Notes under the pieces: generated by a model | What the model saw: only the letters and a program-made list of their open reading frames with translations | Database searches by the model: none | What the model was told of the DNA's origin: nothing | Translations under genes and position numbers: made by a program | Shown here: positions 1 through 64,000 of the stretch, in pieces | How positions within the stretch are numbered: position 1 is the stretch's first letter | Layout of the letters: each line of letters starts with the position of its first letter | DNA from: an uncultured Acetatifactor sp. | GTDB lineage: Bacteria > Bacillota > Clostridia > Lachnospirales > Lachnospiraceae | Assembly (NCBI GenBank): GCA_910578815.1 | Contig: CAJTSE010000007.1 | Location: 103,739 to 167,738 of the forward strand | Length of the DNA stretch: 64,000 nucleotides | Direction: 5' to 3'

Positions 1-378
1 TGCGGACCTTTGCGCAGACGTAAGCTCCAGCGCCGTAGTCACATGGGCAATACCGATCTTCTTCTGCTCTTTTACCTTTCCGGTAAAATATTCAAAAATC
101 TCCGGTAAATCCCTGTATCGCTCTTTGGAAATCACGATCTCCAGAAAATTCACCAGTTCCTCACTGGCCCGTCCTCTAAAGACCGTATCGACCACCTGCA
201 GCTTTTCCTGCTTTGGAATCCCCGGATGCTTCATCAACTCGTCGAAGCGGGGATTTTCCGCAAGAATCTTTCTGATTTCCTCGATTTCCTTAAATATCAT
301 ACCGGCCCTGTCTTCACCGGATTCCATAGCGGCTTCAAACAAGGCCTCGCCATATGTTTTGGATACTAACTTAGCCAT
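1..378 (-). CDS. atpH: F-type ATP synthase subunit delta (OSCP), first 126 codons; 3' end lies beyond the window edge
   Basis: Not in ORF track (runs off the edge). Minus-strand translation from ATG 378-376 reads MAKLVSKTYGEALFEAAMESGEDRAGMIFKEIEEIRKILAENPRFDELMKHPGIPKQEKLQVVDTVF... with no stop to position 1. Overlaps the atpF stop by 13 nt and follows atpB-E-F in canonical order. Confidence 0.8.
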   Translation of the reverse strand, partial: MAKLVSKTYGEALFEAAMESGEDRAGMIFKEIEEIRKILAENPRFDELMKHPGIPKQEKLQVVDTVFRGRASEELVNFLEIVISKERYRDLPEIFEYFTGKVKEQKKIGIAHVTTALELTSAQRSA

Positions 379-908
379 GTCTTATCACCTATTTCCTTTA
401 AGGTTTCATCAATGAGCTGATTCTGCACGGTGGTGTCGATGGAAGCGGACACTATCTTTCCCGCCATGATGGCCGCCACCGCAACAATTTCCCTCTTTAC
501 CTCGTCGGAGATCTTCTGCTTCTCAAGCTCGGCTTCCGTCTTTGCCCGCTCTAAAATGCGTGCCGCTTCCTCCTTAGCCTGAGCAATGATTTGATTTTCA
601 TTGTTCAGCGCTTTCTTCCGGGCCTCGCTTAAGATACCCTCCGCCTCTTTATCAATTTCCCTCAGCCTGCTCTCATATTCTTCCTTCAGGCGTCCTGCCT
701 CGTCCATGTCCTGCCTGGCCGTCTCCAGCTCGGAGCGTATCTTCTCCTTACGGTCGTTCAACATCTTCCTTGCAGGGTTGAACAGGAAATAGCTCATGAT
801 AAAGAACAACGCAAACATTGCGATGATAAGCAGGCAGGCATCCGCAATCAACTGCCAGTCTAAATCAAACAATCTTGACAGTGACGGGCTCTCTGTTAAA
901 AGTATCAT
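366..908 (-). CDS. atpF: F-type ATP synthase F0 subunit b
   Basis: One N-terminal TM helix followed by a long charged coiled coil (EAGRLKEEYESRLREIDKEAEGILSEARKKA...). Sits between atpE and atpH. Confidence 0.85.
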   Translation of the reverse strand: MILLTESPSLSRLFDLDWQLIADACLLIIAMFALFFIMSYFLFNPARKMLNDRKEKIRSELETARQDMDEAGRLKEEYESRLREIDKEAEGILSEARKKALNNENQIIAQAKEEAARILERAKTEAELEKQKISDEVKREIVAVAAIMAGKIVSASIDTTVQNQLIDETLKEIGDKTWLS

Positions 909-948
909 TCTCTGCCTCCTTTCTGCCTTTTATAAGCTTCGCCTGAGC

Positions 949-1248
<300 letters not shown>

Positions 1249-1321
1249 TTAATACCCATGTTGAAACCATGCCAGACCGCACAGCTCCTAAAAATCACGC
1301 CAGTGATTCTTTCCGTCTTTT

Positions 1322-2059
1322 TTAACGGCGCGTCCCATCACCTATCTCATTAGCGACGTAGGTCATGGTCAGCATACAAAATACATACGTTTGAATTGCT
1401 CCTGAGAACAAATCAAAATACACATGCAGCGCAGCGGGCCAAAGGGTTGCAACCCAGCCCAGCAGACCGTACACCAGAGCCATCATCGCCGTTCCCGACA
1501 GGACATTGGCAAACAGACGTAAGGACAAAGAAACCGGCACGGCCAGATTGCTGATGACATTGATCGGCACCCATATGGGCAGCCACTTCGGAAGGGGAGA
1601 ACAGTAATCTTCCCAGATCGTCAGCGGCTTCTGATACTTCCACTTGTTGATGCGGATCAGCGTAAACGTAATCAGCGCAAGCGGCAGCGTTACCCCGTAA
1701 TCCGCAGTGGGCGGACGCAGGCCGAAGAGACCGGATATGTTGCTGACCAGTATAAAGATAAAGACGGTGCCGATATAATTGTAGTACTTCGGCGCCGATT
1801 TCTCCATAGAAACATCCACCATACCGTCCAGCTTTTCCACGATCAGCTCCACTACGTTCTGGAAGCCGCCGGGCACCTCATTTGCCTTTGCCATACAACG
1901 CTTTGCCGCAACGGCAAATACGATCAATATCAGCATCACAAACAATACGCATACGTGTGTAGTTGTTATCCAGACAGTATGACCAAAAAAGGAATACTGA
2001 AAGACTCCATGGATCATAAAATCCACATCGCCGCCGGATAACAAAATCCCATGCTCCAT
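1322..2059 (-). CDS. atpB: F-type ATP synthase F0 subunit a
   Basis: Polytopic membrane protein with the conserved Arg motif LSLRLFANVLSG. Operon position fits. Confidence 0.9.
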   Translation of the reverse strand: MEHGILLSGGDVDFMIHGVFQYSFFGHTVWITTTHVCVLFVMLILIVFAVAAKRCMAKANEVPGGFQNVVELIVEKLDGMVDVSMEKSAPKYYNYIGTVFIFILVSNISGLFGLRPPTADYGVTLPLALITFTLIRINKWKYQKPLTIWEDYCSPLPKWLPIWVPINVISNLAVPVSLSLRLFANVLSGTAMMALVYGLLGWVATLWPAALHVYFDLFSGAIQTYVFCMLTMTYVANEIGDGTRR

Positions 2060-2113
2060 ACTTTCACCTCCTCTTCTCTCGTATTTTGTTTATCCGGAGA
2101 ACTTTCGTCCTCC

Positions 2114-2587
2114 TTAAGAGGCTTCTTCCGGCTCCCTGCTCCCTTCCTCAGGAAGGGCCTGGGGCACAGGATCGGTCTCATGAAACAACATGTTATAGAA
2201 TTTATGGGTGAACGGCTGAAGGTAAGCCGTCATCTTCAAGCTCATATAGCCTAAAAATACGATCAGGGTATCCATTACATTTGTCACCGAGATCAGGGCA
2301 AGCACTACAATGATCACCAGATACCGAAAAACATAGCCACGTGTAATCATTTTTGCGGCTGCCTCGCCGTTTGGCAGCGCCCGGTCCAGCGTCCTGGCCA
2401 TATGTATGCTGCCTGCCACCGCAAAAAGAACTCCGAACCACAGGCTCGAAGCATATCTGGCCTGATCCTTGGCAAAAAAGGCGCCTGCAATCTGGCATAC
2501 GATCCCGAACACCAGCATCCCCGTGTGCATTTCCAACAGTATCCTATCTGTCTTTTTCAGATACTTCATCATCTTTCCCGTTTTCAT
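2114..2587 (-). CDS. atpI: ATP synthase protein I-like small membrane protein
   Basis: Four predicted TM helices, located immediately upstream of atpB. Call rests mostly on position and topology. Confidence 0.55.
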   Translation of the reverse strand: MKTGKMMKYLKKTDRILLEMHTGMLVFGIVCQIAGAFFAKDQARYASSLWFGVLFAVAGSIHMARTLDRALPNGEAAAKMITRGYVFRYLVIIVVLALISVTNVMDTLIVFLGYMSLKMTAYLQPFTHKFYNMLFHETDPVPQALPEEGSREPEEAS

Positions 2588-2834
2588 CCCTGTCCGCCTT
2601 CTTCACCAGACGGTAAATTCCCTGACATCCTGCCACCGCCCCCACAAAAAACAAGATCACCGTGATAAACGATGTCCCCAGTCTGCGGTCAAGCCAAACC
2701 CCCAGCGCCGTGGTCATTCCCACAGAGGCGATCATGACCAGACCCAGTTGCGTAATCAGGGGCAATATTCTAAATGTTTCCCTTTTATCATCCTTCCGAT
2801 GTTTCATGTAGCTAATTATATCCAATCTTACCAA
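2544..2834 (-). CDS. AtpZ/AtpR-like small membrane protein (first gene of the atp operon); start may be ATG 2807
   Basis: Two TM helices (LITQLGLVMIASVGMTTALGVWLDRRLGTSFITVILFFVGAVAG), typical of the 'ATPase gene 1' family. Heads the operon. Confidence 0.5.
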   Translation of the reverse strand: MVRLDIISYMKHRKDDKRETFRILPLITQLGLVMIASVGMTTALGVWLDRRLGTSFITVILFFVGAVAGCQGIYRLVKKADRDENGKDDEVSEKDR

Positions 2835-2863
2835 AAAAGTCTAGAAATATTTACAGCTTACCA

Positions 2864-2892
2864 TTGACTCTGCGGCTTTCCGGTTGTAGTAT
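2864..2892 (+). promoter_or_regulatory. Sigma-A-like promoter for the GNAT gene: TTGACT-N17-TAGTAT
   Basis: TTGACT at 2864-2869, 17-nt spacer, TAGTAT at 2887-2892, 33 nt upstream of ATG 2926, which has an AAAGGAG RBS. Confidence 0.4.
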
Positions 2893-2925
2893 CTAAACAA
2901 AACAAAGAAAAGGAGCCGACGCACC

Positions 2926-3474
2926 ATGTACGTACGCACCGCCACACCCCTGGATGCCGGGGCGCTGCTTGACATATACGCTCCCTATGTGGAGCACACG
3001 GCTGTCACCTTTGAATATACCGTTCCCACCCTGCCGGAATTTGAAAGCCGAATCCGGCATACCCTGGAAAAGTATCCTTATCTGACAGCCGAAGAAGACG
3101 GCGATCTTTTGGGATATGCGTATGCCTCCGCCTTCAAAGGACGGGCAGCTTACGATTGGTCCGTCGAGACCTCCATATATGTGGATGAACACCATTCAGG
3201 AAGGGGAATCGGAACGGCCCTGTACAAGGCATTAGAAGAAACACTGCGCAGACAGCATATCTACAATCTGTGTGCCTGTATTGCCTGGCCCAATCCCGCC
3301 AGTATTGCCTTTCACGAGCGCTTCGGCTACAAAACCGCCGCCCGTTTCCATGCTTCCGGTTTCAAAGACGGAAAATGGTATGACATGATCTGGATGGAAA
3401 AAGAGCTATGCCCTCATATCATTCCGCCTCTGCCCTTTATTCCTTTTCCCCGGTTACATCATGGAACCTGCTAA
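2926..3474 (+). CDS. GNAT N-acetyltransferase (phosphinothricin-acetyltransferase-like)
   Basis: Sequence ATPLDAGALLDIYAPYVEHTAVTFEYTVPTLPEFESRI...HHSGRGIGTALYKALE matches the PAT-type GNAT layout and acetyl-CoA loop. Confidence 0.8.
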   Translation: MYVRTATPLDAGALLDIYAPYVEHTAVTFEYTVPTLPEFESRIRHTLEKYPYLTAEEDGDLLGYAYASAFKGRAAYDWSVETSIYVDEHHSGRGIGTALYKALEETLRRQHIYNLCACIAWPNPASIAFHERFGYKTAARFHASGFKDGKWYDMIWMEKELCPHIIPPLPFIPFPRLHHGTC

Positions 3475-3523
3475 ATGATTTCATATTTCATAATATCATA
3501 AATATTAAGAAAGAGGACTTCTC

Positions 3524-4006
3524 ATGAACAAGATTTCCGGTATCTATCGTTGCAGGCTGATCCCTGCAGAGCGCATCCTGCTAAAAGATGACATTATCGT
3601 GGAGCAAAACGATGAGTTCGTCGTTACCAAATGGAACACGATCCGCCCAAAGCCGGGCTTTTCTCACGGCTGTTCCTGCTATTTTCTTCAGGAAGGCATC
3701 AAAGTCAGCAAAATCTACCGGGCCGACCATTCTCTATTATACTGGTACTGTGACATTGTAGATTACCGTTTCGATCCTGCGGATTCTTCCCTGACGGTCA
3801 CTGACCTGCTGGCAGATGTAATCCTCTATCCTGACGGACGCATGGAAGTAGCAGACCTGGATGAACTGGCAGAGGCCATGGAACGGAATCTGATCACAAA
3901 GGAACAGATGACCGCCTGCCTGCGCAGCCTGAATCATCTGCTCACAATGATTTACCGGGATAAATTTGACAGACTGCAGTCCCGCTTAAACAATCTGGGA
4001 CTGTGA
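3524..4006 (+). CDS. DUF402-domain protein (FomD-like nucleotide phosphatase family)
   Basis: Core YWYCDIVDY...DLLADVILYPDG...DLDEL resembles DUF402. Motif recognised by eye only. Confidence 0.55.
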   Translation: MNKISGIYRCRLIPAERILLKDDIIVEQNDEFVVTKWNTIRPKPGFSHGCSCYFLQEGIKVSKIYRADHSLLYWYCDIVDYRFDPADSSLTVTDLLADVILYPDGRMEVADLDELAEAMERNLITKEQMTACLRSLNHLLTMIYRDKFDRLQSRLNNLGL

Positions 4007-4018
4007 GGACTGGGCTTC

Positions 4019-5230
4019 TTAATAAAATATGTGGCCGCCGATGCTGATACCTGTCAGTCCGGGAATAGGTGTGCGGAAAAAGACACAGTTCCCGACATTA
4101 GTAATACCGGACATTGCCTCATCCGCGGCTCTGTAACAGTCCGGTGTGGCTTTGTTGACTCCCAGCGCCAAATCCAGTCTGCCGCTGGCCACCGGAGAGA
4201 ACTGCTTTTTCTGGTAGATCACTCCCAACACGGAATCCGGGAACTTGGCACTGAGCACTCTGTTTATGACCACGCTTCCCACCGCAAGCTTCCCTTCGTA
4301 CGGCTCGCCCCCTGCCTCGCAGTATATCAGATTTGCAAGCAGGTAGCGGTCATTTTCGCTGAAGCTGACCTGGGAAATGTCGCGCCAGGCCGCGTTGGCT
4401 GCCGCCTGCGACAAAGCAATTTCTTCGGCGAGCTTCTTTTTTAAATATTCCAGATTTTCTTCTTCCTTCTTAATCTGCGCTTCTACTTCTTCGGCCTTCC
4501 GCTCCGCCTCGGCAATCTGATCACCATAATCCGCGATGGAGTTAGATGTTTGCCGGATCAGCCCAGAAACCTTTTCCTTTTCGGCTTCCGCCTGAACCTT
4601 CAGAAAATCCAGCTCACCCTTTTCCCCTTGCAGCCTCTCTTCCTGTTCTTCTACATAAATACGGGTAGCCTTGTACTCTTCCATCTTCTGCCGCTCATAC
4701 GCCGCCACCTTTTCAACATAATCCGCCGTATTTAATATGCCGGAAATGCTTCTTTCCTTTAACAGCACATTAATGTAGCTTTCCTCCCTATTTTCATACA
4801 GAGCGCGCACCCGGTCCACCATACATTCATATTGCCATTTTTCCGTAGCCTTTGCTTCCTCCAGCGCTGCTTGGGTATCCAGTATCTCCTGTTCCTTGTC
4901 CCTAATCTGCTGCTCCAAATTCTCCAGATTTTCCACAACCTGATTTAACTGGGTATTCAGCTTATTCAATTCTTTCTTCAGCGCTTTCTGCTCGCCCTCC
5001 AGCTCTTCCAGCTCTTCTTCCTGCTCGTTACGCTCATTCTCCAGCTCCTGGCGCCTCTGTTCACTTTCGTTAATCTGCTGCTGTGTGCTGGATGTTGCAG
5101 ACACCACAAGAGAGCCGGGGAAAATCCTTCCTCCGGCATTTCCTGTATTATCTCCCGTCCGATCCGGGAATATTGTTCCGGCTATCAATACCGCAGCCGT
5201 CAAAACAGCCGTTTTTTTCCAGCCCTTCAA
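4019..5230 (-). CDS. Secreted cell-wall hydrolase, SleB/CwlJ-type catalytic domain with N-terminal coiled coil
   Basis: Signal/TM helix, long Glu/Lys/Gln-rich coiled coil, and C-terminal LLANLIYCEAGGEPYEGKLAVGSVVINRVLS...VIYQKKQFSPV (Hydrolase_2 signature). Confidence 0.75.
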   Translation of the reverse strand: MKGWKKTAVLTAAVLIAGTIFPDRTGDNTGNAGGRIFPGSLVVSATSSTQQQINESEQRRQELENERNEQEEELEELEGEQKALKKELNKLNTQLNQVVENLENLEQQIRDKEQEILDTQAALEEAKATEKWQYECMVDRVRALYENREESYINVLLKERSISGILNTADYVEKVAAYERQKMEEYKATRIYVEEQEERLQGEKGELDFLKVQAEAEKEKVSGLIRQTSNSIADYGDQIAEAERKAEEVEAQIKKEEENLEYLKKKLAEEIALSQAAANAAWRDISQVSFSENDRYLLANLIYCEAGGEPYEGKLAVGSVVINRVLSAKFPDSVLGVIYQKKQFSPVASGRLDLALGVNKATPDCYRAADEAMSGITNVGNCVFFRTPIPGLTGISIGGHIFY

Positions 5231-5295
5231 CTTTCCTGTCCTGCCTTTCCCTCAATTCGTTCGGAAATCCCACAGCGACGGGGAACCGCGTACCC

Positions 5296-5778
5296 TCAGA
5301 CCTGAATATGTATCTGCCGCCCTGTGCAGGAATAAGGGATATAACTCACTCCCGCAGCGTCAAACATTTTTTTGGATGCCTTGTTTCCCGGAGTTCCCTC
5401 ATACTTGTCACTGTCATAAACCACCGTCCTGATCCCTGCCTGTATAATGGCCTTTGCACATTCATTACAGGGGAACAAAGATACATATATCTTCGTGCCC
5501 TCCAGAGAACCGCCACGATAGTTTAAAATTGCATTCAATTCGCTATGAGTCACAAACGGATACTTTGTATCAAGCTCGTCCCCTTCCTTTTCCCAGGGAA
5601 ACTCATCATCCGAGCAGCCGCTGGGAAAGCCGTTGTAACCCATAGATAATATTTTGTTGTCACTGCTGACAATGCAGGCCCCCACCTGTGTGTTTGGGTC
5701 CTTGGAACGCATGCCTGAGAGCTGGGCAACTCCCATGAAATATTCATCCCAGCTGATATAATCTTTCCGCTTTCCCAT
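5296..5778 (-). CDS. comEB: dCMP (deoxycytidylate) deaminase
   Basis: Zinc motifs HSELNAI and PCNECAK. Start set to MGKRKDYISWDEYFMG (ATG 5778), because the longer ORF would overlap upp. Confidence 0.85.
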   Translation of the reverse strand: MGKRKDYISWDEYFMGVAQLSGMRSKDPNTQVGACIVSSDNKILSMGYNGFPSGCSDDEFPWEKEGDELDTKYPFVTHSELNAILNYRGGSLEGTKIYVSLFPCNECAKAIIQAGIRTVVYDSDKYEGTPGNKASKKMFDAAGVSYIPYSCTGRQIHIQV

Positions 5779-5797
5779 CCTATCTCCTTGTTTATAT

Positions 5798-6427
5798 CTA
5801 TTTTGTACCGAAAATACGGTCTCCCGCATCCCCCAGCCCCGGAACGATATAGCCATGATCATTCAGCTTCTCATCCAATGCCCCCACGTACATATCCACA
5901 TCCGGATGTGCCTCTTCCATGGCCCGGATACCCTCCGGCGCGGCAATAATACACATAAAATGAATATTTTTGCATCCCCGGTCCTTCAACATCTGTATCG
6001 CTGCCACCGAGGAACCGCCTGTAGCCAGCATGGGATCCACAACAAACACCTCGCGCTCCGCGCAATCCGCAGGCAGCTTGCAATAATACTCTACCGGTTT
6101 TAAGGTATCCGGATCCCGATAAAGACCAATATGCCCCACCTTTGCTGCCGGAATCAAATTCAGTATGCCGTCTACCATTCCCAGTCCTGCACGCAGAATC
6201 GGTATCACCGCCATTTTTTTGCCGCTCAGCTCTTTTGCCGTAGTCTTACAGATTGGCGTAGTGATCTCTACATCTCCCAGCTTCAGATCGCGGGTAGCCT
6301 CATAACAGATCAGCATGGCGATCTCGCTGATAGTCTGCCGAAAGTCCTTCGTGCCCGTCTCCTTTCTGCGAATAAATCCAATCTTATGCTGGATCAGGGG
6401 ATGATCCATGATTACCACTTTTGCCAT
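5798..6427 (-). CDS. upp: Uracil phosphoribosyltransferase
   Basis: Full-length Upp pattern: [24 protein letters not shown]...[11 protein letters not shown]...[17 protein letters not shown]. Confidence 0.95.
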
Positions 6428-6428
6428 C

Positions 6429-6863
6429 TTATTTTCCTCCCTCTATCATGTCAATTCTGCGTTGATGTTTTTCTTCACCGGAAAAATCCGTGTTCAGGAA
6501 GGTCTCCACAATATCCAGTGCAAGGCTGGTCCCCAGAATTCCGCCTCCCAGCGCCAGTACGTTGGCATCGTTATGCAGCCTTGTCATTTTAGCGGAAAAA
6601 GTGTCCGCACAAAGGGCACAGCGCACGCCCTGCACCTTGTTTGCCACCATGCTGATGCCAATGCCCGTGGTGCAGATAACAATGCCCTTTTCACAGCTTC
6701 CGTCCGCCACTGCCTCCGCTGCCGCCCGTCCATAGACAGGGTAATCCACGGAATCCCTGCCGTTGCACCCAAAATCCCGATAGGGAATGTTCTTTCCTTC
6801 CAGATAGCGCTTCACGCTTTCCTTTAATTCATAGCCGCCGTGGTCACTTCCGATTGCAATCAT
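6429..6863 (-). CDS. rpiB: Ribose-5-phosphate isomerase B
   Basis: [22 protein letters not shown]...[23 protein letters not shown] is the RpiB/LacAB family signature. Confidence 0.9.
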
Positions 6864-7026
6864 TTCATCCTCATTTCTGCGCAGCTTACATTGTTTTTTA
6901 ATACCTCATATGGCTTATAGATCTGCGGACGCCGCGCAGCCGCAGACCGGTTTTATTTGTTCCTTTATCTTTACAGACGGTTTCTTCTGCCTTTGGTTTT
7001 TACTATTTCCAAAAAACAACTTATAA

Positions 7027-8091
7027 TTACAATCTAACTACATGATGCCCTGCCGCCTTTAACAGCCTGTTCATGATGGCTTGTCCTAATCCGGAGGTTT
7101 CAAAGCTTTCCGCAAATATTTTTGTGACACCTTCGTCGTCAAACTCTCTCAGTATCGAAAAAAGATTCTTTGCAATACTCTCTTCATCCCTGCGGCTGCC
7201 CACACATTTGATAACATTCCCCCGATACCGGGAAAAGTTCTCGCTGGCACACAGGATTCCCGTCTTTTCACCTTTTTCCTGCTCTGCTGCTGCCTGAAGA
7301 TTAATATACTCCACTGCCTTTTCAGAAGTTCCCTCCACGATCACCAGCTCCCCCTTTGGCGCATAATGTCGGTATTTCATACCAGGGGCCTTCGGAGCCT
7401 GTCCACTGTCTGCTTCCATAATTGCGACATCCATGTCAACTTCATTCAGGACGTTACCGAGCATTTCTGCGGTCACATAACCAGGACGCAATATTTGAGG
7501 CGGCAGAACAGTCAGATCAAGAATAGTAGATTCCAGTCCGATACCTACCTGACCTCCGTCCAAAATCATCTCTATCCTTCCGTTCATATCCTGAATCACA
7601 TATTTTGCCAGCGTAGGGCTTGGACGCCCTGAGCGATTGGCACTGGGAGCGGCTACATATCCGCCGCTGTATTCAATCAGTTTTCTGGCAATCCTATCCG
7701 ATGGAAAGCGAACGGCTACGGTTTCCAGCCCGCCCGTGGTTTCTGTTGGAACCAGCTCCGTTTTATGCAGTATCATGGTCAGTGGTCCCGGCCAGAACGC
7801 TTCTGCAATCCTCATTGCCTCTTCCGGCACCTGAGAGGCAATTTTCGTCAAATCCTCCAGCCTGCATATATGCACAATCAGAGGATTGTCCGAGGGTCTC
7901 CCCTTTGCCGCATAAATCTTTCGGGCCGACTCCGCATTTAAAGCATCTCCGCCCAGTCCGTATACGGTTTCCGTTGGAAACGCCACCAGCCCGCCGCCCT
8001 TTATGATGCTTCCTGCACGGCGCAGCGCCGCATCCTCTTCTGCCGTAAACATTTCCCCCTGCGGCATGATCTTCACTGTTACTGTATCCAT
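7027..8091 (-). CDS. tsaC: L-threonylcarbamoyladenylate synthase (Sua5/YwlC type, with C-terminal Sua5 domain)
   Basis: GGLVAFPTETVYGLGGDA...KGRPSDNPLIVHI...GPLT core. Start set to MDTVTVKIM (ATG 8091). The 73 upstream codons of the tracked ORF are just translation of the tandem repeat. Confidence 0.85.
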   Translation of the reverse strand: MDTVTVKIMPQGEMFTAEEDAALRRAGSIIKGGGLVAFPTETVYGLGGDALNAESARKIYAAKGRPSDNPLIVHICRLEDLTKIASQVPEEAMRIAEAFWPGPLTMILHKTELVPTETTGGLETVAVRFPSDRIARKLIEYSGGYVAAPSANRSGRPSPTLAKYVIQDMNGRIEMILDGGQVGIGLESTILDLTVLPPQILRPGYVTAEMLGNVLNEVDMDVAIMEADSGQAPKAPGMKYRHYAPKGELVIVEGTSEKAVEYINLQAAAEQEKGEKTGILCASENFSRYRGNVIKCVGSRRDEESIAKNLFSILREFDDEGVTKIFAESFETSGLGQAIMNRLLKAAGHHVVRL

Positions 8092-8116
8092 CGTAGCCCA
8101 CACCCTGCCTGTCCCG

Positions 8117-8548
8117 TCTTTTTGCAAGCCGCCTTGGTTTATGCTTCTTTTTACTCGCAAGCTTGCGCTTCCGCGCTTTCTTTGCATGCTCCCCTTGGTT
8201 TCTGCTTCTTTTTTACTCGCAAGCTCGCGCTTCCGCGCTTTCTTTGCAAACTCCCATGGTTTCTGCTTCTTTTTTACTCGCAAGCTCGCGCTTCCGCGCT
8301 TTCTTTGCATGCTCCCTTGGTTTCTGTTTTTTTACTCGCAAGCTCGCGCTTCCGCGCTTTCTTTGCATGCTCCCATGGTTTCTGCTTCTTTTTTACTCGC
8401 AAGCTCGCGCTTCCGCGCTTTCTTTGCATGCTCCCCTTGGTTTCTGCTTCTTTTTTTACTCGCAAGCTCGCGCTTCCGCGCTTTCTTTGCAAACTCCCTT
8501 GGTTTCTGCTTCTTTTTTACTCGCAAGCTCGCGCTTCCGCGCTTTCTT
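8117..8548. repeat. Tandem array, about 7 copies of a 58-63-bp unit (ACTCGCAAGCTCGCGCTTCCGCGCTTTCTTTGCATGCTCCCCTTGGTTTCTGCTTCTTTTTT)
   Basis: 'actcgcaagct' recurs at 8153, 8215, 8276, 8334, 8395, 8458 and 8519. Units are near-identical with small indels and substitutions. The array starts 26 nt upstream of the tsaC start codon. Confidence 0.95.
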
Positions 8549-8635
8549 GTCTGCTTACGCAGACAGCTTGCTCGTTAATAGGCGCAGGAAAATCAAATGC
8601 CGCAAAGCGGCGCTTGATTTTCTGCTGCGCCTATT
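8549..8635. repeat. Array tail: short hairpin GTCTGC-ttac-GCAGAC (8549-8564), a conserved linker, then a long imperfect hairpin (arms 8577-8603 / 8607-8635)
   Basis: Arms AATAGGCGCAGGAAAATCAAATGCCGC / GCGGCGCTTGATTTTCTGCTGCGCCTATT are complementary apart from a few mismatches or bulges. Confidence 0.8.
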
Positions 8636-8664
8636 ATATCATACATTTTTTTAAATTTAAAGTA

Positions 8665-9402
8665 TTAGTGGGTATTTAGATATTGCAGGATCCCCATATG
8701 TATGGCCCAGGCCAGTTCTTCCTGATATTCATCCGAGCAAAGTTTCTTTGCTTCCTCGCTGTTGGAAAGGAAGCCGCACTCCACGATAACAATGGGCACA
8801 CTGGTTTTCTTTAACAGATAATAGCTGTCATTGGCCTTTATCTGCCGCCGGTTCTCCGGATCCACCTTATTCACCAGCTGTCGCTGGACACACTCAGCCA
8901 GCTCCTGCCCCTCCCTGCTTCCAGAATAAAAAAACACCTGGGCACCATGCACATATTCTTCCGGATAACTGTTTTGATGAATACTGACCGTAATCTGGGG
9001 CGCAGCTTCTTCTATGATCTGTAACCGCTTTTTCATATCCTGTACCTTCTTGTTTGACGCTCCCTCATCATAAAGTCCTTCGTCCCTCTCCCTTGTCATT
9101 ACCACCCTCACATCATTTGCTTCCAGATATTTCTTAAGTTTTTCCGCAATCAGCAGATTAACCTCTTTTTCCTTTGCATTATTGATCCCTATCTTTCCAG
9201 GATCATTTCCGCCATGACCGGCATCAATCACAACACAGTATACATTGTCCGCCAAAGCATCGCCGCCTTTTCCCACTCCCTTGGCCGTGGTATACAATAC
9301 CACTTCCCGCCCCACGTACACAAGGGAAAGCAGAAAAAGCATTCCCAGCACTGCCGAAAACAGCCTTTGATTCCATTTACTCATAATACTGCCTGCCGCC
9401 AT
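8665..9402 (-). CDS. cwlD: N-acetylmuramoyl-L-alanine amidase (Amidase_3; CwlD-like, germination-associated)
   Basis: N-terminal TM helix, then VVIDAGHGGNDPGKIG...EKEVNLLIAEKLKKYLE...SIHQNS...GAQVFF. Size and layout match CwlD. Confidence 0.65.
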   Translation of the reverse strand: MAAGSIMSKWNQRLFSAVLGMLFLLSLVYVGREVVLYTTAKGVGKGGDALADNVYCVVIDAGHGGNDPGKIGINNAKEKEVNLLIAEKLKKYLEANDVRVVMTRERDEGLYDEGASNKKVQDMKKRLQIIEEAAPQITVSIHQNSYPEEYVHGAQVFFYSGSREGQELAECVQRQLVNKVDPENRRQIKANDSYYLLKKTSVPIVIVECGFLSNSEEAKKLCSDEYQEELAWAIHMGILQYLNTH

Positions 9403-9537
9403 CCATTTTCCTTAAATATATATTCTTATTAATTTTTCTTTAAAACCGCTAAAAGTGTTGCATTGTTCGTTTTTTTAGTCTAATATGAACTTAAAGAGAT
9501 GTCCCAAAAGCGGGCATAAGGTATTTAAGGTAAATTT

Positions 9538-10416
9538 ATGAAAAACTATAGAAAAACCCTGGCAGTCCTATTGGCCGTTATAGCTGTCAGTTGTTTGACT
9601 GCGGCAGTGGTTTTAATTGTCCGCCAGGTCAGAGACACCATACAGACTTCAAAAAATACGGAGGAAATGCGGCCATCCGCAGACTCGGCAATGGGAACGG
9701 ATAATTCGGATTCCCCTTCGGAAGCGGAAACCGCAGAATCACCGGAGCCGTCTTCGGAGGAAAAAGAACAGCCGCCTTCTCCAACCCCGGAACCTACTCC
9801 CGAACCTGTAGTCAATCCCTACAGCGACAGCTTCCTTGCCAATGAAGACATGGCCGGGTGGCTGCAGATACCGGATACCGCGATTGATTATCCGATCATG
9901 TGGACCCCGGAAGACGAAGAATATTATCTCCGCCGCGGCTTTGACGGTTCCCGCAATTCAAACGGCTGTCTGATCTTAGACACCGACAGCTGCCTGGATC
10001 CTCTGACCACCAACCTGATCATTCATGGTCACAACATGAAATCGGGCGCCATGTTTGGCACGCTGATGGATTACGAGGAAGAAGCCTACTGTCAGGCGCA
10101 TAAGACCATCAGCCTTTATACAAAGGAATGCCAGCGAAATTATGAGGTCATCGCTGTATTCTATTCGCAGGTCTTCAAAAAGACAGACCAAGTATTTAAG
10201 TTTTATAAGTTTTTTCAGGCCGACACCGCCGAAGAATTTAATGATTTTTATGATAATATAAAGGCGCTTTCTTTATATGACACAGGTGTCACAGCAGAAT
10301 TTGGAGACCACTTTATCACCCTTTCCACCTGTGCATATCATGTGGATAACGGGCGTTTTGTAGTAGTAGCGAAAGAAGTGGAAAGCGGAGATACCTATCT
10401 CCCCATTCAAAATTAA
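9538..10416 (+). CDS. srtB: Class B sortase
   Basis: TM anchor, Pro/Ser/Glu linker, then IIHGHNMKSGAMFG and TLSTCAYH...GRFVVVAKE (catalytic His / TLxTC / Arg). Confidence 0.85.
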   Translation: MKNYRKTLAVLLAVIAVSCLTAAVVLIVRQVRDTIQTSKNTEEMRPSADSAMGTDNSDSPSEAETAESPEPSSEEKEQPPSPTPEPTPEPVVNPYSDSFLANEDMAGWLQIPDTAIDYPIMWTPEDEEYYLRRGFDGSRNSNGCLILDTDSCLDPLTTNLIIHGHNMKSGAMFGTLMDYEEEAYCQAHKTISLYTKECQRNYEVIAVFYSQVFKKTDQVFKFYKFFQADTAEEFNDFYDNIKALSLYDTGVTAEFGDHFITLSTCAYHVDNGRFVVVAKEVESGDTYLPIQN

Positions 10417-10429
10417 AGGAGGACTAAAC

Positions 10430-11308
10430 ATGCACAAAAAAATCAAATTATTCGTATCTATGCTGGCAGTGGCAGCAATGTTTGTAATGCTTCCGGACAG
10501 CAACGCAATGACTGCCAAGGCGGCAGGAAACACCTACTCCGTCAAATACCTTGGAGGTAACACCAACGCTTGGTGTTATGTACCCGGCTCCACTTTTGAC
10601 GAAGCATTATATCCCAAGGGAGTCGATGTCTTAAAAGTACTGGATCTGCAGAACGGGGATAACATTGTAGTATACCCCGGTGAAACGGAAACCTATAAAG
10701 ATCTGGATCTTAGCGGTTTCACTCTTAACAGCCTGACTGTTCATCAGAATGCAAAGGCCGCGGTTATTACAGACGGCATCAATGAATGCTACATCCTGGC
10801 CGGAGCTTACACCGCCATCAACGGCGATGTAACCAGTGCTCATCTCTATGACAACACTACCTGCACCTTTAACAACAATGTTTTGGATATGGTACTGCAT
10901 TATACGGATACACCACAATCCAATATTAGTTGTTCCGGAACCGTTGGCTGCTTTCAGTTTGCCGTTGGCACGGACGATCCCACCGGCGGATTTTATGATA
11001 TTCCCAAGGGCACCATGAAACTCCAGGACGGAACGGTTCAGTTTCCTTTCTGGTTACCCACTCCTTCGGAAGCTTATCTGCAGGCAAAAGGCATTGCCAC
11101 GGACACCCCGCCTGCAGCAGATACGCCTGCACCCGAAACACCTGCCGCTCCGGTACCTTCTGCTCCTGGGGCCGGCACCTCTTCCGATGAGTACGACAAA
11201 GTTCCAAAAACCGGCGATAACAATCATGTAATCCTGTTCGCTGGCTTGACAGGCACTGCCGCTCTGTTATTTACGGCCAGCTTCTGCCTCTACAGAAAGA
11301 CAAAATAG
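10430..11308 (+). CDS. Cell-wall-anchored surface protein, probable sortase B substrate (VPKTG sorting signal)
   Basis: Signal peptide, Pro/Ala/Thr-rich stalk, then C-terminal VPKTG, a hydrophobic helix and YRKTK. Starts 14 nt after srtB. Confidence 0.75.
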   Translation: MHKKIKLFVSMLAVAAMFVMLPDSNAMTAKAAGNTYSVKYLGGNTNAWCYVPGSTFDEALYPKGVDVLKVLDLQNGDNIVVYPGETETYKDLDLSGFTLNSLTVHQNAKAAVITDGINECYILAGAYTAINGDVTSAHLYDNTTCTFNNNVLDMVLHYTDTPQSNISCSGTVGCFQFAVGTDDPTGGFYDIPKGTMKLQDGTVQFPFWLPTPSEAYLQAKGIATDTPPAADTPAPETPAAPVPSAPGAGTSSDEYDKVPKTGDNNHVILFAGLTGTAALLFTASFCLYRKTK

Positions 11309-11334
11309 TAAATATACGTCTTAAGACATATAAT

Positions 11335-11371
11335 AAAAGCGGTGCTTCCTTTAAGGGCGGCACCGCTTTTT
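11335..11371. terminator. Bidirectional rho-independent terminator between the convergent surface-protein and GH18 genes
   Basis: AAAAGCGGTGC-loop-GCACCGCTTTTT; stem 11338-11345 / 11360-11367 flanked by A and T runs. Confidence 0.7.
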
Positions 11372-11403
11372 GTACCTGTAGATAACGCTTTCATCAGATT
11401 TGC

Positions 11404-13137
11404 CTAATTTGTTCCGGCGTACGCCGCTGCCAGTTCCCAGGCCGCCTTCGTTCCGAAGCCCAGCCTCCAGACAGCAACACCGCCAATGTTTCTGGCCCCC
11501 ATGGCATTCAGCTTTACGCGCAGAGACTCCGTATCTTCTATCCACATCTGATACAGGGTATTGTCCCCCTGCCATTCGATATAATTTTGGCAGAGCGTAT
11601 CATCCCATTCCGCCATCTCCAACGTCTTGCCGTAATTGCTTAAGCACTCTTCCACATTCCTGACGGGAATCGCCGTATCCGTCACTGCCGTTCCTTCCGT
11701 TTTCCAAAGCCTGGTATAAAACGGAAGCGCGTTTATCACCTTTTTGGCCGGTACATGCTCCAGGATCCTGTCCAGTCCGCCCGTTACAAATTCTATGCTG
11801 GCTACGCTTCCTGCCTCCTGGCAGCCGCCCCAGTGTTCGTCATATCCCATCATGATTACATAATCTACAACCAATCCCTGAATGTCAAATCTTTGAGAAT
11901 TGAGAGAGTTCAAAGGCACCTTATCATCTACAGACAAAACCAGCCCGTTCTTTCTGCACAAAACGGAAAGCTCCCGCAAAAACTGATTAAAATGCGGCCT
12001 GGCCTCATCCGTCAATTCTTCGAAATCAATATTTATCCCGTCCAATCCTAACTCCATGGCAGTGTCCACCATATTCTGCGCCATTCCTTGGCGTCTTGTG
12101 GTAGAAGAAAGGATCCCATAGCTGTCAACTTGCGTCTGGTTATCCAGGCGATAATTAAAATCATCCCATACCCCCCAGACCTTTAAGCCATAACCATGAG
12201 CCTTTTCAACGTATTTCGCAGAAGCATAGGACCTGAAAAGTTCTCCGTCACTGTCCTTTAAGCTAAACCAGGTAGGCGCTATAACATTGATGCCTTTCCC
12301 CTCCTTCACCATATCCGCCAGGGTATCGTTTCCGCCCACGCCCCCGATGGCATGCCACCCAAGATTAACCCTGCCTTCCATGGAAATGGAAGTATATTCT
12401 TCCTGTACATAATCAGTAACGGGAGTCTCCACCTCCGTATCCAGATTTGTCAACCGCTTATTTTCCACATAGCCAATCATGGAGTCCGAAGTTTTCACCT
12501 TACTCCAGTTCCCCATTTCTTCCACAAGCTCCACCTTTTCTCCTGCTGTCAATTCCCGCAGAATCGGGCTCTTGATTCCGCCCTGCACACGCAGCTGAGT
12601 ATCCTTTCCTATCGTATATTTCGTGGCTATCCCCCACTCTGTATAGAGCTGCAGATGCCTGTCAAATCTTTCATAAGAGAAATTAGCAAATTTCCTGGCA
12701 TATTCAGCAGCAATATACACCTTGTCGTCTGCCGCGTAGCACACCACATACTCCGTCTGATGCACCCCTTCACTGTCATAATAGCCTTTCTCACCGAACA
12801 ATGCCGTTTTGGTATCCGTTGCCGTGGTAAACAAAAGCTTCTGCTCTCCCGTGTCCACATAAAACGTATCATTAAAGTAATCCCGGACCAAATCCTGGTC
12901 AAAATATACCACACCGTCTCTCACGGCAGCCTGCTCTTTAATCATCTCATCCTGAAGCACTATAGCAAGATTTCCATCCGAGTCAAGCGCAGCGCCGTTT
13001 GTCACCCCATAGTACTCATCCAGATCCGCAAGCTCCTTACTATAAGAATATTTGTCTATCAGCTTGCCGCCAAATGCAATCCCGCCTATTATGACGATCA
13101 ACACCAGTGCTATTATTACCGGTAATGCCTTCTTCAT
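11404..13137 (-). CDS. Membrane-anchored GH18 glycosyl hydrolase with SH3b domain (YaaH/YdhD-like peptidoglycan/spore-cortex hydrolase family)
   Basis: N-terminal TM helix, an SH3b-like segment (LRVQGGIKSPILRELTAGEKVELVEEMGNWSKVKTSDSMIGYVE), and the GH18 catalytic motif LDGINIDFEEL. Confidence 0.75.
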   Translation of the reverse strand: MKKALPVIIALVLIVIIGGIAFGGKLIDKYSYSKELADLDEYYGVTNGAALDSDGNLAIVLQDEMIKEQAAVRDGVVYFDQDLVRDYFNDTFYVDTGEQKLLFTTATDTKTALFGEKGYYDSEGVHQTEYVVCYAADDKVYIAAEYARKFANFSYERFDRHLQLYTEWGIATKYTIGKDTQLRVQGGIKSPILRELTAGEKVELVEEMGNWSKVKTSDSMIGYVENKRLTNLDTEVETPVTDYVQEEYTSISMEGRVNLGWHAIGGVGGNDTLADMVKEGKGINVIAPTWFSLKDSDGELFRSYASAKYVEKAHGYGLKVWGVWDDFNYRLDNQTQVDSYGILSSTTRRQGMAQNMVDTAMELGLDGINIDFEELTDEARPHFNQFLRELSVLCRKNGLVLSVDDKVPLNSLNSQRFDIQGLVVDYVIMMGYDEHWGGCQEAGSVASIEFVTGGLDRILEHVPAKKVINALPFYTRLWKTEGTAVTDTAIPVRNVEECLSNYGKTLEMAEWDDTLCQNYIEWQGDNTLYQMWIEDTESLRVKLNAMGARNIGGVAVWRLGFGTKAAWELAAAYAGTN

Positions 13138-13368
13138 AATTTGTTATATTCCCTTCTTTCATCCAAAAGTTTCATCCGGAACCTGACCGGACGTGTGTAC
13201 GTGTAACTGTCCGTATTTTTAAGAAAGCGAACAGTTACATCATACCACACTCGTCGCTTTAAGTCATTACCATTTTTTTAAGTCTGTAACCATAGTCTCC
13301 GCCTTCAGCACGGGAGGCAATCCGTTTTTATTTGATTTGGCGGGACTGTTTTACAGGAAGCAGGCTGA

Positions 13369-13605
13369 TCATCCGCCGATCACCTTGTCAAAGCGGATCT
13401 GCTCAATATTACCGGCATCGCCTAATACATAGTCTGCCATATAAGGACTGTCTTCCCGCACAGCTCTGGCCGCTGCTTCACCCGGAAGCGTGACCCGACC
13501 ATCAACAAAAAGCTCCACGCCCTGGCTGTACAGCTGCTCCAGATACATTCGCATACACTCTCTGGCATTTTCCAGGTCAGCTGCTTCCCTGCTTTCTTCA
13601 TACAA
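13369..13605 (-). CDS. Hypothetical 78-aa acidic protein
   Basis: TTG start preceded by AGGAGGT at 7-nt spacing. Coding-like composition. No motif recognised. Confidence 0.45.
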   Translation of the reverse strand: MYEESREAADLENARECMRMYLEQLYSQGVELFVDGRVTLPGEAAARAVREDSPYMADYVLGDAGNIEQIRFDKVIGG

Positions 13606-14015
13606 GAATATACCTCCTTTTCATTTTTTTAACCAAAAGGATCGTGATGAATCGTAAATGCACCCGGCTGTACTGTATAGGCAAAAATTGCCAATATACA
13701 AAAAGATTAAAATGAATTATTATTGTGAAAATATTAGTTGAAATACTAAAGATCAAGCAGGCACCAGCATATATTGCGCCAACACTTGTAAGACATTCCG
13801 AATTATATGTCAGATTTTTTTTAAACTTCATATAATATATCGGGATGAAACGAGACGACACGTCTCCAAAACTATATCAACTGATAAATACAGACCGATC
13901 CTCCCTTCCTGTACGGACTACCGGAGGCACTTACATTGTGATTATATCTTATTGGCTTTATGAATTCAAGTACTTTTTGAAAATTCTTAAAAAAATCGAA
14001 ATTCAGATCCTGCTA

Positions 14016-14044
14016 TTGACTTACAGGTTGCGAGACGATATGAT
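14016..14044 (+). promoter_or_regulatory. Sigma-A-like promoter for mecA: TTGACT-N17-TATGAT
   Basis: TTGACT at 14016-14021 and TATGAT at 14039-14044, 57 nt upstream of ATG 14102. Confidence 0.45.
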
Positions 14045-14101
14045 ACAAGAAAAGTAGCTGTTACTCGGCATACCTGCAATGCAGAAAGAAAGGGTTGTCG
14101 T

Positions 14102-14827
14102 ATGAAAATAGAAAAAGTAAACGAAAATCAGATTCGCTGCACCCTGACCCGTGAGGATCTTGCCAGCCGCGAACTGAAAATAAGCGAACTTGCTTATGGT
14201 ACGGAGAAAGCAAAAACCCTGTTCCGCGATATGATGCGACAGGCAAATTTTGAATTCGGATTTGAAGCGGAGGACATTCCTCTAATGATTGAAGCCATTC
14301 CCTTGAATGCCGAATGTATTGTGCTGATTATTACCAAAGTAGAGGACCCGGAAGAACTGGATACCCGTTTTTCCCGTTTTGCTCCCTCTGTTACCGAAGA
14401 TGAAGATGACGAATATGGCGCAGGAGATACGGATGAAGTAATGGATTTGTTTCGCAGGCTCCATACTGCCCCTCCTGAGGCAGATTCCCAAAGCAGCCCC
14501 AAAGACTCCGCAAATTCCACGGAAGCTGCCCTCTCCCGGATATTTCATCTGAATTCTCTTCGACAGGCCATGGATGCCTGTCGGTTAATTGCCACCAACT
14601 ATACCGGTATCAGTTCTCTCTATAAGCATCATTCTGAACAGCGGTATTATCTGGTCTTAACATCAGATGGCAATTCCGGAGAAGCTTTTGACAAGGCCTG
14701 CAATATTTTGTCGGAATATGGTACAATGCAGCGCAGCTTATCCGTCGGCGAGAGCTATCTGGCAGAACATTGCGAAGTACTGATTCCTCGGAATGCAGTA
14801 AACATTCTTGGAAACGGAGAAAACTAA
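14102..14827 (+). CDS. mecA: Adaptor protein MecA (ClpC adaptor)
   Basis: MKIEKVNENQIRCTLTREDLASRELKISELAYGTEKAKTLFRDMMRQANFEFGF...PLMIEAIPL is the typical MecA N-domain, followed by an acidic linker and C-domain. Confidence 0.8.
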   Translation: MKIEKVNENQIRCTLTREDLASRELKISELAYGTEKAKTLFRDMMRQANFEFGFEAEDIPLMIEAIPLNAECIVLIITKVEDPEELDTRFSRFAPSVTEDEDDEYGAGDTDEVMDLFRRLHTAPPEADSQSSPKDSANSTEAALSRIFHLNSLRQAMDACRLIATNYTGISSLYKHHSEQRYYLVLTSDGNSGEAFDKACNILSEYGTMQRSLSVGESYLAEHCEVLIPRNAVNILGNGEN

Positions 14828-14850
14828 ACAAACAGGCTGTCACTTTGTAG

Positions 14851-14895
14851 AAAAGGAGCTGTACACTAAAATATTAGCGTCAGCTCCTTTTATTG
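14851..14895. terminator. Bidirectional terminator between convergent mecA and the DUF1858 gene
   Basis: AAAAGGAGCTG (14851-14861) pairs with CAGCTCCTTTT (14881-14891). Confidence 0.7.
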
Positions 14896-14919
14896 CAGCA
14901 ATTCTGCTGAAATACCTTT

Positions 14920-15111
14920 TTAAACCTCTTCGATAGCCTTCATCAGCGCGTCAATATCAATACCATGCACCATAGCTGCTTCCTCCAGGGATTCCCCCTG
15001 TGCGGAAGGGCAGCCCAGGCAGTGCATTCCCGCATCCATCAGTACCGGTGCAACGTCTGGATTTTTGCGCAGGATTTCACCAATGGTCATCTCCTTTGTA
15101 ATTCCGCTCAT
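14920..15111 (-). CDS. DUF1858-domain small protein (hybrid-cluster-protein-associated redox disulfide domain)
   Basis: 63 aa; [45 protein letters not shown] is the DUF1858 pattern with a CxxC. Confidence 0.65.
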
Positions 15112-15210
15112 ATCTATTCTCTCCTTTCATGGCCGCGGCATATCGGCTGCGGCTCATTTATCAATCAGTTATATACCGATTTTAATATAGTATAGATTAT
15201 TCCCCAAAAT

Positions 15211-15948
15211 TTGACAAGCTATTCTTCAACCTGTTTGGCAGTGTGGTGGTCGAGGGCGCTTTATTCCGTGGTTCTGAATTATTTACTGGCTGGCTCTGAG
15301 GATTTATGGGGCACGATTGACTGGGAAGCCGACCGCTGCGATTTCTCAGGAGACTTATTTACAAAAATACTGGAAATCACAAAACGATATGCAGATCCAG
15401 AGAGTATAGGACAGACAGCTGTCGCAGACCGGTATAGGCTGGACGTTGATGTCAGAGAAGTAGTGGAAAGTAACAGAAGGGTCATCCTCGACTACCCGTT
15501 CAACGACGGCTGGTATCCCTACTTTAGCGTCTCCGATGTGCTGATGGTAAACGCAAACACAAAGTACCCTGAAGGCGCATGCGAATTTATAGAATATCTT
15601 CTGGACGAGGAAGGCCAGACTTTTGTCACCCAATCTTCCGGTCTGCCTGTCAACAAAGATATGGCAGACAGCTACAAAGCATGGGAGCTGAAAGAGAATG
15701 AAGCGGAAAAGTCTCATTATTACATGACAATAGACGGAGTTCCGGAAGAGATTTCCCTGACAAAGGAAATGACTGATGAGGCTTTGGATTATGCAGAACG
15801 GACGCGATACTTGCCCCTTAAGACGAAAGAAATCCAGTCAATTATCTATGAGGAAGCATTGCTGTTCTACACCGGAGATAAGTCTCTGGAAGCGGTCATT
15901 GACCTGATTCAAAACCGGGTGCAGCTTTACCTGGATGAAAATATGTAG
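15211..15948 (+). pseudogene. C-terminal fragment of an ABC-type extracellular solute-binding protein (no signal peptide or N-lobe)
   Basis: Reads like the C-lobe of a family-1 SBP (VLMVNANTKYPEGACEFIEYLLDEEGQ...). TTG 'start', no RBS, no lipobox. No cognate permease genes adjacent, and followed at once by the 64-bp repeat array. Confidence 0.45.
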
Positions 15949-15950
15949 CG

Positions 15951-16166
15951 GCCTCTGGCGCTCTCCGCTGCTTCACTACCCTGGCTCGTTCAGCCCGCGC
16001 CATTCGCAAATCGCGCCTCTGGCGCTCTCCGCTGCTTCACTACCCTGGCTCGTTCAGCCCGCGCCATTCGCAAATCGCGCCTCTGGCGCTCTCCGCTGCT
16101 TCACTACCCTGGCTCGTTCAGCCCGCGCCATTCGCAAATCGCGCCTCTGGCGCTCTCCGCTGCTTC
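15951..16166. repeat. Perfect tandem array, 3.4 copies of a 64-bp unit (GCCTCTGGCGCTCTCCGCTGCTTCACTACCCTGGCTCGTTCAGCCCGCGCCATTCGCAAATCGC)
   Basis: Units at 15951-16014, 16015-16078 and 16079-16142 are identical. A fourth is truncated at 16166. Confidence 0.95.
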
Positions 16167-16199
16167 GCAGCTAACTTTGCTCATGAAATGGCGCTCCCT

Positions 16200-16260
16200 C
16201 AGCGGACATAAAAAATGGAAAATTCATGCGAGCATGATTTTCCATTTTTTATGTCCGCTG
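16200..16260. repeat. Long hairpin: 29-bp stem with one bulged T and a 2-nt loop
   Basis: CAGCGGACATAAAAAATGGAAAATTCATGC-ga-GCATGATTTTCCATTTTTTATGTCCGCTG, followed directly by GGCTGAACTG. Confidence 0.9.
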
Positions 16261-16297
16261 GCTGAACTGTGTACTGCAAAAAGTACACTCCCACGCC

Positions 16298-16326
16298 TTG
16301 ACTCTTCACATTCTTTTTCATATAAT
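16298..16326 (+). promoter_or_regulatory. Consensus-like promoter for pflB: TTGACT-N17-TATAAT
   Basis: TTGACT at 16298-16303 and TATAAT at 16321-16326, 46 nt upstream of ATG 16373, which has an AGGAGG RBS. Confidence 0.6.
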
Positions 16327-16372
16327 GGTACTTAGGAATCAGAACTTAAAATTTTATAGGAGGTATTTCAAA

Positions 16373-18412
16373 ATGAAACCGATTGAAACAGATTTCGTGC
16401 GTGGCAAATGGGACAAGGAAGTCAACGTTCGTGACTTCATCCAGAGAAACTATCATCCCTACGATGGCGACGATGCTTTCCTGGCCGGCCCTACACAAAA
16501 CACCAAGGACCTGTGGGCAATGGTGCTTGATCTGCAGAAGCAGGAGAGAGAAGCAGGCGGCGTCCTTGACATGGACACCAAGGTTGTTTCCACCATCACT
16601 TCCCATGGCCCCGGCTATCTGGACAAGAACAAAGAGACTATCGTAGGTTTCCAGACCGATAAGCCCTTCAAGAGATCCCTGCAGCCTTATGGCGGTATTC
16701 GTATGGCAGAAAAAGCCTGCTCCGACAATGGCTACGAGGTTGACCCTGAAATCTCCGAGTTCTTCTCCACTCATAGAAAGACTCACAATGCAGGCTGCTT
16801 TGACGCATACAATCAGGAAATGAGAGCATGCCGTTCTTCTCATATCATCACCGGCCTTCCCGATGCTTATGGCCGCGGACGTATTATCGGCGACTACAGA
16901 CGTGTGGCTCTGTACGGCATCGACAGACTGTTAGAAGACAAGCAGGAGCAGAAGGATTCCACCGGCCGTGTTATGACCGACGACGTGATCCGCCTTCGTG
17001 AGGAAATTTCCGAGCAGATGGTTGCTCTGAAGATGATGAAGGAAATGGCTGCCTCCTACGGCTGCGATATTTCCAATCCTGCAACCAACGTAAAGGAAGC
17101 AATTCAGGCTGTATACTTCGGATACCTGTGTGCAGTTAAGGAGCAGAACGGTGCCGCTATGTCCCTTGGACGTACCTCCACCTTCCTTGACATCTTCGCT
17201 GAGAGAGATTTAAAGAACGGCACCTTTACCGAAGAGCAGATTCAGGAGTTTGTTGATCACTTCATCATGAAGCTGCGTTTGATCAAATTTGCACGTACTC
17301 CCGAATACAACCAGATTTTTGCAGGCGATCCTGTATGGGTTACCGAGTCTCTGGCAGGTGTAGGTGTTGACGGGCGTCACATGGTTACCAGAATGAGCTT
17401 CCGTTATCTGCAGACCCTGTACAATCTGGGCGCTTCACCTGAGCCCAACCTGACCGTGCTTTGGTCCACCAGGCTTCCCGAAGGCTTTAAGAGATTCTGT
17501 GCGAAGACCTCTATCGAGACCTCTTCCATTCAGTATGAGAATGATGACCTGATGAGAGCAACCCACGGCGATGATTACGGTATCGCTTGCTGTGTATCTT
17601 CCATGGTAATCGGCAAGGAAATGCAGTTCTTCGGCGCACGTGCTAACCTGGCTAAGTGTCTGCTTTACGCTTTGAACGGCGGTGTGGATGAAGTTACCAA
17701 GAAGCAGGTAGGTCCCAAGTACCGCCCTGTGGAAGGCGATGTCCTTGATTATGACGATGTTATAAGCAAGTTTACCGATATGATGGAGTGGCAGGCAGAT
17801 GTTTATGTAAATACCCTGAACATCATCCACTACATGCACGACAAGTACTGCTATGAGAGAGCTGAGATGGCTCTGCATGACAGGGATGTGAAGAGATACT
17901 TTGCTACCGGTGTTGCAGGTCTGTCCATCGTTGCTGACTCTCTTTCCGCAATCAAGTATGCAAAGGTTGAGGTTGTCCGTGATGAGGACGGTGTCATTGT
18001 AGACTTCAAGACCACCGGAGACTTCCCCAAGTACGGCAACGACGACGACCGCGTTGACGAAATTGCACAGTGGCTGGTACACACCTTCATGACCGCTGTC
18101 AGAAGGCATCACACCTACAGAAACGGTATTCCTACCACCTCCATCCTGACCATTACCTCCAACGTTACTTATGGTAAGGCTACAGGTAATACGCCTGATG
18201 GACGTAGAAAAGGACAGCCTTTTGCTCCCGGTGCCAACCCTATGCACGGACGTGATACCCATGGTGCGGTAGCATCTCTGTCCTCCGTATCCAAGCTTCC
18301 TTTCAAGGATGCACAGGATGGTATTTCCAATACCTTCACCATCATCCCCGGAGCTCTGGGCAAGGAAGATCAGGTATTTGCCGGCGACATCGAACTTGAT
18401 TTAAACAAGTAA
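16373..18412 (+). CDS. pflB: Pyruvate formate-lyase catalytic core (679 aa), lacking the C-terminal glycyl-radical domain
   Basis: Full PFL barrel, including the Cys-Cys active-site loop GIACCVSSM and C-terminal [17 protein letters not shown]. Ends at TAA 18410, with a second in-frame TAA at 18425. Start taken at MKPIETDF. Confidence 0.9.
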
Positions 18413-18439
18413 ATTTTTATAGTATAAAAAGGAGACGCT

Positions 18440-18643
18440 ATGGACGACAAAAAGATGATCGACGATTTGATTCATATGCTGGATTCTGGCATGACCGATG
18501 GCGTGGGACACATTAACGTTGACTGCGATGAAGAGGAAGAACAATCAAAGAACGTTCAGACAATGGGCTGTACGGATTGCTCAAGAACACCGTTGGCCTG
18601 CAGCGTACCTACCCTTGAGCAGGGGCTGGATGATTATCATTAA
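18440..18643 (+). CDS. 67-aa protein: N-terminus resembles the start of the glycyl-radical domain; acidic, Cys-containing tail; no radical Gly loop
   Basis: GGAG RBS 5 nt before the [28 protein letters not shown] aligns with [25 protein letters not shown] of the next ORF (9 identities in 25). Confidence 0.55.
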
Positions 18644-18722
18644 ACTGTCTCCACGGCATCAAACTAAAGTTTCAGGGAGGCGGCTCCGCCGCTTCCCACA
18701 TAAAATAAAGGAGGAAATTACT

Positions 18723-18965
18723 ATGGCAACAAGTGCTGCACAGGTTGATAACCTTGTAAATTTATTGGACGGCTATGCTACTAAGGGCGGCCATCATTTG
18801 AATGTAAACGTTCTTAACAGAGATACTCTGCTGGACGCTCAGAAGCATCCAGAGAATTATCCTCAGTTGACCATCCGTGTGTCCGGTTATGCAGTAAACT
18901 TTATAAAACTGACACCCGAACAGCAGGCTGACGTTATTTCCCGTACGTTCCACGAAGCGATCTAA
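18723..18965 (+). CDS. Stand-alone glycyl-radical domain protein (80 aa, GrcA/YfiD-like; equals the C-terminus of PFL)
   Basis: [59 protein letters not shown] contains the RVSGY radical glycine loop. AAGGAGG RBS 8 nt upstream. Confidence 0.9.
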
Positions 18966-18984
18966 GGATTGCTTATACAATTAT

Positions 18985-19017
18985 CCCTGGGCAGCTTTCC
19001 TGCCCGGGGTCTTTTTT
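18985..19017 (+). terminator. Rho-independent terminator or attenuator between the radical-domain gene and pflA
   Basis: CCCTGGGCAG-ctttc-CTGCCCGGGG followed by TCTTTTTT. Confidence 0.75.
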
Positions 19018-19052
19018 ATCGCTTGTAATACTTTGAAACAGGAGGGAAATTT

Positions 19053-19817
19053 ATGCAGGGCAGAATTCATTCTCTGGAAAGCTTCGGAACCGTAGACGGC
19101 CCCGGCACACGTTTTGTAGTCTTTGTGCAGGGATGCCCCATGCGCTGCGCCTATTGCCATAACCCGGATACCTGGGATATGAACGGCGGCAGCCTCATGG
19201 AACCGTCTTACATCATTGAACAGTACGAAAGAAACAGCGCTTTTTATGCCAACGGCGGCGGCTTAACCGTTACCGGCGGTGAACCGCTGATGCAGGTGGA
19301 TTTTCTGATTGAGCTGTTCACTCTGGCGAAGGAACGCGGTATCCACACATGTATCGACTCTTCCGGAATAGCCTATAATCCGGACAATGCCGCCCTTTGC
19401 GAAAAGTTTGACAAACTCATGGGCTTTACGGATCTTGTGATGCTGGACATCAAACATATTGACCCTGAAAAACATCGTGAGCTGACTGCACAGCCCAATG
19501 TCAATATACTAAAATTTGCTGAATATCTGAACGAAAAGCATGTGGATATGTGGATACGCCATGTAGTTGTGCCAGGCATTACGGATGATGACAAATATCT
19601 CTTTGACCTGGGATACTTTATCGGTCAGTTCGAGAACCTGAAAGCCTTGGATGTACTTCCCTATCATACCATGGGCGAAAAGAAGTACGAAAGCCTGGGT
19701 ATGGAATACAAATTAAAAGGTGTTCCAGCCATGGATAAAACAAAATTGCTGGAAAAAAAGCAGGTTGTTTTGGACGGTATCAGAAAGCGCAGGGAAGATT
19801 TCAAAGCCCGCGGTTAG
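19053..19817 (+). CDS. pflA: Pyruvate formate-lyase activating enzyme (radical SAM)
   Basis: GTVDGPGTRFVVFVQGCPMRCAYCHNPDTW carries the CX3CX2C cluster and the typical PflA N-terminus. Confidence 0.95.
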   Translation: MQGRIHSLESFGTVDGPGTRFVVFVQGCPMRCAYCHNPDTWDMNGGSLMEPSYIIEQYERNSAFYANGGGLTVTGGEPLMQVDFLIELFTLAKERGIHTCIDSSGIAYNPDNAALCEKFDKLMGFTDLVMLDIKHIDPEKHRELTAQPNVNILKFAEYLNEKHVDMWIRHVVVPGITDDDKYLFDLGYFIGQFENLKALDVLPYHTMGEKKYESLGMEYKLKGVPAMDKTKLLEKKQVVLDGIRKRREDFKARG

Positions 19818-19929
19818 TTATACCAAAATATACTTTTTATCATTTTCATGTTGTAATTATACATGTTTTATATTACAATAGTTTTTGGAAATTGATTTAC
19901 TTGTATCAGACAATAAGGAGGATAAGATT

Positions 19930-20100
19930 ATGGCATATGAAATCGGTGATGCGTGCGTGGCTTGCGGTGCATGCGAGTCTCAGTGCCCTGTCGGTGCGAT
20001 CAGCATGGGGGACGGTAAGTTTGAGATTGATGCTGACAAGTGCATTGATTGTGGTTCCTGCGCGGGACAGTGCCCTGTTGGCGCGATTTCGGAAGCATAA
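19930..20100 (+). CDS. 2x[4Fe-4S] ferredoxin (56 aa)
   Basis: Two CxxCxxCxxxCP motifs (CVACGACESQCP, CIDCGSCAGQCP). AAGGAGGA RBS upstream of ATG 19930. Confidence 0.9.
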   Translation: MAYEIGDACVACGACESQCPVGAISMGDGKFEIDADKCIDCGSCAGQCPVGAISEA

Positions 20101-20134
20101 AAGAGTGCGCTGCTTCCTATTAGGCAAAGAAAAA

Positions 20135-20168
20135 GGCATCTCTTTATGAGGTGCCCTTCTTTTTTTTC
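20135..20168 (+). terminator. Putative terminator after the ferredoxin gene (overlaps the 3' end of the convergent MerR gene)
   Basis: GGCATCTC-tttat-GAGGTGCC (one G-U pair) followed by CTTCTTTTTTTT. Confidence 0.5.
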
Positions 20169-20908
20169 CTTAGTCCGAACTTCTTCCCGGCTTTTTTCCT
20201 TATAAGCTCGTCCATCCTTTTATAATGCTCTTCATCTCTCTCCTGCAGCATTTTATCTCTGCGCTCTTCACGCTCTTCCTGCATTCTGAACTGATAATCA
20301 AGCTCCTTCACCACGCTTTCCTTGATTTCCCGGCAAAGCTCTTCATTGTTTTCCTGTAAGGTTTCCTTAATCAGCTGCTGCAGCAGCCACTGTAACCTCT
20401 TGGATTTCTCTTCCTTGGACTCGGTAGCCAGCCCGCCGCCTGCCTGCACAATATCCGTGCCCGTGGCCGAAAGCACTTTTTCTGCCTGTTCATCCCCCCC
20501 ATCCTGACCGTTTCCTGCCGCCTGTTCATCCGCCACAACCCGTCCGTTTCCTGCAGTCATAGCATTAATTACAGTCTGTTCCTTTACCGCAGCTTGTCCA
20601 CTTTCTCCGACACCTTGTTTGCCAATATTTGCGGCCTCTTCAACGGCCTTGTTAAGATCCCCTGGCTGACCGGACAGCAGATCCAGCTTTCCATCCTTCA
20701 AAATCATTTTTATCGCCTTCAACTGTAATCCCCTCTCTTTCATTCCTTTAATGGTTTTGAAGCGTTCCACATCTTCATTTGTGTAGTATCGGTGCCCCAG
20801 CTCATTCCGCTTGATAGGAAGGTGCAGTTCTTCCTCCCAGTACCTCAGCACATGACTCTCCACCTCAACCGCCTTCGCCGCATCAGAAATAAACAAATAG
20901 TTTCCCAT
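20144..20908 (-). CDS. MerR-family transcriptional regulator with a long Gln/Ala/Glu-rich C-terminal region
   Basis: FISDAAKAVEVESHVLRYWEEELHLPIKRNELGHRYYTNEDVERFKTIKGMKERGLQLKAIK is a MerR winged-HTH. Start set at MGNY (ATG 20908). Confidence 0.85.
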   Translation of the reverse strand: MGNYLFISDAAKAVEVESHVLRYWEEELHLPIKRNELGHRYYTNEDVERFKTIKGMKERGLQLKAIKMILKDGKLDLLSGQPGDLNKAVEEAANIGKQGVGESGQAAVKEQTVINAMTAGNGRVVADEQAAGNGQDGGDEQAEKVLSATGTDIVQAGGGLATESKEEKSKRLQWLLQQLIKETLQENNEELCREIKESVVKELDYQFRMQEEREERRDKMLQERDEEHYKRMDELIRKKAGKKFGLRKKKKGTS

Positions 20909-20974
20909 AATATCTCCTTTCTCCAAATAAAAAAGAGAATAAGCCCTTTGCCCATTCTCTTTCGTAACTCAATG

Positions 20975-22327
20975 CTAAAAATCATCTTTTCTTCTTGCTT
21001 CCAGATTGGCAAACCTGGTATATTCCGGCAGCCATGCCAGCTTCACCGTACCGATAGGGCCGTTTCTCTGCTTGGCAATAATCACTTCGGAAATCCCCGC
21101 CTCCGGGGAATCATGATTATAATAATCATCTCTGTACAAGAACATCACTACGTCCGCATCCTGCTCAATGGCTCCCGACTCTCTTAAATCCGAGAGCATC
21201 GGCCTGTGATCCGGCCGCTGCTCCACCGCACGGGATAGCTGAGATAATGCCACTACCGGCACGTTCAACTCCCTCGCCAAAGCCTTCAGGGACCGGGATA
21301 TATCCGAAATCTCCTGCTGCCTGGATTCCGTTCTGCTGCCGCCACCCGTCATCAGCTGCAGATAATCTATCATAACAATAGCCATATTATGTTCCAGCTT
21401 ATACTTCCTGCATTTGGATCGAAGCTCCGAAATGCTGATTCCTGGCGTATCATCAATTATCAGGTGAGACTTTCCGATCGTTCCCGCGCTTTCAATCAGC
21501 CGTTCCCATTCCTGATCGTTCAACTGTCCTGTACGAAGCTTTTGAGCGTCTACGCCGGACTCCTGAGAAAACATACGGTTTACCAGCTGTTCCTTGCTCA
21601 TTTCCAGGCTGAATAAAGCTACCGTCATATCCTTTCGAAAAGCCATATATTGAGCCAAATTCAGCTCAAAGGCCGTTTTTCCCATAGAAGGACGGGCCGC
21701 CACCAGGATCAGATCCGAGGGCTGAAATCCTGCGGTCCGATAATCCAGATCAATAAACCCGGTAGGTATCCCGGTAACGTTTCCCTTATTCTTTGCCGCC
21801 ATCTCGATCCTGTCCATGGCATTCATAACAATCTGACGCACCGGTACAAAATTATCCGTATTGCGCCTTTGCACCAGCTGAAAAACTCTTTTTTCCGTAT
21901 CCTCCAATATGTATTCCAGGCTCTCCCTGCCTGCATAGCAGGTATTGGCAATCTCTTCATTCAGGCGGATCAGCCTGCGGAGTGTAGCTTTTTCCGCTAC
22001 AATATTGGCATAATATTTGATGTTTGCAGAGGTAGGCACCGCTGTAATCAAATCCCGGACAAACTCCAGGCTGCTGACCTCCGGCGGCACATCCTTTTCT
22101 TTAAGCTTATTCTGCAAAGTTACCAAATCCACAGGATTTCCGGCATCATTTAACTCCACCATGGTTTCATAAAGAATGCCGTACTGCCTGTTATAAAAAT
22201 CTTCACCTGTGATCAGCTCGGATGCCACCACGATGGCTTCCCTGTCCATGATCATGGAGCCTATAACGGACTGCTCCGCCTCCACACTGTGAGGCAGTAT
22301 CCTTTTAATTACGTTTTCTTCCGGCAT
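20975..22327 (-). CDS. dnaB: Replicative DNA helicase
   Basis: LPHSVEAEQSVIGSMIMD N-domain, Walker A ARPSMGKT, and the RecA-like C-domain motifs. Confidence 0.95.
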   Translation of the reverse strand: MPEENVIKRILPHSVEAEQSVIGSMIMDREAIVVASELITGEDFYNRQYGILYETMVELNDAGNPVDLVTLQNKLKEKDVPPEVSSLEFVRDLITAVPTSANIKYYANIVAEKATLRRLIRLNEEIANTCYAGRESLEYILEDTEKRVFQLVQRRNTDNFVPVRQIVMNAMDRIEMAAKNKGNVTGIPTGFIDLDYRTAGFQPSDLILVAARPSMGKTAFELNLAQYMAFRKDMTVALFSLEMSKEQLVNRMFSQESGVDAQKLRTGQLNDQEWERLIESAGTIGKSHLIIDDTPGISISELRSKCRKYKLEHNMAIVMIDYLQLMTGGGSRTESRQQEISDISRSLKALARELNVPVVALSQLSRAVEQRPDHRPMLSDLRESGAIEQDADVVMFLYRDDYYNHDSPEAGISEVIIAKQRNGPIGTVKLAWLPEYTRFANLEARRKDDF

Positions 22328-22331
22328 AGGC

Positions 22332-22784
22332 CTATCCTTCTTGCGTTGTTACTTTTACCGTTATCTTACCGGTGACCTGAGGATGAAGTTTGGCTGAAAC
22401 CTCATAACTGCCCAGATTTTTCAGTGCCTCCGGAAGCTGAAGCTTCTTCTTGTCAACATCAATACCATACTGCTCCTTCAACGCTGTGGAAATTTCCTTT
22501 GCGGACACGGAACCAAATGTCTTACCACCCTCTCCCGCTTTGATCCTTACTTCCACAATCTTTTCCTCCAGCTGCGCCGCAAGCTCCTTAGCCGCCGCAA
22601 GCTGTTCCCTGGCAATCTTTTCATTATTTGCCTTTTTGAGCTTTAAATCATTCATATTTGCAGGAGTCGCCTCCACACCGATCTTCTTCGGCAGGATATA
22701 ATTCCTTGCATAGCCCTCACTGACCTCAACAAGGTCGCCCTTTTTTCCCAGTTTTTTCTCATCCTGTTGTAATATAATCTTCAT
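22332..22784 (-). CDS. rplI: 50S ribosomal protein L9
   Basis: MKIILQQDEKKLGKKGDLVEVSEGYARNYILPKKIG is the canonical L9 N-terminus. Confidence 0.95.
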   Translation of the reverse strand: MKIILQQDEKKLGKKGDLVEVSEGYARNYILPKKIGVEATPANMNDLKLKKANNEKIAREQLAAAKELAAQLEEKIVEVRIKAGEGGKTFGSVSAKEISTALKEQYGIDVDKKKLQLPEALKNLGSYEVSAKLHPQVTGKITVKVTTQEG

Positions 22785-22804
22785 CCTTATCTCTGCTCTC
22801 CAAT

Positions 22805-22990
22805 CTTTTGATCTGAACTTCTTTTATCCTATATTTCTTTTATCTTACATTTCTTTCATTTCGAATTCCGTTTATCCTACTTTCTGTTGTCTTACATTTA
22901 TTTCATTCTGAAATTCTTTTATCCGACATTTTTTATTTTACATTTCTTTCATTCCAAATTTCTTTCATCCTGCACTTCTTTCATCTTAAA
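22805..22990. repeat. Degenerate pyrimidine-rich tandem repeat, about 12 units of 14-17 nt (plus-strand consensus TTTCTTTYATYYTRMA) between gdpP and rplI
   Basis: Successive units: cttcttttatcctata / tttcttttatcttaca / tttctttcatttcgaa / ... / tttctttcatcctgca / cttctttcatcttaaa. Confidence 0.8.
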
Positions 22991-23001
22991 TATCACTGAG
23001 T

Positions 23002-25053
23002 TTAAATTTCACTGTTCTCCAGCATAGAATCAATGGTCCGCTTGAGTACTCCGATAGCTTCGATCACACCCATACCTTCCATCTGGCAGGCCGCCGTGCT
23101 CAAATGTCCGCCGCCGCCCATCCTTTCCATGATAATCTGTACATTCACCTCATCTATGGAGCGGGCACTGATATACACCTTGCCCTGATAATCTGTAAGT
23201 ACAAAACTTGCCTTGATCCCCTTAATGTTGAGCAGCTCATTTGCCGCCTGTGCCCCGATGATCGTAGGGCTTGGAAGCTCTTCTGCCGTACAGATAGAAA
23301 TGGCAAAATACTGTTTATAGATTTCCGCCTGGCTGACCGCATCCGCCTTTGCCTTATATTCCAGCGCATCCTCCCGAAACAGCTTCCGCACCCGCGTCAC
23401 ATCCGCGCCATTCCGCCGCAGGAATGCTGCTGCTTCAAATGTACGCACACCTGTCTTTGTCATAAAATTATTTGTGTCCACCATAATCCCAGAATACATG
23501 CAATCCGCTTCTTCCGTGCGAATTTTGATATTGTCATAGGTATACTGCAATATCTCGGATACCATTTCGGAAGCCGAGGACGCATAGGGCTCCACGTAGG
23601 AAAGAGTAGCGTTTTCAATGGTTTCCGCCCCCTGTCTGTGATGATCCAGTACTACCACGGACTTGCAGAAACGTAAAAGATCCGGGCATTCCGTAATGGA
23701 GGGTTTATTTACATCCACCACCACCAGCACACAGTTACCCCCTGCCGCTTCGATGGCCTGCTGGCTGCCGATAATCATATCCTCTTCATACTCCGGATTA
23801 TTCCGGAACATGTCCACCATGGGCTGAATACTGGGCGGTACTTCGTTTAATACAATATATGCCCTTCGCTCCAGCGTCCGGGCCGCACGGTAGATTCCTA
23901 CGGCTGCACCGAAACTGTCTGCATCCGGCATCCTGTGTCCCATCACCAGTACCAGATCCTTACCTGTAATGATTTCCCTGAGGGCATGCGCCTTTACCCT
24001 GGCCTTCACCCGTGTATTCTTTTCTACCTGCTGACTCTTACCGCCATAATAAATTATGCTCTCCGGCGTCTTGATCACCGCCTGGTCTCCGCCGCGTCCT
24101 AATGCCAAATCTATGGCATTGCGGGCAAATTCATAATTCTGAGCATATGTAAGCCCATCCAGTCCGATGCCCATGCTGATGGTCACCGCCATCTCGTTGC
24201 CGATATTTACGGTCTTCACATCCTCCAAAAGATCAAAACGGTTCTCCTGCAGCTCCGCCACCATCTTCTTTCTCAGGATAATAAGATACTTATCCTTTTC
24301 CAGCTTCTTACAGATACCGTCAAAGGCGGAAATATATTTATTGATCTTCCTCTCGATCAGGGCAATCAACAGGGAACGCCTGACCTCTTCCACACTCTCA
24401 AGAGCTTCCTCGTAATTGTCCAGATAAACCATTCCCACTGCAAGACTCTGGTCGTCCACCTCCTGCAGCGCAATATGCAGAGCCGTCTCGTCATACAGGT
24501 ACACTGCAATCAGATACCCGTTATAATCTCTGGCTTCGATCATATCGCTGTGTTCTGCCATCTCTTTTAAAGAGATTTTCTTAAATTTCGCAACATACTC
24601 GCCGCCCTCGTATTCCAGTTCATACTGTGCCTCATCCAGGCCGCTGTCATCCGGCAGGCGGTCCCTGGTAATCGTGGGAAACAGTGATGTGATAGACTTA
24701 CTGTAACCCTTTGGCTGCTTCACCACCGCCTCAAACGCGCTATTGGTCCAGATCACCTTCCCGTTGTCGTCCAGCAGTGCATAAGGCAGGTCCATATCAC
24801 GCAGCAGCTTTCTCTGTATCTGTCCGTACTCCGTGGCAAAACTGATCAGCTCGTTCATGATAATGGGCTTATTGTAAAAATATAGAGACAACGTAATGAT
24901 ATAATAAACAACGGTATAGCCTGTCAGCAGCAGACCGGCCTGCAAATTAATCAGATACACGGCCACATCCACAAAAAGAAGCAATATACCTAAGTAAATG
25001 CTGAACTGTATATAGGACTTAATATGGCCCTTCAGCCTGATTCTCTTTTTCAT
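23002..25053 (-). CDS. gdpP: Cyclic-di-AMP phosphodiesterase GdpP (YybT): 2 TM, PAS-like, degenerate GGDEF, DHH/DHHA1
   Basis: Two N-terminal TM helices, VLVMGHRMPDADSFGAAVG (DHH-family DxD), HHRQ, and C-terminal GGGGH (DHHA1). Conserved gdpP-rplI-dnaB order. Confidence 0.9.
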   Translation of the reverse strand: MKKRIRLKGHIKSYIQFSIYLGILLLFVDVAVYLINLQAGLLLTGYTVVYYIITLSLYFYNKPIIMNELISFATEYGQIQRKLLRDMDLPYALLDDNGKVIWTNSAFEAVVKQPKGYSKSITSLFPTITRDRLPDDSGLDEAQYELEYEGGEYVAKFKKISLKEMAEHSDMIEARDYNGYLIAVYLYDETALHIALQEVDDQSLAVGMVYLDNYEEALESVEEVRRSLLIALIERKINKYISAFDGICKKLEKDKYLIILRKKMVAELQENRFDLLEDVKTVNIGNEMAVTISMGIGLDGLTYAQNYEFARNAIDLALGRGGDQAVIKTPESIIYYGGKSQQVEKNTRVKARVKAHALREIITGKDLVLVMGHRMPDADSFGAAVGIYRAARTLERRAYIVLNEVPPSIQPMVDMFRNNPEYEEDMIIGSQQAIEAAGGNCVLVVVDVNKPSITECPDLLRFCKSVVVLDHHRQGAETIENATLSYVEPYASSASEMVSEILQYTYDNIKIRTEEADCMYSGIMVDTNNFMTKTGVRTFEAAAFLRRNGADVTRVRKLFREDALEYKAKADAVSQAEIYKQYFAISICTAEELPSPTIIGAQAANELLNIKGIKASFVLTDYQGKVYISARSIDEVNVQIIMERMGGGGHLSTAACQMEGMGVIEAIGVLKRTIDSMLENSEI

Positions 25054-25137
25054 CTGAATACACTCCTCAAATTAAAGCTATTATATCATAAATACAAATA
25101 CTATGCTACAAAAATTAATTTGTCAAAAAAGCCTGTC

Positions 25138-25170
25138 AAAAAAGGAGATGTTTTGCCATCTCCTTTTTGA
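25138..25170 (-). terminator. Terminator after the GH35 gene
   Basis: AAAGGAGATG-ttttgc-CATCTCCTTT flanked by A and T runs, 35 nt beyond the GH35 stop. Confidence 0.7.
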
Positions 25171-25204
25171 CTGATCTATCTGTTTCTTTATACCTTCCGC
25201 CGGC

Positions 25205-26950
25205 CTAACCGATGTTTGGTTCGCTTAAGAAGCTAATTTCCCCCGTACTGCGGCCCTCGGTTTCAAATACAATGATTTCATTTTTTCCCGGCCGCAATAA
25301 CGGCGCCGGGATATACAGCCTCTTCTGGGGCCCGATCTCCCAGAATCTGCCGATGTTGAAGCCGTTTACAAAAACGCAGCCCTTGCCCCAGCCTTCCAGC
25401 TCCAGGAAGGTATCTCCCGTTTCCTCCGCCTGCAGCTCAAAACGGTAAAATGCCGGCAGCCCTTCCGTATATCCCCGGCTGAAATCCAGCTTCTCCAAAT
25501 TATCAAGGGGCAGGCAGTACTGCTGCCAGTGATGGTGCATATGCCCGTTAATCTGGACGCAGCCGTCAATTCCCTTGCGCTGTTCCTCCATGCCGGGACC
25601 AAAATTCACCCGGCCCATATTTTCCATCAGGATGCTCAGCTCGTCGCCGGGCTCCGCCTCGGCACTGATTTTATGTTCTTCCAGCAATTCCCTGTCATAT
25701 AGATCAAGCAGCCTTTTTCCCTTCAGAAAAATATTTGCCCTGTCATTGGCCCTGTGCAGACGGATTTTCTCCAGCCTGCGCTCATTTTGAATTTTTGAGA
25801 CATAAAGAACATAGCCGTAATACTGCCCCAGCCGCTCCATGGACCGGGTGCTGACGCTTTCCACCGGCTCCGCTATATCCTGCAGGGCCTGAAAAAGTCC
25901 CACCTTTCCCGTCTCTTTTACGCTGCCGTACGCCTTTTTGATGATTTTGGTACTGAACTCAACCTGTGGCACAGGCGCATATTTCCCGATGATCTCACGA
26001 TAAACCCGGTACTTTTCCGTAAAGTCCCCCGCCTCGGTCAAAACCGCGTCATAATCATAAGAGGTGACATCCGGCGTCAAAGCATCATAATAGTTGGAAC
26101 CGTTCATAAAGCCAAAGTTTGTGCCGCCGATAAACATATAGACGTTTACATGTCCGGTCCTCAGCATCTCGTCCAGATCCGCCGCACTCTGATTAAGATT
26201 TCCCCGCATATGTCCGCCGTTGCCCCAATGGTCAAACCAGCCCACCCAGAACTCTGCGCACATCAGGGGACCGCCCTTTACATGCTTCTTCAGAATCTCA
26301 AAGCGTTCCTTCGTATGAGAGCCAAAATTCCCCGTGGGAAGCGCTCCCTCCACGCTGCCGCCCTCCAGGCTTTCGTCCGTGGGGCCGTCCGAGGTAATCA
26401 AAGGCACCTTGATCCCGCCTGCGCGCAGCAGATCCCGCATCTGCTCCATATACTGCCTGTCATTTCCGAAATACCCGTATTCGTTTTCTATCTGCATGAG
26501 AATGACGTTTCCGCCCTCCGTGATCTGCAGCGGCTCTAAAATGGGCAGCAACACCTGATAATATTCCTGCACATGCTTCATAAAGACCGGATCGCTCACC
26601 CGCAGCCGCATTCCCTCGCCGGACAGAAGCCAGCCCGGAAGCCCTCCGAACTCCCACTCCGCACAGATATAAGGGGATGGCCTTAAGATTACATACAACC
26701 CAAGCTCTTCCGCCAGCTTCACAAATTTTACCACATCACACAGGCCGTCAAAAACGAATTTCCCCTTCTCCGGTTCGTGCATATTCCAGGGAATATACGT
26801 CTCCACCGTGTTCATCCCTATGCTTTTTAGCTTCTCCAGCCTATCCCGCCAGTATTCCGGCACAACGCGGAAGTAATGAATGCTTCCGGAAATAATCCGA
26901 AACGGTTTCCCGTCCAGATAAAAAGTTTCTTTGATTTCAAATGTACTCAT
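25205..26950 (-). CDS. Beta-galactosidase, glycoside hydrolase family 35
   Basis: FRIISGSIHYFRVVPEYWRDRLEKLKSIGMNTVETYIPWNMHEP...QIENEYG is the GH35 N-terminal TIM-barrel signature with the acid/base Glu. Confidence 0.85.
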   Translation of the reverse strand: MSTFEIKETFYLDGKPFRIISGSIHYFRVVPEYWRDRLEKLKSIGMNTVETYIPWNMHEPEKGKFVFDGLCDVVKFVKLAEELGLYVILRPSPYICAEWEFGGLPGWLLSGEGMRLRVSDPVFMKHVQEYYQVLLPILEPLQITEGGNVILMQIENEYGYFGNDRQYMEQMRDLLRAGGIKVPLITSDGPTDESLEGGSVEGALPTGNFGSHTKERFEILKKHVKGGPLMCAEFWVGWFDHWGNGGHMRGNLNQSAADLDEMLRTGHVNVYMFIGGTNFGFMNGSNYYDALTPDVTSYDYDAVLTEAGDFTEKYRVYREIIGKYAPVPQVEFSTKIIKKAYGSVKETGKVGLFQALQDIAEPVESVSTRSMERLGQYYGYVLYVSKIQNERRLEKIRLHRANDRANIFLKGKRLLDLYDRELLEEHKISAEAEPGDELSILMENMGRVNFGPGMEEQRKGIDGCVQINGHMHHHWQQYCLPLDNLEKLDFSRGYTEGLPAFYRFELQAEETGDTFLELEGWGKGCVFVNGFNIGRFWEIGPQKRLYIPAPLLRPGKNEIIVFETEGRSTGEISFLSEPNIG

Positions 26951-27031
26951 ACTTTGTCTTCCTTATAAAAATTGTATCATGGTATATACTTACATTCGGC
27001 ACAAACCAATCCCATAGAATTAAAGTTCATG

Positions 27032-27117
27032 GAAGAACGCTGACCTTGCGTTCTTCAAGGCGAAACTTAGATTTTCTTAGGCTGGTATTTTCCAGCCTTA
27101 GAAAATCCTTTCGCCTT
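27032..27117 (-). repeat. Twin stem-loop module immediately after the GH30 stop (copy with a nested extra hairpin)
   Basis: GAAGAACGC-tgacctt-GCGTTCTTC (27032-27056). Also AAGGCGAAA...TTTCGCCTT (27057-27117), which encloses the inner stem ATTTTCTTAGGCTGG / CCAGCCTTAGAAAAT. Confidence 0.75.
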
Positions 27118-27119
27118 TC

Positions 27120-28775
27120 TCACTTTGTCAGTACTACCGTGGTCACGCTTCCTCCTGGAATGATCACCGGCTTTGAGGGGTCAAACGCTTCTTCCAGGGT
27201 ACACTCCAGATCATAATCCTCCGAAGTTACATACATAGCGATCCGGCTGTACCCTTCCACGCCCTCCAGCACAAACTCCTGCTCTGCATATTCATCCTTG
27301 GTGGTCTTTTCGTCCGCGGGCTGCCCGTCTTTTGTTTTGTCATTGATAAATACCATCACCAGCTCCTGCTCCCCGTTGTCGTTTGTACCCACAAAAGCTG
27401 TCGGCAGCATTTTCTCCTGCTCGCCGTCCCCGGCCTGAATGTCTACCCGCACATACCCTGGCCGGACATACCTGCTGTAATTTCCAAAGCTCCAAAGCCG
27501 CTTTAAGACCCTGTACTTCTGGCTGGACTCATCTATGTAAATCAGTCCGTCCCTGTATCCGCCGGGAGCCACGGCCACCCAGTTCTGCCAGGACACCACA
27601 TCCAGAATCCGCAAATCCTCGGCAATCTCCTGAGCGATATGAATGGCGGAATCCATGGTAAAGTCACTGCCATTTACCATCTCGCACCACTCGCTGGTAC
27701 GGATCTTCACATCAGGGTAATGAACCTCCATCCAGTTCTTAAAATTCTTCTTATCCCCGGTGTCAGACCAGTAAGAATGGTTGTCAATGGTGTCAAAATG
27801 CTCCTGAAGCCTCATCGTATTTAAAATAGCGGAGGTATAGCCGACGGCATCCCCCTTCCACTCGCCGCTCTCCGGGCCGGACAGCTTCACACCCGTCAGG
27901 GACGGTCTGCTCTCCAGTTCCTCCAGAAAGGCCACATACACCTTCGCGGTCTCCGTCTTTGCAAAGTGACATCCCTCCTGTCCGTTGTACCAATCCCACT
28001 GAGGCTCGTTGATGGGGGAAATAAACTTCACCGGAATTCCCTCTTCTATAAAATGCTCCGCCACATCCATGCAGTACTTAGCCCATTCTGAATAATTCTC
28101 AGGTACAATATTGGTCCTGCTGCCGCCCTCGGTCATATGGGCCATGCCGTTCTCCGTCAGCCGTACCAGCGGGCTGTTACAGAACAGCACTACTTCCTCC
28201 GCCCCCAGCTCGCTGACTTTCTTTAAAAACCAGACCGCATTGGCATCCCTGTCAAAATCATAAACCCCCGGCTCCGTCTCAAAACACTGCGCCCTCCGAT
28301 GATAGTCCCAGAATGTGCCGTTTTTGCTCTCCACCGATCCTGCCCCTAAATTAAACCTGTAACAGGTGAGACCAATGCCCTTTTCTTTGTCAAACAAAAG
28401 CGTGGCAATATCCTCCCTGGTGCTGACTCCCGTACCGTTGACATCCTTGGTGAACCCCCCCACGTACTGGCTCCACCAGGCGCCGCTGGTGCCGAAGCTT
28501 TCCATGGTCTGATAAGTAACACTTTCATCCACCACCATTTTACCGTAATTTGTCTCCTGCATCATATCCTCGCCGCTCCCATTTTTCTCATAATCCCCCT
28601 CCGAATTTCCGCTCTCCGGTTTTCTTCCTTCTATGTTCTCCTGCCCCGAAAGGGCCATGTCCGAAGGGGATGTCCCCGAAGGGGCATGCCCTGCCCCCTC
28701 AGGCTTTCCTGCGCCGCACCCTGCCAGCATCACGACCAGCCCCAGCGCCCCTAAAATCATACCTCGTTTTTTCAT
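27120..28775 (-). CDS. Lipoprotein glycoside hydrolase, GH30-like (O-glycosyl hydrolase family 30)
   Basis: Lipobox LAGC, then QTMESFGTSGAWW and a TIM-barrel-like core resembling GH30 beta-1,6-glycanases. Family call by eye. Confidence 0.6.
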   Translation of the reverse strand: MKKRGMILGALGLVVMLAGCGAGKPEGAGHAPSGTSPSDMALSGQENIEGRKPESGNSEGDYEKNGSGEDMMQETNYGKMVVDESVTYQTMESFGTSGAWWSQYVGGFTKDVNGTGVSTREDIATLLFDKEKGIGLTCYRFNLGAGSVESKNGTFWDYHRRAQCFETEPGVYDFDRDANAVWFLKKVSELGAEEVVLFCNSPLVRLTENGMAHMTEGGSRTNIVPENYSEWAKYCMDVAEHFIEEGIPVKFISPINEPQWDWYNGQEGCHFAKTETAKVYVAFLEELESRPSLTGVKLSGPESGEWKGDAVGYTSAILNTMRLQEHFDTIDNHSYWSDTGDKKNFKNWMEVHYPDVKIRTSEWCEMVNGSDFTMDSAIHIAQEIAEDLRILDVVSWQNWVAVAPGGYRDGLIYIDESSQKYRVLKRLWSFGNYSRYVRPGYVRVDIQAGDGEQEKMLPTAFVGTNDNGEQELVMVFINDKTKDGQPADEKTTKDEYAEQEFVLEGVEGYSRIAMYVTSEDYDLECTLEEAFDPSKPVIIPGGSVTTVVLTK

Positions 28776-28897
28776 TTTTCATATACCTCTGCCAATCCGG
28801 CTCCGACAGCAGCGCCGCCTTTACCGGTGCAAACAATTCGCGAACCAATGCAAACCCTGAAAAATCACTGCTGTCAAAGTGCCAAACCCGCACCTGA

Positions 28898-28941
28898 GAA
28901 GAATTGCCGCAAGGCAATTCTTCCAGGCGAAACTTTCGCCT
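28898..28941 (-). repeat. Twin stem-loop module immediately after the permease stop (simple copy)
   Basis: GAAGAATTGCC-gcaa-GGCAATTCTTC (28898-28923) and AGGCGA-aactt-TCGCCT (28925-28941). Same two-hairpin design as 27032-27117. Confidence 0.75.
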
Positions 28942-28942
28942 T

Positions 28943-29974
28943 TTAGCCAACCAATCCCGAATTCTCCATATTCTCCACCAGCTTCCTCTGGCCGATCAAA
29001 TAAACGATTGCCAGCGGGATCAGGAAGATCAGCACCGCCGCCTGCTTCACGGCGTCAAAGGCTATATCCGTCACCAGCGGGATCTCATACCAAGTCCGCA
29101 GGGCATTCTGAATATACTCTTTATTAGCCGAGGTAAAGGTGGAGGAAAGGAGCGTACTCATATAGGCCCCCTCCGGGTTAAAGTAGTTTGTAAAATAAGT
29201 ATCCCCGTAATTCCACACAAAGGAGAGAATGCCCACGGTGGAGATGATAGGTACGGCATTGGGAATCATAATCTTAAAGTAAGTCCTGTAAAAGCCACAG
29301 CCGTCAATCAGCGCCGCTTCTTCCAGTTCCTTGGGAATGTTCTTGAAGAACTGGCTGAAGAGGAAGATGAACAGACTCTGATTCACGCCAAAGCCAAACA
29401 CCGCCAGCATCACCAAGGCTATAGGGTTATTAATCAGCTTGATCTCCCCCGCCGCCGTAAAAATATCCATGATGCCCAGAACGTCAAAATGGGTAAAGTA
29501 AATGTACTGTGCCAGCAGCAGCGACTGTCTGGGAAGCAGGAATACCACAATTACCAGCGCAAACACCAGCTTTCTGCCCGGAAAGTCCACTCTGGCCAGG
29601 GCATAGCCCACCATGGCCGAGAAAAACACCTGAATCACCATGATCCCTGCGGCATAGCCCACGGACTTGATGATAGTCATAACTCCCTCCGGCATCACCA
29701 GCCGCACTGCCGCCTTAAAGCTCACAGTGGAATTCTTTAAGGGAATCCAGATCACATTAGGGTTGCCCAGATCCTCTATGGAAGAAAACACGATGGGCAC
29801 CAGTTTTAAAATAGGATAAATGATGGTAAAGCAAAGCCCCAGGATCAGCACCATGGAAAATACCTTTACCACTCCCCTTTTGGAGCGGTTTTTAAACAGA
29901 TAAATTGCCAGAGAGGCGTCATTTCCCGCCTTAATCTTATTTTTCTTATGGCCCATATTTTTCTTATTTTGCAT
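28943..29974 (-). CDS. Carbohydrate ABC transporter permease (CUT1 family, MalG-like), second pair
   Basis: Six TM helices with the EAA-type loop LEEAALIDGCGFYRTYFKIMIPNAVP. Confidence 0.85.
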   Translation of the reverse strand: MQNKKNMGHKKNKIKAGNDASLAIYLFKNRSKRGVVKVFSMVLILGLCFTIIYPILKLVPIVFSSIEDLGNPNVIWIPLKNSTVSFKAAVRLVMPEGVMTIIKSVGYAAGIMVIQVFFSAMVGYALARVDFPGRKLVFALVIVVFLLPRQSLLLAQYIYFTHFDVLGIMDIFTAAGEIKLINNPIALVMLAVFGFGVNQSLFIFLFSQFFKNIPKELEEAALIDGCGFYRTYFKIMIPNAVPIISTVGILSFVWNYGDTYFTNYFNPEGAYMSTLLSSTFTSANKEYIQNALRTWYEIPLVTDIAFDAVKQAAVLIFLIPLAIVYLIGQRKLVENMENSGLVG

Positions 29975-30884
29975 TCTTTTTTACCACCTTTCCCATCAGC
30001 AGCATGACAATCCCCAGCACCGCCAGCACGTTCAGGATATAAACCACCGAAAGCGCCGACCCGATCCCGATCTTATTCTGTGTAAACGCAAAGCTGTAGG
30101 CTTCTTCGGCAATGGCTGACCTTAAGAACAAATCCACCACGGTGTAAATGACTACAAACAGCGTAATATGAATGATAGAAGGAATCGTTACCTTCCAGAA
30201 GGTCTCATAGGCCGTGGCGCCCTCCATCTTTGCCACCTCGTAAAGGCTGGGACTGATGGACTGCAGGGCCGTCAGGTACACAAGGGTCTGCACGCCTGCC
30301 TGAGAAATCAGTTCAAATATATTTTCCACATAATTCATGATCGGAAACAAAATCCGTCTTGGCACATTCAGCACCCGCATTAAAAACACGGTGATATAGC
30401 TCCCGCTCAGCAGGCTGCTGCCCGTATCCAGCGATTCTCCGGCTCCGGTGGTCATGGTCAGCATTTCCACCACCACGTCGATCCCAAGTATGATGGGCAG
30501 GAAAAAGATCAGCCTCACAAGGGCCCTGCCCTTAAATTTCTGATTTGCCAGCAGTGCCATAAACAGGCTGAAAATCACGATCAGAGGCACGCTGATTAAC
30601 ATGTTGGTGTTTTCTTCCGTAAACAGCCTTGCCATGGGCTGCGAATTCGTTGTTACCTCCGTGGCAAACAGGTCAATATAATTCTGAATGCCCACCCACT
30701 CGAAGGTCATTCCGCCGGTCTCACCCACACCGATCTTGTTAAAGGAATAAAAGATGGTATTGACCAGCGGCATCAGGAAGAAGGCAATAAAGCCGATGAT
30801 AAAGGGAGAGGCAAAAATCAGCCCGTTTATCTTTTTTCTGGTTCTGTATGGAAGTTTCTTACTGCTACTGCTGCCCTTCATCAC
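29964..30884 (-). CDS. Sugar ABC transporter permease (MalF-like), second pair
   Basis: Polytopic, with the loop LYEVAKMEGATAYETFWKVTIPS. Confidence 0.85.
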   Translation of the reverse strand: MMKGSSSSKKLPYRTRKKINGLIFASPFIIGFIAFFLMPLVNTIFYSFNKIGVGETGGMTFEWVGIQNYIDLFATEVTTNSQPMARLFTEENTNMLISVPLIVIFSLFMALLANQKFKGRALVRLIFFLPIILGIDVVVEMLTMTTGAGESLDTGSSLLSGSYITVFLMRVLNVPRRILFPIMNYVENIFELISQAGVQTLVYLTALQSISPSLYEVAKMEGATAYETFWKVTIPSIIHITLFVVIYTVVDLFLRSAIAEEAYSFAFTQNKIGIGSALSVVYILNVLAVLGIVMLLMGKVVKKNAK

Positions 30885-33493
30885 TGCACCTCCTTTACAA
30901 GATAGCTCTCCGCCTCCATGACGGTTCCATCCTCCAGGGTTACATCATACAAATTATAGTTTACCGTCACCTCTGCGCCCGTGGCGTAGACTGTCCGGTA
31001 CACACCGTCCGCAAGGCACTCATGCCCCGTGATCTCGCTGGTGCCGATCTTGGAGCGGATTTCTCTGCATTCCTCATACACCGCCCGGATCTGATCCTGA
31101 ATCAGCGGATACTGTACGGAATAAAGGTAGCTGTAATCACTGTCCCGCAGCACATCCACATTTTTCGCCGTCACGGTAAACTTCGGATATGCTCCCGTCT
31201 CCGCAGCCTGCAGTATAAAGTAGGCCGGATTTCTGGAGGATAAATTTACATCCTCCGTAGTATAGTCGATCAATCCGTTCATCACCAGCTGCTTAAAGGG
31301 AATGGTCACGGCAAAGGTAATATAATCGCTGCTTTCCCGTGAAACATCCACGGCTATACTGCCATACCCGATCTTATCCATATGAGGATTGGTCAGCGCC
31401 AGCTCCCTGCCCTCCGCCAGCTTTGCCAGATTATCCTCCAGCACCAGGTTGCCCTGCTCGCCGCTGACAAACTCATTAAAACGGTAGTCAGCATAATACA
31501 TGCCCGCCATATCTCCCACCGACAGGTACTTATTATTTCCGGCCTGCTTTAAAAAGCCGTCCGTAACGCCGCTTAGATAACCCGGTGACAGGGTATAATA
31601 GGTATCATGCTCCATCCCGTCGGAAAGAGCGGACAGCTTGATTCCCAGCACCGACATATAGCGGGAATTCACTGCCGGATCATTGGCAAAGTCCCTGACT
31701 GCCTGTCTGGAAGCCCGAAATCCGTTGCCGCCCTCCCAGACTCTCGTCAGTGATGTTTCCAGAAACAGCGGAATGCCGTTTGCCTCTGCATATTCCTGCA
31801 CAGCTTTAAAATCCTTTTTGCTGCCGTTGCTGGCGGAAAGCCTGGCCCTGTTATTCATCCTCCCGTTCCAGCCGTTGTTAAAGACTCCGTCATACTGTAC
31901 ATAAAGCAAGGTTCCCTGTAGATCCTCCATCATCGCCAACAGCTCTTCGTAATCCGTCATGGAGTATTCGCTGCTGTAAGGAATGCCCACAAAGCGCTTG
32001 GTCACGTTCAGCGCCCCCACCGCCTCCAGATACAGCCTGGCGGAACCGTCATCATAGCTCTTTTCAATCCCTTCTCTTGCGGCCAGATATTCTTTATAGC
32101 CTGCGGCCAGATCATAATAGCCCGTCTTTGCCCCGTAGAATTGGTAGCGCACCGTGCAGTCAAGATCCTGGGTCCCCGTATTCACCAGATAATTGGCGGA
32201 ATCACTGCTGTAGGGGCCGTATATTTTTGTCTTACTGTACTGCGCCAGTTCAAAGGAAGCAAAGACTTTATTATATTTGGAACTGTCTGCATCCACGCTG
32301 GCCAGCTTCATGTGAAGATAGCCGTTTCGGTCTCCCTCTTCCACAATGGCCAGGAAGCCCTTCTCCGTCTTCTGCGCAGGCCCGTAAATCATGCCGAATA
32401 CCGGCATGTACAGCTCTTCCCCATACTGGGGCTGGAAATAATAGTCCTTGTAATAATCATTGTCATAAAAGGGCCGCTCATACTCTCTGACATCCGCCTG
32501 ATAAGAATTAAAATCCACCAGCGCGCCGCTGCCGTCGGGAATCAGAATCTGACCTTCTTCATACTGCTTTGCGGTCGCTGCCCCGAAATTAGGCAGTACG
32601 TCGATCTCCTGTATGGTATAGTAATCATTATGATTCACACAGGCCCCCACGGGAAGATGCGCCTTCAGCTCCCCTTCCTCCAGGGTGATCTCCAGCACCA
32701 GGTCAAACTGTGCCGGCTCCGCAAAGGATACGGAAAAGCCAAAGGTGTCCGCGTCCTCCAAAAGCATTTCCTGGGTATAACCCACCAGGCCGGCCACCTC
32801 AATCATCTGCGTCACGGCGCTGGCAGGGGGCGTGCCCACATAAGTCACAGCGTAGCATTCCTCCTGCAGGCTCTTCTTGTATATCAGCGAAAGTGTCTGC
32901 AGATACCTGTTTGCCTTTGTTTCCTCCAGCTCACCGCTGTCCCGCAGGCTCTCAATGCCCCCCTTAAACATCTCTTCAAATCTTTCCGGGGACATTTTTT
33001 TCGGCAGGAATTCATAAAATCTGTTGGAGCTGCCTTCGTTCAGATTCATGTCAATCCTGACTCCATTTTCCAGCCGGTACAGCTCATAGGCGCCCAGAGC
33101 CACGCTCTGATCGTAGGAATTCCACTCATAAATGTTATTATCCTCTCCCAGGTAGGTAAGCACCAGCAGCGCCTTCTCGCTTCCGGCATCCGCGCCTTTT
33201 ACGGCTGTGGAAAAAACATTTCCCCTTTCGTCCTTCACCTCAAGGGTCAGCTCTTTGGTATTGATGGACAAGGTCCTGCCGCCGTTTTCGGCCAGCACTA
33301 CCTTCCCCTCTTCCTTGTCAAGCGGCTCCCCGGTTAAAGGCTCCCTGGAGGTCGTTTCCGGCACAGCGGATTTTCTGACGCTCCACACCGGAATGCTTAC
33401 CAGTACATAGAGCAATGCCGCCGCCAACAGAATCGTCAGGAAGATCTTGCCTATGGTATGCTTTGCATAAAAAGATTTTATTTTATTCACCAT
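30881..33493 (-). CDS. 870-aa N-terminally membrane-anchored extracytoplasmic protein of unknown function (possibly DUF5696-like; unverified recollection)
   Basis: Single N-terminal TM helix, then a large soluble region with no catalytic motif I can name. ATGA-type overlap with the downstream permease gene. Confidence 0.6.
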   Translation of the reverse strand: MVNKIKSFYAKHTIGKIFLTILLAAALLYVLVSIPVWSVRKSAVPETTSREPLTGEPLDKEEGKVVLAENGGRTLSINTKELTLEVKDERGNVFSTAVKGADAGSEKALLVLTYLGEDNNIYEWNSYDQSVALGAYELYRLENGVRIDMNLNEGSSNRFYEFLPKKMSPERFEEMFKGGIESLRDSGELEETKANRYLQTLSLIYKKSLQEECYAVTYVGTPPASAVTQMIEVAGLVGYTQEMLLEDADTFGFSVSFAEPAQFDLVLEITLEEGELKAHLPVGACVNHNDYYTIQEIDVLPNFGAATAKQYEEGQILIPDGSGALVDFNSYQADVREYERPFYDNDYYKDYYFQPQYGEELYMPVFGMIYGPAQKTEKGFLAIVEEGDRNGYLHMKLASVDADSSKYNKVFASFELAQYSKTKIYGPYSSDSANYLVNTGTQDLDCTVRYQFYGAKTGYYDLAAGYKEYLAAREGIEKSYDDGSARLYLEAVGALNVTKRFVGIPYSSEYSMTDYEELLAMMEDLQGTLLYVQYDGVFNNGWNGRMNNRARLSASNGSKKDFKAVQEYAEANGIPLFLETSLTRVWEGGNGFRASRQAVRDFANDPAVNSRYMSVLGIKLSALSDGMEHDTYYTLSPGYLSGVTDGFLKQAGNNKYLSVGDMAGMYYADYRFNEFVSGEQGNLVLEDNLAKLAEGRELALTNPHMDKIGYGSIAVDVSRESSDYITFAVTIPFKQLVMNGLIDYTTEDVNLSSRNPAYFILQAAETGAYPKFTVTAKNVDVLRDSDYSYLYSVQYPLIQDQIRAVYEECREIRSKIGTSEITGHECLADGVYRTVYATGAEVTVNYNLYDVTLEDGTVMEAESYLVKEVQ

Positions 33494-33502
33494 GCTCCCC
33501 TC

Positions 33503-34132
33503 CTACATCCTGCGGATAAATTCCTGAACAACATCCACGATAAAGGTAATCATCTGCTCCATCAGAGTAAAGAACAGCACCCCCAGAAAAATGATAATCG
33601 CCGCCGCCACAAAGCTTAAGGCAATGGAGGCTATGTTTTTTCCGAAGGAATATTCATGAATGGTACACAGACCGGCTACGATCATGAACAGGAACCAGAC
33701 GATTCCGATGCCGGTAATCACATTCACGATCATGATTTCCTCGCGGATGATAAAATTGCTCAGGATGATCTGCACCACCATCATCAGTTCCAGCGGGATC
33801 AGCGAGTACCCGATGACCTGCGTAATATCTCCCAGCCCCCCCTTACCGTTTAAGAGGGTAGTCACAGACCAGTTGCTGACAATAAACAGTACAAATCCCG
33901 CCACCCAGGTAGCAAAGACGGAAAGGCTGTTCATAGCCGCCACCTGGGCGGTATTCATGACAAAGCCCGTGTACTGATAGCTGACACACTGCAGAATCCC
34001 AAACAGGATAATGGAAAGCACCGCAATCAGCAGACTTCCCTTGCCCCGGAAGCGGATCTCGTAAAAGGCGTCAAAGGGATGGAAAAAGGAATACTTCAAA
34101 TAGTACAATTTTTCTTTCATCTGCGCTTTCAT
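33503..34132 (-). CDS. Yip1-domain integral membrane protein (5 TM)
   Basis: 209 aa. N-terminal FFHPFDAFYEIRF..., then five hydrophobic helices, with GYSLIPL in the middle, as in bacterial YIP1-family proteins. Confidence 0.6.
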   Translation of the reverse strand: MKAQMKEKLYYLKYSFFHPFDAFYEIRFRGKGSLLIAVLSIILFGILQCVSYQYTGFVMNTAQVAAMNSLSVFATWVAGFVLFIVSNWSVTTLLNGKGGLGDITQVIGYSLIPLELMMVVQIILSNFIIREEIMIVNVITGIGIVWFLFMIVAGLCTIHEYSFGKNIASIALSFVAAAIIIFLGVLFFTLMEQMITFIVDVVQEFIRRM

Positions 34133-35655
34133 TTTTCCTCTCCTTTCTTCCGCACTGCCCTCTGCTTTTGTTTTTTACCTTTTCCCTGACTTTTGTGGTA
34201 TCGGATCTCGGACCAGATCACCGCCCCCACAATCAGGAGCAGCAGCGTCATGACGATGCCGAAATGTTCCTCCAGCCACTTACCCCGGTATCCGTTATAA
34301 GCCTTGGAGTAAAACTCCCTGTTATTTCCCAGCTTAAAATAATACATCGCCGTCTCATAATCATCCTTCATCAGATAATTCTTGCCGATGCCGTTGTAAG
34401 CCACCTCGTAATTGGCATTCAGGGCCACCGCCTTTTCAAAAGAGACCAGCGCCTCGTCCCATCTGCCGAAATAATAGCTCTCGTTTCCGTCCAGCACGGC
34501 CTGGCCAAAAGCGGTAGGCGCCAGGATATAAAGACATTTCAAGGTTTTATCGGCGGTCACCAGCTTATCCCCCAGCCAGGCAATGGAAACGGGATTTTTA
34601 TATTCTCCCTTCAGATTTCCCATGCTGCCAAATACATTCAGGATCTGACCGTCGAAATCATACAGGAAAATACGTCCCTTGTTTTTGTCCAGCAGAGCAT
34701 AGGTACCATAGTCCGTCACGGCAATGTCCACAAACTGGCTTCCCAGATCGTCTGAGTGCATGGACCAGATGTCGCCGACCACACTTATATTTTCCTGCTC
34801 CCTCAATACGTTTTCGCCCTTTGAATTCAGGCGGAACACGTAATCCTGCGCGGAGGTGTCATAGGTCACCGCCATCACAAAGCCTTCGCCGTCCAGGGTG
34901 ATATTGTTAAAAGCAGGCGCATAGGTCTTGGACATCTGTGCCTTCTGCTCGTCGCTGGAAAGAGACTTCCAGAAATAGTCCATAAAGCTGTATACGGGCA
35001 CATTCACGCCGTAATATCCGCTGAAATCTCCCTCTGCGGTCAGTTCCAGTATCCCCTCATAGCTGGACTGCACCACCACATAGATCCGGTTTGCAAGGTC
35101 TACCGTAATCTTGGAAGGCTTGAACTGCGCGTCTCCGGAAAGATTTTCCGGACACCCGATGATCCGTTTCAGGCTGTAGTCCTCCAGATTCAGCACCACA
35201 ATTCTCTGGGCCCCGGTATCCGCAATATAAATTTCCTGCTCCTGCTCATGAATCCAGACGCCCTCCGGATTCGTCAGCATAATCTGGTTTCCGTCCTCAT
35301 CCAGAGCAATCTTTCCCTCGCTGTTCCGCAGCAGCTTTACGGAATGAAGATAATTTCCGTCACTGTCCAGAATATTCATGCGGCTCTCCAGCGAGTCGAT
35401 CATAAAGATCCTGCCATCCTTACTGGTATCCACGTCATCCACGCTGGACAGCTTGGTGCCGTTTAAGTTTTCCGCCGTGATGGTCCGCTCCAGCATAAAG
35501 GCCGCCGGACTTTCCTTGGCACCCCCGTAATAGCCGTAGGTATAGCCGTCGTATACAACGCTGCTGCCGTCGGCAGCGGATGCCTGCGCTGTCATGGGAA
35601 GCAGCATGGCTGCCGCCAGGACCGCTCCCAGGCATTTTAAATTCCTTTTCTTCAT
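34129..35655 (-). CDS. Secreted beta-propeller (NHL-like repeats) plus TPR protein with a C-terminal TM anchor
   Basis: Signal peptide ...PMTAQASA, repeated DxxGxIYVxD-type blades (IFMIDSLESRMNILDSDG, IYIADTGAQRIVVLN, ...), a TPR segment (WDEALVSFEKAVALNANYEVAYNGIGKNYLMKDDYETAMYYFKLG), and a terminal TM helix plus basic tail. Confidence 0.6.
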   Translation of the reverse strand: MKKRNLKCLGAVLAAAMLLPMTAQASAADGSSVVYDGYTYGYYGGAKESPAAFMLERTITAENLNGTKLSSVDDVDTSKDGRIFMIDSLESRMNILDSDGNYLHSVKLLRNSEGKIALDEDGNQIMLTNPEGVWIHEQEQEIYIADTGAQRIVVLNLEDYSLKRIIGCPENLSGDAQFKPSKITVDLANRIYVVVQSSYEGILELTAEGDFSGYYGVNVPVYSFMDYFWKSLSSDEQKAQMSKTYAPAFNNITLDGEGFVMAVTYDTSAQDYVFRLNSKGENVLREQENISVVGDIWSMHSDDLGSQFVDIAVTDYGTYALLDKNKGRIFLYDFDGQILNVFGSMGNLKGEYKNPVSIAWLGDKLVTADKTLKCLYILAPTAFGQAVLDGNESYYFGRWDEALVSFEKAVALNANYEVAYNGIGKNYLMKDDYETAMYYFKLGNNREFYSKAYNGYRGKWLEEHFGIVMTLLLLIVGAVIWSEIRYHKSQGKGKKQKQRAVRKKGEEK

Positions 35656-35666
35656 GCTGCCCCCTC

Positions 35667-36554
35667 CTATCCTTTGATTCCAGACGTGGCCATGGTCTCA
35701 ATGACATTGCTCTGAGAGATCACGAACACCGTGATCGGTACGATAATCATAATCAGGGAAACCGCCGAGGTCACACCCGTTCTGGAAATACCGCCGCTCG
35801 CCAGCTGGGAAAGCACATAGCTCAAGGGCTTAAGTTCTTCAGAATAAATGAATACGCCGCCTGTGGTTCCCCACATCTGCTGAAAGGAAAGAATCACCAG
35901 GGTAATCCAGGCCGGCTTGCACAGGGGCATTACCACCTTAAAGTAAATTCCGAACTCGGAAGCACCGTCAATCTTGGCCGCCTCCAGCATATCATCCGGC
36001 ACCTGGACCATAAAGTTCTTCATAAGGTACAGCCCCAGAGTTCCTCCCACCGCAGGCAGAATCACCGCCCAGTAGGTATCAATCATGCGCAGCCCGCTCA
36101 TAATCAGATAGTTGGGAATCGCCGTTACCGATGTGCTGAACATCAGGGCATACACGATCAGATTACTCATGAATTTGGAGCCCGGAAATTCATACTTTGC
36201 CAGGGGATAGGCGGCCATGGAGCCCAAAAATACCGTGCCGAATGTCCCCACTCCCGTAATTACCAGAGTGTTAAACAGGTAACGGGAAAGCGGCACCGTA
36301 AAATCCTCGATGATCGTTCCCAAGTCGAAAAAATTATCCAGCGTAGGATTATCCACCGTGAGCCTGGGCGGGAAAATAAAGATTTCCGACAAAGGCTTGA
36401 AGGCACTGACGATTGTATATACCAGCGGGAACAGACTGAACAGTCCAAACAGCCCCAGGACCACAAACAGTACAATATCTCCTCCCAGGCTCCTGTTCCT
36501 TCTTTTCAGCTTCCGCTGCTTTAATTTATGGCTGATAAATTTGAATAGTTTCAT
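35667..36554 (-). CDS. Carbohydrate ABC transporter permease (MalG-like), first pair
   Basis: Six TM helices with the loop MLEAAKIDGASEFGIYFKVVMPLCKP. Confidence 0.85.
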   Translation of the reverse strand: MKLFKFISHKLKQRKLKRRNRSLGGDIVLFVVLGLFGLFSLFPLVYTIVSAFKPLSEIFIFPPRLTVDNPTLDNFFDLGTIIEDFTVPLSRYLFNTLVITGVGTFGTVFLGSMAAYPLAKYEFPGSKFMSNLIVYALMFSTSVTAIPNYLIMSGLRMIDTYWAVILPAVGGTLGLYLMKNFMVQVPDDMLEAAKIDGASEFGIYFKVVMPLCKPAWITLVILSFQQMWGTTGGVFIYSEELKPLSYVLSQLASGGISRTGVTSAVSLIMIIVPITVFVISQSNVIETMATSGIKG

Positions 36555-36566
36555 AATTAATTCCCC

Positions 36567-37469
36567 CTATCCTAATTTCCGCAGCAGCTTCTGCACAACA
36601 ATGTTACAGAACATCATGATCAGGAACAGAATCACCGCAATGGTACAGGCATACCCCAGCTCATAGCGGACATTGCCAAAATCATGCAGATGAGTAAGGA
36701 TCGTGTGGCCCGCGTAACCCACGGAGGGGAATCCCACCAGGTCGATGGACAGCTGAGACACGGACAGGGAACTGGTGATCTGCATCACCGCGCCGAACAT
36801 CAGCTGCGGCTTCATGGAAGGCAGAATAATATACCACAGCTCCTGCCAGCGGTTTTTGATGCCTTCCACCGAACCTGCCTCCAGCAGGGATTTATCCAGA
36901 TTCTGAAAGCCGGCGATAAAGGTCAGGAAGCTGACGCCCAGACTCAGCCAAAGCTGGACCACAATCAAGATGGGCATGATATATTCCTTCGTCACCAGCC
37001 ATTGAACAGCTTCCTGGGTGATACCCAGCTTCATCAGCCAGGCGTTCACCCATCCGTAAGAGTCGGATGAAAACAACAGCTTCCACACCAGATAAGCGTT
37101 GCCGGAGATGGACGGCGCGTAGAACACCAGCGTCATGATCGCCCTGGGAATTCTGGGCAGATCGTTTACCATCCATGCAAACAGAAAACACATAATATAA
37201 CTGACCGGTCCTGTAATGATTGCAAAGAACAACGTATTCTTGATTGCCGTCAAGAAAACGGAATCGTAAACAATCAGATCCAGGTAATTGCTCCAGCCCA
37301 CAAATTCAGGGGCCTCCACCATGTTAAAAGCGGTAAAGCTGAACACAATGGAAACCAGCACCGGCAGCAGGGTAAAGATCACAAATATCAGTCCGAAGGG
37401 CGCAATCATGATATACTTATACTTGTGCCTTCTCCAGGTATCGGCAAAACTATTCATATTTTTCTTCAT
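36567..37469 (-). CDS. Sugar ABC transporter permease (MalF-like), first pair
   Basis: Polytopic, with the loop LLEAGSVEGIKNRWQELWYIILPSMKP. Confidence 0.85.
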   Translation of the reverse strand: MKKNMNSFADTWRRHKYKYIMIAPFGLIFVIFTLLPVLVSIVFSFTAFNMVEAPEFVGWSNYLDLIVYDSVFLTAIKNTLFFAIITGPVSYIMCFLFAWMVNDLPRIPRAIMTLVFYAPSISGNAYLVWKLLFSSDSYGWVNAWLMKLGITQEAVQWLVTKEYIMPILIVVQLWLSLGVSFLTFIAGFQNLDKSLLEAGSVEGIKNRWQELWYIILPSMKPQLMFGAVMQITSSLSVSQLSIDLVGFPSVGYAGHTILTHLHDFGNVRYELGYACTIAVILFLIMMFCNIVVQKLLRKLG

Positions 37470-40413
37470 GCTTTGTACCCCCCTGTTCCTTTACCGATAA
37501 ATGCAGTTCCTCCCGCTTTCTGGTGAGCTCCTGGTTAATTTCCTTGATATTCAGGTACAGGGTCTCTCTGGGATTTGCATGATCGCTCACCACATCATTA
37601 AAGGAGTACTGCACCATACGGGTGGTCATATAATTTCCGGGAACCGCTTCAATACCCACAGTCTGCCCAAACTGGCTCAGCAGACTGTCCAGCTCCGCAT
37701 TGCTCCAAGGCAGCTGCTTTAAAACCTCCGGGTCTGCCGCCGCATACCTGGCGGAAGTCCCCATGAGAGCCTCCAGGGAATTGGCAAACTGCAGCTGTGT
37801 ATCCGTGGAGGTCCACCACTTCAGGAACTCCCAGCAGGAAGCCAAGTCTCTGTTTTTAGCCATGATAACGGATTGGGTGGTATCCACTGCAAAGGATCTG
37901 TCTATATTGCCGTCCTCCTGCAGGACGCCGGGAATGGGATGGAAGCTCCAAAGGCCTTTGATCTCCGGTGCAAAAATTTCCAGCTGGTTAAAGGTGGTGT
38001 AATTAGTGATACCTACCGGAATTTCTCCCGTGCGGAAACGGTTGCTGAAGTCCACCTGTACATCCAGGCCATAACCGGTAAAGAAATCTGTATAATCCTT
38101 AAAGGCAATCATGGCCGCGTCGGCAGCCAGGCCGCTTTCGATACCGTAATCCGCGCCCAGCCCCAGATAAGGATCACCACCGTTCTGCATGACCATGCCC
38201 AGATAAAGATTCATATTATAAGCGATGGAGCTGCTGTTGGTGGTGGCTTCCGTCTGCTGTACGTTTGGTATGTATATATTGTAATTATTTTTCTGCAGCT
38301 CAGGAATCATCTCCCGCAGCTCCTGCCAGGTATCGGGGACCTCAAGCCCCAGTTCACCCAGAATATCATCCCTAGTAAAAAGCATCATAAAGGTGGTCTG
38401 CTCAGGGATTCCGTAATGACCTCCCTGGAAAGCCGACGCCTCAAGAGAGCTGTCATAAAATCTCTCTGTGGCCTCTTCATAGCCTTCCAGACCGGAAAGC
38501 TCCTGGACTGCGTTACGCATGGCGAAATCCTGCAGCGTGCCCTGGCCAAGACCGATCACCACGTCAGGTCCGTTTCCGGCAAGTGCCGCCCGCAGCACCA
38601 CATCCACGGGAATCAGCTGCAGATTCACGGAAATATCCGTTTCCGGCGTAAATTCCTCTTCAATCATGTTCTGAATCATCTGCGCCTGCTCGCGCCCGTA
38701 GGAAGCAAGCCATACTTTAATGGATCCTGAGCCGCCTCCAGAGTTATCCTCCGTAATCTGGCTGTTTTTGATAAAAAAGGTCGAAAAAAACCGCACCGTA
38801 CCGTTACCCAGTCCCGCAAAGAAGGAATCGCTGGCCTTAGGCAGCTTGGCATGTTCGGCGCTGAGTACCAGATAATCCAGCTCCAGCGGCATGGACGCTA
38901 CATTGACAAGCCAGGTGCCAAGAGCAGAAACATTATTCTTAAACTGTCCCAGCTCCATAATGACGCTTTCCGGGTCGTCCGCCAGCCAGGAAGCCTCCAT
39001 AGCCATCTTTTCCAGCATGGCCGTATTTTCACCCTTTTCACCGGTAATGGACACGATTTCGTCAATTACGGAATAAAGAATCTCACTCTGTTCCTGCATG
39101 GTATTTGCAAAATCAGGCAGCTTTTTAACGATTTCATAATCAATAAACCGATTCGGCACCTGCCCCGTAAGCTGAATCACATCCAGATAGGCACTGTTTA
39201 GCACCGTCATGCTCTCTTCCACCTGCGTGATAATGCTTCCCATGGGCCCCATGACGTTTTCCAGGGTAATGGTGTTCACGCCCTCCTGCAGATGGAATAA
39301 ATAAGGATTCCCTCCCTCGTCCGCAACGGTATAATTATTCATACCGTTCTGATAGTCAAAGCCAATGGCCTGCATTTCCGCGTAAGGGACCTGTCCGTTC
39401 ACATACAGCCTGCGGTAGCTGGTGACGCCTCTGTTCAGATTCTGACGTCCCTTAAAGGTAAGCTCATACAACCCTTCCCGCGGCACCTCTATCTTCCAGG
39501 TAATGGAATCTCCCGGCTGAGCCCAGTTTTCCGCGCCAATGGTATTGTAAACGATATAATAAGGATGAAAGGGCTGCAGTTCACTGTCCGAATAATTTTT
39601 CTGGATATTGATGGAGGAAGAACTCTTGATAATCCCTGCCGTCCCTTCCGTCTGCCTTTCCGCCTGATAAATGAAGGTTTCCCCGTCATAAACGGGGTAC
39701 TGCCCTTTCAGCCCGTCTATTAGCTGTGCATATGATAAGGGCTGCTCTGCCGCTTTAAAGGTAATAGATGTATATTCCAGGGGCTCCTTGATCACCTCAA
39801 AGCCAATAGTGTGCTTCCCCTTTTCCAGGTACACCGTCAGCGCACCGTTATTCCTTCTCTGATAATCCTCCAGAAACCACCTGGTTTCGCCGTAAACCTC
39901 GTCTGCTTCCGGACGAATCTCATTTTTGTTTTTAACACGAATCTCCTGATCCTGCCACCAGCGCTTAATTACGATCTGGGACAGGGCCTCATAGGGAATC
40001 TCCCCGTCTATGTACACCTTCCTCTGAATATCGGATGTGGTCCCAGGCAGAGCGATATAACCCAGCTCGATATTATAAAAGCCCGAATCCGCCACTTGGA
40101 ACTCCCAGGTAATGGTTCCGCTATCCTCCGTCAGAATTCCCTGCTCTCCTATATTTGCCGTCATGTCTGCCGACAAGGTAAACTTTTCCAGATTCACCGT
40201 TACCTCGCTGTCGGACAACATTCCTTCAAAACCGTTTGCTTCCAGATACTCCCCGTAGCTTTCCTCATATGAAGCCGTTATCTGCTTGGGAACTGCATTC
40301 GCCCCGTTCCGGGCCCCTGACCGGATCCCCAGAATCACCAATACAACGATGATAACTGCCGCCGCTGCCAGTGCCCCTGCTAATTTACCGCTTATTCTCC
40401 GTTTCCGTTTCAT
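37450..40413 (-). CDS. Giant (about 987 aa) TM-anchored solute-binding protein: two tandem CBM-like beta-sandwich modules fused to an ABC SBP domain
   Basis: N-terminal TM helix and a duplicated module (TITWEFQVADSGFYNIELGY...RKVYIDGEIPYEAL / SITWKIEVPREGLYELTFKG...RRLYVNGQVPYAEM). The C-terminal half looks like a family-1 SBP (IKVWLASYGREQAQMIQNMIEEEFTPETDISVNLQLIP...). Start set to ATG 40413 (GAGAGGG RBS). Confidence 0.7.
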   Translation of the reverse strand: MKRKRRISGKLAGALAAAAVIIVVLVILGIRSGARNGANAVPKQITASYEESYGEYLEANGFEGMLSDSEVTVNLEKFTLSADMTANIGEQGILTEDSGTITWEFQVADSGFYNIELGYIALPGTTSDIQRKVYIDGEIPYEALSQIVIKRWWQDQEIRVKNKNEIRPEADEVYGETRWFLEDYQRRNNGALTVYLEKGKHTIGFEVIKEPLEYTSITFKAAEQPLSYAQLIDGLKGQYPVYDGETFIYQAERQTEGTAGIIKSSSSINIQKNYSDSELQPFHPYYIVYNTIGAENWAQPGDSITWKIEVPREGLYELTFKGRQNLNRGVTSYRRLYVNGQVPYAEMQAIGFDYQNGMNNYTVADEGGNPYLFHLQEGVNTITLENVMGPMGSIITQVEESMTVLNSAYLDVIQLTGQVPNRFIDYEIVKKLPDFANTMQEQSEILYSVIDEIVSITGEKGENTAMLEKMAMEASWLADDPESVIMELGQFKNNVSALGTWLVNVASMPLELDYLVLSAEHAKLPKASDSFFAGLGNGTVRFFSTFFIKNSQITEDNSGGGSGSIKVWLASYGREQAQMIQNMIEEEFTPETDISVNLQLIPVDVVLRAALAGNGPDVVIGLGQGTLQDFAMRNAVQELSGLEGYEEATERFYDSSLEASAFQGGHYGIPEQTTFMMLFTRDDILGELGLEVPDTWQELREMIPELQKNNYNIYIPNVQQTEATTNSSSIAYNMNLYLGMVMQNGGDPYLGLGADYGIESGLAADAAMIAFKDYTDFFTGYGLDVQVDFSNRFRTGEIPVGITNYTTFNQLEIFAPEIKGLWSFHPIPGVLQEDGNIDRSFAVDTTQSVIMAKNRDLASCWEFLKWWTSTDTQLQFANSLEALMGTSARYAAADPEVLKQLPWSNAELDSLLSQFGQTVGIEAVPGNYMTTRMVQYSFNDVVSDHANPRETLYLNIKEINQELTRKREELHLSVKEQGGTKHEEKYE

Positions 40414-40553
40414 AGGATGCCCTCTCACTTCCCGATTCCTGTATTCCCCTATTACCCATATCCAATCCGGCAGGGAAGATTCCCCCCTTCAATCGAGCAG
40501 AGAAGAGCCATCTTTCCCTGCTCGTGCGCAGCGCGCACTGCACTCCTGTGCAT

Positions 40554-40590
40554 AAAAAGGGCGGGTAGGTTCCCAGCCTCCCGCCCTTCC
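40554..40590 (-). terminator. Intra-operon terminator or attenuator after the 715-aa SBP gene
   Basis: Minus strand: GGGCGGGAGG-ctgggaa-CCTACCCGCCC followed by TTTTTAT, 6 nt after the stop. Confidence 0.7.
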
Positions 40591-40595
40591 TTTCC

Positions 40596-42743
40596 TTATT
40601 CAGCCGCCACTGTAACCTCCAGTGTCTCGCTGCCGGTATTGCCTGCATAATCCGTCACGGTCACTACCACCTTGTAAATGCCTGCCGTAGTGGTATCCAG
40701 CTCGGATAAATCTGCGGTAATGCTGTCCTTCACATCAATACCGTCCGCATCCACAGCGGTATCCACGAAGCTCTTCCAGTCGATGGTGGAAGCATCCGTA
40801 TCAACCTTCACAGTAGGAAGCTCAGCCACAGGCGTAATCACGGGAGCCTCTTTATTATCAGGATTGTATACTACCACCTTAAACCGGGAGGTTTCTTCAT
40901 TTCCCGAAGAGTCGCTGATATGAATCTTCACGGACTCGTCACCCTCGTATACGCCAACAATATCCAGATGCTCCTGGAAATTGCCGCCGGTCATATCCTC
41001 AAAGGTTGCGCTTGCGGGATCCAGCACGCCGTCCACGGAATCCTCGGCGGTGAAATACTGCGTCCAGTCAATGTCCTCATACTTTGTTCCCACGGGAACC
41101 GCCACCGTTTCCTTGGTAATGGAAGGCTTCTGGTTATCATGGATGCTGTCGGATGCCAGATTACTTGCAATATCGCTCATCAGGTTATTCATGGCATCCT
41201 TGTTTGCCTTGATGGTCACGTCATAGGAAGAAGTACCGTCTACACCTGTCAGGGACTTACCCAGCAGAGTAGCAAAGGAAGCGTCATTATTCTCCCAGAT
41301 GCCCAGCAAGCCTGCAGGGTTTCCTGCCAGATTGTTGGCAACCGCCTGGAAGCAGGCCAGCGCATCATCGCCGAAGTTCTCGTCATACAGATCTACACCG
41401 TAACCTGCCAGAACCTCTGCCGCAGCCATGTTCTTGTATTCCGTTACAGAATCTACGCCGCCCAGAGTCTTCCAGTAGGTGTTCCAAAACAGAATATATG
41501 ATTTCAGAGCCAGTTCCGTATCTACATTGCTGCCCTTTAAGATACCAACGCTGTCGCCCATATTCAGCACCTGGCTGTAGTCCTCGCTGTCCGCTGCCAG
41601 ACGGTCCGCTCTGGGCCAGGGAATGATGGCAATGCTCTCTCCGCGCTCACCGCACTGGGAAGCATAATCGCCGATCCGCCAGTTGGGAGCATCCGTAAAC
41701 ACGGTAGCGCCCCGTCCGAAGTCGTCTCCGCCTTCACACCAGCGGGGTACAAAGCCGTCATCGTAAAGTCCGCAGTCCGTCAAGAGCTCTGCATTCCGCA
41801 GCTTCTCGATAAACTGTACCGCTTCGATGGAAGCATCGGAATCCGCTGCAATGGCTCCGTCTCTGTAGATACCGCTGCCGTTGGCATACATTGCCGCCAG
41901 CGCCGCATAACGGAAGTCAGTCTCATAGGCCTGAACCGTGTCATAGTGAGCCGCATCCGCAGGCGCCGCTACGCTGCTGTAGTAAGCATCTACCTTGGTC
42001 AGATAATCCTCAAAGGCACTCCAGGTCCAGTTTCCCTCCAAATACAGATCCATGGGATAAATGGTCTTGCCGTCAGCGTCCTTCAGGGAATCCACCTTAT
42101 CCAGCATGGTCAGATTCACCACCAGGGGGAAGTATGGCACGAAGTCCATATCATTGTCCAGTAAATAATAATGCCCGAACAGTTCCTCATCCAGAAGCCA
42201 GGCCGCCTCTTCATCCTCAAACAGGCCCACATAATCGTCCAGCTTCTGCAAAATATTCTGTGCAAGCACGGTAGCTTCGGAGCCGCCCCACAGCACGGCG
42301 ATGTCGCAGAGGGGATCTCCTGCCAGCACGCTGGTCATCAAGTCCGTTCTGGTATCGTTAGGGAACTGTACAAACTCAAATTCTACATTCAGTTCATTCT
42401 TAATTGCTTCCAGACCGGCAATCGCCGCCTGCCTCTTAGCCTCCGGCATGGTGTATTCCCCGCTCACATCGTCCACATGATAGGGATCCAGCTCATTTAA
42501 CCAGTGACTTCCGTAACGGATTACCGTAGCCTCTGCGGGAACTGCCGGCTCATCCTCCTTACTCTCAGGTGCAGACTCAGGTGTGCTTTCCGGTTTGCTC
42601 TCACTGGGCTGCTGCTCTGAAGTACCCCCCCCATTTGGATCGGTGCTGCCGCTGCCGCTTGTCTGCGTATTATTATCGCCGCAGGCTGCCAGCGAGAAAG
42701 CCATAACAGCACTCATCATCAATGCCACAACTTTCTTTTTCAT
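40596..42743 (-). CDS. 715-aa lipoprotein solute-binding protein with C-terminal Ig-like repeats
   Basis: Lipobox SLAAC, a Ser/Glu/Pro linker and an SBP-like core. Two C-terminal Ig-like/DUF5011-like modules, ending ...AGIYKVVVTVTDYAGNTGSETLEVTV. Confidence 0.75.
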   Translation of the reverse strand: MKKKVVALMMSAVMAFSLAACGDNNTQTSGSGSTDPNGGGTSEQQPSESKPESTPESAPESKEDEPAVPAEATVIRYGSHWLNELDPYHVDDVSGEYTMPEAKRQAAIAGLEAIKNELNVEFEFVQFPNDTRTDLMTSVLAGDPLCDIAVLWGGSEATVLAQNILQKLDDYVGLFEDEEAAWLLDEELFGHYYLLDNDMDFVPYFPLVVNLTMLDKVDSLKDADGKTIYPMDLYLEGNWTWSAFEDYLTKVDAYYSSVAAPADAAHYDTVQAYETDFRYAALAAMYANGSGIYRDGAIAADSDASIEAVQFIEKLRNAELLTDCGLYDDGFVPRWCEGGDDFGRGATVFTDAPNWRIGDYASQCGERGESIAIIPWPRADRLAADSEDYSQVLNMGDSVGILKGSNVDTELALKSYILFWNTYWKTLGGVDSVTEYKNMAAAEVLAGYGVDLYDENFGDDALACFQAVANNLAGNPAGLLGIWENNDASFATLLGKSLTGVDGTSSYDVTIKANKDAMNNLMSDIASNLASDSIHDNQKPSITKETVAVPVGTKYEDIDWTQYFTAEDSVDGVLDPASATFEDMTGGNFQEHLDIVGVYEGDESVKIHISDSSGNEETSRFKVVVYNPDNKEAPVITPVAELPTVKVDTDASTIDWKSFVDTAVDADGIDVKDSITADLSELDTTTAGIYKVVVTVTDYAGNTGSETLEVTVAAE

Positions 42744-42863
42744 CCTTTTCCTCCTTTATTGGCCGTACCCGGAACACCATTCCTAAGCTGCCGGCAGGAT
42801 CTCCGCTGTTTTGCCGAAATCCGACCGATATATTTACAATGCCGTACCAGTACATAGCCATTT

Positions 42864-42877
42864 TGAAATCGGTTTCA
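42864..42877. promoter_or_regulatory. LacI/CcpA-type operator palindrome TGAAATCGGTTTCA
   Basis: 6 of 7 half-site pairs are complementary and it fits the cre/LacI-family consensus TGNAANCGNTNNCA. Lies 8 nt downstream of the predicted -10 of the SBP operon promoter. Confidence 0.55.
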
Positions 42878-42884
42878 CAATTAC

Positions 42885-42913
42885 ATAATAAATTTGTATG
42901 GGCATTTTGTCAA
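42885..42913 (-). promoter_or_regulatory. Promoter of the glycan ABC operon: TTGACA-N17-TATTAT (minus strand)
   Basis: TGTCAA at 42908-42913 and ATAATA at 42885-42890 on the plus strand, giving TTGACA / TATTAT on the minus strand with a 17-nt spacer. Confidence 0.5.
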
Positions 42914-43035
42914 TGCTTTTCAGCTACTTTTTTTGTTTTATTGTTTAATTTGTCATTTTGTACAAACTTAGCACCATAATTTTTGTGCATATATTTATTT
43001 ATGCGCTGCAGACAATAAAAATACTGCATTTTTTC

Positions 43036-43049
43036 AGAAACCGGTTTTA
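43036..43049. promoter_or_regulatory. Second LacI-type palindrome, AGAAACCGGTTTTA (perfect 10-mer core AAACCGGTTT)
   Basis: Perfect palindrome at 43038-43047, in the intergenic region between the ABC operon and the LacI gene. Half-sites are related to the 42864 site. Confidence 0.4.
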
Positions 43050-43062
43050 CGGAGAGACATTT

Positions 43063-43225
43063 TATTGGCAGCAGTTCCGTCCACACCCGTCACAAAGCCG
43101 CACCGATGGAGCTTTCCGCTGCTTCGCTGCTGCCTTTGCTCATAAGGCGACGTTCCCGCAGCCGGTATAATCAGCCAAAACCTCGTGCAGGCACAATTTT
43201 CAGCTGCTCACATCGGTCGGCTGAA
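43063..43225. repeat. Solo, degenerate copy of the 'array-tail' module (no tandem array), ending in GGCTGAACTG
   Basis: tccgctgcttcgctgctgcctttgctcataaggcgacgttcccgcagccgg...tcggctgaactg aligns with 16154-16270 (tccgctgcttcgcagctaactttgctcatgaaatggcgctccctcagcgg...ctggctgaactg). Confidence 0.65.
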
Positions 43226-43235
43226 CTGATATTGG

Positions 43236-43451
43236 TAACAGTTCAGCCATGCCATTCATAAGTCTTGACAATAGAAAGTACGCTTTCTATTGTATGACCG
43301 GAATATACATTTTTGCCAACAATTAATATAACTGCCGGCAACTTATTTCATGTCGGGCGTCCGCCCTATAGAAATGATTGTACAAGTTGCCCTTAGTGAG
43401 TAAGCTCCCACGGGCAATTTGTACAATCATTTCTGCATGGCTGAACTGTTA
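43236..43451 (+). mobile_element. 216-bp MITE-like element, copy 1: 17-bp perfect terminal inverted repeats and a 9-bp target-site duplication
   Basis: TIRs TAACAGTTCAGCCATGC / GCATGGCTGAACTGTTA. CTGATATTG sits at 43226-43234 and again at 43452-43460. Internal 23-bp-arm hairpin (43370-43392 / 43412-43433). Internal TTGACA-N17-TATTGT. No ORF. Confidence 0.8.
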
Positions 43452-43590
43452 CTGATATTGTAAATTAATACCGTGTCTGTAGTGACAAACTTCATTGATT
43501 GATATATAATAAGATCAGTATACGAAGGAAAGCCTTACAGCCTCTTCATAAACAGCAGTTCTGAAAGCGCTTTCATAATGAGATAAGGAA

Positions 43591-44661
43591 TTGAATACTG
43601 TCATGGAAGATTTACGAGCCTTAGAAGGGAAAAAAATAACAATATATGATATTGCCAGGGAAGCCGGCGTATCACCGGCCACCGTATCAAGAGTACTGAC
43701 AAATAATGCCAGGGTTAAATCCGACAAATGGGAAGCGGTTCAGGCCGTTATCGCCAAGTATAACTTCCGTCCCAACGCCCTGGCCAGAAGCCTTTCCGAA
43801 ACCCGCCGAAAAGTCATCGGCATCATTATGGCGGACGTCCGCAATCCCTATTACGCCAAGCTGTTCGTGGCTTGCGAACAGGCCGCGCGGGAAAAAGGCT
43901 ATTCCCTTTTACTGGAAAACTCCTTAGGCCGACAGTCTATCGAAGAGCAGCAGCTGATCCTTATGGAAGAGCAGCGTGTGGACGCCATCATCCTGGTGGG
44001 CGGCCGCTCCGATGACCTGCATTCCAATGAGGCTTTTGTAGAAAAGGTGAATCAAGTCTGCAACTCCATTCCCGTAATCCTCACCGGCAAACTGGACGGC
44101 ACCTCCTGCTATCAGGTACGCATCGACGCCATCAAAACCATGGATCTGGTGATGGAGCATCTGCTGGCTCTGGGCCATCGGGACATTGCCCTGGCAGGCG
44201 GATTGGATGCCGTAGCCTCTTCTTACGAAAAAAGGAAACGCTATAAACAGATTCTGTCCAAGTATCAGATTCCCTGCCGCCCTGAGTATTATGAAAACTT
44301 TGGCAGTTACGACTATGAAACCGGCTATGAGCAGACCGCAAGGCTGCTTGCACTAAACAATGTCCCTACTGCCATCATCGGCATTAACGATTCCGCTGCC
44401 GCCGGCGCCATGAACTGCATTCAGGAGCATGGTCTGCGGGTCCCTGACGATATATCCGTGGTGGGCTATGACAATACCCTGATCTGTAATGTAGTAACCC
44501 CAAAGCTCACCAGTATTGATTACAACTATGACGAATTTGCAAAAAAGCTGATTGCCACCGTGGACGGAGTCTACGATTCCGCTCTCCTTCCGCCCCTGCA
44601 GCTGATCGAGCCTTCACTGATCATTCGCGGCTCTACCTGCAGGGTCAGGACGCAGCTGTAA
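43591..44661 (+). CDS. LacI-family transcriptional regulator (start may be ATG 43603)
   Basis: N-terminal HTH ITIYDIAREAGVSPATVSRVLTNNARV and a periplasmic-binding-fold C-domain. Divergent from the ABC operon. Confidence 0.9.
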   Translation: MNTVMEDLRALEGKKITIYDIAREAGVSPATVSRVLTNNARVKSDKWEAVQAVIAKYNFRPNALARSLSETRRKVIGIIMADVRNPYYAKLFVACEQAAREKGYSLLLENSLGRQSIEEQQLILMEEQRVDAIILVGGRSDDLHSNEAFVEKVNQVCNSIPVILTGKLDGTSCYQVRIDAIKTMDLVMEHLLALGHRDIALAGGLDAVASSYEKRKRYKQILSKYQIPCRPEYYENFGSYDYETGYEQTARLLALNNVPTAIIGINDSAAAGAMNCIQEHGLRVPDDISVVGYDNTLICNVVTPKLTSIDYNYDEFAKKLIATVDGVYDSALLPPLQLIEPSLIIRGSTCRVRTQL

Positions 44662-44776
44662 ACCGCAGGTGCCGAGGCTGTCAGCCGGCAATACACAGGA
44701 GCAATCAAGTCGTGAACGCCATCGCTAGTGCGGTCTGCAATATGCGCAGAATTTTGGCAGGATCCGCCCACCGTGT

Positions 44777-44824
44777 TTTAAAAAGGCCGATCACCCCGGA
44801 AATGGATTCCGGAATGATCGGCCT
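44777..44824 (-). terminator. Terminator after rpsR (also usable for the convergent LacI gene)
   Basis: AGGCCGATCA (44784-44793) pairs with TGATCGGCCT (44815-44824), with an inner CCGGAA...TTCCGG stem. There is a T-run on the minus strand. Confidence 0.7.
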
Positions 44825-44855
44825 CTGCCTGTCTGATTGATTGTCTGATGATCTA

Positions 44856-45119
44856 TTAATCCTGAACGTAGGGCATCAGCGCAATGTGACGCGCTCTCTT
44901 GATCGCTACGGTCAGCGCTCTCTGATGCTTTGCGCAGTTGCCGGTAATACGGCGGGGAAGGATCTTGCCTCTCTCAGATACGTATCTCTTCAGTTTGTTC
45001 GTATCCTTATAATCAATTACATTATCCTTTCCGCAGAATACACATACTTTTTTTCTTCTGTGCATCCCACCCTTTTTCCTTACCGGTGCATCGGGTTTCT
45101 CTGCTTTATTATATGCCAT
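44856..45119 (-). CDS. rpsR: 30S ribosomal protein S18
   Basis: [64 protein letters not shown]. Confidence 0.97.
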
Positions 45120-45146
45120 TTTGTCTGCCTCCTGTTTCCTTCAAAC

Positions 45147-45617
45147 TTAGTTAAACGGTAACTCCTCGTCAATGCCGTCCGGGATGTTCATAAAGCCGTC
45201 ACCCGCTCCGGAAGCCGCCGGCGCGTTTCCGCCGCCTGCAAAACCGCCGTTGTTGTAACTATTATTGTAGCCCCCGTCTCCGTTTCCGCCGGAAGCATTT
45301 TTGCTCTCGGCAAATTCAATCTCATCCACCATGATACGGACACTGTAAACCATCTGTCCTTCCTTATTGGTGTAATTGTCATTCTGGACCCTGCCGCTGA
45401 GTACGATTTTTGTACCCTTGTGCAGGTATCTCTCTACAAATTCTGCCTGCTTGCCAAAGCAGGTGCAGTTAAAAAAGTCTGCGTCAGGTTCCCCGTCCCG
45501 CTTAAACCTTCTGTCCACTGCCACGGAAAAGCGCGCTACTGCGGTCTGGCTTGCTCCCTGGGAATATCTTACCTCAGGGTCTCTTGTTAAACGTCCCATA
45601 AGAATTACTTTGTTCAT
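45147..45617 (-). CDS. ssb: Single-stranded DNA-binding protein
   Basis: MNKVILMGRLTRDPEVRY OB fold, a Gly/Asn-rich linker and the acidic tip DEELPF. Confidence 0.97.
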   Translation of the reverse strand: MNKVILMGRLTRDPEVRYSQGASQTAVARFSVAVDRRFKRDGEPDADFFNCTCFGKQAEFVERYLHKGTKIVLSGRVQNDNYTNKEGQMVYSVRIMVDEIEFAESKNASGGNGDGGYNNSYNNGGFAGGGNAPAASGAGDGFMNIPDGIDEELPFN

Positions 45618-45640
45618 GATCTACTCTTCTCGCTTTCTAA

Positions 45641-45931
45641 TTAAGCCTCGTCCTGTCGTACAATCAAGTATCTGATGACATTGTCCATAATCCTGACACG
45701 GCTCTCAATTTCAGCGGGCGCAGTGCTTTCAGCATCGAATTTGATGAAGTAGTAGAAACCCTCTTTCATCTTCTGAACCTCATAGGCAAGTCTCTTCTTA
45801 CCCCAATCGTCCACTTCCGCAATAACGCCGCCGAATCTCTCGATCAGAGCCTTACACTTGTCAACAACTTGCGCTCTTGCTTCATCTTCGATATTAGCGG
45901 ACACAACTACGGCTAATTCATACTTGTTCAT
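45641..45931 (-). CDS. rpsF: 30S ribosomal protein S6
   Basis: MNKYELAVVVSANIEDEARAQVVDKCKALIERFGG...WGKKRLAYEV. Start at ATG 45931 with a GGAGG RBS. Confidence 0.95.
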   Translation of the reverse strand: MNKYELAVVVSANIEDEARAQVVDKCKALIERFGGVIAEVDDWGKKRLAYEVQKMKEGFYYFIKFDAESTAPAEIESRVRIMDNVIRYLIVRQDEA

Positions 45932-46058
45932 CCTGTTACCTCCTTTTGGTCTCTGGCCCGCATCGGATGTGCGAGCAAGGAATTGATTCATCACGAATTT
46001 ATATGTTATCATAATATTACGTGGATTTCAAGGGGTTTGAAAAAGTTTCTTCCACTAA

Positions 46059-46985
46059 TTACTCCACCCTGTTTTCATCCCGGCTCATGAAAGTTTCAAA
46101 CTCTGAAACACTCTCTGTCTTAGCGGCTTTTTTGAGCCACTTACCCAGTATTTGCAGATCTGTTTCCTTTTGAATACGCTTTTTTAAAGCATTAGGTATC
46201 TCACCCTGTTCGCCCAGCAGTTCCAGAACAGCCTCTGCTTTTCCTTCTGCTTTTCCTTCTGCTTTTCCCTCTTCTCTTCCTTCTTCCCGTCCCAGGTCCC
46301 GGATATACTCGTCCTCCCCATAACGGTCCCTCACCGCCTTTAAATGCGCCTCATACCAATACCGCAGCGTTTTCCTCAGACTCATCCGTTTTATTACCTC
46401 TGACGCTTCCGCCAGTCCTTTATTCTTTGCCGCCAGCATATCCAATTCCTCCTCGCTCTTTGCATTAAACAGGCGAATCCAGTCATCCACCCCGCTGCCC
46501 TGCAGACTTTTCCTCAGCTCGATGATATGTATCTCCCACAGTCCTGTCAGTTCTTCACCGTACTCGTCCCGCACACGGTATACCGAGTGGTATTTTTCGC
46601 CTTCTAACAGCTGAAAATCCAAAATACCAATACTAATACACCGCTTGAGCCTTACGTAATTCTGACCTATTCGCAGATCCTCTTCATACATTTTGGCAAG
46701 ATAAAAAAGCTGCCTCTTGATCCAATACTTCTGTCTTCTGATCTGAAGTTCCACATTGACCTTTGTGTCGTCATTCAGTTCCAGCGCCATATCCAGAATT
46801 CCCAGCTTTTGATTACGGTATCGCCGCCACAGATGCGGCGTCACCAGCCTTGCTGCCTTTATGCTTTCCAGCGGGATCTCCAGAACATCACTCAAAAACT
46901 GCTTTCTGACATTTTCACAGGCAAACACCTCGCGGTACACCTCGTCATACTTCAAAGAAACTGGTTCTTTTGTATCTTTCTCCAT
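46059..46985 (-). CDS. Rpn-family recombination-promoting nuclease / PD-(D/E)XK putative transposase
   Basis: GILDMALELNDDTKVNVELQIRRQKYWIKRQLFYLAKMY (D...ExQ/K nuclease core) and a C-terminal EGREEGKAEGKAEGKAE repeat, typical of Rpn/YhgA-like proteins. Start at ATG 46985 with a GGAGGG RBS. Confidence 0.75.
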   Translation of the reverse strand: MEKDTKEPVSLKYDEVYREVFACENVRKQFLSDVLEIPLESIKAARLVTPHLWRRYRNQKLGILDMALELNDDTKVNVELQIRRQKYWIKRQLFYLAKMYEEDLRIGQNYVRLKRCISIGILDFQLLEGEKYHSVYRVRDEYGEELTGLWEIHIIELRKSLQGSGVDDWIRLFNAKSEEELDMLAAKNKGLAEASEVIKRMSLRKTLRYWYEAHLKAVRDRYGEDEYIRDLGREEGREEGKAEGKAEGKAEAVLELLGEQGEIPNALKKRIQKETDLQILGKWLKKAAKTESVSEFETFMSRDENRVE

Positions 46986-47243
46986 TTCCCTCCTGTTTTC
47001 CGCAGGAGAGAAATACCCTGCCGGGCACGACATATCTTTCTGAAAAAGTCTCCTGCTTTTAGATTAATTTGTTTGAATTAAAAGCATAGACTTTCTGAAA
47101 ATAGAATAATTGAACTGATTTTTCCCTTACGTTTAGAATTGTTATGCTTTGATTATAATCATATCATATTTGAGTCATTTGTCAAGAAAGTTAATTACAG
47201 TCTGGCTTCCATGTGTGTAGGATTACAGCCATGCTTCCATGTG

Positions 47244-47457
47244 TAACAGTTCAGCCATGCCATTCATAAGTCTTGACAATAGAAAGTCCGCTTTCTATTG
47301 TATGACCGGCATTTATATTTTCGACAACAATTAATATAACTGCCGGCAATTTATTTCATGTCGGGCGTCCGCCCTATAGAAATGGTTGTACAAGTTGCCC
47401 TTTGTGAGCAAGCTCCCACGGTCAATTTGTACAATCATTTCTGCATGGCTGAACTGT
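47244..47457 (+). mobile_element. MITE-like element, copy 2 (about 95% identical to copy 1), overlapping the 3' end of rfbG
   Basis: Aligns base-for-base with 43236-43451 apart from scattered substitutions. The right TIR is worn (…GAACTGTgg). The last 12 codons including the stop of rfbG (47422-47457) lie inside it. Confidence 0.8.
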
Positions 47458-48528
47458 GGTCTCCATATATTCCGCAATCTGGCGCCTCATAATCTCCCAG
47501 GTGTCCTTCCCTGATAGATACCCTCTGGTCCACTCCGCCGTCTTTTTAAGCATTTCCCGGTATGTCCACACAGGCCTCCAGCCCAGGCGGCTTCGAATCC
47601 AGCTGCAGTCCAGCTTTAAAAAACAAGCTTCATGAGGCCCTCCGTCCGATTCACATTTCCATTGTAAATTCCTTAAACAATCGCTCTTATCCCGGTTCCA
47701 ATACTCACAGAAGGTCTCCACCAGCTCCTGTGTGGTAACGCAGGAGCTTTCCTCCGGCCCCACATTATACGCCCCCGACAGAGACGGGTCCTCATACTGC
47801 CTCTCTGCTATCTTAAGATATGCGAACACCGGCTCCAAAACATGCTGATAAGGACGAACAGACTGAGGATTCCGCAGCGTCACACATCCCCCCGCCTCAA
47901 TGGCACGCACGCAGTCCGGAATAATCCGGTCCGCGGCAAAGTCTCCGCCTCCGATCACATTGCCTGCCCTGGCAGTGCTGATTGCTGTCCGCCCGTCTAC
48001 AAAAAAGGAGTTTCGATAGCTCTCCGTCACCAGTTCCGAACAAGACTTACTGTTTGAGTAAGGATCAAAGCCGTTCAACTCTTCATTCTCCCGATATCCC
48101 CAGGCCCATTCCCTATTCTTATATACCTTATCTGTAGTCACATTCAAAAAAGACTTTACCGAGCCGCACACTCGCACGCACTCCAGCACATTCACAGTGC
48201 CCATTACATTAACGTCATAAGTATATACCGGATTTTTGTAAGATTCCCTCACAATCGGCTGTGCTGCCATATGTATCACAATTTCCGGCCTGACCTCATC
48301 AAATACCTCTTTCAGGCGGACCAGATCCCTAATGTCTCCCTCCACAGAATGGATCTTTTTGCCCATGCCGGTATGTTCAAACAGACTTGGTGCAGTGGGC
48401 GGCAGCAACGCATATCCTGTCACCTCCGCGCCCAGCTCCAGCAAAACGGCACACATCCATGTCCCCTTAAAGCCGGTATGCCCTGTCACCAATACTTTCT
48501 TCCCTCGGTAAAAAGAATTCTCCATCAT
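47422..48528 (-). CDS. rfbG: CDP-glucose 4,6-dehydratase
   Basis: FYRGKKVLVTGHTGFKGTWMCAVLLELGAEVTGYAL is the Rossmann GxxGxxG of RfbG-type SDR. Start at MMENSF (ATG 48528), abutting the rfbH stop. Confidence 0.85.
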   Translation of the reverse strand: MMENSFYRGKKVLVTGHTGFKGTWMCAVLLELGAEVTGYALLPPTAPSLFEHTGMGKKIHSVEGDIRDLVRLKEVFDEVRPEIVIHMAAQPIVRESYKNPVYTYDVNVMGTVNVLECVRVCGSVKSFLNVTTDKVYKNREWAWGYRENEELNGFDPYSNSKSCSELVTESYRNSFFVDGRTAISTARAGNVIGGGDFAADRIIPDCVRAIEAGGCVTLRNPQSVRPYQHVLEPVFAYLKIAERQYEDPSLSGAYNVGPEESSCVTTQELVETFCEYWNRDKSDCLRNLQWKCESDGGPHEACFLKLDCSWIRSRLGWRPVWTYREMLKKTAEWTRGYLSGKDTWEIMRRQIAEYMETTVQPCRNDCTN

Positions 48529-48529
48529 T

Positions 48530-49855
48530 TTACAGCTCCAACGCCTCCAATATTTTATCCGCCATATAATCCAGCATTTCATCCGTCATGCCGGGGTATA
48601 CGCCAATCCAAAAGGTATCCTGCATCACTCTATCCGTTGCACTCAGCTCACCTGCCACCCGGAAACCTGTTCCCGATTCCCTCATCTTGTCAAAACAGGG
48701 CTGCCTCAGCAGATTCCCGGCAAAGAGCATCCTGGTCTGGACCCCGCTGCTCTCCAGATGCCGTACGATCCGGTTCTTGCTGACGCCTTCCCTGCAAGTG
48801 ATCATAAAGCCAAACCAGCTGGGCTCGGAATTCCGGCAGGGCTCTGGCAAAATCAGCAAATCCTCCGCCCCCTGCAGGCGCTCTCTCAAATACGCAAAAT
48901 GTTTCCTTCTTGCCTGAATAAAACCTTCCAGCTTGCTCAGCTGCCCGCAGCCAATGGCCGCCTGCATATCCGTAGCTTTCAAATTATAACCGAAATGAGA
49001 ATACACATATTTATGATCGTAACCCACCGGAAGCTCACCATACTGCCTGTCAAACCGGTGGCCGCATAGATTGTCCTGCCCGGAAGCGCATACACAGTCC
49101 CTGCCCCAGTCGCGCAGAGAACGGATAATTTTGTTCAACAGAGGATCATCCGTGTATACGGCCCCGCCTTCTCCCATGGTCATATGATGAGGAGGATAAA
49201 AACTGGATGTGCCGATGTGGCCCACGGTCCCCGTAAAGCGCCATTCTCCCTCCAGGCAGTACCTGCTGCCTAAGGCATCACAGTTGTCTTCTACCAGCCA
49301 TAAGCCATGCTGCCTGCAAAACCCACTCACCGCCTCCAGATCAAAGGGGTTTCCCAGCGTATGTGCAAGCATTACCGCCTTTGTCTTTTCGGACAGTGCC
49401 GCCTCCAGCATAGTTACATCAATGTTGTATTGCGGAATCGTAGTATCAACAAACACGGGGACTGCGCCATACTGTATGATCGGCGTTACCGTAGTGGGAA
49501 ACCCTGCCGCCACCGTAATAACCTCATCTCCCGGCCTGATCCTGCGATCTCCGAGCAAAGGTGAGGTCAACGCCATAAATGCCAGCAGATTGGCCGAAGA
49601 GCCGGAATTAACCAAGGCGCAGAATCTGACACCTAAAAAGGCTGCAAATTCCTTTTCAAAACGTTCCGTATACTTTCCGGAGGTCAGCCAGAAATCCAGG
49701 GCAGAATCCACCAGATTCACCATTTCCTCCGCATCGTACACTCTTCCTGCATAAGGGATCCTGTCCCCCGGATGGTATTCTGCCGGTCTGTGGTATTTTT
49801 TACAATATTCTCTAACCTGCTTTAAAATTTCTTCCCGCTCCTGATGTTCACTCAT
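48530..49855 (-). CDS. rfbH: CDP-6-deoxy-L-threo-D-glycero-4-hexulose-3-dehydrase (RfbH/DdhC, E1; DegT-family PMP enzyme)
   Basis: 441 aa. N-terminus ILKQVREYCKKYH...IPYAGRVYDAEEMVNLVDSALDFWLTSGKY and an overall DegT/DnrJ fold. Size and context (rfbF-rfbH-rfbG) fit RfbH. Confidence 0.75.
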   Translation of the reverse strand: MSEHQEREEILKQVREYCKKYHRPAEYHPGDRIPYAGRVYDAEEMVNLVDSALDFWLTSGKYTERFEKEFAAFLGVRFCALVNSGSSANLLAFMALTSPLLGDRRIRPGDEVITVAAGFPTTVTPIIQYGAVPVFVDTTIPQYNIDVTMLEAALSEKTKAVMLAHTLGNPFDLEAVSGFCRQHGLWLVEDNCDALGSRYCLEGEWRFTGTVGHIGTSSFYPPHHMTMGEGGAVYTDDPLLNKIIRSLRDWGRDCVCASGQDNLCGHRFDRQYGELPVGYDHKYVYSHFGYNLKATDMQAAIGCGQLSKLEGFIQARRKHFAYLRERLQGAEDLLILPEPCRNSEPSWFGFMITCREGVSKNRIVRHLESSGVQTRMLFAGNLLRQPCFDKMRESGTGFRVAGELSATDRVMQDTFWIGVYPGMTDEMLDYMADKILEALEL

Positions 49856-49888
49856 TTTTTATTTCCTTCGCTTTCCCGGTCTTAATTG

Positions 49889-50659
49889 TCATTTCTTCCA
49901 AGGCGCTTCTCCGCTCTCCCAAAGCTCTTCCAGATACGCCTTATCCCGCATATTATCCATCGGCGACCAAAACCCCTGATGCCTGTACGCGCTCATCTGC
50001 CCTGCCGCCGCCAGCCGTTCAAAGGGCTTACCCTCCAGCATTTCGCTTCCATCTCCCAGATACGCAAACACCTCCGGCTCCATTACCATAAATCCTGCGT
50101 TCACCCAAGCCTGATCCTCTCTTGCCTTCTCCTTAAACCGTAATATCTGATTACTCTCCGGCTCGATCTGCACGCCCCCAAATCTTCCTAATGGCTGTAC
50201 TGTAGTAATCGTTGCAATGCTCCCCTGCTGTTTATGAAACTCTATTAACTTCTGAATATCCACATCCGACACCCCGTCTCCATAGGTCAGAAGGAATGGC
50301 TCATTGCCGATATAATCCCTGACCTTCAGAACGCGCCCTGCCGTCAATGTATTCAGTCCCGTATTTGCCAGAGTCACCCGCCAGGGCTCAGCCGTAGCTT
50401 CATGAAAAACCGTCTTGCTGGAATCCAGACAGAAGGTGCTGTCTGCCTCATACATGTAATAATGGACAAAATACTCCTTTATCACCTGTCCCAAATAGCC
50501 ACAGCAAATAATAAATTCATGAAAACCATAGTGAGAATACAGCTTCATGATATGCCAAATAATAGGTTTTCCCCCGATCTCTACCATAGGCTTTGGCTTT
50601 GTTCTTGATTCTTCACTGATTCTGGTTCCCTTTCCTCCGGCTAAGATTACTACCTTCAT
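49889..50659 (-). CDS. rfbF: Glucose-1-phosphate cytidylyltransferase
   Basis: MKVVILAGGKGTRISEESRTKPKPMVEIGGKPIIWHIMKLYSHYGFHEFIICCGY is the canonical RfbF N-terminus. Start at ATG 50659. Confidence 0.9.
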   Translation of the reverse strand: MKVVILAGGKGTRISEESRTKPKPMVEIGGKPIIWHIMKLYSHYGFHEFIICCGYLGQVIKEYFVHYYMYEADSTFCLDSSKTVFHEATAEPWRVTLANTGLNTLTAGRVLKVRDYIGNEPFLLTYGDGVSDVDIQKLIEFHKQQGSIATITTVQPLGRFGGVQIEPESNQILRFKEKAREDQAWVNAGFMVMEPEVFAYLGDGSEMLEGKPFERLAAAGQMSAYRHQGFWSPMDNMRDKAYLEELWESGEAPWKK

Positions 50660-50699
50660 ACCTGCGCCCATGCCTTTCCGCAAATTTTTCTGTCCATAC

Positions 50700-51482
50700 T
50701 CATACGATCCAAGGCGCGCGCCCCTCATTCCATAGTCTCTCGGCCCCCACCAAATCGCGCATTGTTTCCACAGTGATCTGGTAACCTTCGTGCCGATAAG
50801 CTGCCACCTGCCCTGCGCCGGATAACCCGCGAAATATCTGCGTCTCCAAATCGCAGTTCCCCTGCAGATATTCCAGCGCTTCTTTTTTCATTACAAAGCA
50901 GTCCGCATTAACCCATGCCGCCTGCGCAACCAAAGGGCTTGTCTTCTCATAATCCAGCAAGCCACTCTCATCTATGGTGAGCAGCTGCTTGCGGCCCTGA
51001 GGCTTTGCCATCACCAGCGTTACCGGCTTCCCGCTTATTTTATGCGCCGCCAATAAAGCATCCGCATTCACATCTGAAAGGCAGTCACCATAAGTCACCA
51101 AAAAATCATCATCATCGTCATCCTCGCCGCACAGATAGCGGGATACGGCGCGAATACGCTGCCCTGGCGATGATTCCAGCCCCGTATCCACCACCGTCAC
51201 CTTCCAATCCTCTGTTCTCTTCTCATGGACCTCTATGGTATTTTTGCCTAAATCCACCGTAATGTCCGATTCAAAAATATAAAAATCATTGAAATAATCC
51301 TTGATACGGTCCACCCGATAACCGCCGCAGACAATAAATTCCTTCAGGCCATATTTTGAGAAATGCTTCATGATATGCCAAAGCAAAGGTCTTCCTCCCA
51401 ATTCCACCATTGGCTTGGGGATCCCCTCTCCGTTATTGCTGAGTGTACTTTGCCGGCCTCCTGCCAAAATCACTACCTTCAT
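50700..51482 (-). CDS. Second RfbF-like sugar-phosphate nucleotidyltransferase (divergent paralog with a poly-Asp insert)
   Basis: MKVVILAGGRQSTLSNNGEGIPKPMVELGGRPLLWHIMKHFSKYGLKEFIVCGGY parallels the neighbour, but the GxGTR loop is altered (GGRQST) and it carries GEDDDDDDF. Confidence 0.75.
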   Translation of the reverse strand: MKVVILAGGRQSTLSNNGEGIPKPMVELGGRPLLWHIMKHFSKYGLKEFIVCGGYRVDRIKDYFNDFYIFESDITVDLGKNTIEVHEKRTEDWKVTVVDTGLESSPGQRIRAVSRYLCGEDDDDDDFLVTYGDCLSDVNADALLAAHKISGKPVTLVMAKPQGRKQLLTIDESGLLDYEKTSPLVAQAAWVNADCFVMKKEALEYLQGNCDLETQIFRGLSGAGQVAAYRHEGYQITVETMRDLVGAERLWNEGRAPWIV

Positions 51483-51557
51483 AGCAGCTTACGCCCTCCC
51501 TGCGTTTTGTCCTGCTTTGATTCTAACATAGATATAATATGTTTATCAATCTATATT

Positions 51558-51600
51558 CAAAACAAAGCGAGGAAATCTGTATGATAAAACAGACTTCCTC
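51558..51600 (-). terminator. Putative terminator of the RSH cassette
   Basis: Minus strand: GAGGAAGTCTGT-tttatcat-ACAGATTTCCTC (one mismatch) followed by GCTTTGTTTTG, 34 nt after the stop of the 182-aa ORF. Confidence 0.5.
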
Positions 51601-51633
51601 CGCCATTAATAATTTGAATAAAATGCGCGTAAT

Positions 51634-52182
51634 TCACTTATCGCTTGAAAAAACTATCTGCCCCGCCTTAAACGCTAATAGCATTAATTCCATGGACTGT
51701 GCATCACATTTTCTAAATTTAAGATAATAGTATAACGTGTCCAGGTAATTCTTAAATGCAGCCTGTTTATTACCAATCAGCGGCATATTAATCTTATCTC
51801 CAAGCATAAAACTGGTCAATCTGGTAAGCAGAAACTTTTCATTCACATACAGAAGCTTATCGTCCTCAATCTGCTTTTTTAGTTGAAGCGGCTTTCTTTT
51901 CAACAGCCAAAAGGTCTCGTATGCTTTAATTTTAATCTCATTAACATGTTCAATCTTCTGATAATCCTTTAAACGTTGAATATCCGAGAAATAATCCATA
52001 ATTGCATGTGTCAGCGCCATTTCATGTATATAAGCAACCTCTTCCAATTTATATACTTTCAGGAATTCCAGCATCTCCTGGCTAATCTGCTCAATACGTT
52101 TTTGGATTACCTCTTCTCCCACAACAGCCACTAATTCATCATATTTAACATAGGTATTCTCAATATTAATCATAACAATCAC
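51634..52182 (-). CDS. Hypothetical helical protein (about 180 aa), third gene of the RSH cassette; likely start ATG 52173
   Basis: AT-rich ORF. ATG 52173 overlaps the stop of the 73-aa ORF (ATGATTAA). No motif recognised. Confidence 0.6.
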   Translation of the reverse strand: MIVMINIENTYVKYDELVAVVGEEVIQKRIEQISQEMLEFLKVYKLEEVAYIHEMALTHAIMDYFSDIQRLKDYQKIEHVNEIKIKAYETFWLLKRKPLQLKKQIEDDKLLYVNEKFLLTRLTSFMLGDKINMPLIGNKQAAFKNYLDTLYYYLKFRKCDAQSMELMLLAFKAGQIVFSSDK

Positions 52183-52387
52183 TTCCCGTCAGTTCATACA
52201 CCATACAGCAATTTTTGCTGGGAAGAAAGTCTCTGTAAATCTGGTACTCCCTTTTTTCCACCTCACCTGTGTGAATACGTGAACTATTACCCAGCTTGTG
52301 GTTCCGAACCTTTCCCTGCTTAACTAATACCACACCCGCACTGGCAATTTCACTGGCACGTCTCACCTGCATTTTTGATCTTTCCAT
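52166..52387 (-). CDS. Hypothetical 73-aa protein, second gene of the RSH cassette
   Basis: Strong AAGGAGGG RBS 6 nt before ATG 52387, which is 15 nt after the RSH stop. No motif recognised. Confidence 0.65.
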   Translation of the reverse strand: MERSKMQVRRASEIASAGVVLVKQGKVRNHKLGNSSRIHTGEVEKREYQIYRDFLPSKNCCMVYELTGSDCYD

Positions 52388-52402
52388 GCTTCTCCCTCCT
52401 TA

Positions 52403-53362
52403 TCACTCATCAATCACTGATTGCAAGCAGCCTGATGGTGTATTTGCATATTCGTCTCCTGCCGCGGAAGACGAATCAGCGTTATTCACGCTTTCAGCTT
52501 TCCCTGCCATTTCCACATCATATGCCATACCATCATCTATGGGTATATTCTGAATATTTTCCTTCTCGATTTCTTTCAAGTGATAAAAAAAACTGCTCAT
52601 TTCATCAGCCAAGCCGGACAGCCTGTTCAATAATTCTGTATATTCTTTCAATGTCCGATCATTTTTGAAATACGGGTAAACGATTGCATGGTCAACCTCT
52701 CCCCAACCTTCTTCAAACAATGTTCGCACCTGTATTTCTAAATATGCTCCCTGATATTTTATGATATAATGAGCCGAACGGTACACCTTTCCATCAATAA
52801 CGCAATCCGGAGGAAGAAGTTCGTCATAAATCTCTCTTGCGTCTCCATTTCTAATATGAACCTTAGGCGGCTCCGCAATATAATAATGGTCTAAATTGCT
52901 GTCAAAATCCAATATACAGTCTTTGACATAATACTCAATATTATTCTCAAATTTTGATATAATATAATTATGAAAACTTTTCCAATCAGCTTTAAACAAG
53001 ACAAAGCACCTTATTCCAATCAAGTCAGTAATAAACTTTTCATAATTTGTCTTGTCTAAATTTTTATATTTATTTTGATTCTCCTGCTTTTTGCGGATAA
53101 TTTTCTCAATTACATGCTCTGCCTGCTTCACTCTGCCTCTATAAGAATGCACTTTGACTGTTTTTTCGACATCATCCCCTATTTTATTAATATCCTTTAG
53201 GTAATTATCAATAAAGTCGTCTAAAATACGTTGATATTTGTCATGCTTAGTTTCTTCAAAATCTTTATATATGTCGCAAAGCTCATCCCAGGTAATTTCG
53301 GCACTCAAAAACAGATCATCAGTAATATTGAACTTTTCCAAAAATTTTTCTTTTGTAATCAA
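52403..53362 (-). CDS. RelA/SpoT-synthetase-domain protein (small-alarmone-synthetase fold, toxSAS-like), about 320 aa
   Basis: Ordered RSH synthetase motifs: YRGRVKQAEHVIEKIIRK, DLIGIRCFV, YRSAHYII, LEIQVRT, WGEVDH. TTG start at 53362, with a GAGGTGA RBS 5 nt upstream. Confidence 0.8.
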   Translation of the reverse strand: MITKEKFLEKFNITDDLFLSAEITWDELCDIYKDFEETKHDKYQRILDDFIDNYLKDINKIGDDVEKTVKVHSYRGRVKQAEHVIEKIIRKKQENQNKYKNLDKTNYEKFITDLIGIRCFVLFKADWKSFHNYIISKFENNIEYYVKDCILDFDSNLDHYYIAEPPKVHIRNGDAREIYDELLPPDCVIDGKVYRSAHYIIKYQGAYLEIQVRTLFEEGWGEVDHAIVYPYFKNDRTLKEYTELLNRLSGLADEMSSFFYHLKEIEKENIQNIPIDDGMAYDVEMAGKAESVNNADSSSAAGDEYANTPSGCLQSVIDE

Positions 53363-53389
53363 TACACTCACCTCAAGTATACACAATTT

Positions 53390-53417
53390 ATTATAAATAT
53401 ACAAAGATAACTTGTAA
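53390..53417 (-). promoter_or_regulatory. Putative promoter of the RSH cassette: TTACAA-N16-TATAAT (minus strand)
   Basis: TTGTAA at 53412-53417 and ATTATA at 53390-53395 on the plus strand. About 28 nt upstream of the TTG start. Confidence 0.35.
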
Positions 53418-53458
53418 TCATCCTTGTATCATGTCACCGTTTTAATGTAAGCATTTTA

Positions 53459-53716
53459 CTATATTGACAAAATATTTGCAAGAGTTTTTTTACCGTCCAC
53501 TTCCTGTAGCGCCTCCCAGAACCTCTCCATACACCTTTTGGCTCCTGTAGATACCCTGATCCAGCCTTTCAAGATCCCCTTTTCATAATCTCTGACCCAG
53601 ACATTTTTCTCCTTCAATGCCTTTACCACGGTCTGCGAATCCTTTACTGACAAAAACAAAACATAATTGCCCTCCATCGCCAGGGTGCGATAGCCCGCTT
53701 CACGCAGGCGCGCCAT
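53459..53716 (-). pseudogene. C-terminal stub (85 aa) of a class I/II PLP aminotransferase (HisC-like)
   Basis: NYVLFLSVKDSQTVVKALKEKNVWVRDYEKGILKGWIRVSTGAKRCMERFWEALQE matches only the last ~80 residues of such enzymes. No upstream continuation. Confidence 0.5.
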
Positions 53717-53931
53717 TAAAAACAGCTTTGAAAACGTACGAAGAACCAGAAAATTCCACTATTCTTTTCCGTTTTCCCTTATTACTGAGATTATCCACAA
53801 TCTTCTCGACCCAATTCCCTCCCTGCGGCATAATAGTAGAATGGAGGCCTTCCCTGCTTCAGCTATTATTCGAAATCATCATCCTCGTCATCCCATCCTT
53901 CAATGTATATTTATTCCTCATCGTATTGTCC

Positions 53932-54549
53932 TTACTCTCGAATCATATTGTACCCACTTGTAGTAAACACAACATTTGTATCAACGCCGGATATAAGCTC
54001 TATTCCAAAGCGATCTGCCAGACAAGTCGCATAAACAGTATCATATGTCCGTGCCATAATAAAATGAAATGCCTCCAGCAAACAGGAAACTGCTTCCTGC
54101 TTATTGCCAATAACTGCTCCATTTCTGACGGTACACCCGCTCATAATGGTTACATTATCTCCAATCCAAATATCGTTTTGAAGAACAATGCTTCCCTTTT
54201 GGCAAAAGGTACTTCGTATACTTTGAGTCTTACTGATTCCGCTATAATGCAAGTGCGTTTCTACCCCCCCTGAAGAAACACACTTTATATTATGATTCCT
54301 GCCAAATACACATCTTAGGTTGGAACCAATGCTGTTTCCGTTTCCGATATGAAAATTATGCGGAACCCCTCTTTCCTTATCGCATATATGAAGATCATTA
54401 TCTACCTAGGTTTCCCAGGAGTAAGTGTATGGTCCTATGTAGGCAATCGTATATCTAACACTATCACCAATATTAACCAATAATCTTTCCTCTGAGGGTG
54501 CTGTTGTTTTTAAATCTGTCCTCGGTTGGATTATAAATGTTTGAATCAT
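53932..54549 (-). pseudogene. Xenobiotic/hexapeptide-repeat acetyltransferase (XAT, Vat/CatB-like) interrupted by an in-frame TAG, with a degenerate C-terminus
   Basis: Manual minus-strand translation from ATG 54549 gives MIQTFIIQPRTDL...IGPYTYSWET*VDNDLHIC...HIGNGNSIGSNLRCVFGRNHNIK...NDIWIGDNVTIMSGCTVRNGAVIG. The TAG is at 54408-54406, in the same frame as tracked ORF 53932-54252. Confidence 0.5.
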
Positions 54550-54658
54550 GATTGCGCTGCCTCACATTCCAAAAGTCGAAACAATTCTTTTTGCTTTTTA
54601 CCATGTAACCTTTGATTCTCTATCGCACTGCCTTTGTTTGGAAAACCGGATTTTATCC

Positions 54659-55834
54659 CTATAACTCAATCACCTCATTTGTCACTTCCATGTCAGCGAT
54701 TCTCTCCATGACCTCATGCGCATACATCATGACGCAGATCAAAATAACCGCATTCGGGTATTTACGAATCACTTCCGGAGCTTCAATCTTCCTTCCGGCG
54801 ATTTCACGCCCTACATTAAGAGGGTTGCCATCTACAAAGGCCGCAATTTCACATTTTCCTAACGCCGTTTCCGCTAATAACGTCATTGTCATGGCCCCCG
54901 TCCCCCATACGATCAACTGCGTTTGCTCCTTGTACAGCTTCTCAACAAGCTCCTTTATTTCCCGCTGACGTTTTTCCTGCCGTAAAAAATAGCTTTCAAT
55001 AGATCCTCTTGTAAGACAGTCTTTCTCCATACCAGCGTCCACATTCTTTTCACTTTTTTTACAGAAAAACAACCTGCACAATTCGCATCCGATCCCATTC
55101 GCATTTTTTAACTCCAACGGGAAAGATTGATAAACTCGAAAATCTGTGTCTTCCAGCAAATTCCTGACAGAACGCTCAGAAAAGTAATTGATATGTTCCT
55201 GATTAAACTGATTAGGAATCGGCAATACCACATTATGTACAAATGAGTAGTCTGGAATATCAATTATGAAATACCCTCCCTCCTTCAAATACGGACTGAT
55301 CATATCAAGTGCCTGTTTGGGCTCCAGTAAATGCTCCAACACAGCCGTCAGCAGCACCACATCCAAACTGCCCTTCAAGTCGTCCATTTCTGCAGGAGGG
55401 CAATAGATGCTTCCCTGATACGCGTTAATTCCCAGTTTTTTTAAATGCTCCACGCTGAAAGGCGAAGGATCCATGCCTGCTAAGCTGGTATACCCAAGTT
55501 GGCGCAGATGTAATAAAAGATCTCCTTTTCCGAAACCAATATCCAGGATTCGGATAGATCTCACCCCTCCCATCTCCGTTTCCAAAAACTTTTCAATACA
55601 GTTCACCGCTGTAGATGCGATACCACTCGAATTGCCGCTGTAACTGTTATTTGTCCTGTAATAATGATCATAATCCTCCAACCGCGCACTTGTATCCGCG
55701 TAGCACGACCCACAGTATTTACATGACACCACATTGTAACTCCTTGGAAGATGACATTCCAAGGGAAGCTCCATCCGAATTTCCCTGATAATATCTGACT
55801 GCTTACTTCCGCATACCGGACACTTTCGTGACAT
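54659..55834 (-). CDS. Class I SAM-dependent methyltransferase with an N-terminal Zn-ribbon and a C-terminal Rossmann-like domain
   Basis: CPVCGS...CKYCGSCY zinc ribbon and the SAM motif ILDIGFGKGDLLLHL. Start at ATG 55834 with a GGGAGGA RBS. Confidence 0.75.
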   Translation of the reverse strand: MSRKCPVCGSKQSDIIREIRMELPLECHLPRSYNVVSCKYCGSCYADTSARLEDYDHYYRTNNSYSGNSSGIASTAVNCIEKFLETEMGGVRSIRILDIGFGKGDLLLHLRQLGYTSLAGMDPSPFSVEHLKKLGINAYQGSIYCPPAEMDDLKGSLDVVLLTAVLEHLLEPKQALDMISPYLKEGGYFIIDIPDYSFVHNVVLPIPNQFNQEHINYFSERSVRNLLEDTDFRVYQSFPLELKNANGIGCELCRLFFCKKSEKNVDAGMEKDCLTRGSIESYFLRQEKRQREIKELVEKLYKEQTQLIVWGTGAMTMTLLAETALGKCEIAAFVDGNPLNVGREIAGRKIEAPEVIRKYPNAVILICVMMYAHEVMERIADMEVTNEVIEL

Positions 55835-55904
55835 ACAATTTCCTCCCGACATGATAATGAATAAGAACAACGTTCCGATAACTGAACCTTTCCTTATTGA
55901 TGCA

Positions 55905-57029
55905 CTAAATGTGAAACCTCTCTCTGGCAATACTTATTTTTTGCGGAATATCTATTCCCTGTGGGCACTTGTGTTTACAAAGACCGCAGCCAATACAGTT
56001 TTGAATTCTTCCACTCGCCTCATGATACGCAAAATCCAGCTTTGCCCGTTCTATGCCAACCAGTCTGCTTGCATTCAAACGGTTCATACAAGCCGGAATA
56101 TTCACTCCCCTTGGACAAGGCATACAATACCCGCAGGAAGTACAAGGTACATCCATTACCTTGCGAATTTCTGCGGCGGCAGAAGCATATGATGATAATT
56201 CAGCCTCCGTCAGGGATTGCGCCCAGGTATTTTCTGCAACCTGGCAGTTCTCCTCAATCTGATAAATTTCATTCATCCCTGACAATACCATTGTCACATC
56301 CGGTCGGTTCAAAACATACCTCAATGCTCTGGCGGCATAGGAATAATGATGCGGCAGCATATCAAAAATTCGCTTTGCACTATCCGGCAAATGCTCTGCA
56401 AGCATACCACCGCGAACCGGCTCCATAATGAACACCGTAATTCCCTGCCTGGAAGCAAATTCCAGTCCTGTTAGTCCTGCTTGCCAATCCTCATCAAGAT
56501 AATTAAATTGAATCATTGTAAAATCCCAATCGTATGCCGGTATCAGCCGCACAAATTCTTTGTAACTCGCATGACTGGAAAATCCAATATTTTTTATCCT
56601 TTTCTGTTGCTTCATTTTGTCGATCCAGTCTGCAATTCCCCAATCCATCAACTGCTCCAGACGCTCTTTGCGATTCAATGCGTGAAGAAAATAATAGTCA
56701 ATATAGTCCATCTGCAAACGATTCAGGGATTCTTCAAAATAATAATCAAAGTCAGACGGGGACTTGCAATATGCAATCGGCAGCTTCGTCGATACTGTTA
56801 CACTATTGCGCAGCCCCAGTTTTGCAATAGCATTACCGAGAGCCACCTCACTTCCCTCATACGAATATGCCGTATCAAAATGAGTAATTCCCAGTTCAAA
56901 CGCCCTTTCTACTAATCGAATAACTGCTGTCTGATCTATGTTTCCGTCTGTTGTCTTTGGAAGCCGAAGCCCGCCAAAGCCCAGCGCCGGCAGCCTGTCC
57001 CCGTTCTTTTTATTTATTCTATATTGCAT
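55905..57029 (-). CDS. Aldo/keto reductase fused to a C-terminal 4Fe-4S ferredoxin-like domain
   Basis: AKR N-terminus LPALGFGGLRLP...THFDTAYSYEGSE and C-terminal Cys clusters CTSCGYCMPCP / CIGCGLCKHKCP. Confidence 0.8.
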   Translation of the reverse strand: MQYRINKKNGDRLPALGFGGLRLPKTTDGNIDQTAVIRLVERAFELGITHFDTAYSYEGSEVALGNAIAKLGLRNSVTVSTKLPIAYCKSPSDFDYYFEESLNRLQMDYIDYYFLHALNRKERLEQLMDWGIADWIDKMKQQKRIKNIGFSSHASYKEFVRLIPAYDWDFTMIQFNYLDEDWQAGLTGLEFASRQGITVFIMEPVRGGMLAEHLPDSAKRIFDMLPHHYSYAARALRYVLNRPDVTMVLSGMNEIYQIEENCQVAENTWAQSLTEAELSSYASAAAEIRKVMDVPCTSCGYCMPCPRGVNIPACMNRLNASRLVGIERAKLDFAYHEASGRIQNCIGCGLCKHKCPQGIDIPQKISIARERFHI

Positions 57030-58018
57030 TACTTCTCTCTTTCCAAACGTGCTAAGATTCTCTGAGCATATTCGTCGATATTATCAGGTTGGTTTGATTT
57101 CGTAACGGAACATACCCGGCAGTACTCACATATTTCTTTTCTTAATAAGCTTGTCCGTAGCTTCCGAAGCTGCTCACCATTCCAGATCTGCGCAATTCTC
57201 GTCTGATAAATATTTCCGAGCAATAGCGTTCGCTTCCAATCAACACTGCAAGGCATAACATCGCCGTTTGCCGCCAGGCACAAAAGCTTAAAGGGCTGTA
57301 CACAGACATCCTTTTTATTCTTATATTGTTCCAGATCATACCGCACGGAGTTCCCGTCTGTACCTGCCTGAAATTCCGGCCAGTTTTCATATACATGTTC
57401 TATTTGTATTTCGTCACAGACCTCGCCCCATTTTTCATAAAATGCTTTTCTTTCCGACTCCGTATCAAGCGCAAGATCCGTTGTTTTTATATAAAGAATA
57501 CACTTATTTCTGCTGCGCTTAAAAAAATAATCAATATTTTCATACAGCTCGTTAATTTGAATACGCACACCGGCAATTTTTTCAAATTTATTTTCATCCG
57601 TTGCTTCCAGTGATACAAGCAATGTATCAAGTCCTGCATCAATCAATTTATCGGACAATTCCCTCGTCAAAAGCGTTCCGTTTGTGGTAATTTCGACCTT
57701 TTCAAATACACCGGATTGTTTTGCCTCTGAAACGAATTCGGCAACATTCCTGTTTAGTAAAGGCTCGCCTATTCCTATGATCCGTAAGATCTTTATTTTC
57801 CTCGGAAACTCACGGCACTGCGCAAGAAACAGCTTAAATGTCTCAAACGACATCATATCCCTGATAATACCGCTGTCTGATGCCCCCCCCGGACAAAATT
57901 TACATTTCAGATTGCAAAACCCGCAAGTTTCCATCTGTATCACCAATGGAGTATTCAATGGAATCGCTTCGCCAAGGTTTATCCTTGACGGATTAAACAA
58001 ATTTCCTATTTTTGCCAT
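57029..58018 (-). CDS. Radical SAM protein with a SPASM/twitch-type C-terminal Cys cluster
   Basis: CGFCNLKCKFCPG (CX3CX2C), with C-terminal CVQPF...MPCSVDW...CEYCRVC. Its stop overlaps the AKR start (TAATG). Confidence 0.8.
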   Translation of the reverse strand: MAKIGNLFNPSRINLGEAIPLNTPLVIQMETCGFCNLKCKFCPGGASDSGIIRDMMSFETFKLFLAQCREFPRKIKILRIIGIGEPLLNRNVAEFVSEAKQSGVFEKVEITTNGTLLTRELSDKLIDAGLDTLLVSLEATDENKFEKIAGVRIQINELYENIDYFFKRSRNKCILYIKTTDLALDTESERKAFYEKWGEVCDEIQIEHVYENWPEFQAGTDGNSVRYDLEQYKNKKDVCVQPFKLLCLAANGDVMPCSVDWKRTLLLGNIYQTRIAQIWNGEQLRKLRTSLLRKEICEYCRVCSVTKSNQPDNIDEYAQRILARLEREK

Positions 58019-58073
58019 ATCTGTCCCTTTCTACACATAAACTATATTAGCTGACGTTAATCCTCTCAATATT

Positions 58074-59168
58074 TTATACAAAATACATCCTTGTATCGTC
58101 ATATCTGTCCGTATAATGTCTTATATAAAGGTGGTACTGCGGATAGAACTTCAATATTCTTTTCGTAAGACGATGAATATCACCCAATCTGTGATAAACG
58201 CTGACGGAAAGTAACGGCTGCTTCTCTTTAATGAATTGCTCTGCTCCACAGATCGCATCCATCTCTGCGCCTTCTATATCCATTTTGATATATGACAGTC
58301 TGGGTGTAATAAACTCATCTAACGAAACTACCCGAATGGTTTGCCTGCCAGCAGCAGAAACGCATCCGCCGCCAGTTTCAAAATTATCAAATTGAGATAA
58401 TCCTTTTATCGCACCGACTCCCGCCTGAATATATTCGATATCACGATTTGAGCTTAATCTGTTTCGGCTCTTATTCATCATGCTTTCGTCCGGCTCAAAA
58501 AAATACACCTTTTTGTAATTTTTTACTTTTTCAATAAAGTCGATTGTACTCTGACCGTCAAACCCTCCAACATCAAAAAAGACAGGTGACTCTCCTTCCA
58601 ATCTGCGTAGTATAACGTTATCCAGATCCGGCTTTCCCTCCTGCTCCGATAACTCATGGGCTCTAATAGTATACTCCGTGTCAAATGTCATACGATACAT
58701 CAATATATTCTGATATATCTCTTTGGATAAGTCATCCTCAAGCAGAGAATAAACATCCTCATATTCCCTACCGTTTTTCTCCATCTCATCAAATATGCCC
58801 AAGAATGCCGTCTCGTGATATACCCTGAATCTTTCGTCAGCCTGTGCCAGACACTCGTAATATATATAATTTTTTACTCCGGCCGCAGCTAATTGCTTAC
58901 AAATATCTACATGATATATGGATGCAACAATCACGCAATCTTCTTCATTTAAAATATCCGGCAGAAAAGTATTGCCTCCCTCATTTGACACAAAACCATG
59001 TACTGTAATCGAATTCTTTTCACACTCCTTCTGTGCAAACCTGCCAAGGCACTTCGCGCCAAAAATATAGCATCCTTTCTCAAAAATTTTACTGATAACA
59101 TGTTGATATTTTTCTTTCATTGCATTTCTGGCATTATTTGCCCTGAAATCGTCGATATTGCAAACCAC
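58074..59168 (-). CDS. FkbM-family methyltransferase with an N-terminal Rossmann-like domain
   Basis: VFFDVGGFDGQSTIDF...IKMDIEGAE is typical of FkbM methyltransferases. Confidence 0.75.
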   Translation of the reverse strand: MVCNIDDFRANNARNAMKEKYQHVISKIFEKGCYIFGAKCLGRFAQKECEKNSITVHGFVSNEGGNTFLPDILNEEDCVIVASIYHVDICKQLAAAGVKNYIYYECLAQADERFRVYHETAFLGIFDEMEKNGREYEDVYSLLEDDLSKEIYQNILMYRMTFDTEYTIRAHELSEQEGKPDLDNVILRRLEGESPVFFDVGGFDGQSTIDFIEKVKNYKKVYFFEPDESMMNKSRNRLSSNRDIEYIQAGVGAIKGLSQFDNFETGGGCVSAAGRQTIRVVSLDEFITPRLSYIKMDIEGAEMDAICGAEQFIKEKQPLLSVSVYHRLGDIHRLTKRILKFYPQYHLYIRHYTDRYDDTRMYFV

Positions 59169-59197
59169 TTAAATTTCCTCCTACTTTTTTGTTTCCT

Positions 59198-60082
59198 TCA
59201 ATACAGAAGTTTATAGAGATCAATCATTTCCTCTCGGTCTTTGTACCAATCGTATAGCGCTTTTATAGCAGTTTCTTTGGCAGTAAAGGCAAAGTCCGAG
59301 CATTCGCTCAGAAACCTCTCATTGGACGCCGTATATTCCTTGGCAAGGCCCTCCCTGCATACATACACCCGCATATCTCTGCTCGATATTCTGTTTACAA
59401 TATCACAGAGCTCACTCAAACTGATCTTATCTCCCGACACCATGTTATAGGAGTGAAACCTGGGCTCATGAGACAGGAAAAATTCTAACATCCTGGAAAA
59501 ATCCTCTACCCACAGATAGTCAAAATAAACATTCTGGCGCATGGAAAACGGTATCCCTTTAATTGCCTTACAGCATATGTTGGATATAAACTTCGTGGGA
59601 TAATACTCATACTTTCCAAATATGCCAAAGAGCCTGAAATTATATATATTATTACTTGCTTCTATCATCCGGCCTACCGTATATTTCATCAAACCATACT
59701 GATCTGTCGGAATTGACTGCCCAATTTCCGTCTCTTTTACATTTACAATATCATACCTTTTGTCATATTCGGCTCCAGATCCAGTATAATACATCCTTCC
59801 GTACAGCCTGCTGCACTTTTGAAAGTTCAGAAACATCCTCAGATTATATTCTAAAATCTTTGTCCTATCCTTAGCTTCGCCAATTCTATCCTCATAGACC
59901 GCAAAATGAAGAACAAAGTCAAAATAATTCCTCTCAAGATATTCCCTTACCGCTGTCTCGTCTATACAGTTCAGTTCCTTGCTTGAAGGCGCAAAGACCT
60001 GATAACCACTTTGCTTTTCAAGATATTCTTTCACATTCCTGCCCACAAAACCGCTGGCGCCTGTTATTAAGATTTTTTTCAT
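59198..60082 (-). CDS. NAD-dependent sugar epimerase/reductase (SDR family)
   Basis: MKKILITGASGFVGRNV Rossmann motif. Start at ATG 60082 with a GGGAGGGGAG RBS. Confidence 0.8.
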   Translation of the reverse strand: MKKILITGASGFVGRNVKEYLEKQSGYQVFAPSSKELNCIDETAVREYLERNYFDFVLHFAVYEDRIGEAKDRTKILEYNLRMFLNFQKCSRLYGRMYYTGSGAEYDKRYDIVNVKETEIGQSIPTDQYGLMKYTVGRMIEASNNIYNFRLFGIFGKYEYYPTKFISNICCKAIKGIPFSMRQNVYFDYLWVEDFSRMLEFFLSHEPRFHSYNMVSGDKISLSELCDIVNRISSRDMRVYVCREGLAKEYTASNERFLSECSDFAFTAKETAIKALYDWYKDREEMIDLYKLLY

Positions 60083-60208
60083 TTGTCTCCCCTCCCACCA
60101 GAAGATAGTCTCCCGTGATTCCCCGGTGCTACAAACGCATTCCCACAGCTTCTTGTTCTTTACTCCCAACGGCATACCAAAACCGATCCTGTTGACTGTT
60201 CGCAGTAT

Positions 60209-61387
60209 CTAAAAAAGAACCTCGTTAATATATTTTTGTAGTTTTTTCTGAGTCTCCTCAGTGTCCACAAAACACTTTTGAATCTTAGTATCTGCCTTGA
60301 TTTCCTCTACGACGGCCTGCTCAAACAGCTCTGCACTGTTCCCCAACCCAAAATATCTTGACTTTACCCGATATTCCTTCGCTTTCTCAATCGCCTTGCG
60401 GATCGCATCATATTGTTCTTCTACATGACATATATTTCGTAATACCCTCGGATTATATCGGCCTGCCTGCCTGGAACCAATGTCTATGCACGGTACGCCG
60501 TACACACAGGCTTCTCTGATTCCCGCGCTGGAATTTCCGATAATGAAATCCGCATTCTTCAGCAATACAAGAAAGGTTTCAAACGGAAACGATTTCTGAA
60601 AAAACAAATTCTCATACTTCCCCTCGCTCTTTACATATAAATCAATGATCGTATCCGAACCAAGATCGTTATTAGGATAAATTATAATGTAATTTCTTTG
60701 GGAATCAAGAACAGCCTTAAATACCTCACCAAACTTCCGTTTAATATCCGTGCTTTCTGTCACCACGGGATGATATGTCAATATTCCGTATTTTTCATAC
60801 GTGATACCATACTCCTGCTTTATGTCAACAAGCTCAGGTAAGTCCCCCGAAACCATTATATCAACATCCGGCGATCCTATAATATGAATCTTTTCTTCCT
60901 GTTCTCCCAGCTGTATTAGTCTTAACTTTGTCTCTTCGTTCGCCGTACAATGTATATGCGCCAACTTGGTAATCGCATGCCGAATAGAATCGTCCACAGT
61001 CCCGGTCAGCTCGCCGCCTTCTATATGGATCACCTTGATATTGTTGAGCAGTCCGACAATCGCTCCCGCAAAGGCATCCGTCCTGTCGCCATGGATCACA
61101 ATGTAATCCGGTTTTATTCCGCCCACATACTTCGAAAAGCCTAACACAACATTGGCAAGATTAACGTCCATCCTGGAATCTACAGTTTTCGGATCTTCCA
61201 CATATATGTTAGCATATCCATCTTTCTTTACTTCTTTCCATGTATTCCCGTATTGCTCCAAAAGGTGCATACCTGTCACATAGACATATACCTGAAACAT
61301 ATTATTATTTGATAATTGTCTCATCAGAGACTTCAGCTTACCGTAATCAGCTCTTGTCCCGGTGAGAAACACAATCTTGTGCGCCAT
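60209..61387 (-). CDS. neuC: UDP-N-acetylglucosamine 2-epimerase (hydrolysing), NeuC-like
   Basis: KIVFLTGTRADYGKLKSLM...VIHGDRTDAFAGAIV...HIEGGE matches hydrolysing 2-epimerases. Sits next to neuB. Confidence 0.8.
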   Translation of the reverse strand: MAHKIVFLTGTRADYGKLKSLMRQLSNNNMFQVYVYVTGMHLLEQYGNTWKEVKKDGYANIYVEDPKTVDSRMDVNLANVVLGFSKYVGGIKPDYIVIHGDRTDAFAGAIVGLLNNIKVIHIEGGELTGTVDDSIRHAITKLAHIHCTANEETKLRLIQLGEQEEKIHIIGSPDVDIMVSGDLPELVDIKQEYGITYEKYGILTYHPVVTESTDIKRKFGEVFKAVLDSQRNYIIIYPNNDLGSDTIIDLYVKSEGKYENLFFQKSFPFETFLVLLKNADFIIGNSSAGIREACVYGVPCIDIGSRQAGRYNPRVLRNICHVEEQYDAIRKAIEKAKEYRVKSRYFGLGNSAELFEQAVVEEIKADTKIQKCFVDTEETQKKLQKYINEVLF

Positions 61388-62426
61388 CTGCAATCATCCT
61401 CTTACTTATATGCGTATCCCTGTTAATATCAACTTTTGCTGTTTTTCCTAATAGGCTTTCGTATTCTTCCGCCTTAATCTCTCCTGTCCCCGGTCTTTTT
61501 ACCCATATATTTTCTGTGGAAAAGACTTCTCCACGCTTTATGGGTTTTATGCTCACAACCGTTGCAAAAGCAAAATCCATCGTGACCTGCTCTTCCGGGA
61601 GCGGTTTTTTCTCTCCTCCACGCATCTCATAAACTTCTGCCGCGGCCTGAAGTAATTCGCACAACTCATTCTGATCCATCGAACAGACAATGTCATTTCC
61701 GGCTCTGTTTTTATGGTCTGTATAGTGCCTTTCCACAATGCTTGCCCCTAATGCCATTGCTGCTATACACGCATTATTATTCAACGTGTGATCCGAAAGT
61801 CCCACCGGTCTGTCCGGATAAGCGCTCATGATCGTCTGCATGGCCCCTAACCGCACAAATTTTGCCGGGGTAGGATACAGATTGGTAGTATGTAAAATTG
61901 CTATGGGCACATTTCTAGAGTCAAATATATCTACCGCTTTTCTTACAGACTCCATATCGTTCATTCCCGTAGATAATATTACCGGTCTGCCAAATTCAGC
62001 AATACACTTCAACAGCGGATAATTATTCATCTCGCCCGACCCAATCTTAAATGCCTTGACACCGAACTTTTCCAGACGATATGCTGCCGCCCTGGAAAAT
62101 GGAGTGCTGATAAACTCCATTCCAAGACTCTCCGCATATCTCATCATTTCTTTCTCTTCGTCTTCACTCAAAGCACACGTTTTCATCACATCATAAATCG
62201 AATCCACCGAATTACCAGGAATAACCTTCCTGGCTTCCGCTGACATCTCATCGTCGATCACATGAGTCTGATGCTTAATGATCTTAGCTCCCGCCTTATA
62301 AGCAGATTCCACCATCTGCATTGCCACGTCCAGATCTCCGCCATGATTAATCCCAATCTCAGGAATGACCAACGGTGTCCCATTCGCTTCAACACGTATA
62401 TCACCGATTTTAAAGCTCATTTTCAT
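61347..62426 (-). CDS. neuB: N-acetylneuraminate (nonulosonate) synthase with a C-terminal SAF domain
   Basis: PLVIPEIGINHGGDLDVAMQMVESAYKAGAKIIKHQTH is the canonical NeuB start. The C-terminal SAF-like segment is IKRGEVFSTENIWVKRPGTG. Confidence 0.9.
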   Translation of the reverse strand: MKMSFKIGDIRVEANGTPLVIPEIGINHGGDLDVAMQMVESAYKAGAKIIKHQTHVIDDEMSAEARKVIPGNSVDSIYDVMKTCALSEDEEKEMMRYAESLGMEFISTPFSRAAAYRLEKFGVKAFKIGSGEMNNYPLLKCIAEFGRPVILSTGMNDMESVRKAVDIFDSRNVPIAILHTTNLYPTPAKFVRLGAMQTIMSAYPDRPVGLSDHTLNNNACIAAMALGASIVERHYTDHKNRAGNDIVCSMDQNELCELLQAAAEVYEMRGGEKKPLPEEQVTMDFAFATVVSIKPIKRGEVFSTENIWVKRPGTGEIKAEEYESLLGKTAKVDINRDTHISKRMIADGAQDCVSHRDKS

Positions 62427-64000
62427 TCTCCCCTAAATATAAACTGACAATTCTTGTACTGCTCTTCTGTTAAAAATGGATATAAGTCGTCAATGGGTGG
62501 CGACACAATATTTCCATTCTCATCTTCTTTACTTTTTACCCGTGGCTCGATCCCCTGCGAATCATCCTGAATCAGTTCACATATCGCATATCCTTTTATT
62601 TTTACAAACTCTTTTATCTTTGCCGCAATGTCGGCATTGTTTTCTATTTTCATATATGGAAATCCAAATGCTCCTGCTATTTTTTCAAAATCAGGCATAC
62701 TCACTCCCGATTCTTTAGAACACCCGGATAAACGTCCGTTAAAAAAATTGGTCTGTGTCTGCCGTATTGCCTGATAACCATAGTTGTTGAATATTATCAC
62801 CTTTACCGCCAGGCCATAATGTACAATAGTCTGAAGTTCCTGCAAATTCATCATGATACTTCCGTCACCGGTTATGCAGAAAACTTCTCCTTTCCCGGCT
62901 AAGGCCGCACCCACGGCAGCCGGCAGGTCATATCCCATTGTACCGCAGTTGGCATTTCCAAACAGCCTCTGTCCCCTTTTACGGATCCCCATTTGAAGTA
63001 CAGAAACACACGCGACGCTGTTTCCCACTACATTAATATCTGTTTCAGCCTGATTATTTTGCAATTCCTTATATAAATAATATGGATTTACGTTTTTACT
63101 TTTTTCGAATCTTGACACATAAACAGGAAAATGAGCCTTCAACTCGTTGCAATACTCTACCCAGTGCGAGATCTGAGGCGACACATCATTTCCATGTGCC
63201 AGAAAATAATCAACAGCCTCTTTTAAATCACAGTTAATAGGTAAATCAATCCTAATGATATCTTTTTTCAGTTCATTTGCGTCAACATCAATCACAATTT
63301 TCTGGGAGGAAGGTGAAAAACTTTGATAATTAAATCCCACATGCTTAAATGTCATTCGACACCCAAACGCGATGATCAAGTCTGCATTCTGTACAATAAA
63401 ATTACCCACCCGACCGCCAAAGGATCCAAAATTACCATAATAATTTTCCGCCTCGGTTTCAAATAAGTCTGCAACACTGGTGGCTGCCAGAGTAGGTACC
63501 TTCATCAAGTCCACCATCTCTCTGAACTCATTTTCATGCCCGCACGCCCGCACAGCAGACCCCGCCAAAATAACAGGCCGTTTCGCCTCCTTAAGCATTT
63601 TCAGGGCTTCATCGAATAATCCACTGCGCCAATTATTCTTCATCGTGTTCCTATCTGGGGTATACTGTTCTAAATCTTCCGTGTCAATGACCGCCCCCTG
63701 AACATCCAACGGTATATCCAGCCAGCAGGGCCCTCTTCTTCCATCCATGGCGATATGCAATGCCTTTTGTAAAAAATAAAGAATTTTCTGCGGCTCCCTG
63801 ACCATGACTGCATACTTAGTCATAGGTTTCACCGTTGGGATGATCGTATATTCCTGTTCCCCAAACTGTCTTAAATTTAACCCTGTACTTTCCACTGTAG
63901 TGGCATACCTGACCTGTCCCGATACGATCAACATTGGAATATTGTCCTGCCATCCACACAAAACACCTGTCAACGCATTTGTGCCTCCGGGACCTGTTGT
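62423..64000 (-). CDS. Thiamine-diphosphate-dependent enzyme (acetolactate-synthase-like), 5' end beyond the window
   Basis: ThDP-binding motif ITGDGSIMMNLQELQT...IIFNNYGY and the middle/PP domains of the ALS/YerE-type family. The ORF is still open at position 64000. Confidence 0.8.
   Translation of the reverse strand, partial: TTGPGGTNALTGVLCGWQDNIPMLIVSGQVRYATTVESTGLNLRQFGEQEYTIIPTVKPMTKYAVMVREPQKILYFLQKALHIAMDGRRGPCWLDIPLDVQGAVIDTEDLEQYTPDRNTMKNNWRSGLFDEALKMLKEAKRPVILAGSAVRACGHENEFREMVDLMKVPTLAATSVADLFETEAENYYGNFGSFGGRVGNFIVQNADLIIAFGCRMTFKHVGFNYQSFSPSSQKIVIDVDANELKKDIIRIDLPINCDLKEAVDYFLAHGNDVSPQISHWVEYCNELKAHFPVYVSRFEKSKNVNPYYLYKELQNNQAETDINVVGNSVACVSVLQMGIRKRGQRLFGNANCGTMGYDLPAAVGAALAGKGEVFCITGDGSIMMNLQELQTIVHYGLAVKVIIFNNYGYQAIRQTQTNFFNGRLSGCSKESGVSMPDFEKIAGAFGFPYMKIENNADIAAKIKEFVKIKGYAICELIQDDSQGIEPRVKSKEDENGNIVSPPIDDLYPFLTEEQYKNCQFIFRGE

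Follow-up and report, generated by a model that had tools for sequence, protein, structure and literature searches.

Introduction

Among glycyl radical enzymes, pyruvate formate-lyase (PFL) is the most widespread, and it provides gut anaerobes with a main route for consuming pyruvate. Short cysteine-containing proteins sit beside the catalytic subunit and modulate the radical domain in benzylsuccinate synthase (BSS; the beta and gamma subunits) and in 4-hydroxyphenylacetate decarboxylase (HPAD; the gamma subunit), where they carry [4Fe-4S] clusters via four cysteines and are unrelated to the radical domain itself. BSS is also mentioned in PMC12590467. In E. coli, PFL (PflB) is encoded by an intact gene and YfiD (GrcA) serves only to repair the O2-cleaved enzyme; like Y06I of phage T4, YfiD is a small radical-domain protein that complements a PFL body without a working glycine finger. 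An engineered two-piece form, tPFL(1-695) with YfiD, equals the wild type in activity once activated (PMC8683613), and in vitro tPFL shows weak YfiD binding and poor activation (PMC8683613, Andorfer et al. 2021). Activation of YfiD was undetectable without cleaved PFL, and residues 696-733 are required for binding YfiD (PMC8683613). A June 2026 review describes such spare parts solely as repair proteins for intact PFL (PMC13450708), and our literature search found no paper on a natural split, two-subunit or bipartite PFL, on GrcA3, or on GrcA in Lachnospiraceae.

Here we describe a PFL locus, on a 64-kb stretch of DNA (the window), that consists of three pieces in the order 679-aa catalytic core, 67-aa protein (orf67) and 80-aa radical protein (GrcA3). 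We put at roughly 0.7 the probability that they encode an obligately multi-subunit PFL, made of core and GrcA3 with orf67 as an accessory pseudo-radical-domain subunit.

A PFL gene cut at the boundary of the radical domain

All features of the locus lie on the + strand of the window. The core gene (16373..18412) is preceded by the region's best sigma-70-like site, TTGACT-17-TATAAT (16298..16326), with 11 of 12 consensus matches and a candidate promoter by consensus match only, and an intrinsic terminator lies 3' of grcA3 (18985..19019; a 10-bp stem at 18985-19009 with eight GC pairs, and a T-run), giving a single predicted promoter ahead of the core and a single terminator past grcA3. The predicted 76-kDa core belongs to the PFL barrel family by its scores against TIGR01255 (1082.3 bits, cut-off 994.2) and PF02901 (724.7 bits), and a fold search with its model returned only structures already known for PFL and other glycyl radical enzymes. 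It has the adjacent active-site cysteines of a PFL, Cys406-Cys407 in GIACCVSSM (17588..17593), which are the counterpart of E. coli C418/C419 and are invariant across 93 aligned cores. What it lacks is a C-terminal radical domain with RVSGY on the same polypeptide: the core ends at position 665 of the 744-position TIGR01255 profile, and the RVSGY finger sits on the separate 80-aa protein. The core ORF closes after ...GALGKEDQV and a 12-aa tail, with TAA as its stop codon at 18410 and another TAA in the same frame at 18425.

The grcA3 gene (18723..18965) begins at ATG 18723, 310 nt 3' of the core and in a different frame, with an AAGGAGG at 18706-18712. Its predicted 9-kDa product is a stand-alone glycyl-radical domain that matches TIGR01255, PF01228 (E 2e-23) and NCBIfam NF038360, "autonomous glycyl radical cofactor GrcA3" (161.3 bits, cut-off 158), and that aligns with YfiD residues 67-126. 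A helix, the beta10 strand, a second helix, the RVSG55YAV finger and a C-terminal helix are predicted, with Gly55 (codon 18885..18887), the counterpart of E. coli Gly734, as the predicted radical site.

The two proteins meet in a clean cut, the core covering TIGR01255 positions 5-665 and the small protein 664-743, or residues 13-681 and 683-758 of E. coli PflB; in the nearest intact relative, ...ALGKDEAAQENNLVAMLDGY... spans the cut point. The initial annotation had correctly recorded the PFL ORF coordinates, GIACCVSSM, both TAA stops, the 80-aa ORF, AAGGAGG, the terminator and pflA, and the profile and PDB alignments agree with its view that the break falls where the two domains meet and that the locus does not encode an intact PflB accompanied by a spare GrcA. 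Its sum of 679 + 80 residues to the length of an intact PFL holds approximately, as a tail adds 12 residues to the core and the small protein carries about five additional ones at its N-terminus.

Conservation of the layout in related loci

We compared the locus with its 80 best related loci, of which 60 are of operon type and 20 have a stand-alone grcA3. The split, which the initial annotation had suggested tracing in related pfl loci, recurs as core-orf67-grcA3 in 60 of the 80. These operon-type loci derive from differing species-level genomes, and 59 of the 60 share the identical stop and tail, the remaining locus ending at a contig edge; their intergenic gaps range over 12-175 nt and 4-690 nt. 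The carriers, from the guts of mice, ruminants, rabbits and humans, are Lachnospiraceae (Acetatifactor, Eisenbergiella and MAGs labelled Roseburia or Blautia). Nearly all of the top 120 core homologues measure 678-680 aa, and the architecture occurs in thousands of metagenome sequences, with 4368 members in a single core cluster. Selection on all three genes is strongly purifying (dN/dS 0.04-0.11), with values of 0.042 for the core (40 loci), 0.055 for grcA3 and 0.11 for orf67; GrcA3 is nearly invariant in 81 sequences, and RVSGYAV is invariant. Judged by sequence comparison, the split is conserved far beyond chance or error.

The 12-residue extension of the core, which begins at V668 (18374..18409), is an acidic amphipathic, core-specific tail that stands in place of the start of the radical domain. 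It is conserved in all 58 tails listed among the operon-type loci, and the motif F-x-G-[DE]-[LI]-[DE]-x-[DN]-[LI] is retained even in lineages with cores just ~75% identical. The single-chain model of the core has a pLDDT of 58.7 because the alignment is shallow, and the placement of the tail is therefore uninterpretable from it.

A junction-spanning query of 5.8 billion proteins returned no fused form in the clade above 79% identity; some Lachnospiraceae encode intact PFLs at 69-79% identity. We rejected one candidate for a second type of split (P0122, 536 + 202 aa), which is an intact PFL interrupted by a scaffold gap of Ns, and two further sequences (P0244 and P0252) contain internal duplications from misassembly.

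A PDB sequence search found two entries named "Formate acetyltransferase", 38la_A (687 aa) and 38lb_A (739 aa), that match the full-length core at 1101-1115 bits with an identity of ~75%, estimated from the alignments. Both come from organisms other than the present one, and neither is in the structure set up to 8 April 2026. Neither chain has a radical domain: their sequences stop at ...LGK(ED) or shortly past it, 38lb adding a tail of ~50 aa that is not radical domain, and both are therefore likely to be split cores of this type. The PDB sequences included no GrcA3-like or orf67-like chain, and we found no paper attached to 38la or 38lb.

GrcA3 as a probable partner rather than a repair protein

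GrcA3 resembles YfiD in its beta strand, RVSGYAV finger and C-terminal helix, and in its predicted activation by PflA, but it lacks the 60-aa disordered N-terminus of YfiD and has instead a helix preceding beta10 (PflB 683-693). The larger difference lies in the partner. Whereas E. coli YfiD mends an enzyme encoded intact, the split core never has a glycine finger, and a GrcA3 partner would therefore be obligatory. The family name of NF038360 implies a repair part, whereas the operon context here pairs GrcA3 with a core devoid of a radical domain: in 59 loci the adjoining PFL itself lacks this domain and is thus not an intact, O2-cleaved enzyme to be served.

In 20 of the 80 best related loci grcA3 stands alone with no adjoining pfl gene, and eight of these 20 come after a Crp/Fnr-family regulator. 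A single MAG carries both kinds (loci L014 and L079). The stand-alone copies score 161.5 against NF038360, and the GrcA3 of L081, a split lineage, 171.7, both above the cut-off. Such extra copies in related genomes are consistent with a replaceable part. The proposal of the initial annotation that the radical module is a replaceable subunit fits a separate gene product with stand-alone copies, although its two-piece picture was incomplete.

A conserved 67-aa gene between core and grcA3

The 310-nt spacer is occupied in part by a conserved gene with its own RBS (orf67, 18440..18643; predicted product 7.4 kDa). The initial annotation had overlooked this gene, which any proposed mechanism has to accommodate. 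The family comprises 1679 homologues in about 200 clusters at 50% identity, almost all of 60-90 aa, and such a third protein distinguishes the split locus from E. coli PflB with YfiD. An N-terminal helix and a GxGHxNV strand resemble the radical domain in its docking half; the radical glycine is absent. The C-terminal half reads Cys-x6-Cys-SVPTL-xx-GLDD here and Cys-x5-7-Cys...VPTL across the family; the block of highest conservation (18554..18616) includes Cys47 and Cys54, both kept family-wide.

HHalign comparison of orf67 with the radical domain gave probabilities of 81-96% (best 95.6%) and E-values down to 1.3e-8, reliable across the first ~30 residues, and on this profile evidence the N-terminal half shares its ancestry with the docking helix and strand of the radical domain. 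The only NCBIfam match, below threshold, was GrcA3 itself (E 0.047, 13.8 bits, cut-off 158); the Pfam search matched no family, and the orf67 profile gave no meaningful match among PDB sequences. In the AlphaFold2 model (pLDDT 59.8) the confident part is only the helix at residues 3-19. We also considered the Cys loop as an equivalent of the glycine finger and rejected this assignment, the global HHalign being not significant and the residue placed over the glycine differing between runs.

On the contigs that were read for four distant orf67 members, the gene is in every case flanked by grcA3 on one side and on the other by a truncated core, of which short contigs show just the C-terminal end. 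The triad is kept in distant lineages with orf67 at 38-41% identity, where orf67 sometimes overlaps the core stop. Since the split lineage L081 has no orf67, the protein is not universally required; the core of L081 bears a 33-aa Cys-containing tail instead. That this tail, found in P0252/L081, is a fused orf67 is unproven, the match of CCEPNL to ACSVPTL reaching only 1.6 bits. A 78-aa gene near the intact pfl of locus L090 is unrelated to orf67.

In contrast to the BSS and HPAD small subunits, which carry four cysteines, orf67 has only two universally conserved ones, C47 and C54, and is derived from the radical domain; Pfam and PDB sequence searches detected no sequence relation between them. 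The 80-aa protein was already named GrcA3 by NCBI and is not new in itself; the 67-aa protein is unannotated. Current annotation lists the core as "formate C-acetyltransferase", the small protein as "GrcA" and the 67-aa gene as "hypothetical", and because of these separate names pipelines overlook that the three genes belong together.

Alternative explanations

Stops and inserts can arise in sequencing or assembly, as the scaffold gap in P0122 and the misassembled duplications in P0244 and P0252 illustrate, and a recent pseudogene could be confined to one genome. The comparison refutes this origin for the split, given that the same architecture occurs in 60 independent genomes and thousands of metagenome sequences and that the spacer codes for a conserved protein under selection, and we regard it as having next to no chance of being correct. 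We attach similarly negligible weight to the idea that the pieces are rejoined through an intron, an intein, a frameshift or ribosomal bypassing. The two halves are indeed in differing frames, and phage T4 nrdD, a glycyl radical enzyme gene, has a group I intron. Yet Rfam scans, run at permissive E-values over 16000-19300 and at gathering scores over the whole 64-kb window, returned nothing relevant and no significant match, intron or other, in the gap; with the halves in different frames, this is not the picture of a self-splicing intron or an intein. The gap moreover varies from 12 to 690 nt between species and its ORF is separately conserved with its own RBS, while grcA3 starts from an AAGGAGG and ATG of its own and is also found alone.

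A biological rival is that the core is decaying or repurposed and that GrcA3 is an ordinary spare part for a separate, intact PflB elsewhere in the genome. The spare-part name under which NCBI files the 80-aa protein, the stand-alone grcA3 copies not linked to any pfl gene and the intact PFLs of some Lachnospiraceae all speak for it. A decaying gene, however, would hardly show a dN/dS of 0.042, an invariant Cys-Cys loop and a stop and tail common to 59 loci, nor, downstream of a strong predicted promoter, stand first in an operon with grcA3 and pflA, and a second pfl was not found within the 64-kb window; we consider this rival improbable. A further alternative concerns orf67 alone, which may be a redox- or metal-sensing regulator or an inhibitor, acting as a decoy that competes with GrcA3 for core or PflA upon oxidation of its Cys pair, or may be merely linked and unrelated. 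Two universally conserved cysteines 5-7 residues apart, an acidic tail of its own, a docking-like N-terminus that would contend with GrcA3 for one slot, and a split lineage (L081) that manages without orf67 all point in this direction. Against it, orf67 lies strictly between core and grcA3 wherever read, with translational overlap in some lineages, which suggests a 1:1 partner and not a conditional regulator. This account of orf67 therefore seems unlikely to us, if by no means far-fetched.

A model for a multi-subunit PFL

From the gene anatomy, conservation, selection, homology and synteny observed at the locus, we infer the physical assembly, the activation order and the role of orf67 as follows. 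In an obligately multi-subunit PFL, the core would provide the Cys-Cys active site and a barrel without its final strand, beta10; this strand and the glycine finger, which the core also lacks, would both come in trans from GrcA3. PflA would convert Gly55 of GrcA3 to the radical, most probably with GrcA3 docked on the core. The action of PflA on a free 80-aa protein, which the initial annotation had entertained, is unlikely by analogy to YfiD, for which activation is undetectable without a PFL partner (PMC8683613). With the O2-labile element on its own 9-kDa protein, damaged GrcA3 could be exchanged while the 76-kDa core is kept and need not be remade. That repair after O2 damage is cheap, or assembly regulated, as suggested earlier, can at most be inferred.

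The likeness to tPFL(1-695) with YfiD is that of a PFL that ends before beta10 and is complemented in trans. The difference is that tPFL is artificial and cut ~15 residues later, whereas the natural cut, at about residue 680, comes with a conserved acidic core tail and with orf67; either of these might overcome the weak binding known from tPFL and YfiD. We picture orf67 as a degenerate paralogue of the radical domain that would have kept the docking helix and a beta10-like strand, with the finger replaced by a Cys-x5-7-Cys loop, and that would bind the core at the radical-domain site or beside it. There it could serve the radical-free core as placeholder or as assembly factor; alternatively, it could be a natural equivalent of residues 696-733 in E. 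coli, which form the beta10 segment that is retained and that YfiD binding requires. We offer only tentatively, as possible though short of probable, the full proposal that orf67 is an undescribed third subunit, a pseudo-radical domain that holds the core open and exchange-ready or supplies 696-733-like recognition, with GrcA3 as the consumable. If true, the natural split would account for the standing duplicated-beta10 problem in YfiD-mediated repair.

More generally, the split would turn the O2-sensitive radical part into an exchangeable unit produced on its own, and a separate 9-kDa radical cofactor is a system in which to study PflA access to the glycine, spare-part docking and the ways in which anaerobes keep down the cost of O2 damage.

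Activase and ferredoxin genes downstream of grcA3

The pflA gene (19053..19817) is encoded beside grcA3, and its product scores as a PFL-activating radical-SAM enzyme (TIGR02493, 290.4 bits, cut-off 231.75); among the 60 operon-type loci, 49 have pflA 3' of grcA3. It is followed by a gene for a small 2x[4Fe-4S] ferredoxin (19930..20100; NF058577, 89 bits, cut-off 65), a probable electron donor for PflA. The ferredoxin ORF is listed from TTG 19885, ATG 19930 being the likelier start, and in the distant locus L082 a ferredoxin gene is likewise positioned after pflA.

A pyruvate formate-lyase divided between genes

Reading the window bears out every coordinate that the initial annotation had given for a pyruvate formate-lyase (PFL) split into a catalytic core and a radical subunit. 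The core ORF (16373-18412, 679 aa) contains the active-site motif GIACCVSSM and ends in a TAA at 18410, followed by a second in-frame TAA at 18425. The gene for the glycyl-radical protein, grcA3 (ATG at 18723 to 18965; 80 aa, predicted radical site Gly55), lies 310 nt 3' of the core in another frame, with AAGGAGG ahead of it. In a profile search, the core matched positions 5-665 of the 744 in TIGR01255 (1082 bits; cut-off 994) and the 80-aa protein positions 664-743; the two aligned with residues 13-681 and 683-758 of E. coli PflB, respectively. The claim that the enzyme is cut at a domain boundary thus stands, and on sequence grounds the cut is clean, with essentially non-overlapping profile coordinates. 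These alignments put it near E. coli residue 680, immediately N-terminal to the helix leading into barrel strand beta10. In the nearest intact relative the sequence across the cut is ...ALGKDEAAQENNLVAMLDGY..., which shows both the ancestral state and where exactly the chain was broken. The tail of the core is acidic and conserved, with hydrophobic and acidic residues alternating in a strand-like pattern.

The split is conserved in related pfl loci

Using the 80-aa protein as query, with one genome per species, we recovered at least 590 relatives and analysed the best 80 loci, nearly all of which carry the label of Lachnospiraceae or of its genera (Acetatifactor, Eisenbergiella, Roseburia and Blautia), a few bins being labelled otherwise. 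A core, the 67-aa gene orf67 and grcA3 occur in this order in 60 of the best 80 loci, so the split is repeated in relatives, and pflA, encoding the PFL-activating enzyme, follows just 3' in 49 of the 60. One operon-type locus gave no core match, being truncated by the end of its contig. All 58 core tails listed stop at the same position within one or two residues and carry the same tail or close variants. The intergenic distances vary among loci (12-175 nt and 4-690 nt); the split is neither a single inherited lesion nor a recoding signal. Among 5.8 billion proteins, the top 120 homologues of the core measure 678-680 aa with few exceptions, and one cluster alone holds 4368 members. When we searched with a hypothetical junction-spanning query, the best match reached 79% identity, compared with 86-98% for split relatives, so this clade has no fused form. 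The dN/dS ratios are 0.042 (core), 0.055 (grcA3) and 0.11 (orf67). We conclude that the split is genuine and maintained among relatives. A 202-aa "C-terminal PFL fragment" found on many contigs (P0122; for example L090, 3895-4609) was rejected as a second type of split: it arises where a scaffold gap (a run of Ns) puts an intact PFL out of frame.

A conserved third gene lies between core and grcA3

The supposed spacer of 310 nt contains orf67 (18440-18643, 67 aa), which has its own RBS. The earlier two-piece interpretation therefore holds as to the split, although the system comprises three pieces and its small radical protein was already covered by an NCBIfam model under the name GrcA3. A clustered protein collection contains 1679 homologues of orf67; 119 of the 120 listed have exactly 67 aa, at 81-94% identity, and those few with a name are labelled "hypothetical protein". 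A profile searched exhaustively against 1.84 billion representatives gave 200 clusters at 50% identity, almost all of them 60-90 aa long. We also examined contigs carrying four distant members, which share 37-41% identity with the orf67 protein of the window, and in all four the gene lies between a truncated core, represented on short contigs by its C-terminal end only, and a GrcA3 of about 80 aa, followed by pflA. These cores, too, end in such an acidic tail, and in some distant loci the orf67 start overlaps the core stop.

We found no Pfam family for orf67, and in NCBIfam it matched only GrcA3 itself, below threshold (E 0.047). Its N-terminal half (a helix, then GxGHxNV) resembles the start of the radical domain (a helix, then GGHHLNVNV). 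HHalign supported this likeness with 81-88% probability from shallow alignments and with 95.6% (E = 1.3e-8) from a diverse family profile, reliable for the first ~30 residues. Single-chain structure models were poor; for orf67 alone, AlphaFold2 was confident only in helix 3-19. For the C-terminal half, HHalign gave no reliable counterpart in the radical domain; family-wide, this half retains only two Cys (C47 and C54 in the window), together with the block C-x-[VI]-P-[TN]-L-x-x-G-[LI]-D, and has neither RVSGY nor a conserved glycine. Based on the N-terminal likeness and this pattern of retention and loss, orf67 can be read as a degenerate radical-domain paralogue that would have kept the docking elements and carry a Cys-bracketed loop in place of the radical finger. 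This unannotated pseudo-radical-domain protein is the most novel part of the system.

Not every split PFL requires orf67, since another split lineage, L081 (4001-6891), encodes a core ending in ...GALGKEDMVMLDSISLDDLSFSLEPDCACCEPNLSVDEAE, then an 80-aa GrcA3 (171.7 bits) and pflA, without orf67. The L081 core has a 33-aa Cys-containing tail, whose relationship to orf67 is only hinted at. The gene call P0252 at this locus has an internal duplication resembling a misassembly.

Proposed assembly and relation to known systems

We propose that the active enzyme is assembled in trans from core and GrcA3 and that PflA generates the radical at Gly55. This is the best-supported part of the mechanism, with a direct precedent in E. 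coli, where PFL truncated at residue 695 shows wild-type activity with the spare-part protein YfiD once activated (PMC8683613). YfiD without its PFL partner showed no detectable activation (PMC8683613), so here, too, the docked complex is the probable site of activation, not GrcA3 on its own. Binding of YfiD requires residues 696-733 of cleaved PFL, which contain PFL's own beta10 strand, though YfiD brings a duplicate strand (PMC8683613). The beta10 duplication is common to both systems; here, however, it is spread over two genes, orf67 and GrcA3 each having a beta10-like strand. The orf67 protein might thus fill the empty slot in the radical-free core until GrcA3 is loaded, as a placeholder or chaperone, or it might correspond to the recognition element at residues 696-733; these data fit both readings. 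A role as a redox-sensing decoy is a further possibility. The conserved acidic core tail may also take part.

A review of glycyl radical enzymes from June 2026 treats spare parts as repair proteins for intact PFL only (PMC13450708). As a PFL with a spare-part radical protein, the system described here is of a known kind; its split looks obligatory, and it consists of three pieces. A PDB sequence search matched the whole core to two chains named "formate acetyltransferase", 38la_A (687 aa, ending ...SLGKED) and 38lb_A (739 aa), at 1101-1115 bits and ~75% identity as estimated from the printed alignments; both lack the radical domain. The two entries are absent from a structure library ending 8 April 2026 and were apparently released later. 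Such cores are evidently already under study by others, and our search of a literature library found no paper on a natural PFL split, GrcA3 or the 67-aa protein, nor one attached to 38la or 38lb.

Operon surroundings and stand-alone grcA3 copies

A strong terminator (18985-19009 plus a T-run) follows grcA3, and pflA (19053-19817) is followed directly by a gene for a small 2x[4Fe-4S] ferredoxin (19885-20100; NF058577, 89 bits) and a second terminator (20135-20155). The distant locus L082 (GCA_900111235.1) preserves the complete gene order seen here in the window: core, orf67, grcA3, pflA and the ferredoxin gene, then merR, dnaB, rplI and gdpP on the other strand. The ferredoxin is thus conserved after pflA and would be a plausible, possibly dedicated, reductant for PflA.

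The remaining 20 of the best 80 loci are stand-alone grcA3 copies with no core, orf67 or pflA nearby. Eight follow GroEL and a Cys-rich Crp/Fnr-family regulator (L028, 4119-5243; L026, L031, L042, L044, L051, L071 and L077), with none of the three genes within 5 kb; others adjoin spoIIIA-like genes or PNPase. An operon copy and a stand-alone copy occur together in one MAG (L014, L079). These copies fit a consumable part with a further source outside the operon.

Between orf67 and grcA3 lies a GC-rich hairpin without a T-run (18675-18697; GGGAGGCGG-CTCCG-CCGCTTCCC), which may act locally in RNA stability or processing, given that the spacer varies from 4 to 690 nt in other loci. Just 5' of the pfl promoter, 16117-16266 on the minus strand matches the Rfam Clostridiales-1 RNA at 41.9 bits (E 4e-7), short of the gathering score of 48; the region includes a long near-perfect hairpin at 16198-16262.

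Follow-up and report, generated by a model that had tools for sequence, protein, structure and literature searches.

A cassette of three translationally coupled genes was identified on the minus strand of the window, which is the whole stretch of 64,000 nucleotides that was analyzed. It consists of a gene for an RSH synthetase, followed by genes for a small basic protein (sm) and a helical-bundle protein (hel). Because the cassette is conserved in gut Clostridia and relatives of hel are found behind membrane proteins and in a defense island, the trio is probably an uncatalogued conflict or defense module and not a textbook toxin-antitoxin pair. In the reading which we favor, and to which we give slightly less than an even chance, it forms a three-component module of abortive-infection or defense type, with the RSH as a latent effector that is gated by sm and hel, an adaptor/sensor pair.

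Anatomy of the cassette and its proteins

The genes and signals of the cassette are listed in Table 1. The junctions between the genes amount to 15 nt (RSH/sm) and −8 nt (sm/hel). The first-pass annotation had described this coupling together with a promoter, a hairpin terminator, an elevated AT content and gene fragments at the borders, and all of these were found again. The promoter, a −10/−35-like site, is the same one read in another register; the call is purely a consensus match, and 17 comparable sites occur in the region where 7.8 are expected. A search of the window against Rfam gave no match, hence no riboswitch or other RNA element was assigned.

Table 1. Features of the three-gene cassette and of its upstream border, in coordinates of the window.
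Feature	Coordinates	Strand	Details
Intrinsic-terminator-like hairpin with T-run	51559..51600	-	12-bp stem, 8-nt loop; hairpin also called at 51600..51569; 34 nt past the hel stop
hel, 179-aa helical-bundle protein	51634..52173	-	ATG at 52173 in ATGATTAA; 8-nt overlap with the end of sm
sm, 73-aa basic protein	52166..52387	-	RBS AAGGAGGG; ATG 15 nt past the RSH stop
RSH gene, small alarmone synthetase type, 319 aa	52403-53362	-	TTG start, stop included; Pfam RelA_SpoT
Conserved C-terminal motif of the RSH, NTPSGCLQSVIDE (NTPxDCLxSVLDE), residues 307-319	52406..52444	-	alignment of 30 homologues
RelA_SpoT synthetase domain of the RSH, residues 76-231	52670..53137	-	PF04607, E=2.4e-13, 50.8 bits against a cut-off of 27
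Promoter-like site, sigma-70-like ATTACA-17-TATAAT	53390..53418	-	10/12 consensus matches; 28 nt 5′ of the RSH start
85-aa remnant, class I/II aminotransferase C-terminus-like	53459..53716	-	weak Pfam match, E=0.0066; upstream border of the cassette
106-aa hexapeptide-repeat transferase fragment	53932..54252	-	Hexapep, E=1.2e-5, 25.2 bits, below the 27-bit Pfam cut-off

The GC content of the trio is 0.362, compared with 0.503 in the genes downstream, 0.420 in the genes upstream and 0.473 in the whole window. The aminotransferase remnant is still a fragment in other strains and is deleted in one of them (L151), and the hexapeptide-transferase fragment has a length of 106–116 aa as called in other strains. 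By its composition the trio is foreign to this genome, and glycan genes surround it, in agreement with the earlier view of inserted cargo in a variable glycan locus.

The TTG start codon of the RSH gene has a GAGGTGA just 5′ of it. In total, 2049 homologues of the RSH were found, and homologues open with MITKE. The protein belongs to the RSH superfamily, since its PF04607 score lies above the gathering score and all synthetase motifs are intact. The residues of the motifs RxK, DxxGxR, YRSxHY, EIQVRT, and EEGWGExDH, which had already been recognized by eye, are invariant in the 30 homologues aligned (R77, K79, D113, G116, R118, Y194, R195, H198, E209, Q211, R213, T214, E222, D224, and H225 being identical in 30/30). 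An N-terminal helical extension had been regarded as distinctive of this RSH. However, the same region is common to its solo, plasmid and prophage relatives. The core of the enzyme is acidic (pI 5.4). Of the acidic and Ser-rich tail that had been described, the acidic linker was recovered (about residues 266–306 of a tail of ~55 aa), but it is variable and is followed by a conserved motif of 13 aa. Most of the RSHs linked to sm and hel have a related C-terminal motif, whereas solo RSHs are without one. The computed pI is 4.05 for the RSH tail and 9.15 for sm, and the terminal motif is proposed as a putative docking site for sm.

When the PDB was searched by sequence and by profile, the solved structures nearest to the RSH were RelP and RelQ. 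No CapRel, FaRel2, PhRel2, or Tas1 structure was reached by phmmer or profile searches with the RSH itself, a profile of 30 sequences and the plasmid and prophage relatives (E≤10 for the profile and the prophage relative, E≤1 for the other queries), a result that is a proxy for subfamily placement, the presence of toxSAS structures in the searched PDB copy being assumed. Membership in CapRel, FaRel2 or Tas1 is not supported, as these searches gave no sequence link even via the plasmid and prophage intermediates. The score against the NCBIfam YjbM equivalog (GTPPhKinYjbM) was 22.6 bits and thus below the cut-off of 320. Together with the pI of the core and a partner-less RSH clade which is nested in the trio clade or is its sister, the exclusive approach to RelP/RelQ leaves the label “toxSAS-like” of the first-pass annotation unsupported.

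The AF2 model of sm reached a pLDDT of only 56, therefore sm is probably unfolded when alone. For hel, a confident model of an all-helical bundle was obtained (pLDDT 86, pTM 0.82). Sequence searches with sm and hel gave no match in Pfam, PADLOC, NCBIfam or PDB, 77 members of the hel family had no match in Pfam, and the hel model had no fold neighbor by Foldseek in the PDB (best E=2.2, TM<0.3) and none in BFVD. In an exhaustive search, the hel family comprised 575 clusters at 50% identity. The earlier statement that the arrangement fits no described family thus applies to sm and hel, but a three-gene toxSAS operon is known (FaRel; PMC7229694). It was also considered whether hel is a small alarmone hydrolase like ATfaRel. 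This candidate was rejected, since hel has no conserved HD motif, no Pfam HD match and no fold match; it is further countered by hel relatives that follow first genes other than RSH.

Conservation, partner loss and gene fusions

The linkage of the three genes is conserved. In 29–30 of the 80 GTDB species-level loci the trio is present with the same order and the overlap of sm and hel, a recurrence that is far beyond chance, and in all close homologue loci examined the gene order is unchanged. The trio also occurs in distant metagenome lineages (L105 and L108, termite-gut and other). RSH, sm, and hel are all under purifying selection (dN/dS 0.02–0.14, for sm 0.09–0.14). Among the best matches the two partner proteins show 58–95% and 73–93% identity, and in the Sellimonas-type clade 24–33% (sm) and 35–47% (hel) identity to the window proteins. 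In the close clade hel is better conserved than RSH and sm; in Sellimonas it is the RSH that is better conserved than sm and hel.

Both partners were lost at least two times independently, and the tail of the RSH disappeared with them. The solo RSHs left by these losses have a dN/dS of 0.036 and catalytic motifs which are all intact, which is hard to reconcile with an obligate antitoxin. Furthermore, the trio clade contains, or is the sister of, a large partner-less RSH clade in core-gene contexts, the placement of which is weakly resolved in the NJ tree (67%). Neighbors of the solo RSHs are dnaX, pfkA, def, mgtE, hpt and a guanine deaminase gene (names assigned by eye from the sequences). From the earlier proposal of a tripartite toxin-antitoxin system, the conserved, autonomous three-gene unit with intact catalytic motifs is supported; a simple toxin-antitoxin reading is weakened because the RSH is nearest to RelP/RelQ and its solo relatives stay intact.

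Several natural fusions were identified. The protein P0493 is a full fusion of sm and hel (hhalign probability 93%, E=2.5e-7). In the complete genome of Sellimonas caecigallum, residues 1–34 of sm are joined in frame to hel. In a Drancourtella MAG, the RSH is joined to the C-terminal half of sm, at a locus which may be decaying. The terminal motif of the RSH is present together with sm and hel and lost together with both. These fusions suggest an interaction chain of RSH tail, sm, and hel, in which sm is proposed as a candidate adaptor linking the RSH tail to hel.

Genomic context and relatives of hel

Signs of mobility are the low GC content, the differing insertion sites, the bordering gene fragments, a disrupted trio and RSH relatives on mobile elements. 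In the close clade, the GC content of the trio is 0.30–0.43 (0.33–0.36 in most loci) and that of the flanks 0.33–0.54, and at every locus the trio does not exceed its flanks. Related genomes differ in the insertion site of the trio, the species loci compared have no gene in common beyond the trio, and in one strain the trio is deleted or frameshifted. More distant relatives of the RSH are located on plasmids and prophages. Among 23 contigs of the window species, no empty-site allele was found, just a deletion variant. The Sellimonas trio has stable surroundings, with dnaX and pfkA next to it (names by eye), and a host-like GC content, and it looks vertically inherited.

Glycan clusters adjoin the trio in the window and in the loci L010, L016, L018, and L020. 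In L013 it adjoins FtsEX/PcsB/CtpB, and in Schaedlerella flagellar and chemotaxis genes (PilZ, an FlhB-like gene, and CheA). An obligate tie to glycan loci, which are a common address, was rejected as L019, L021, L023, and L024 sit elsewhere. A role in flagellar regulation, prompted by the Schaedlerella context, was rejected as well, as the other loci are without such genes.

In the plasmid and phage collections hel is absent. A hel-like gene was found on one of 2.9 million viral contigs (L101), where it occurs without RSH, and none of 36 viral RSH relatives has sm or hel, so that a phage- or plasmid-borne trio was rejected. A metagenome scan with a single protein query returned one short contig.

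In distant relatives of hel, the protein encoded directly upstream has ~90–117 aa and an N-terminal TM helix. By eye, two of these proteins show an sm-like motif, which neither the sm HMM nor BLAST finds. The first gene of such cassettes encodes a 3–4-TM membrane protein of ~160 aa, replacing the RSH (L102–104, L107, L110, and L153). The cassettes of L102–104 adjoin serine recombinases, Fic, and a transposase. In L153/L154 the cassette has AbiEi/AbiEii pairs on one side and an AAA_15/RloB pair on the other; the hel relative in this defense island is 30–35% identical, has a different effector and represents one locus type, in a sample of 6 distant hel contexts out of 575 clusters. The trio itself had no system match in PADLOC-DB v2.0.0 (only PDC-S33, E=0.012). 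The link to anti-phage defense that had been proposed is supported by one clear defense island of the hel family, and the trio has no PADLOC counterpart.

Proposed function and alternative explanations

In the favored reading, the RSH would have a flexible acidic C-terminal tail that closes in a short conserved helix. The N-terminal half of sm would bind this tail and its C-terminal half would bind hel, and the hel-sm pair would gate the activity of the RSH in answer to some trigger. Once released or activated, the RSH would most likely pyrophosphorylate a free nucleotide, leading to a burst of (p)ppGpp or (pp)pApp type, to a drain of ATP/GTP and to a growth stop. The RSH is considered latent and not lethal because an enzyme that is catalytically intact and under selection remains after the partners and the tail are lost. 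Counted against a conflict module were the nearness to RelP/RelQ, the solo clade beside core genes, the vertical look of the Sellimonas trio, the PADLOC search without match and the near-absence of hel from the phage, plasmid, and viral sets.

If true, this would be a new mode of RSH control, in which an adaptor/sensor of two proteins sits on a flexible tail and takes the place of the adjacent or fused antitoxin, and the first functional handle on the large, unannotated hel family without recognizable fold. The trio, the fusions, the solo forms, and the variants with membrane effectors would form a natural series of alarmone synthetases between housekeeping signaling and conflict. The hosts are abundant gut Lachnospiraceae, in which defense systems and alarmone biology are little studied. 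A broader reading, which is possible but held with clear doubt, is that sm-hel is a widespread adaptor/sensor unit of two proteins on interchangeable effectors, acting on the RSH via its tail and on a membrane protein via an anchored sm variant. In this case the cassettes would form a new family of bacterial immunity modules made up of three genes each, and the housekeeping-looking solo synthetases of many gut Clostridia would be domesticated remnants.

An ordinary small alarmone synthetase (SAS) in physiological signaling is an alternative that we consider rather unlikely. The RSH would make (p)ppGpp or pGpp for stress, and sm-hel would couple it to a cell cue that may reflect the condition of the envelope, the surface glycan or the flagellum. 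This would fit the acidic core, the RelP/RelQ structures as nearest solved relatives, the solo clade in core and purine-metabolism neighborhoods (hpt and guanine deaminase, by eye), the persistence of the RSH under strong selection after partner loss, the stable dnaX/pfkA context and host-like GC of the Sellimonas trio and the recurrence of the trio in cell-envelope contexts (glycan, flagellar/chemotaxis, FtsEX/PcsB/CtpB). However, hel and the TM-anchored small protein also occur behind membrane proteins and in mobile or defense-island contexts, which is unexpected of a dedicated alarmone regulator, and the close-clade cassette has a foreign GC content, scattered insertion sites, no common neighbor gene beyond the trio and a strain in which it is deleted or frameshifted.

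With RelQ (YjbM) and RelP (YwaC), the RSH shares the catalytic motifs, an acidic enzyme and a similar core size, and its solo relatives resemble ordinary chromosomal SAS genes. It differs from them by ~70 aa inserted between DxxGxR and YRSxH, by the conserved N-terminal helical region and the C-terminal tail with its terminal motif, by a YjbM equivalog score far below the cut-off (22.6 vs. 320) and by the predicted co-transcription with two partner genes in the trio clade.

Toxin-antitoxin-chaperone (TAC) systems have a conserved SecB-like chaperone. A classical system of this type, with the RSH as constitutive toxin, sm as labile, disordered antitoxin and hel as chaperone-like stabilizer of sm, is improbable here. 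The coupled operon resembles that of toxin-antitoxin systems, judging from its model, the small protein in the middle is probably disordered on its own, and hel, the most conserved protein of the close clade, is combined with varying first genes like the third component of TAC, which goes along with varying effector/adaptor pairs. Three-gene toxSAS operons such as FaRel are known (PMC7229694), and the RSH of Sellimonas is more conserved than its partners, a frequent trait of toxins. Against this, where sm and hel were lost independently, the RSH has stayed intact and is strongly constrained by purifying selection; this is compatible with such a system only if the co-lost tail is needed for toxicity. 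Moreover, the partners have no similarity to known toxSAS antitoxins (SAH/HD, DUF4065/Panacea) or to SecB, hel being all-helical and without SecB similarity in Pfam and PDB; none of the known toxin or antitoxin families takes part, nothing points to chaperone addiction, and the PDB-search proxies did not place the RSH in a validated toxSAS clade.

The general likeness to toxSAS (FaRel, FaRel2, PhRel, PhRel2, and CapRel; Jimmy et al., 2020) consists of a stand-alone RSH in a conserved, tightly coupled operon of 2–3 genes, with tightly linked, non-enzymatic neighbors to which no fold is assigned, and of relatives on plasmids and prophages. The FaRel operon is tricistronic as well, but has the RSH in the middle (PMC7229694), whereas it is the first gene here. 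In contrast to toxSAS, sm and hel are unrelated to the SAH/HD, Panacea/DUF4065, ATfaRel2, and ATcapRel/ATphRel antitoxins, PDB profile searches reach RelP/RelQ and no solved toxSAS, the RSH core is acidic and evolution tolerates the loss of the partners. CapRelSJ46 is a fused toxin-antitoxin defense protein (Zhang et al., 2022, PMC9712102). By analogy, the RSH may be an effector held off by a C-terminal element and activated by a trigger, and its prophage relatives (330–500 aa) bear C-terminal extensions of their own. These look like coiled-coil or low-complexity regions by eye and not like the CapRel antitoxin domain; neither CapRel structures nor PADLOC models were matched in the searches, and the proposed regulation of the trio would be split over two proteins on a short tail.

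Finally, sm and hel as chance or decaying frames beside a stand-alone RSH, for which their missing database annotation and the shortness and poor in-silico fold of sm could speak, can be regarded as refuted by their conservation: the two are conserved at the protein level and still recognizable in the Sellimonas-type clade, with a dN/dS of about 0.1 and order and overlap kept in the 29–30 species loci, and fusion proteins as well as a confident hel model exist.

The cassette and its glycan locus

The gene for the RelA/SpoT-type alarmone synthetase (RSH), the small second gene sm and the helical third gene hel form a compact minus-strand unit which spans 53418 to 51559 of the window. The first-pass annotation had described a three-gene cassette around RSH with its own promoter and terminator, which is correct overall, whereas its start codon details and promoter register had to be revised.

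Features of the RSH-sm-hel cassette in the window
Feature	Position	Strand	Remarks
Promoter-like site ATTACA-17-TATAAT	53418..53390	-	sequence match
RSH gene	TTG start 53362, stop at 52403	-	GAGGTGA Shine-Dalgarno 5′ of the TTG
sm, 73 aa	52387..52166	-	start 15 nt past the RSH stop, preceded by AAGGAGGG
hel, 179 aa	ATG 52173, end 51634	-	ATG within the last sm codons (ATGATTAA)
Hairpin, 12-bp stem and T-run	51600..51569	-	3′ of hel

RSH matches the Pfam family RelA_SpoT (E=2.4e-13), and its synthetase motif residues are all invariant across 30 homologues. The GC content of the trio is 36.2%, compared to 50.3% in the downstream and 42.0% in the upstream sugar genes. An aminotransferase C-terminal stub (weak match) and a hexapeptide-transferase fragment (Pfam) are located 5′ of the cassette, which interrupts a rare-sugar glycan cluster of the nonulosonic-acid type.

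The upstream side of this cluster (54659-63973, minus strand) encodes NeuB, a UDP-GlcNAc 2-epimerase, a TPP-dependent enzyme, a radical-SAM/SPASM protein, an aldo-keto reductase that contains Fe-S motifs and methyltransferases whose N-domain is C2185-like. Such a gene set suggests an unusually decorated nonulosonic acid as product, and the cluster could be an island for flagellin glycosylation, since comparable genes of Schaedlerella lie beside genes for flagella and chemotaxis. Directly 3′ of the trio lie two NTP-transferases, tandem overlapping paralogues of 279 and 260 aa (49889-51482, minus strand), the first of which has its start called differently between strains (279 or 260 aa). They are followed by a DegT aminotransferase, an epimerase, a PD-(D/E)XK_2 transposase-like gene (46059-47033, minus strand), rpsF and ssb. 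The transposase spot, ~4.5 kb downstream of the trio, is a strain-variable hotspot; in another strain (L001/L149, 11126-12713), the transposase-like gene is replaced by TnpV, an HTH_17 gene, DUF5131 and an AraC/GyrI-like regulator. RNA families were not found in the whole window using Rfam.

An identical RSH is present on 60 contigs. In all 23 contigs of the window species that were read the context is the same, and none of them holds an empty-site allele. One genome of this species (GCA_948672275.1; L151, about 5250-6850) carries a 1422-bp deletion, which takes out the promoter and ~128 codons from the RSH start onwards, as well as the upstream gene fragments. Its hel also shows a 1-bp frameshift, which could be an assembly error.

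Conservation of the trio and its partner proteins

The trio is a real and uncatalogued gene set. Around RSH homologues with 56-65% identity the trio, its spacing and its overlap are all kept in quite different neighbourhoods, namely between glycan genes on one flank and PilZ, an FlhB-like gene and CheA on the other (Schaedlerella), in a LicD teichoic/glycan locus (L010), beside FtsEX/PcsB/CtpB and a 2034-aa protein (L013) and in an MBOAT/AlgX locus (L016). A scan in which each GTDB species was represented by one genome yielded 420 RSH relatives, of which the best 80 were inspected. RSH, sm and hel occur together in 29-30 of these 80, including Sellimonas, Eisenbergiella and Robinsoniella (RSH identity 46-48%); ~50 are shorter solo RSHs of 255-290 aa without a conserved neighbour. 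All three genes are under purifying selection (dN/dS 0.02-0.14). In the close clade, the trio GC content (0.30-0.43, most loci 0.33-0.36) is at or below that of the flanks (0.33-0.54) at all loci; trios of the Sellimonas clade match the host GC content.

Neither sm nor hel has a match in Pfam, PADLOC or PHROGs, nor in NCBIfam above cut-off. The sm protein is basic (pI 9.15) and, judged by its AF2 model (pLDDT 56), is not predicted to fold alone. For hel, AF2 gave a confident helical bundle of 8 helices by DSSP (pLDDT 86, pTM 0.82), for which Foldseek found no structural neighbours in PDB (best E=2.2) or BFVD. An exhaustive HMM search placed 575 clusters at 50% identity in the hel family, 359 of them at E<=1e-10. 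For 77 diverse members no Pfam family was found, nor any PDB sequence match for their profile. In two members of 363-370 aa (P0363, P0368), hel is duplicated in tandem, and P0432 joins a GlmS-like glutamine amidotransferase N-terminus to hel, which may be a chimera from assembly.

Since a tricistronic toxSAS operon is already known (PMC7229694), the three-gene arrangement is not new in kind. New are the partner family, the modularity suggested for it and the transitions from trio to solo RSH.

The RSH tail and the contexts of distant hel relatives

The C-terminus of partnered RSHs is formed by a variable acidic linker (pI 4.05 for the window RSH) and a conserved terminal motif, which reads NTPxDCLxSVLDE in the close clade and is QDAIDSILKE-like in Sellimonas; solo RSHs terminate directly past the last core helix. 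P0493 comprises sm and hel as a single chain (hhalign probability 93%). In the complete genome of Sellimonas caecigallum, sm(1-34) is joined in frame to hel and the C-terminal half of sm is deleted, and in a Drancourtella MAG, the N-terminal half of sm is deleted and its C-terminal half is joined to RSH. To keep connectivity in both deletion-fusions, the N-terminal half of sm would have to bind the RSH tail and its C-terminal half would have to bind hel; the opposite pairing would break both complexes. Because this pairing fits both fusions, sm may act as an adaptor through which hel is tethered to the RSH tail.

Six contexts of distant hel relatives were retrieved. Two (L105 from termite gut, L108/L109) again show RSH, sm and hel. 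In the other four, the first gene encodes a membrane protein of ~160 aa with 3-4 TM helices instead of RSH, followed by a 90-117-aa protein with an N-terminal TM helix and by hel. An sm-like motif was seen by eye in two of these middle proteins, in which sm similarity was not detected by HMM and BLAST. The L102-104 cassette adjoins serine recombinases, Fic and a transposase, and the L153/L154 cassette is flanked by two AbiEi/AbiEii pairs and one AAA_15/RloB pair, a typical defence island. A single viral contig (L101, 5615-6393) carries a hel-like gene adjoining terminase genes, without RSH. This combination of a conserved partner unit with differing putative effectors, found at mobile or defence loci, is the strongest argument for a conflict function.

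Some of these loci show additional genes. A 147-aa CYTH (triphosphate tunnel metalloenzyme) gene lies 179 nt upstream of the L105 trio (3304-3747) and is a candidate fourth component, with a polyphosphorylated nucleotide as its possible substrate. In L102 (2638-4218), a 526-aa AAA-ATPase_like/PDDEXK_9 protein, which may also be a fourth component, overlaps the membrane protein start by 4 nt. In L101, the 183-aa hel relative begins within a 76-aa acidic ORF and is located just upstream of genes for an HNH endonuclease and for both terminase subunits, small and large.

Partner loss and the nature of the module

The best-supported reading, to which we give somewhat less than even odds, is a three-gene conflict module, in which the sm-hel pair, attached to the C-terminal tail as adaptor and sensor, would gate a latent RSH effector. 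A physiological, regulated alarmone synthetase is less likely and ranks second.

In a bootstrapped NJ tree the solo clade is monophyletic (support 100) and grouped within the set holding both trio clades (99), with the termite-gut trios as next outgroup (93). This topology makes an ancestral trio probable, from which the solo forms would have derived by loss. A second, independent partner loss is unambiguous: the L069 and L071 solo RSHs occupy the same site as the L048 and L061 trios, between two transporter genes resembling MATE and MFS by eye, and lack exactly tail, sm and hel, while all catalytic motifs are kept (nesting support 99/100). Because partners were lost repeatedly while RSH stays intact (dN/dS 0.036 in L069/L071), a plain toxin-antitoxin system is disfavoured, as a toxin would not be expected to stay active through repeated loss of an obligate antitoxin. 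Searches of PDB with RSH, a 30-sequence profile, the pXO1 and pMARC1 relatives and one prophage relative (phmmer/profile) also matched no structures beyond RelP/RelQ, the acidic RSH core (pI 5.4) would fit a nucleotide substrate better than tRNA, and the genes next to the solo-clade RSHs resemble core genes by eye (dnaX, pfkA, def, mgtE, hpt, guanine deaminase). A classical system of the toxin-antitoxin-chaperone type is therefore improbable, unless the tail, which vanished at each loss too, is required for toxicity.

More distant RSH relatives (30-41% identity) each consist of a single protein (330-500 aa) and are encoded on prophage-like viral contigs, pXO1, a Paracoccus plasmid and a Ralstonia phage. 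By eye, their C-terminal extensions resemble coiled coil or low-complexity sequence, a logic similar to that of fused systems, but without homology to CapRel. The Paracoccus marcusii plasmid pMARC1 (L098; 5122 bp) carries seven genes, one of which encodes a 389-aa RSH relative (35% identical) adjoining a BrnT/BrnA toxin-antitoxin pair, which makes plasmid stability or defence a candidate function for the wider RSH family.
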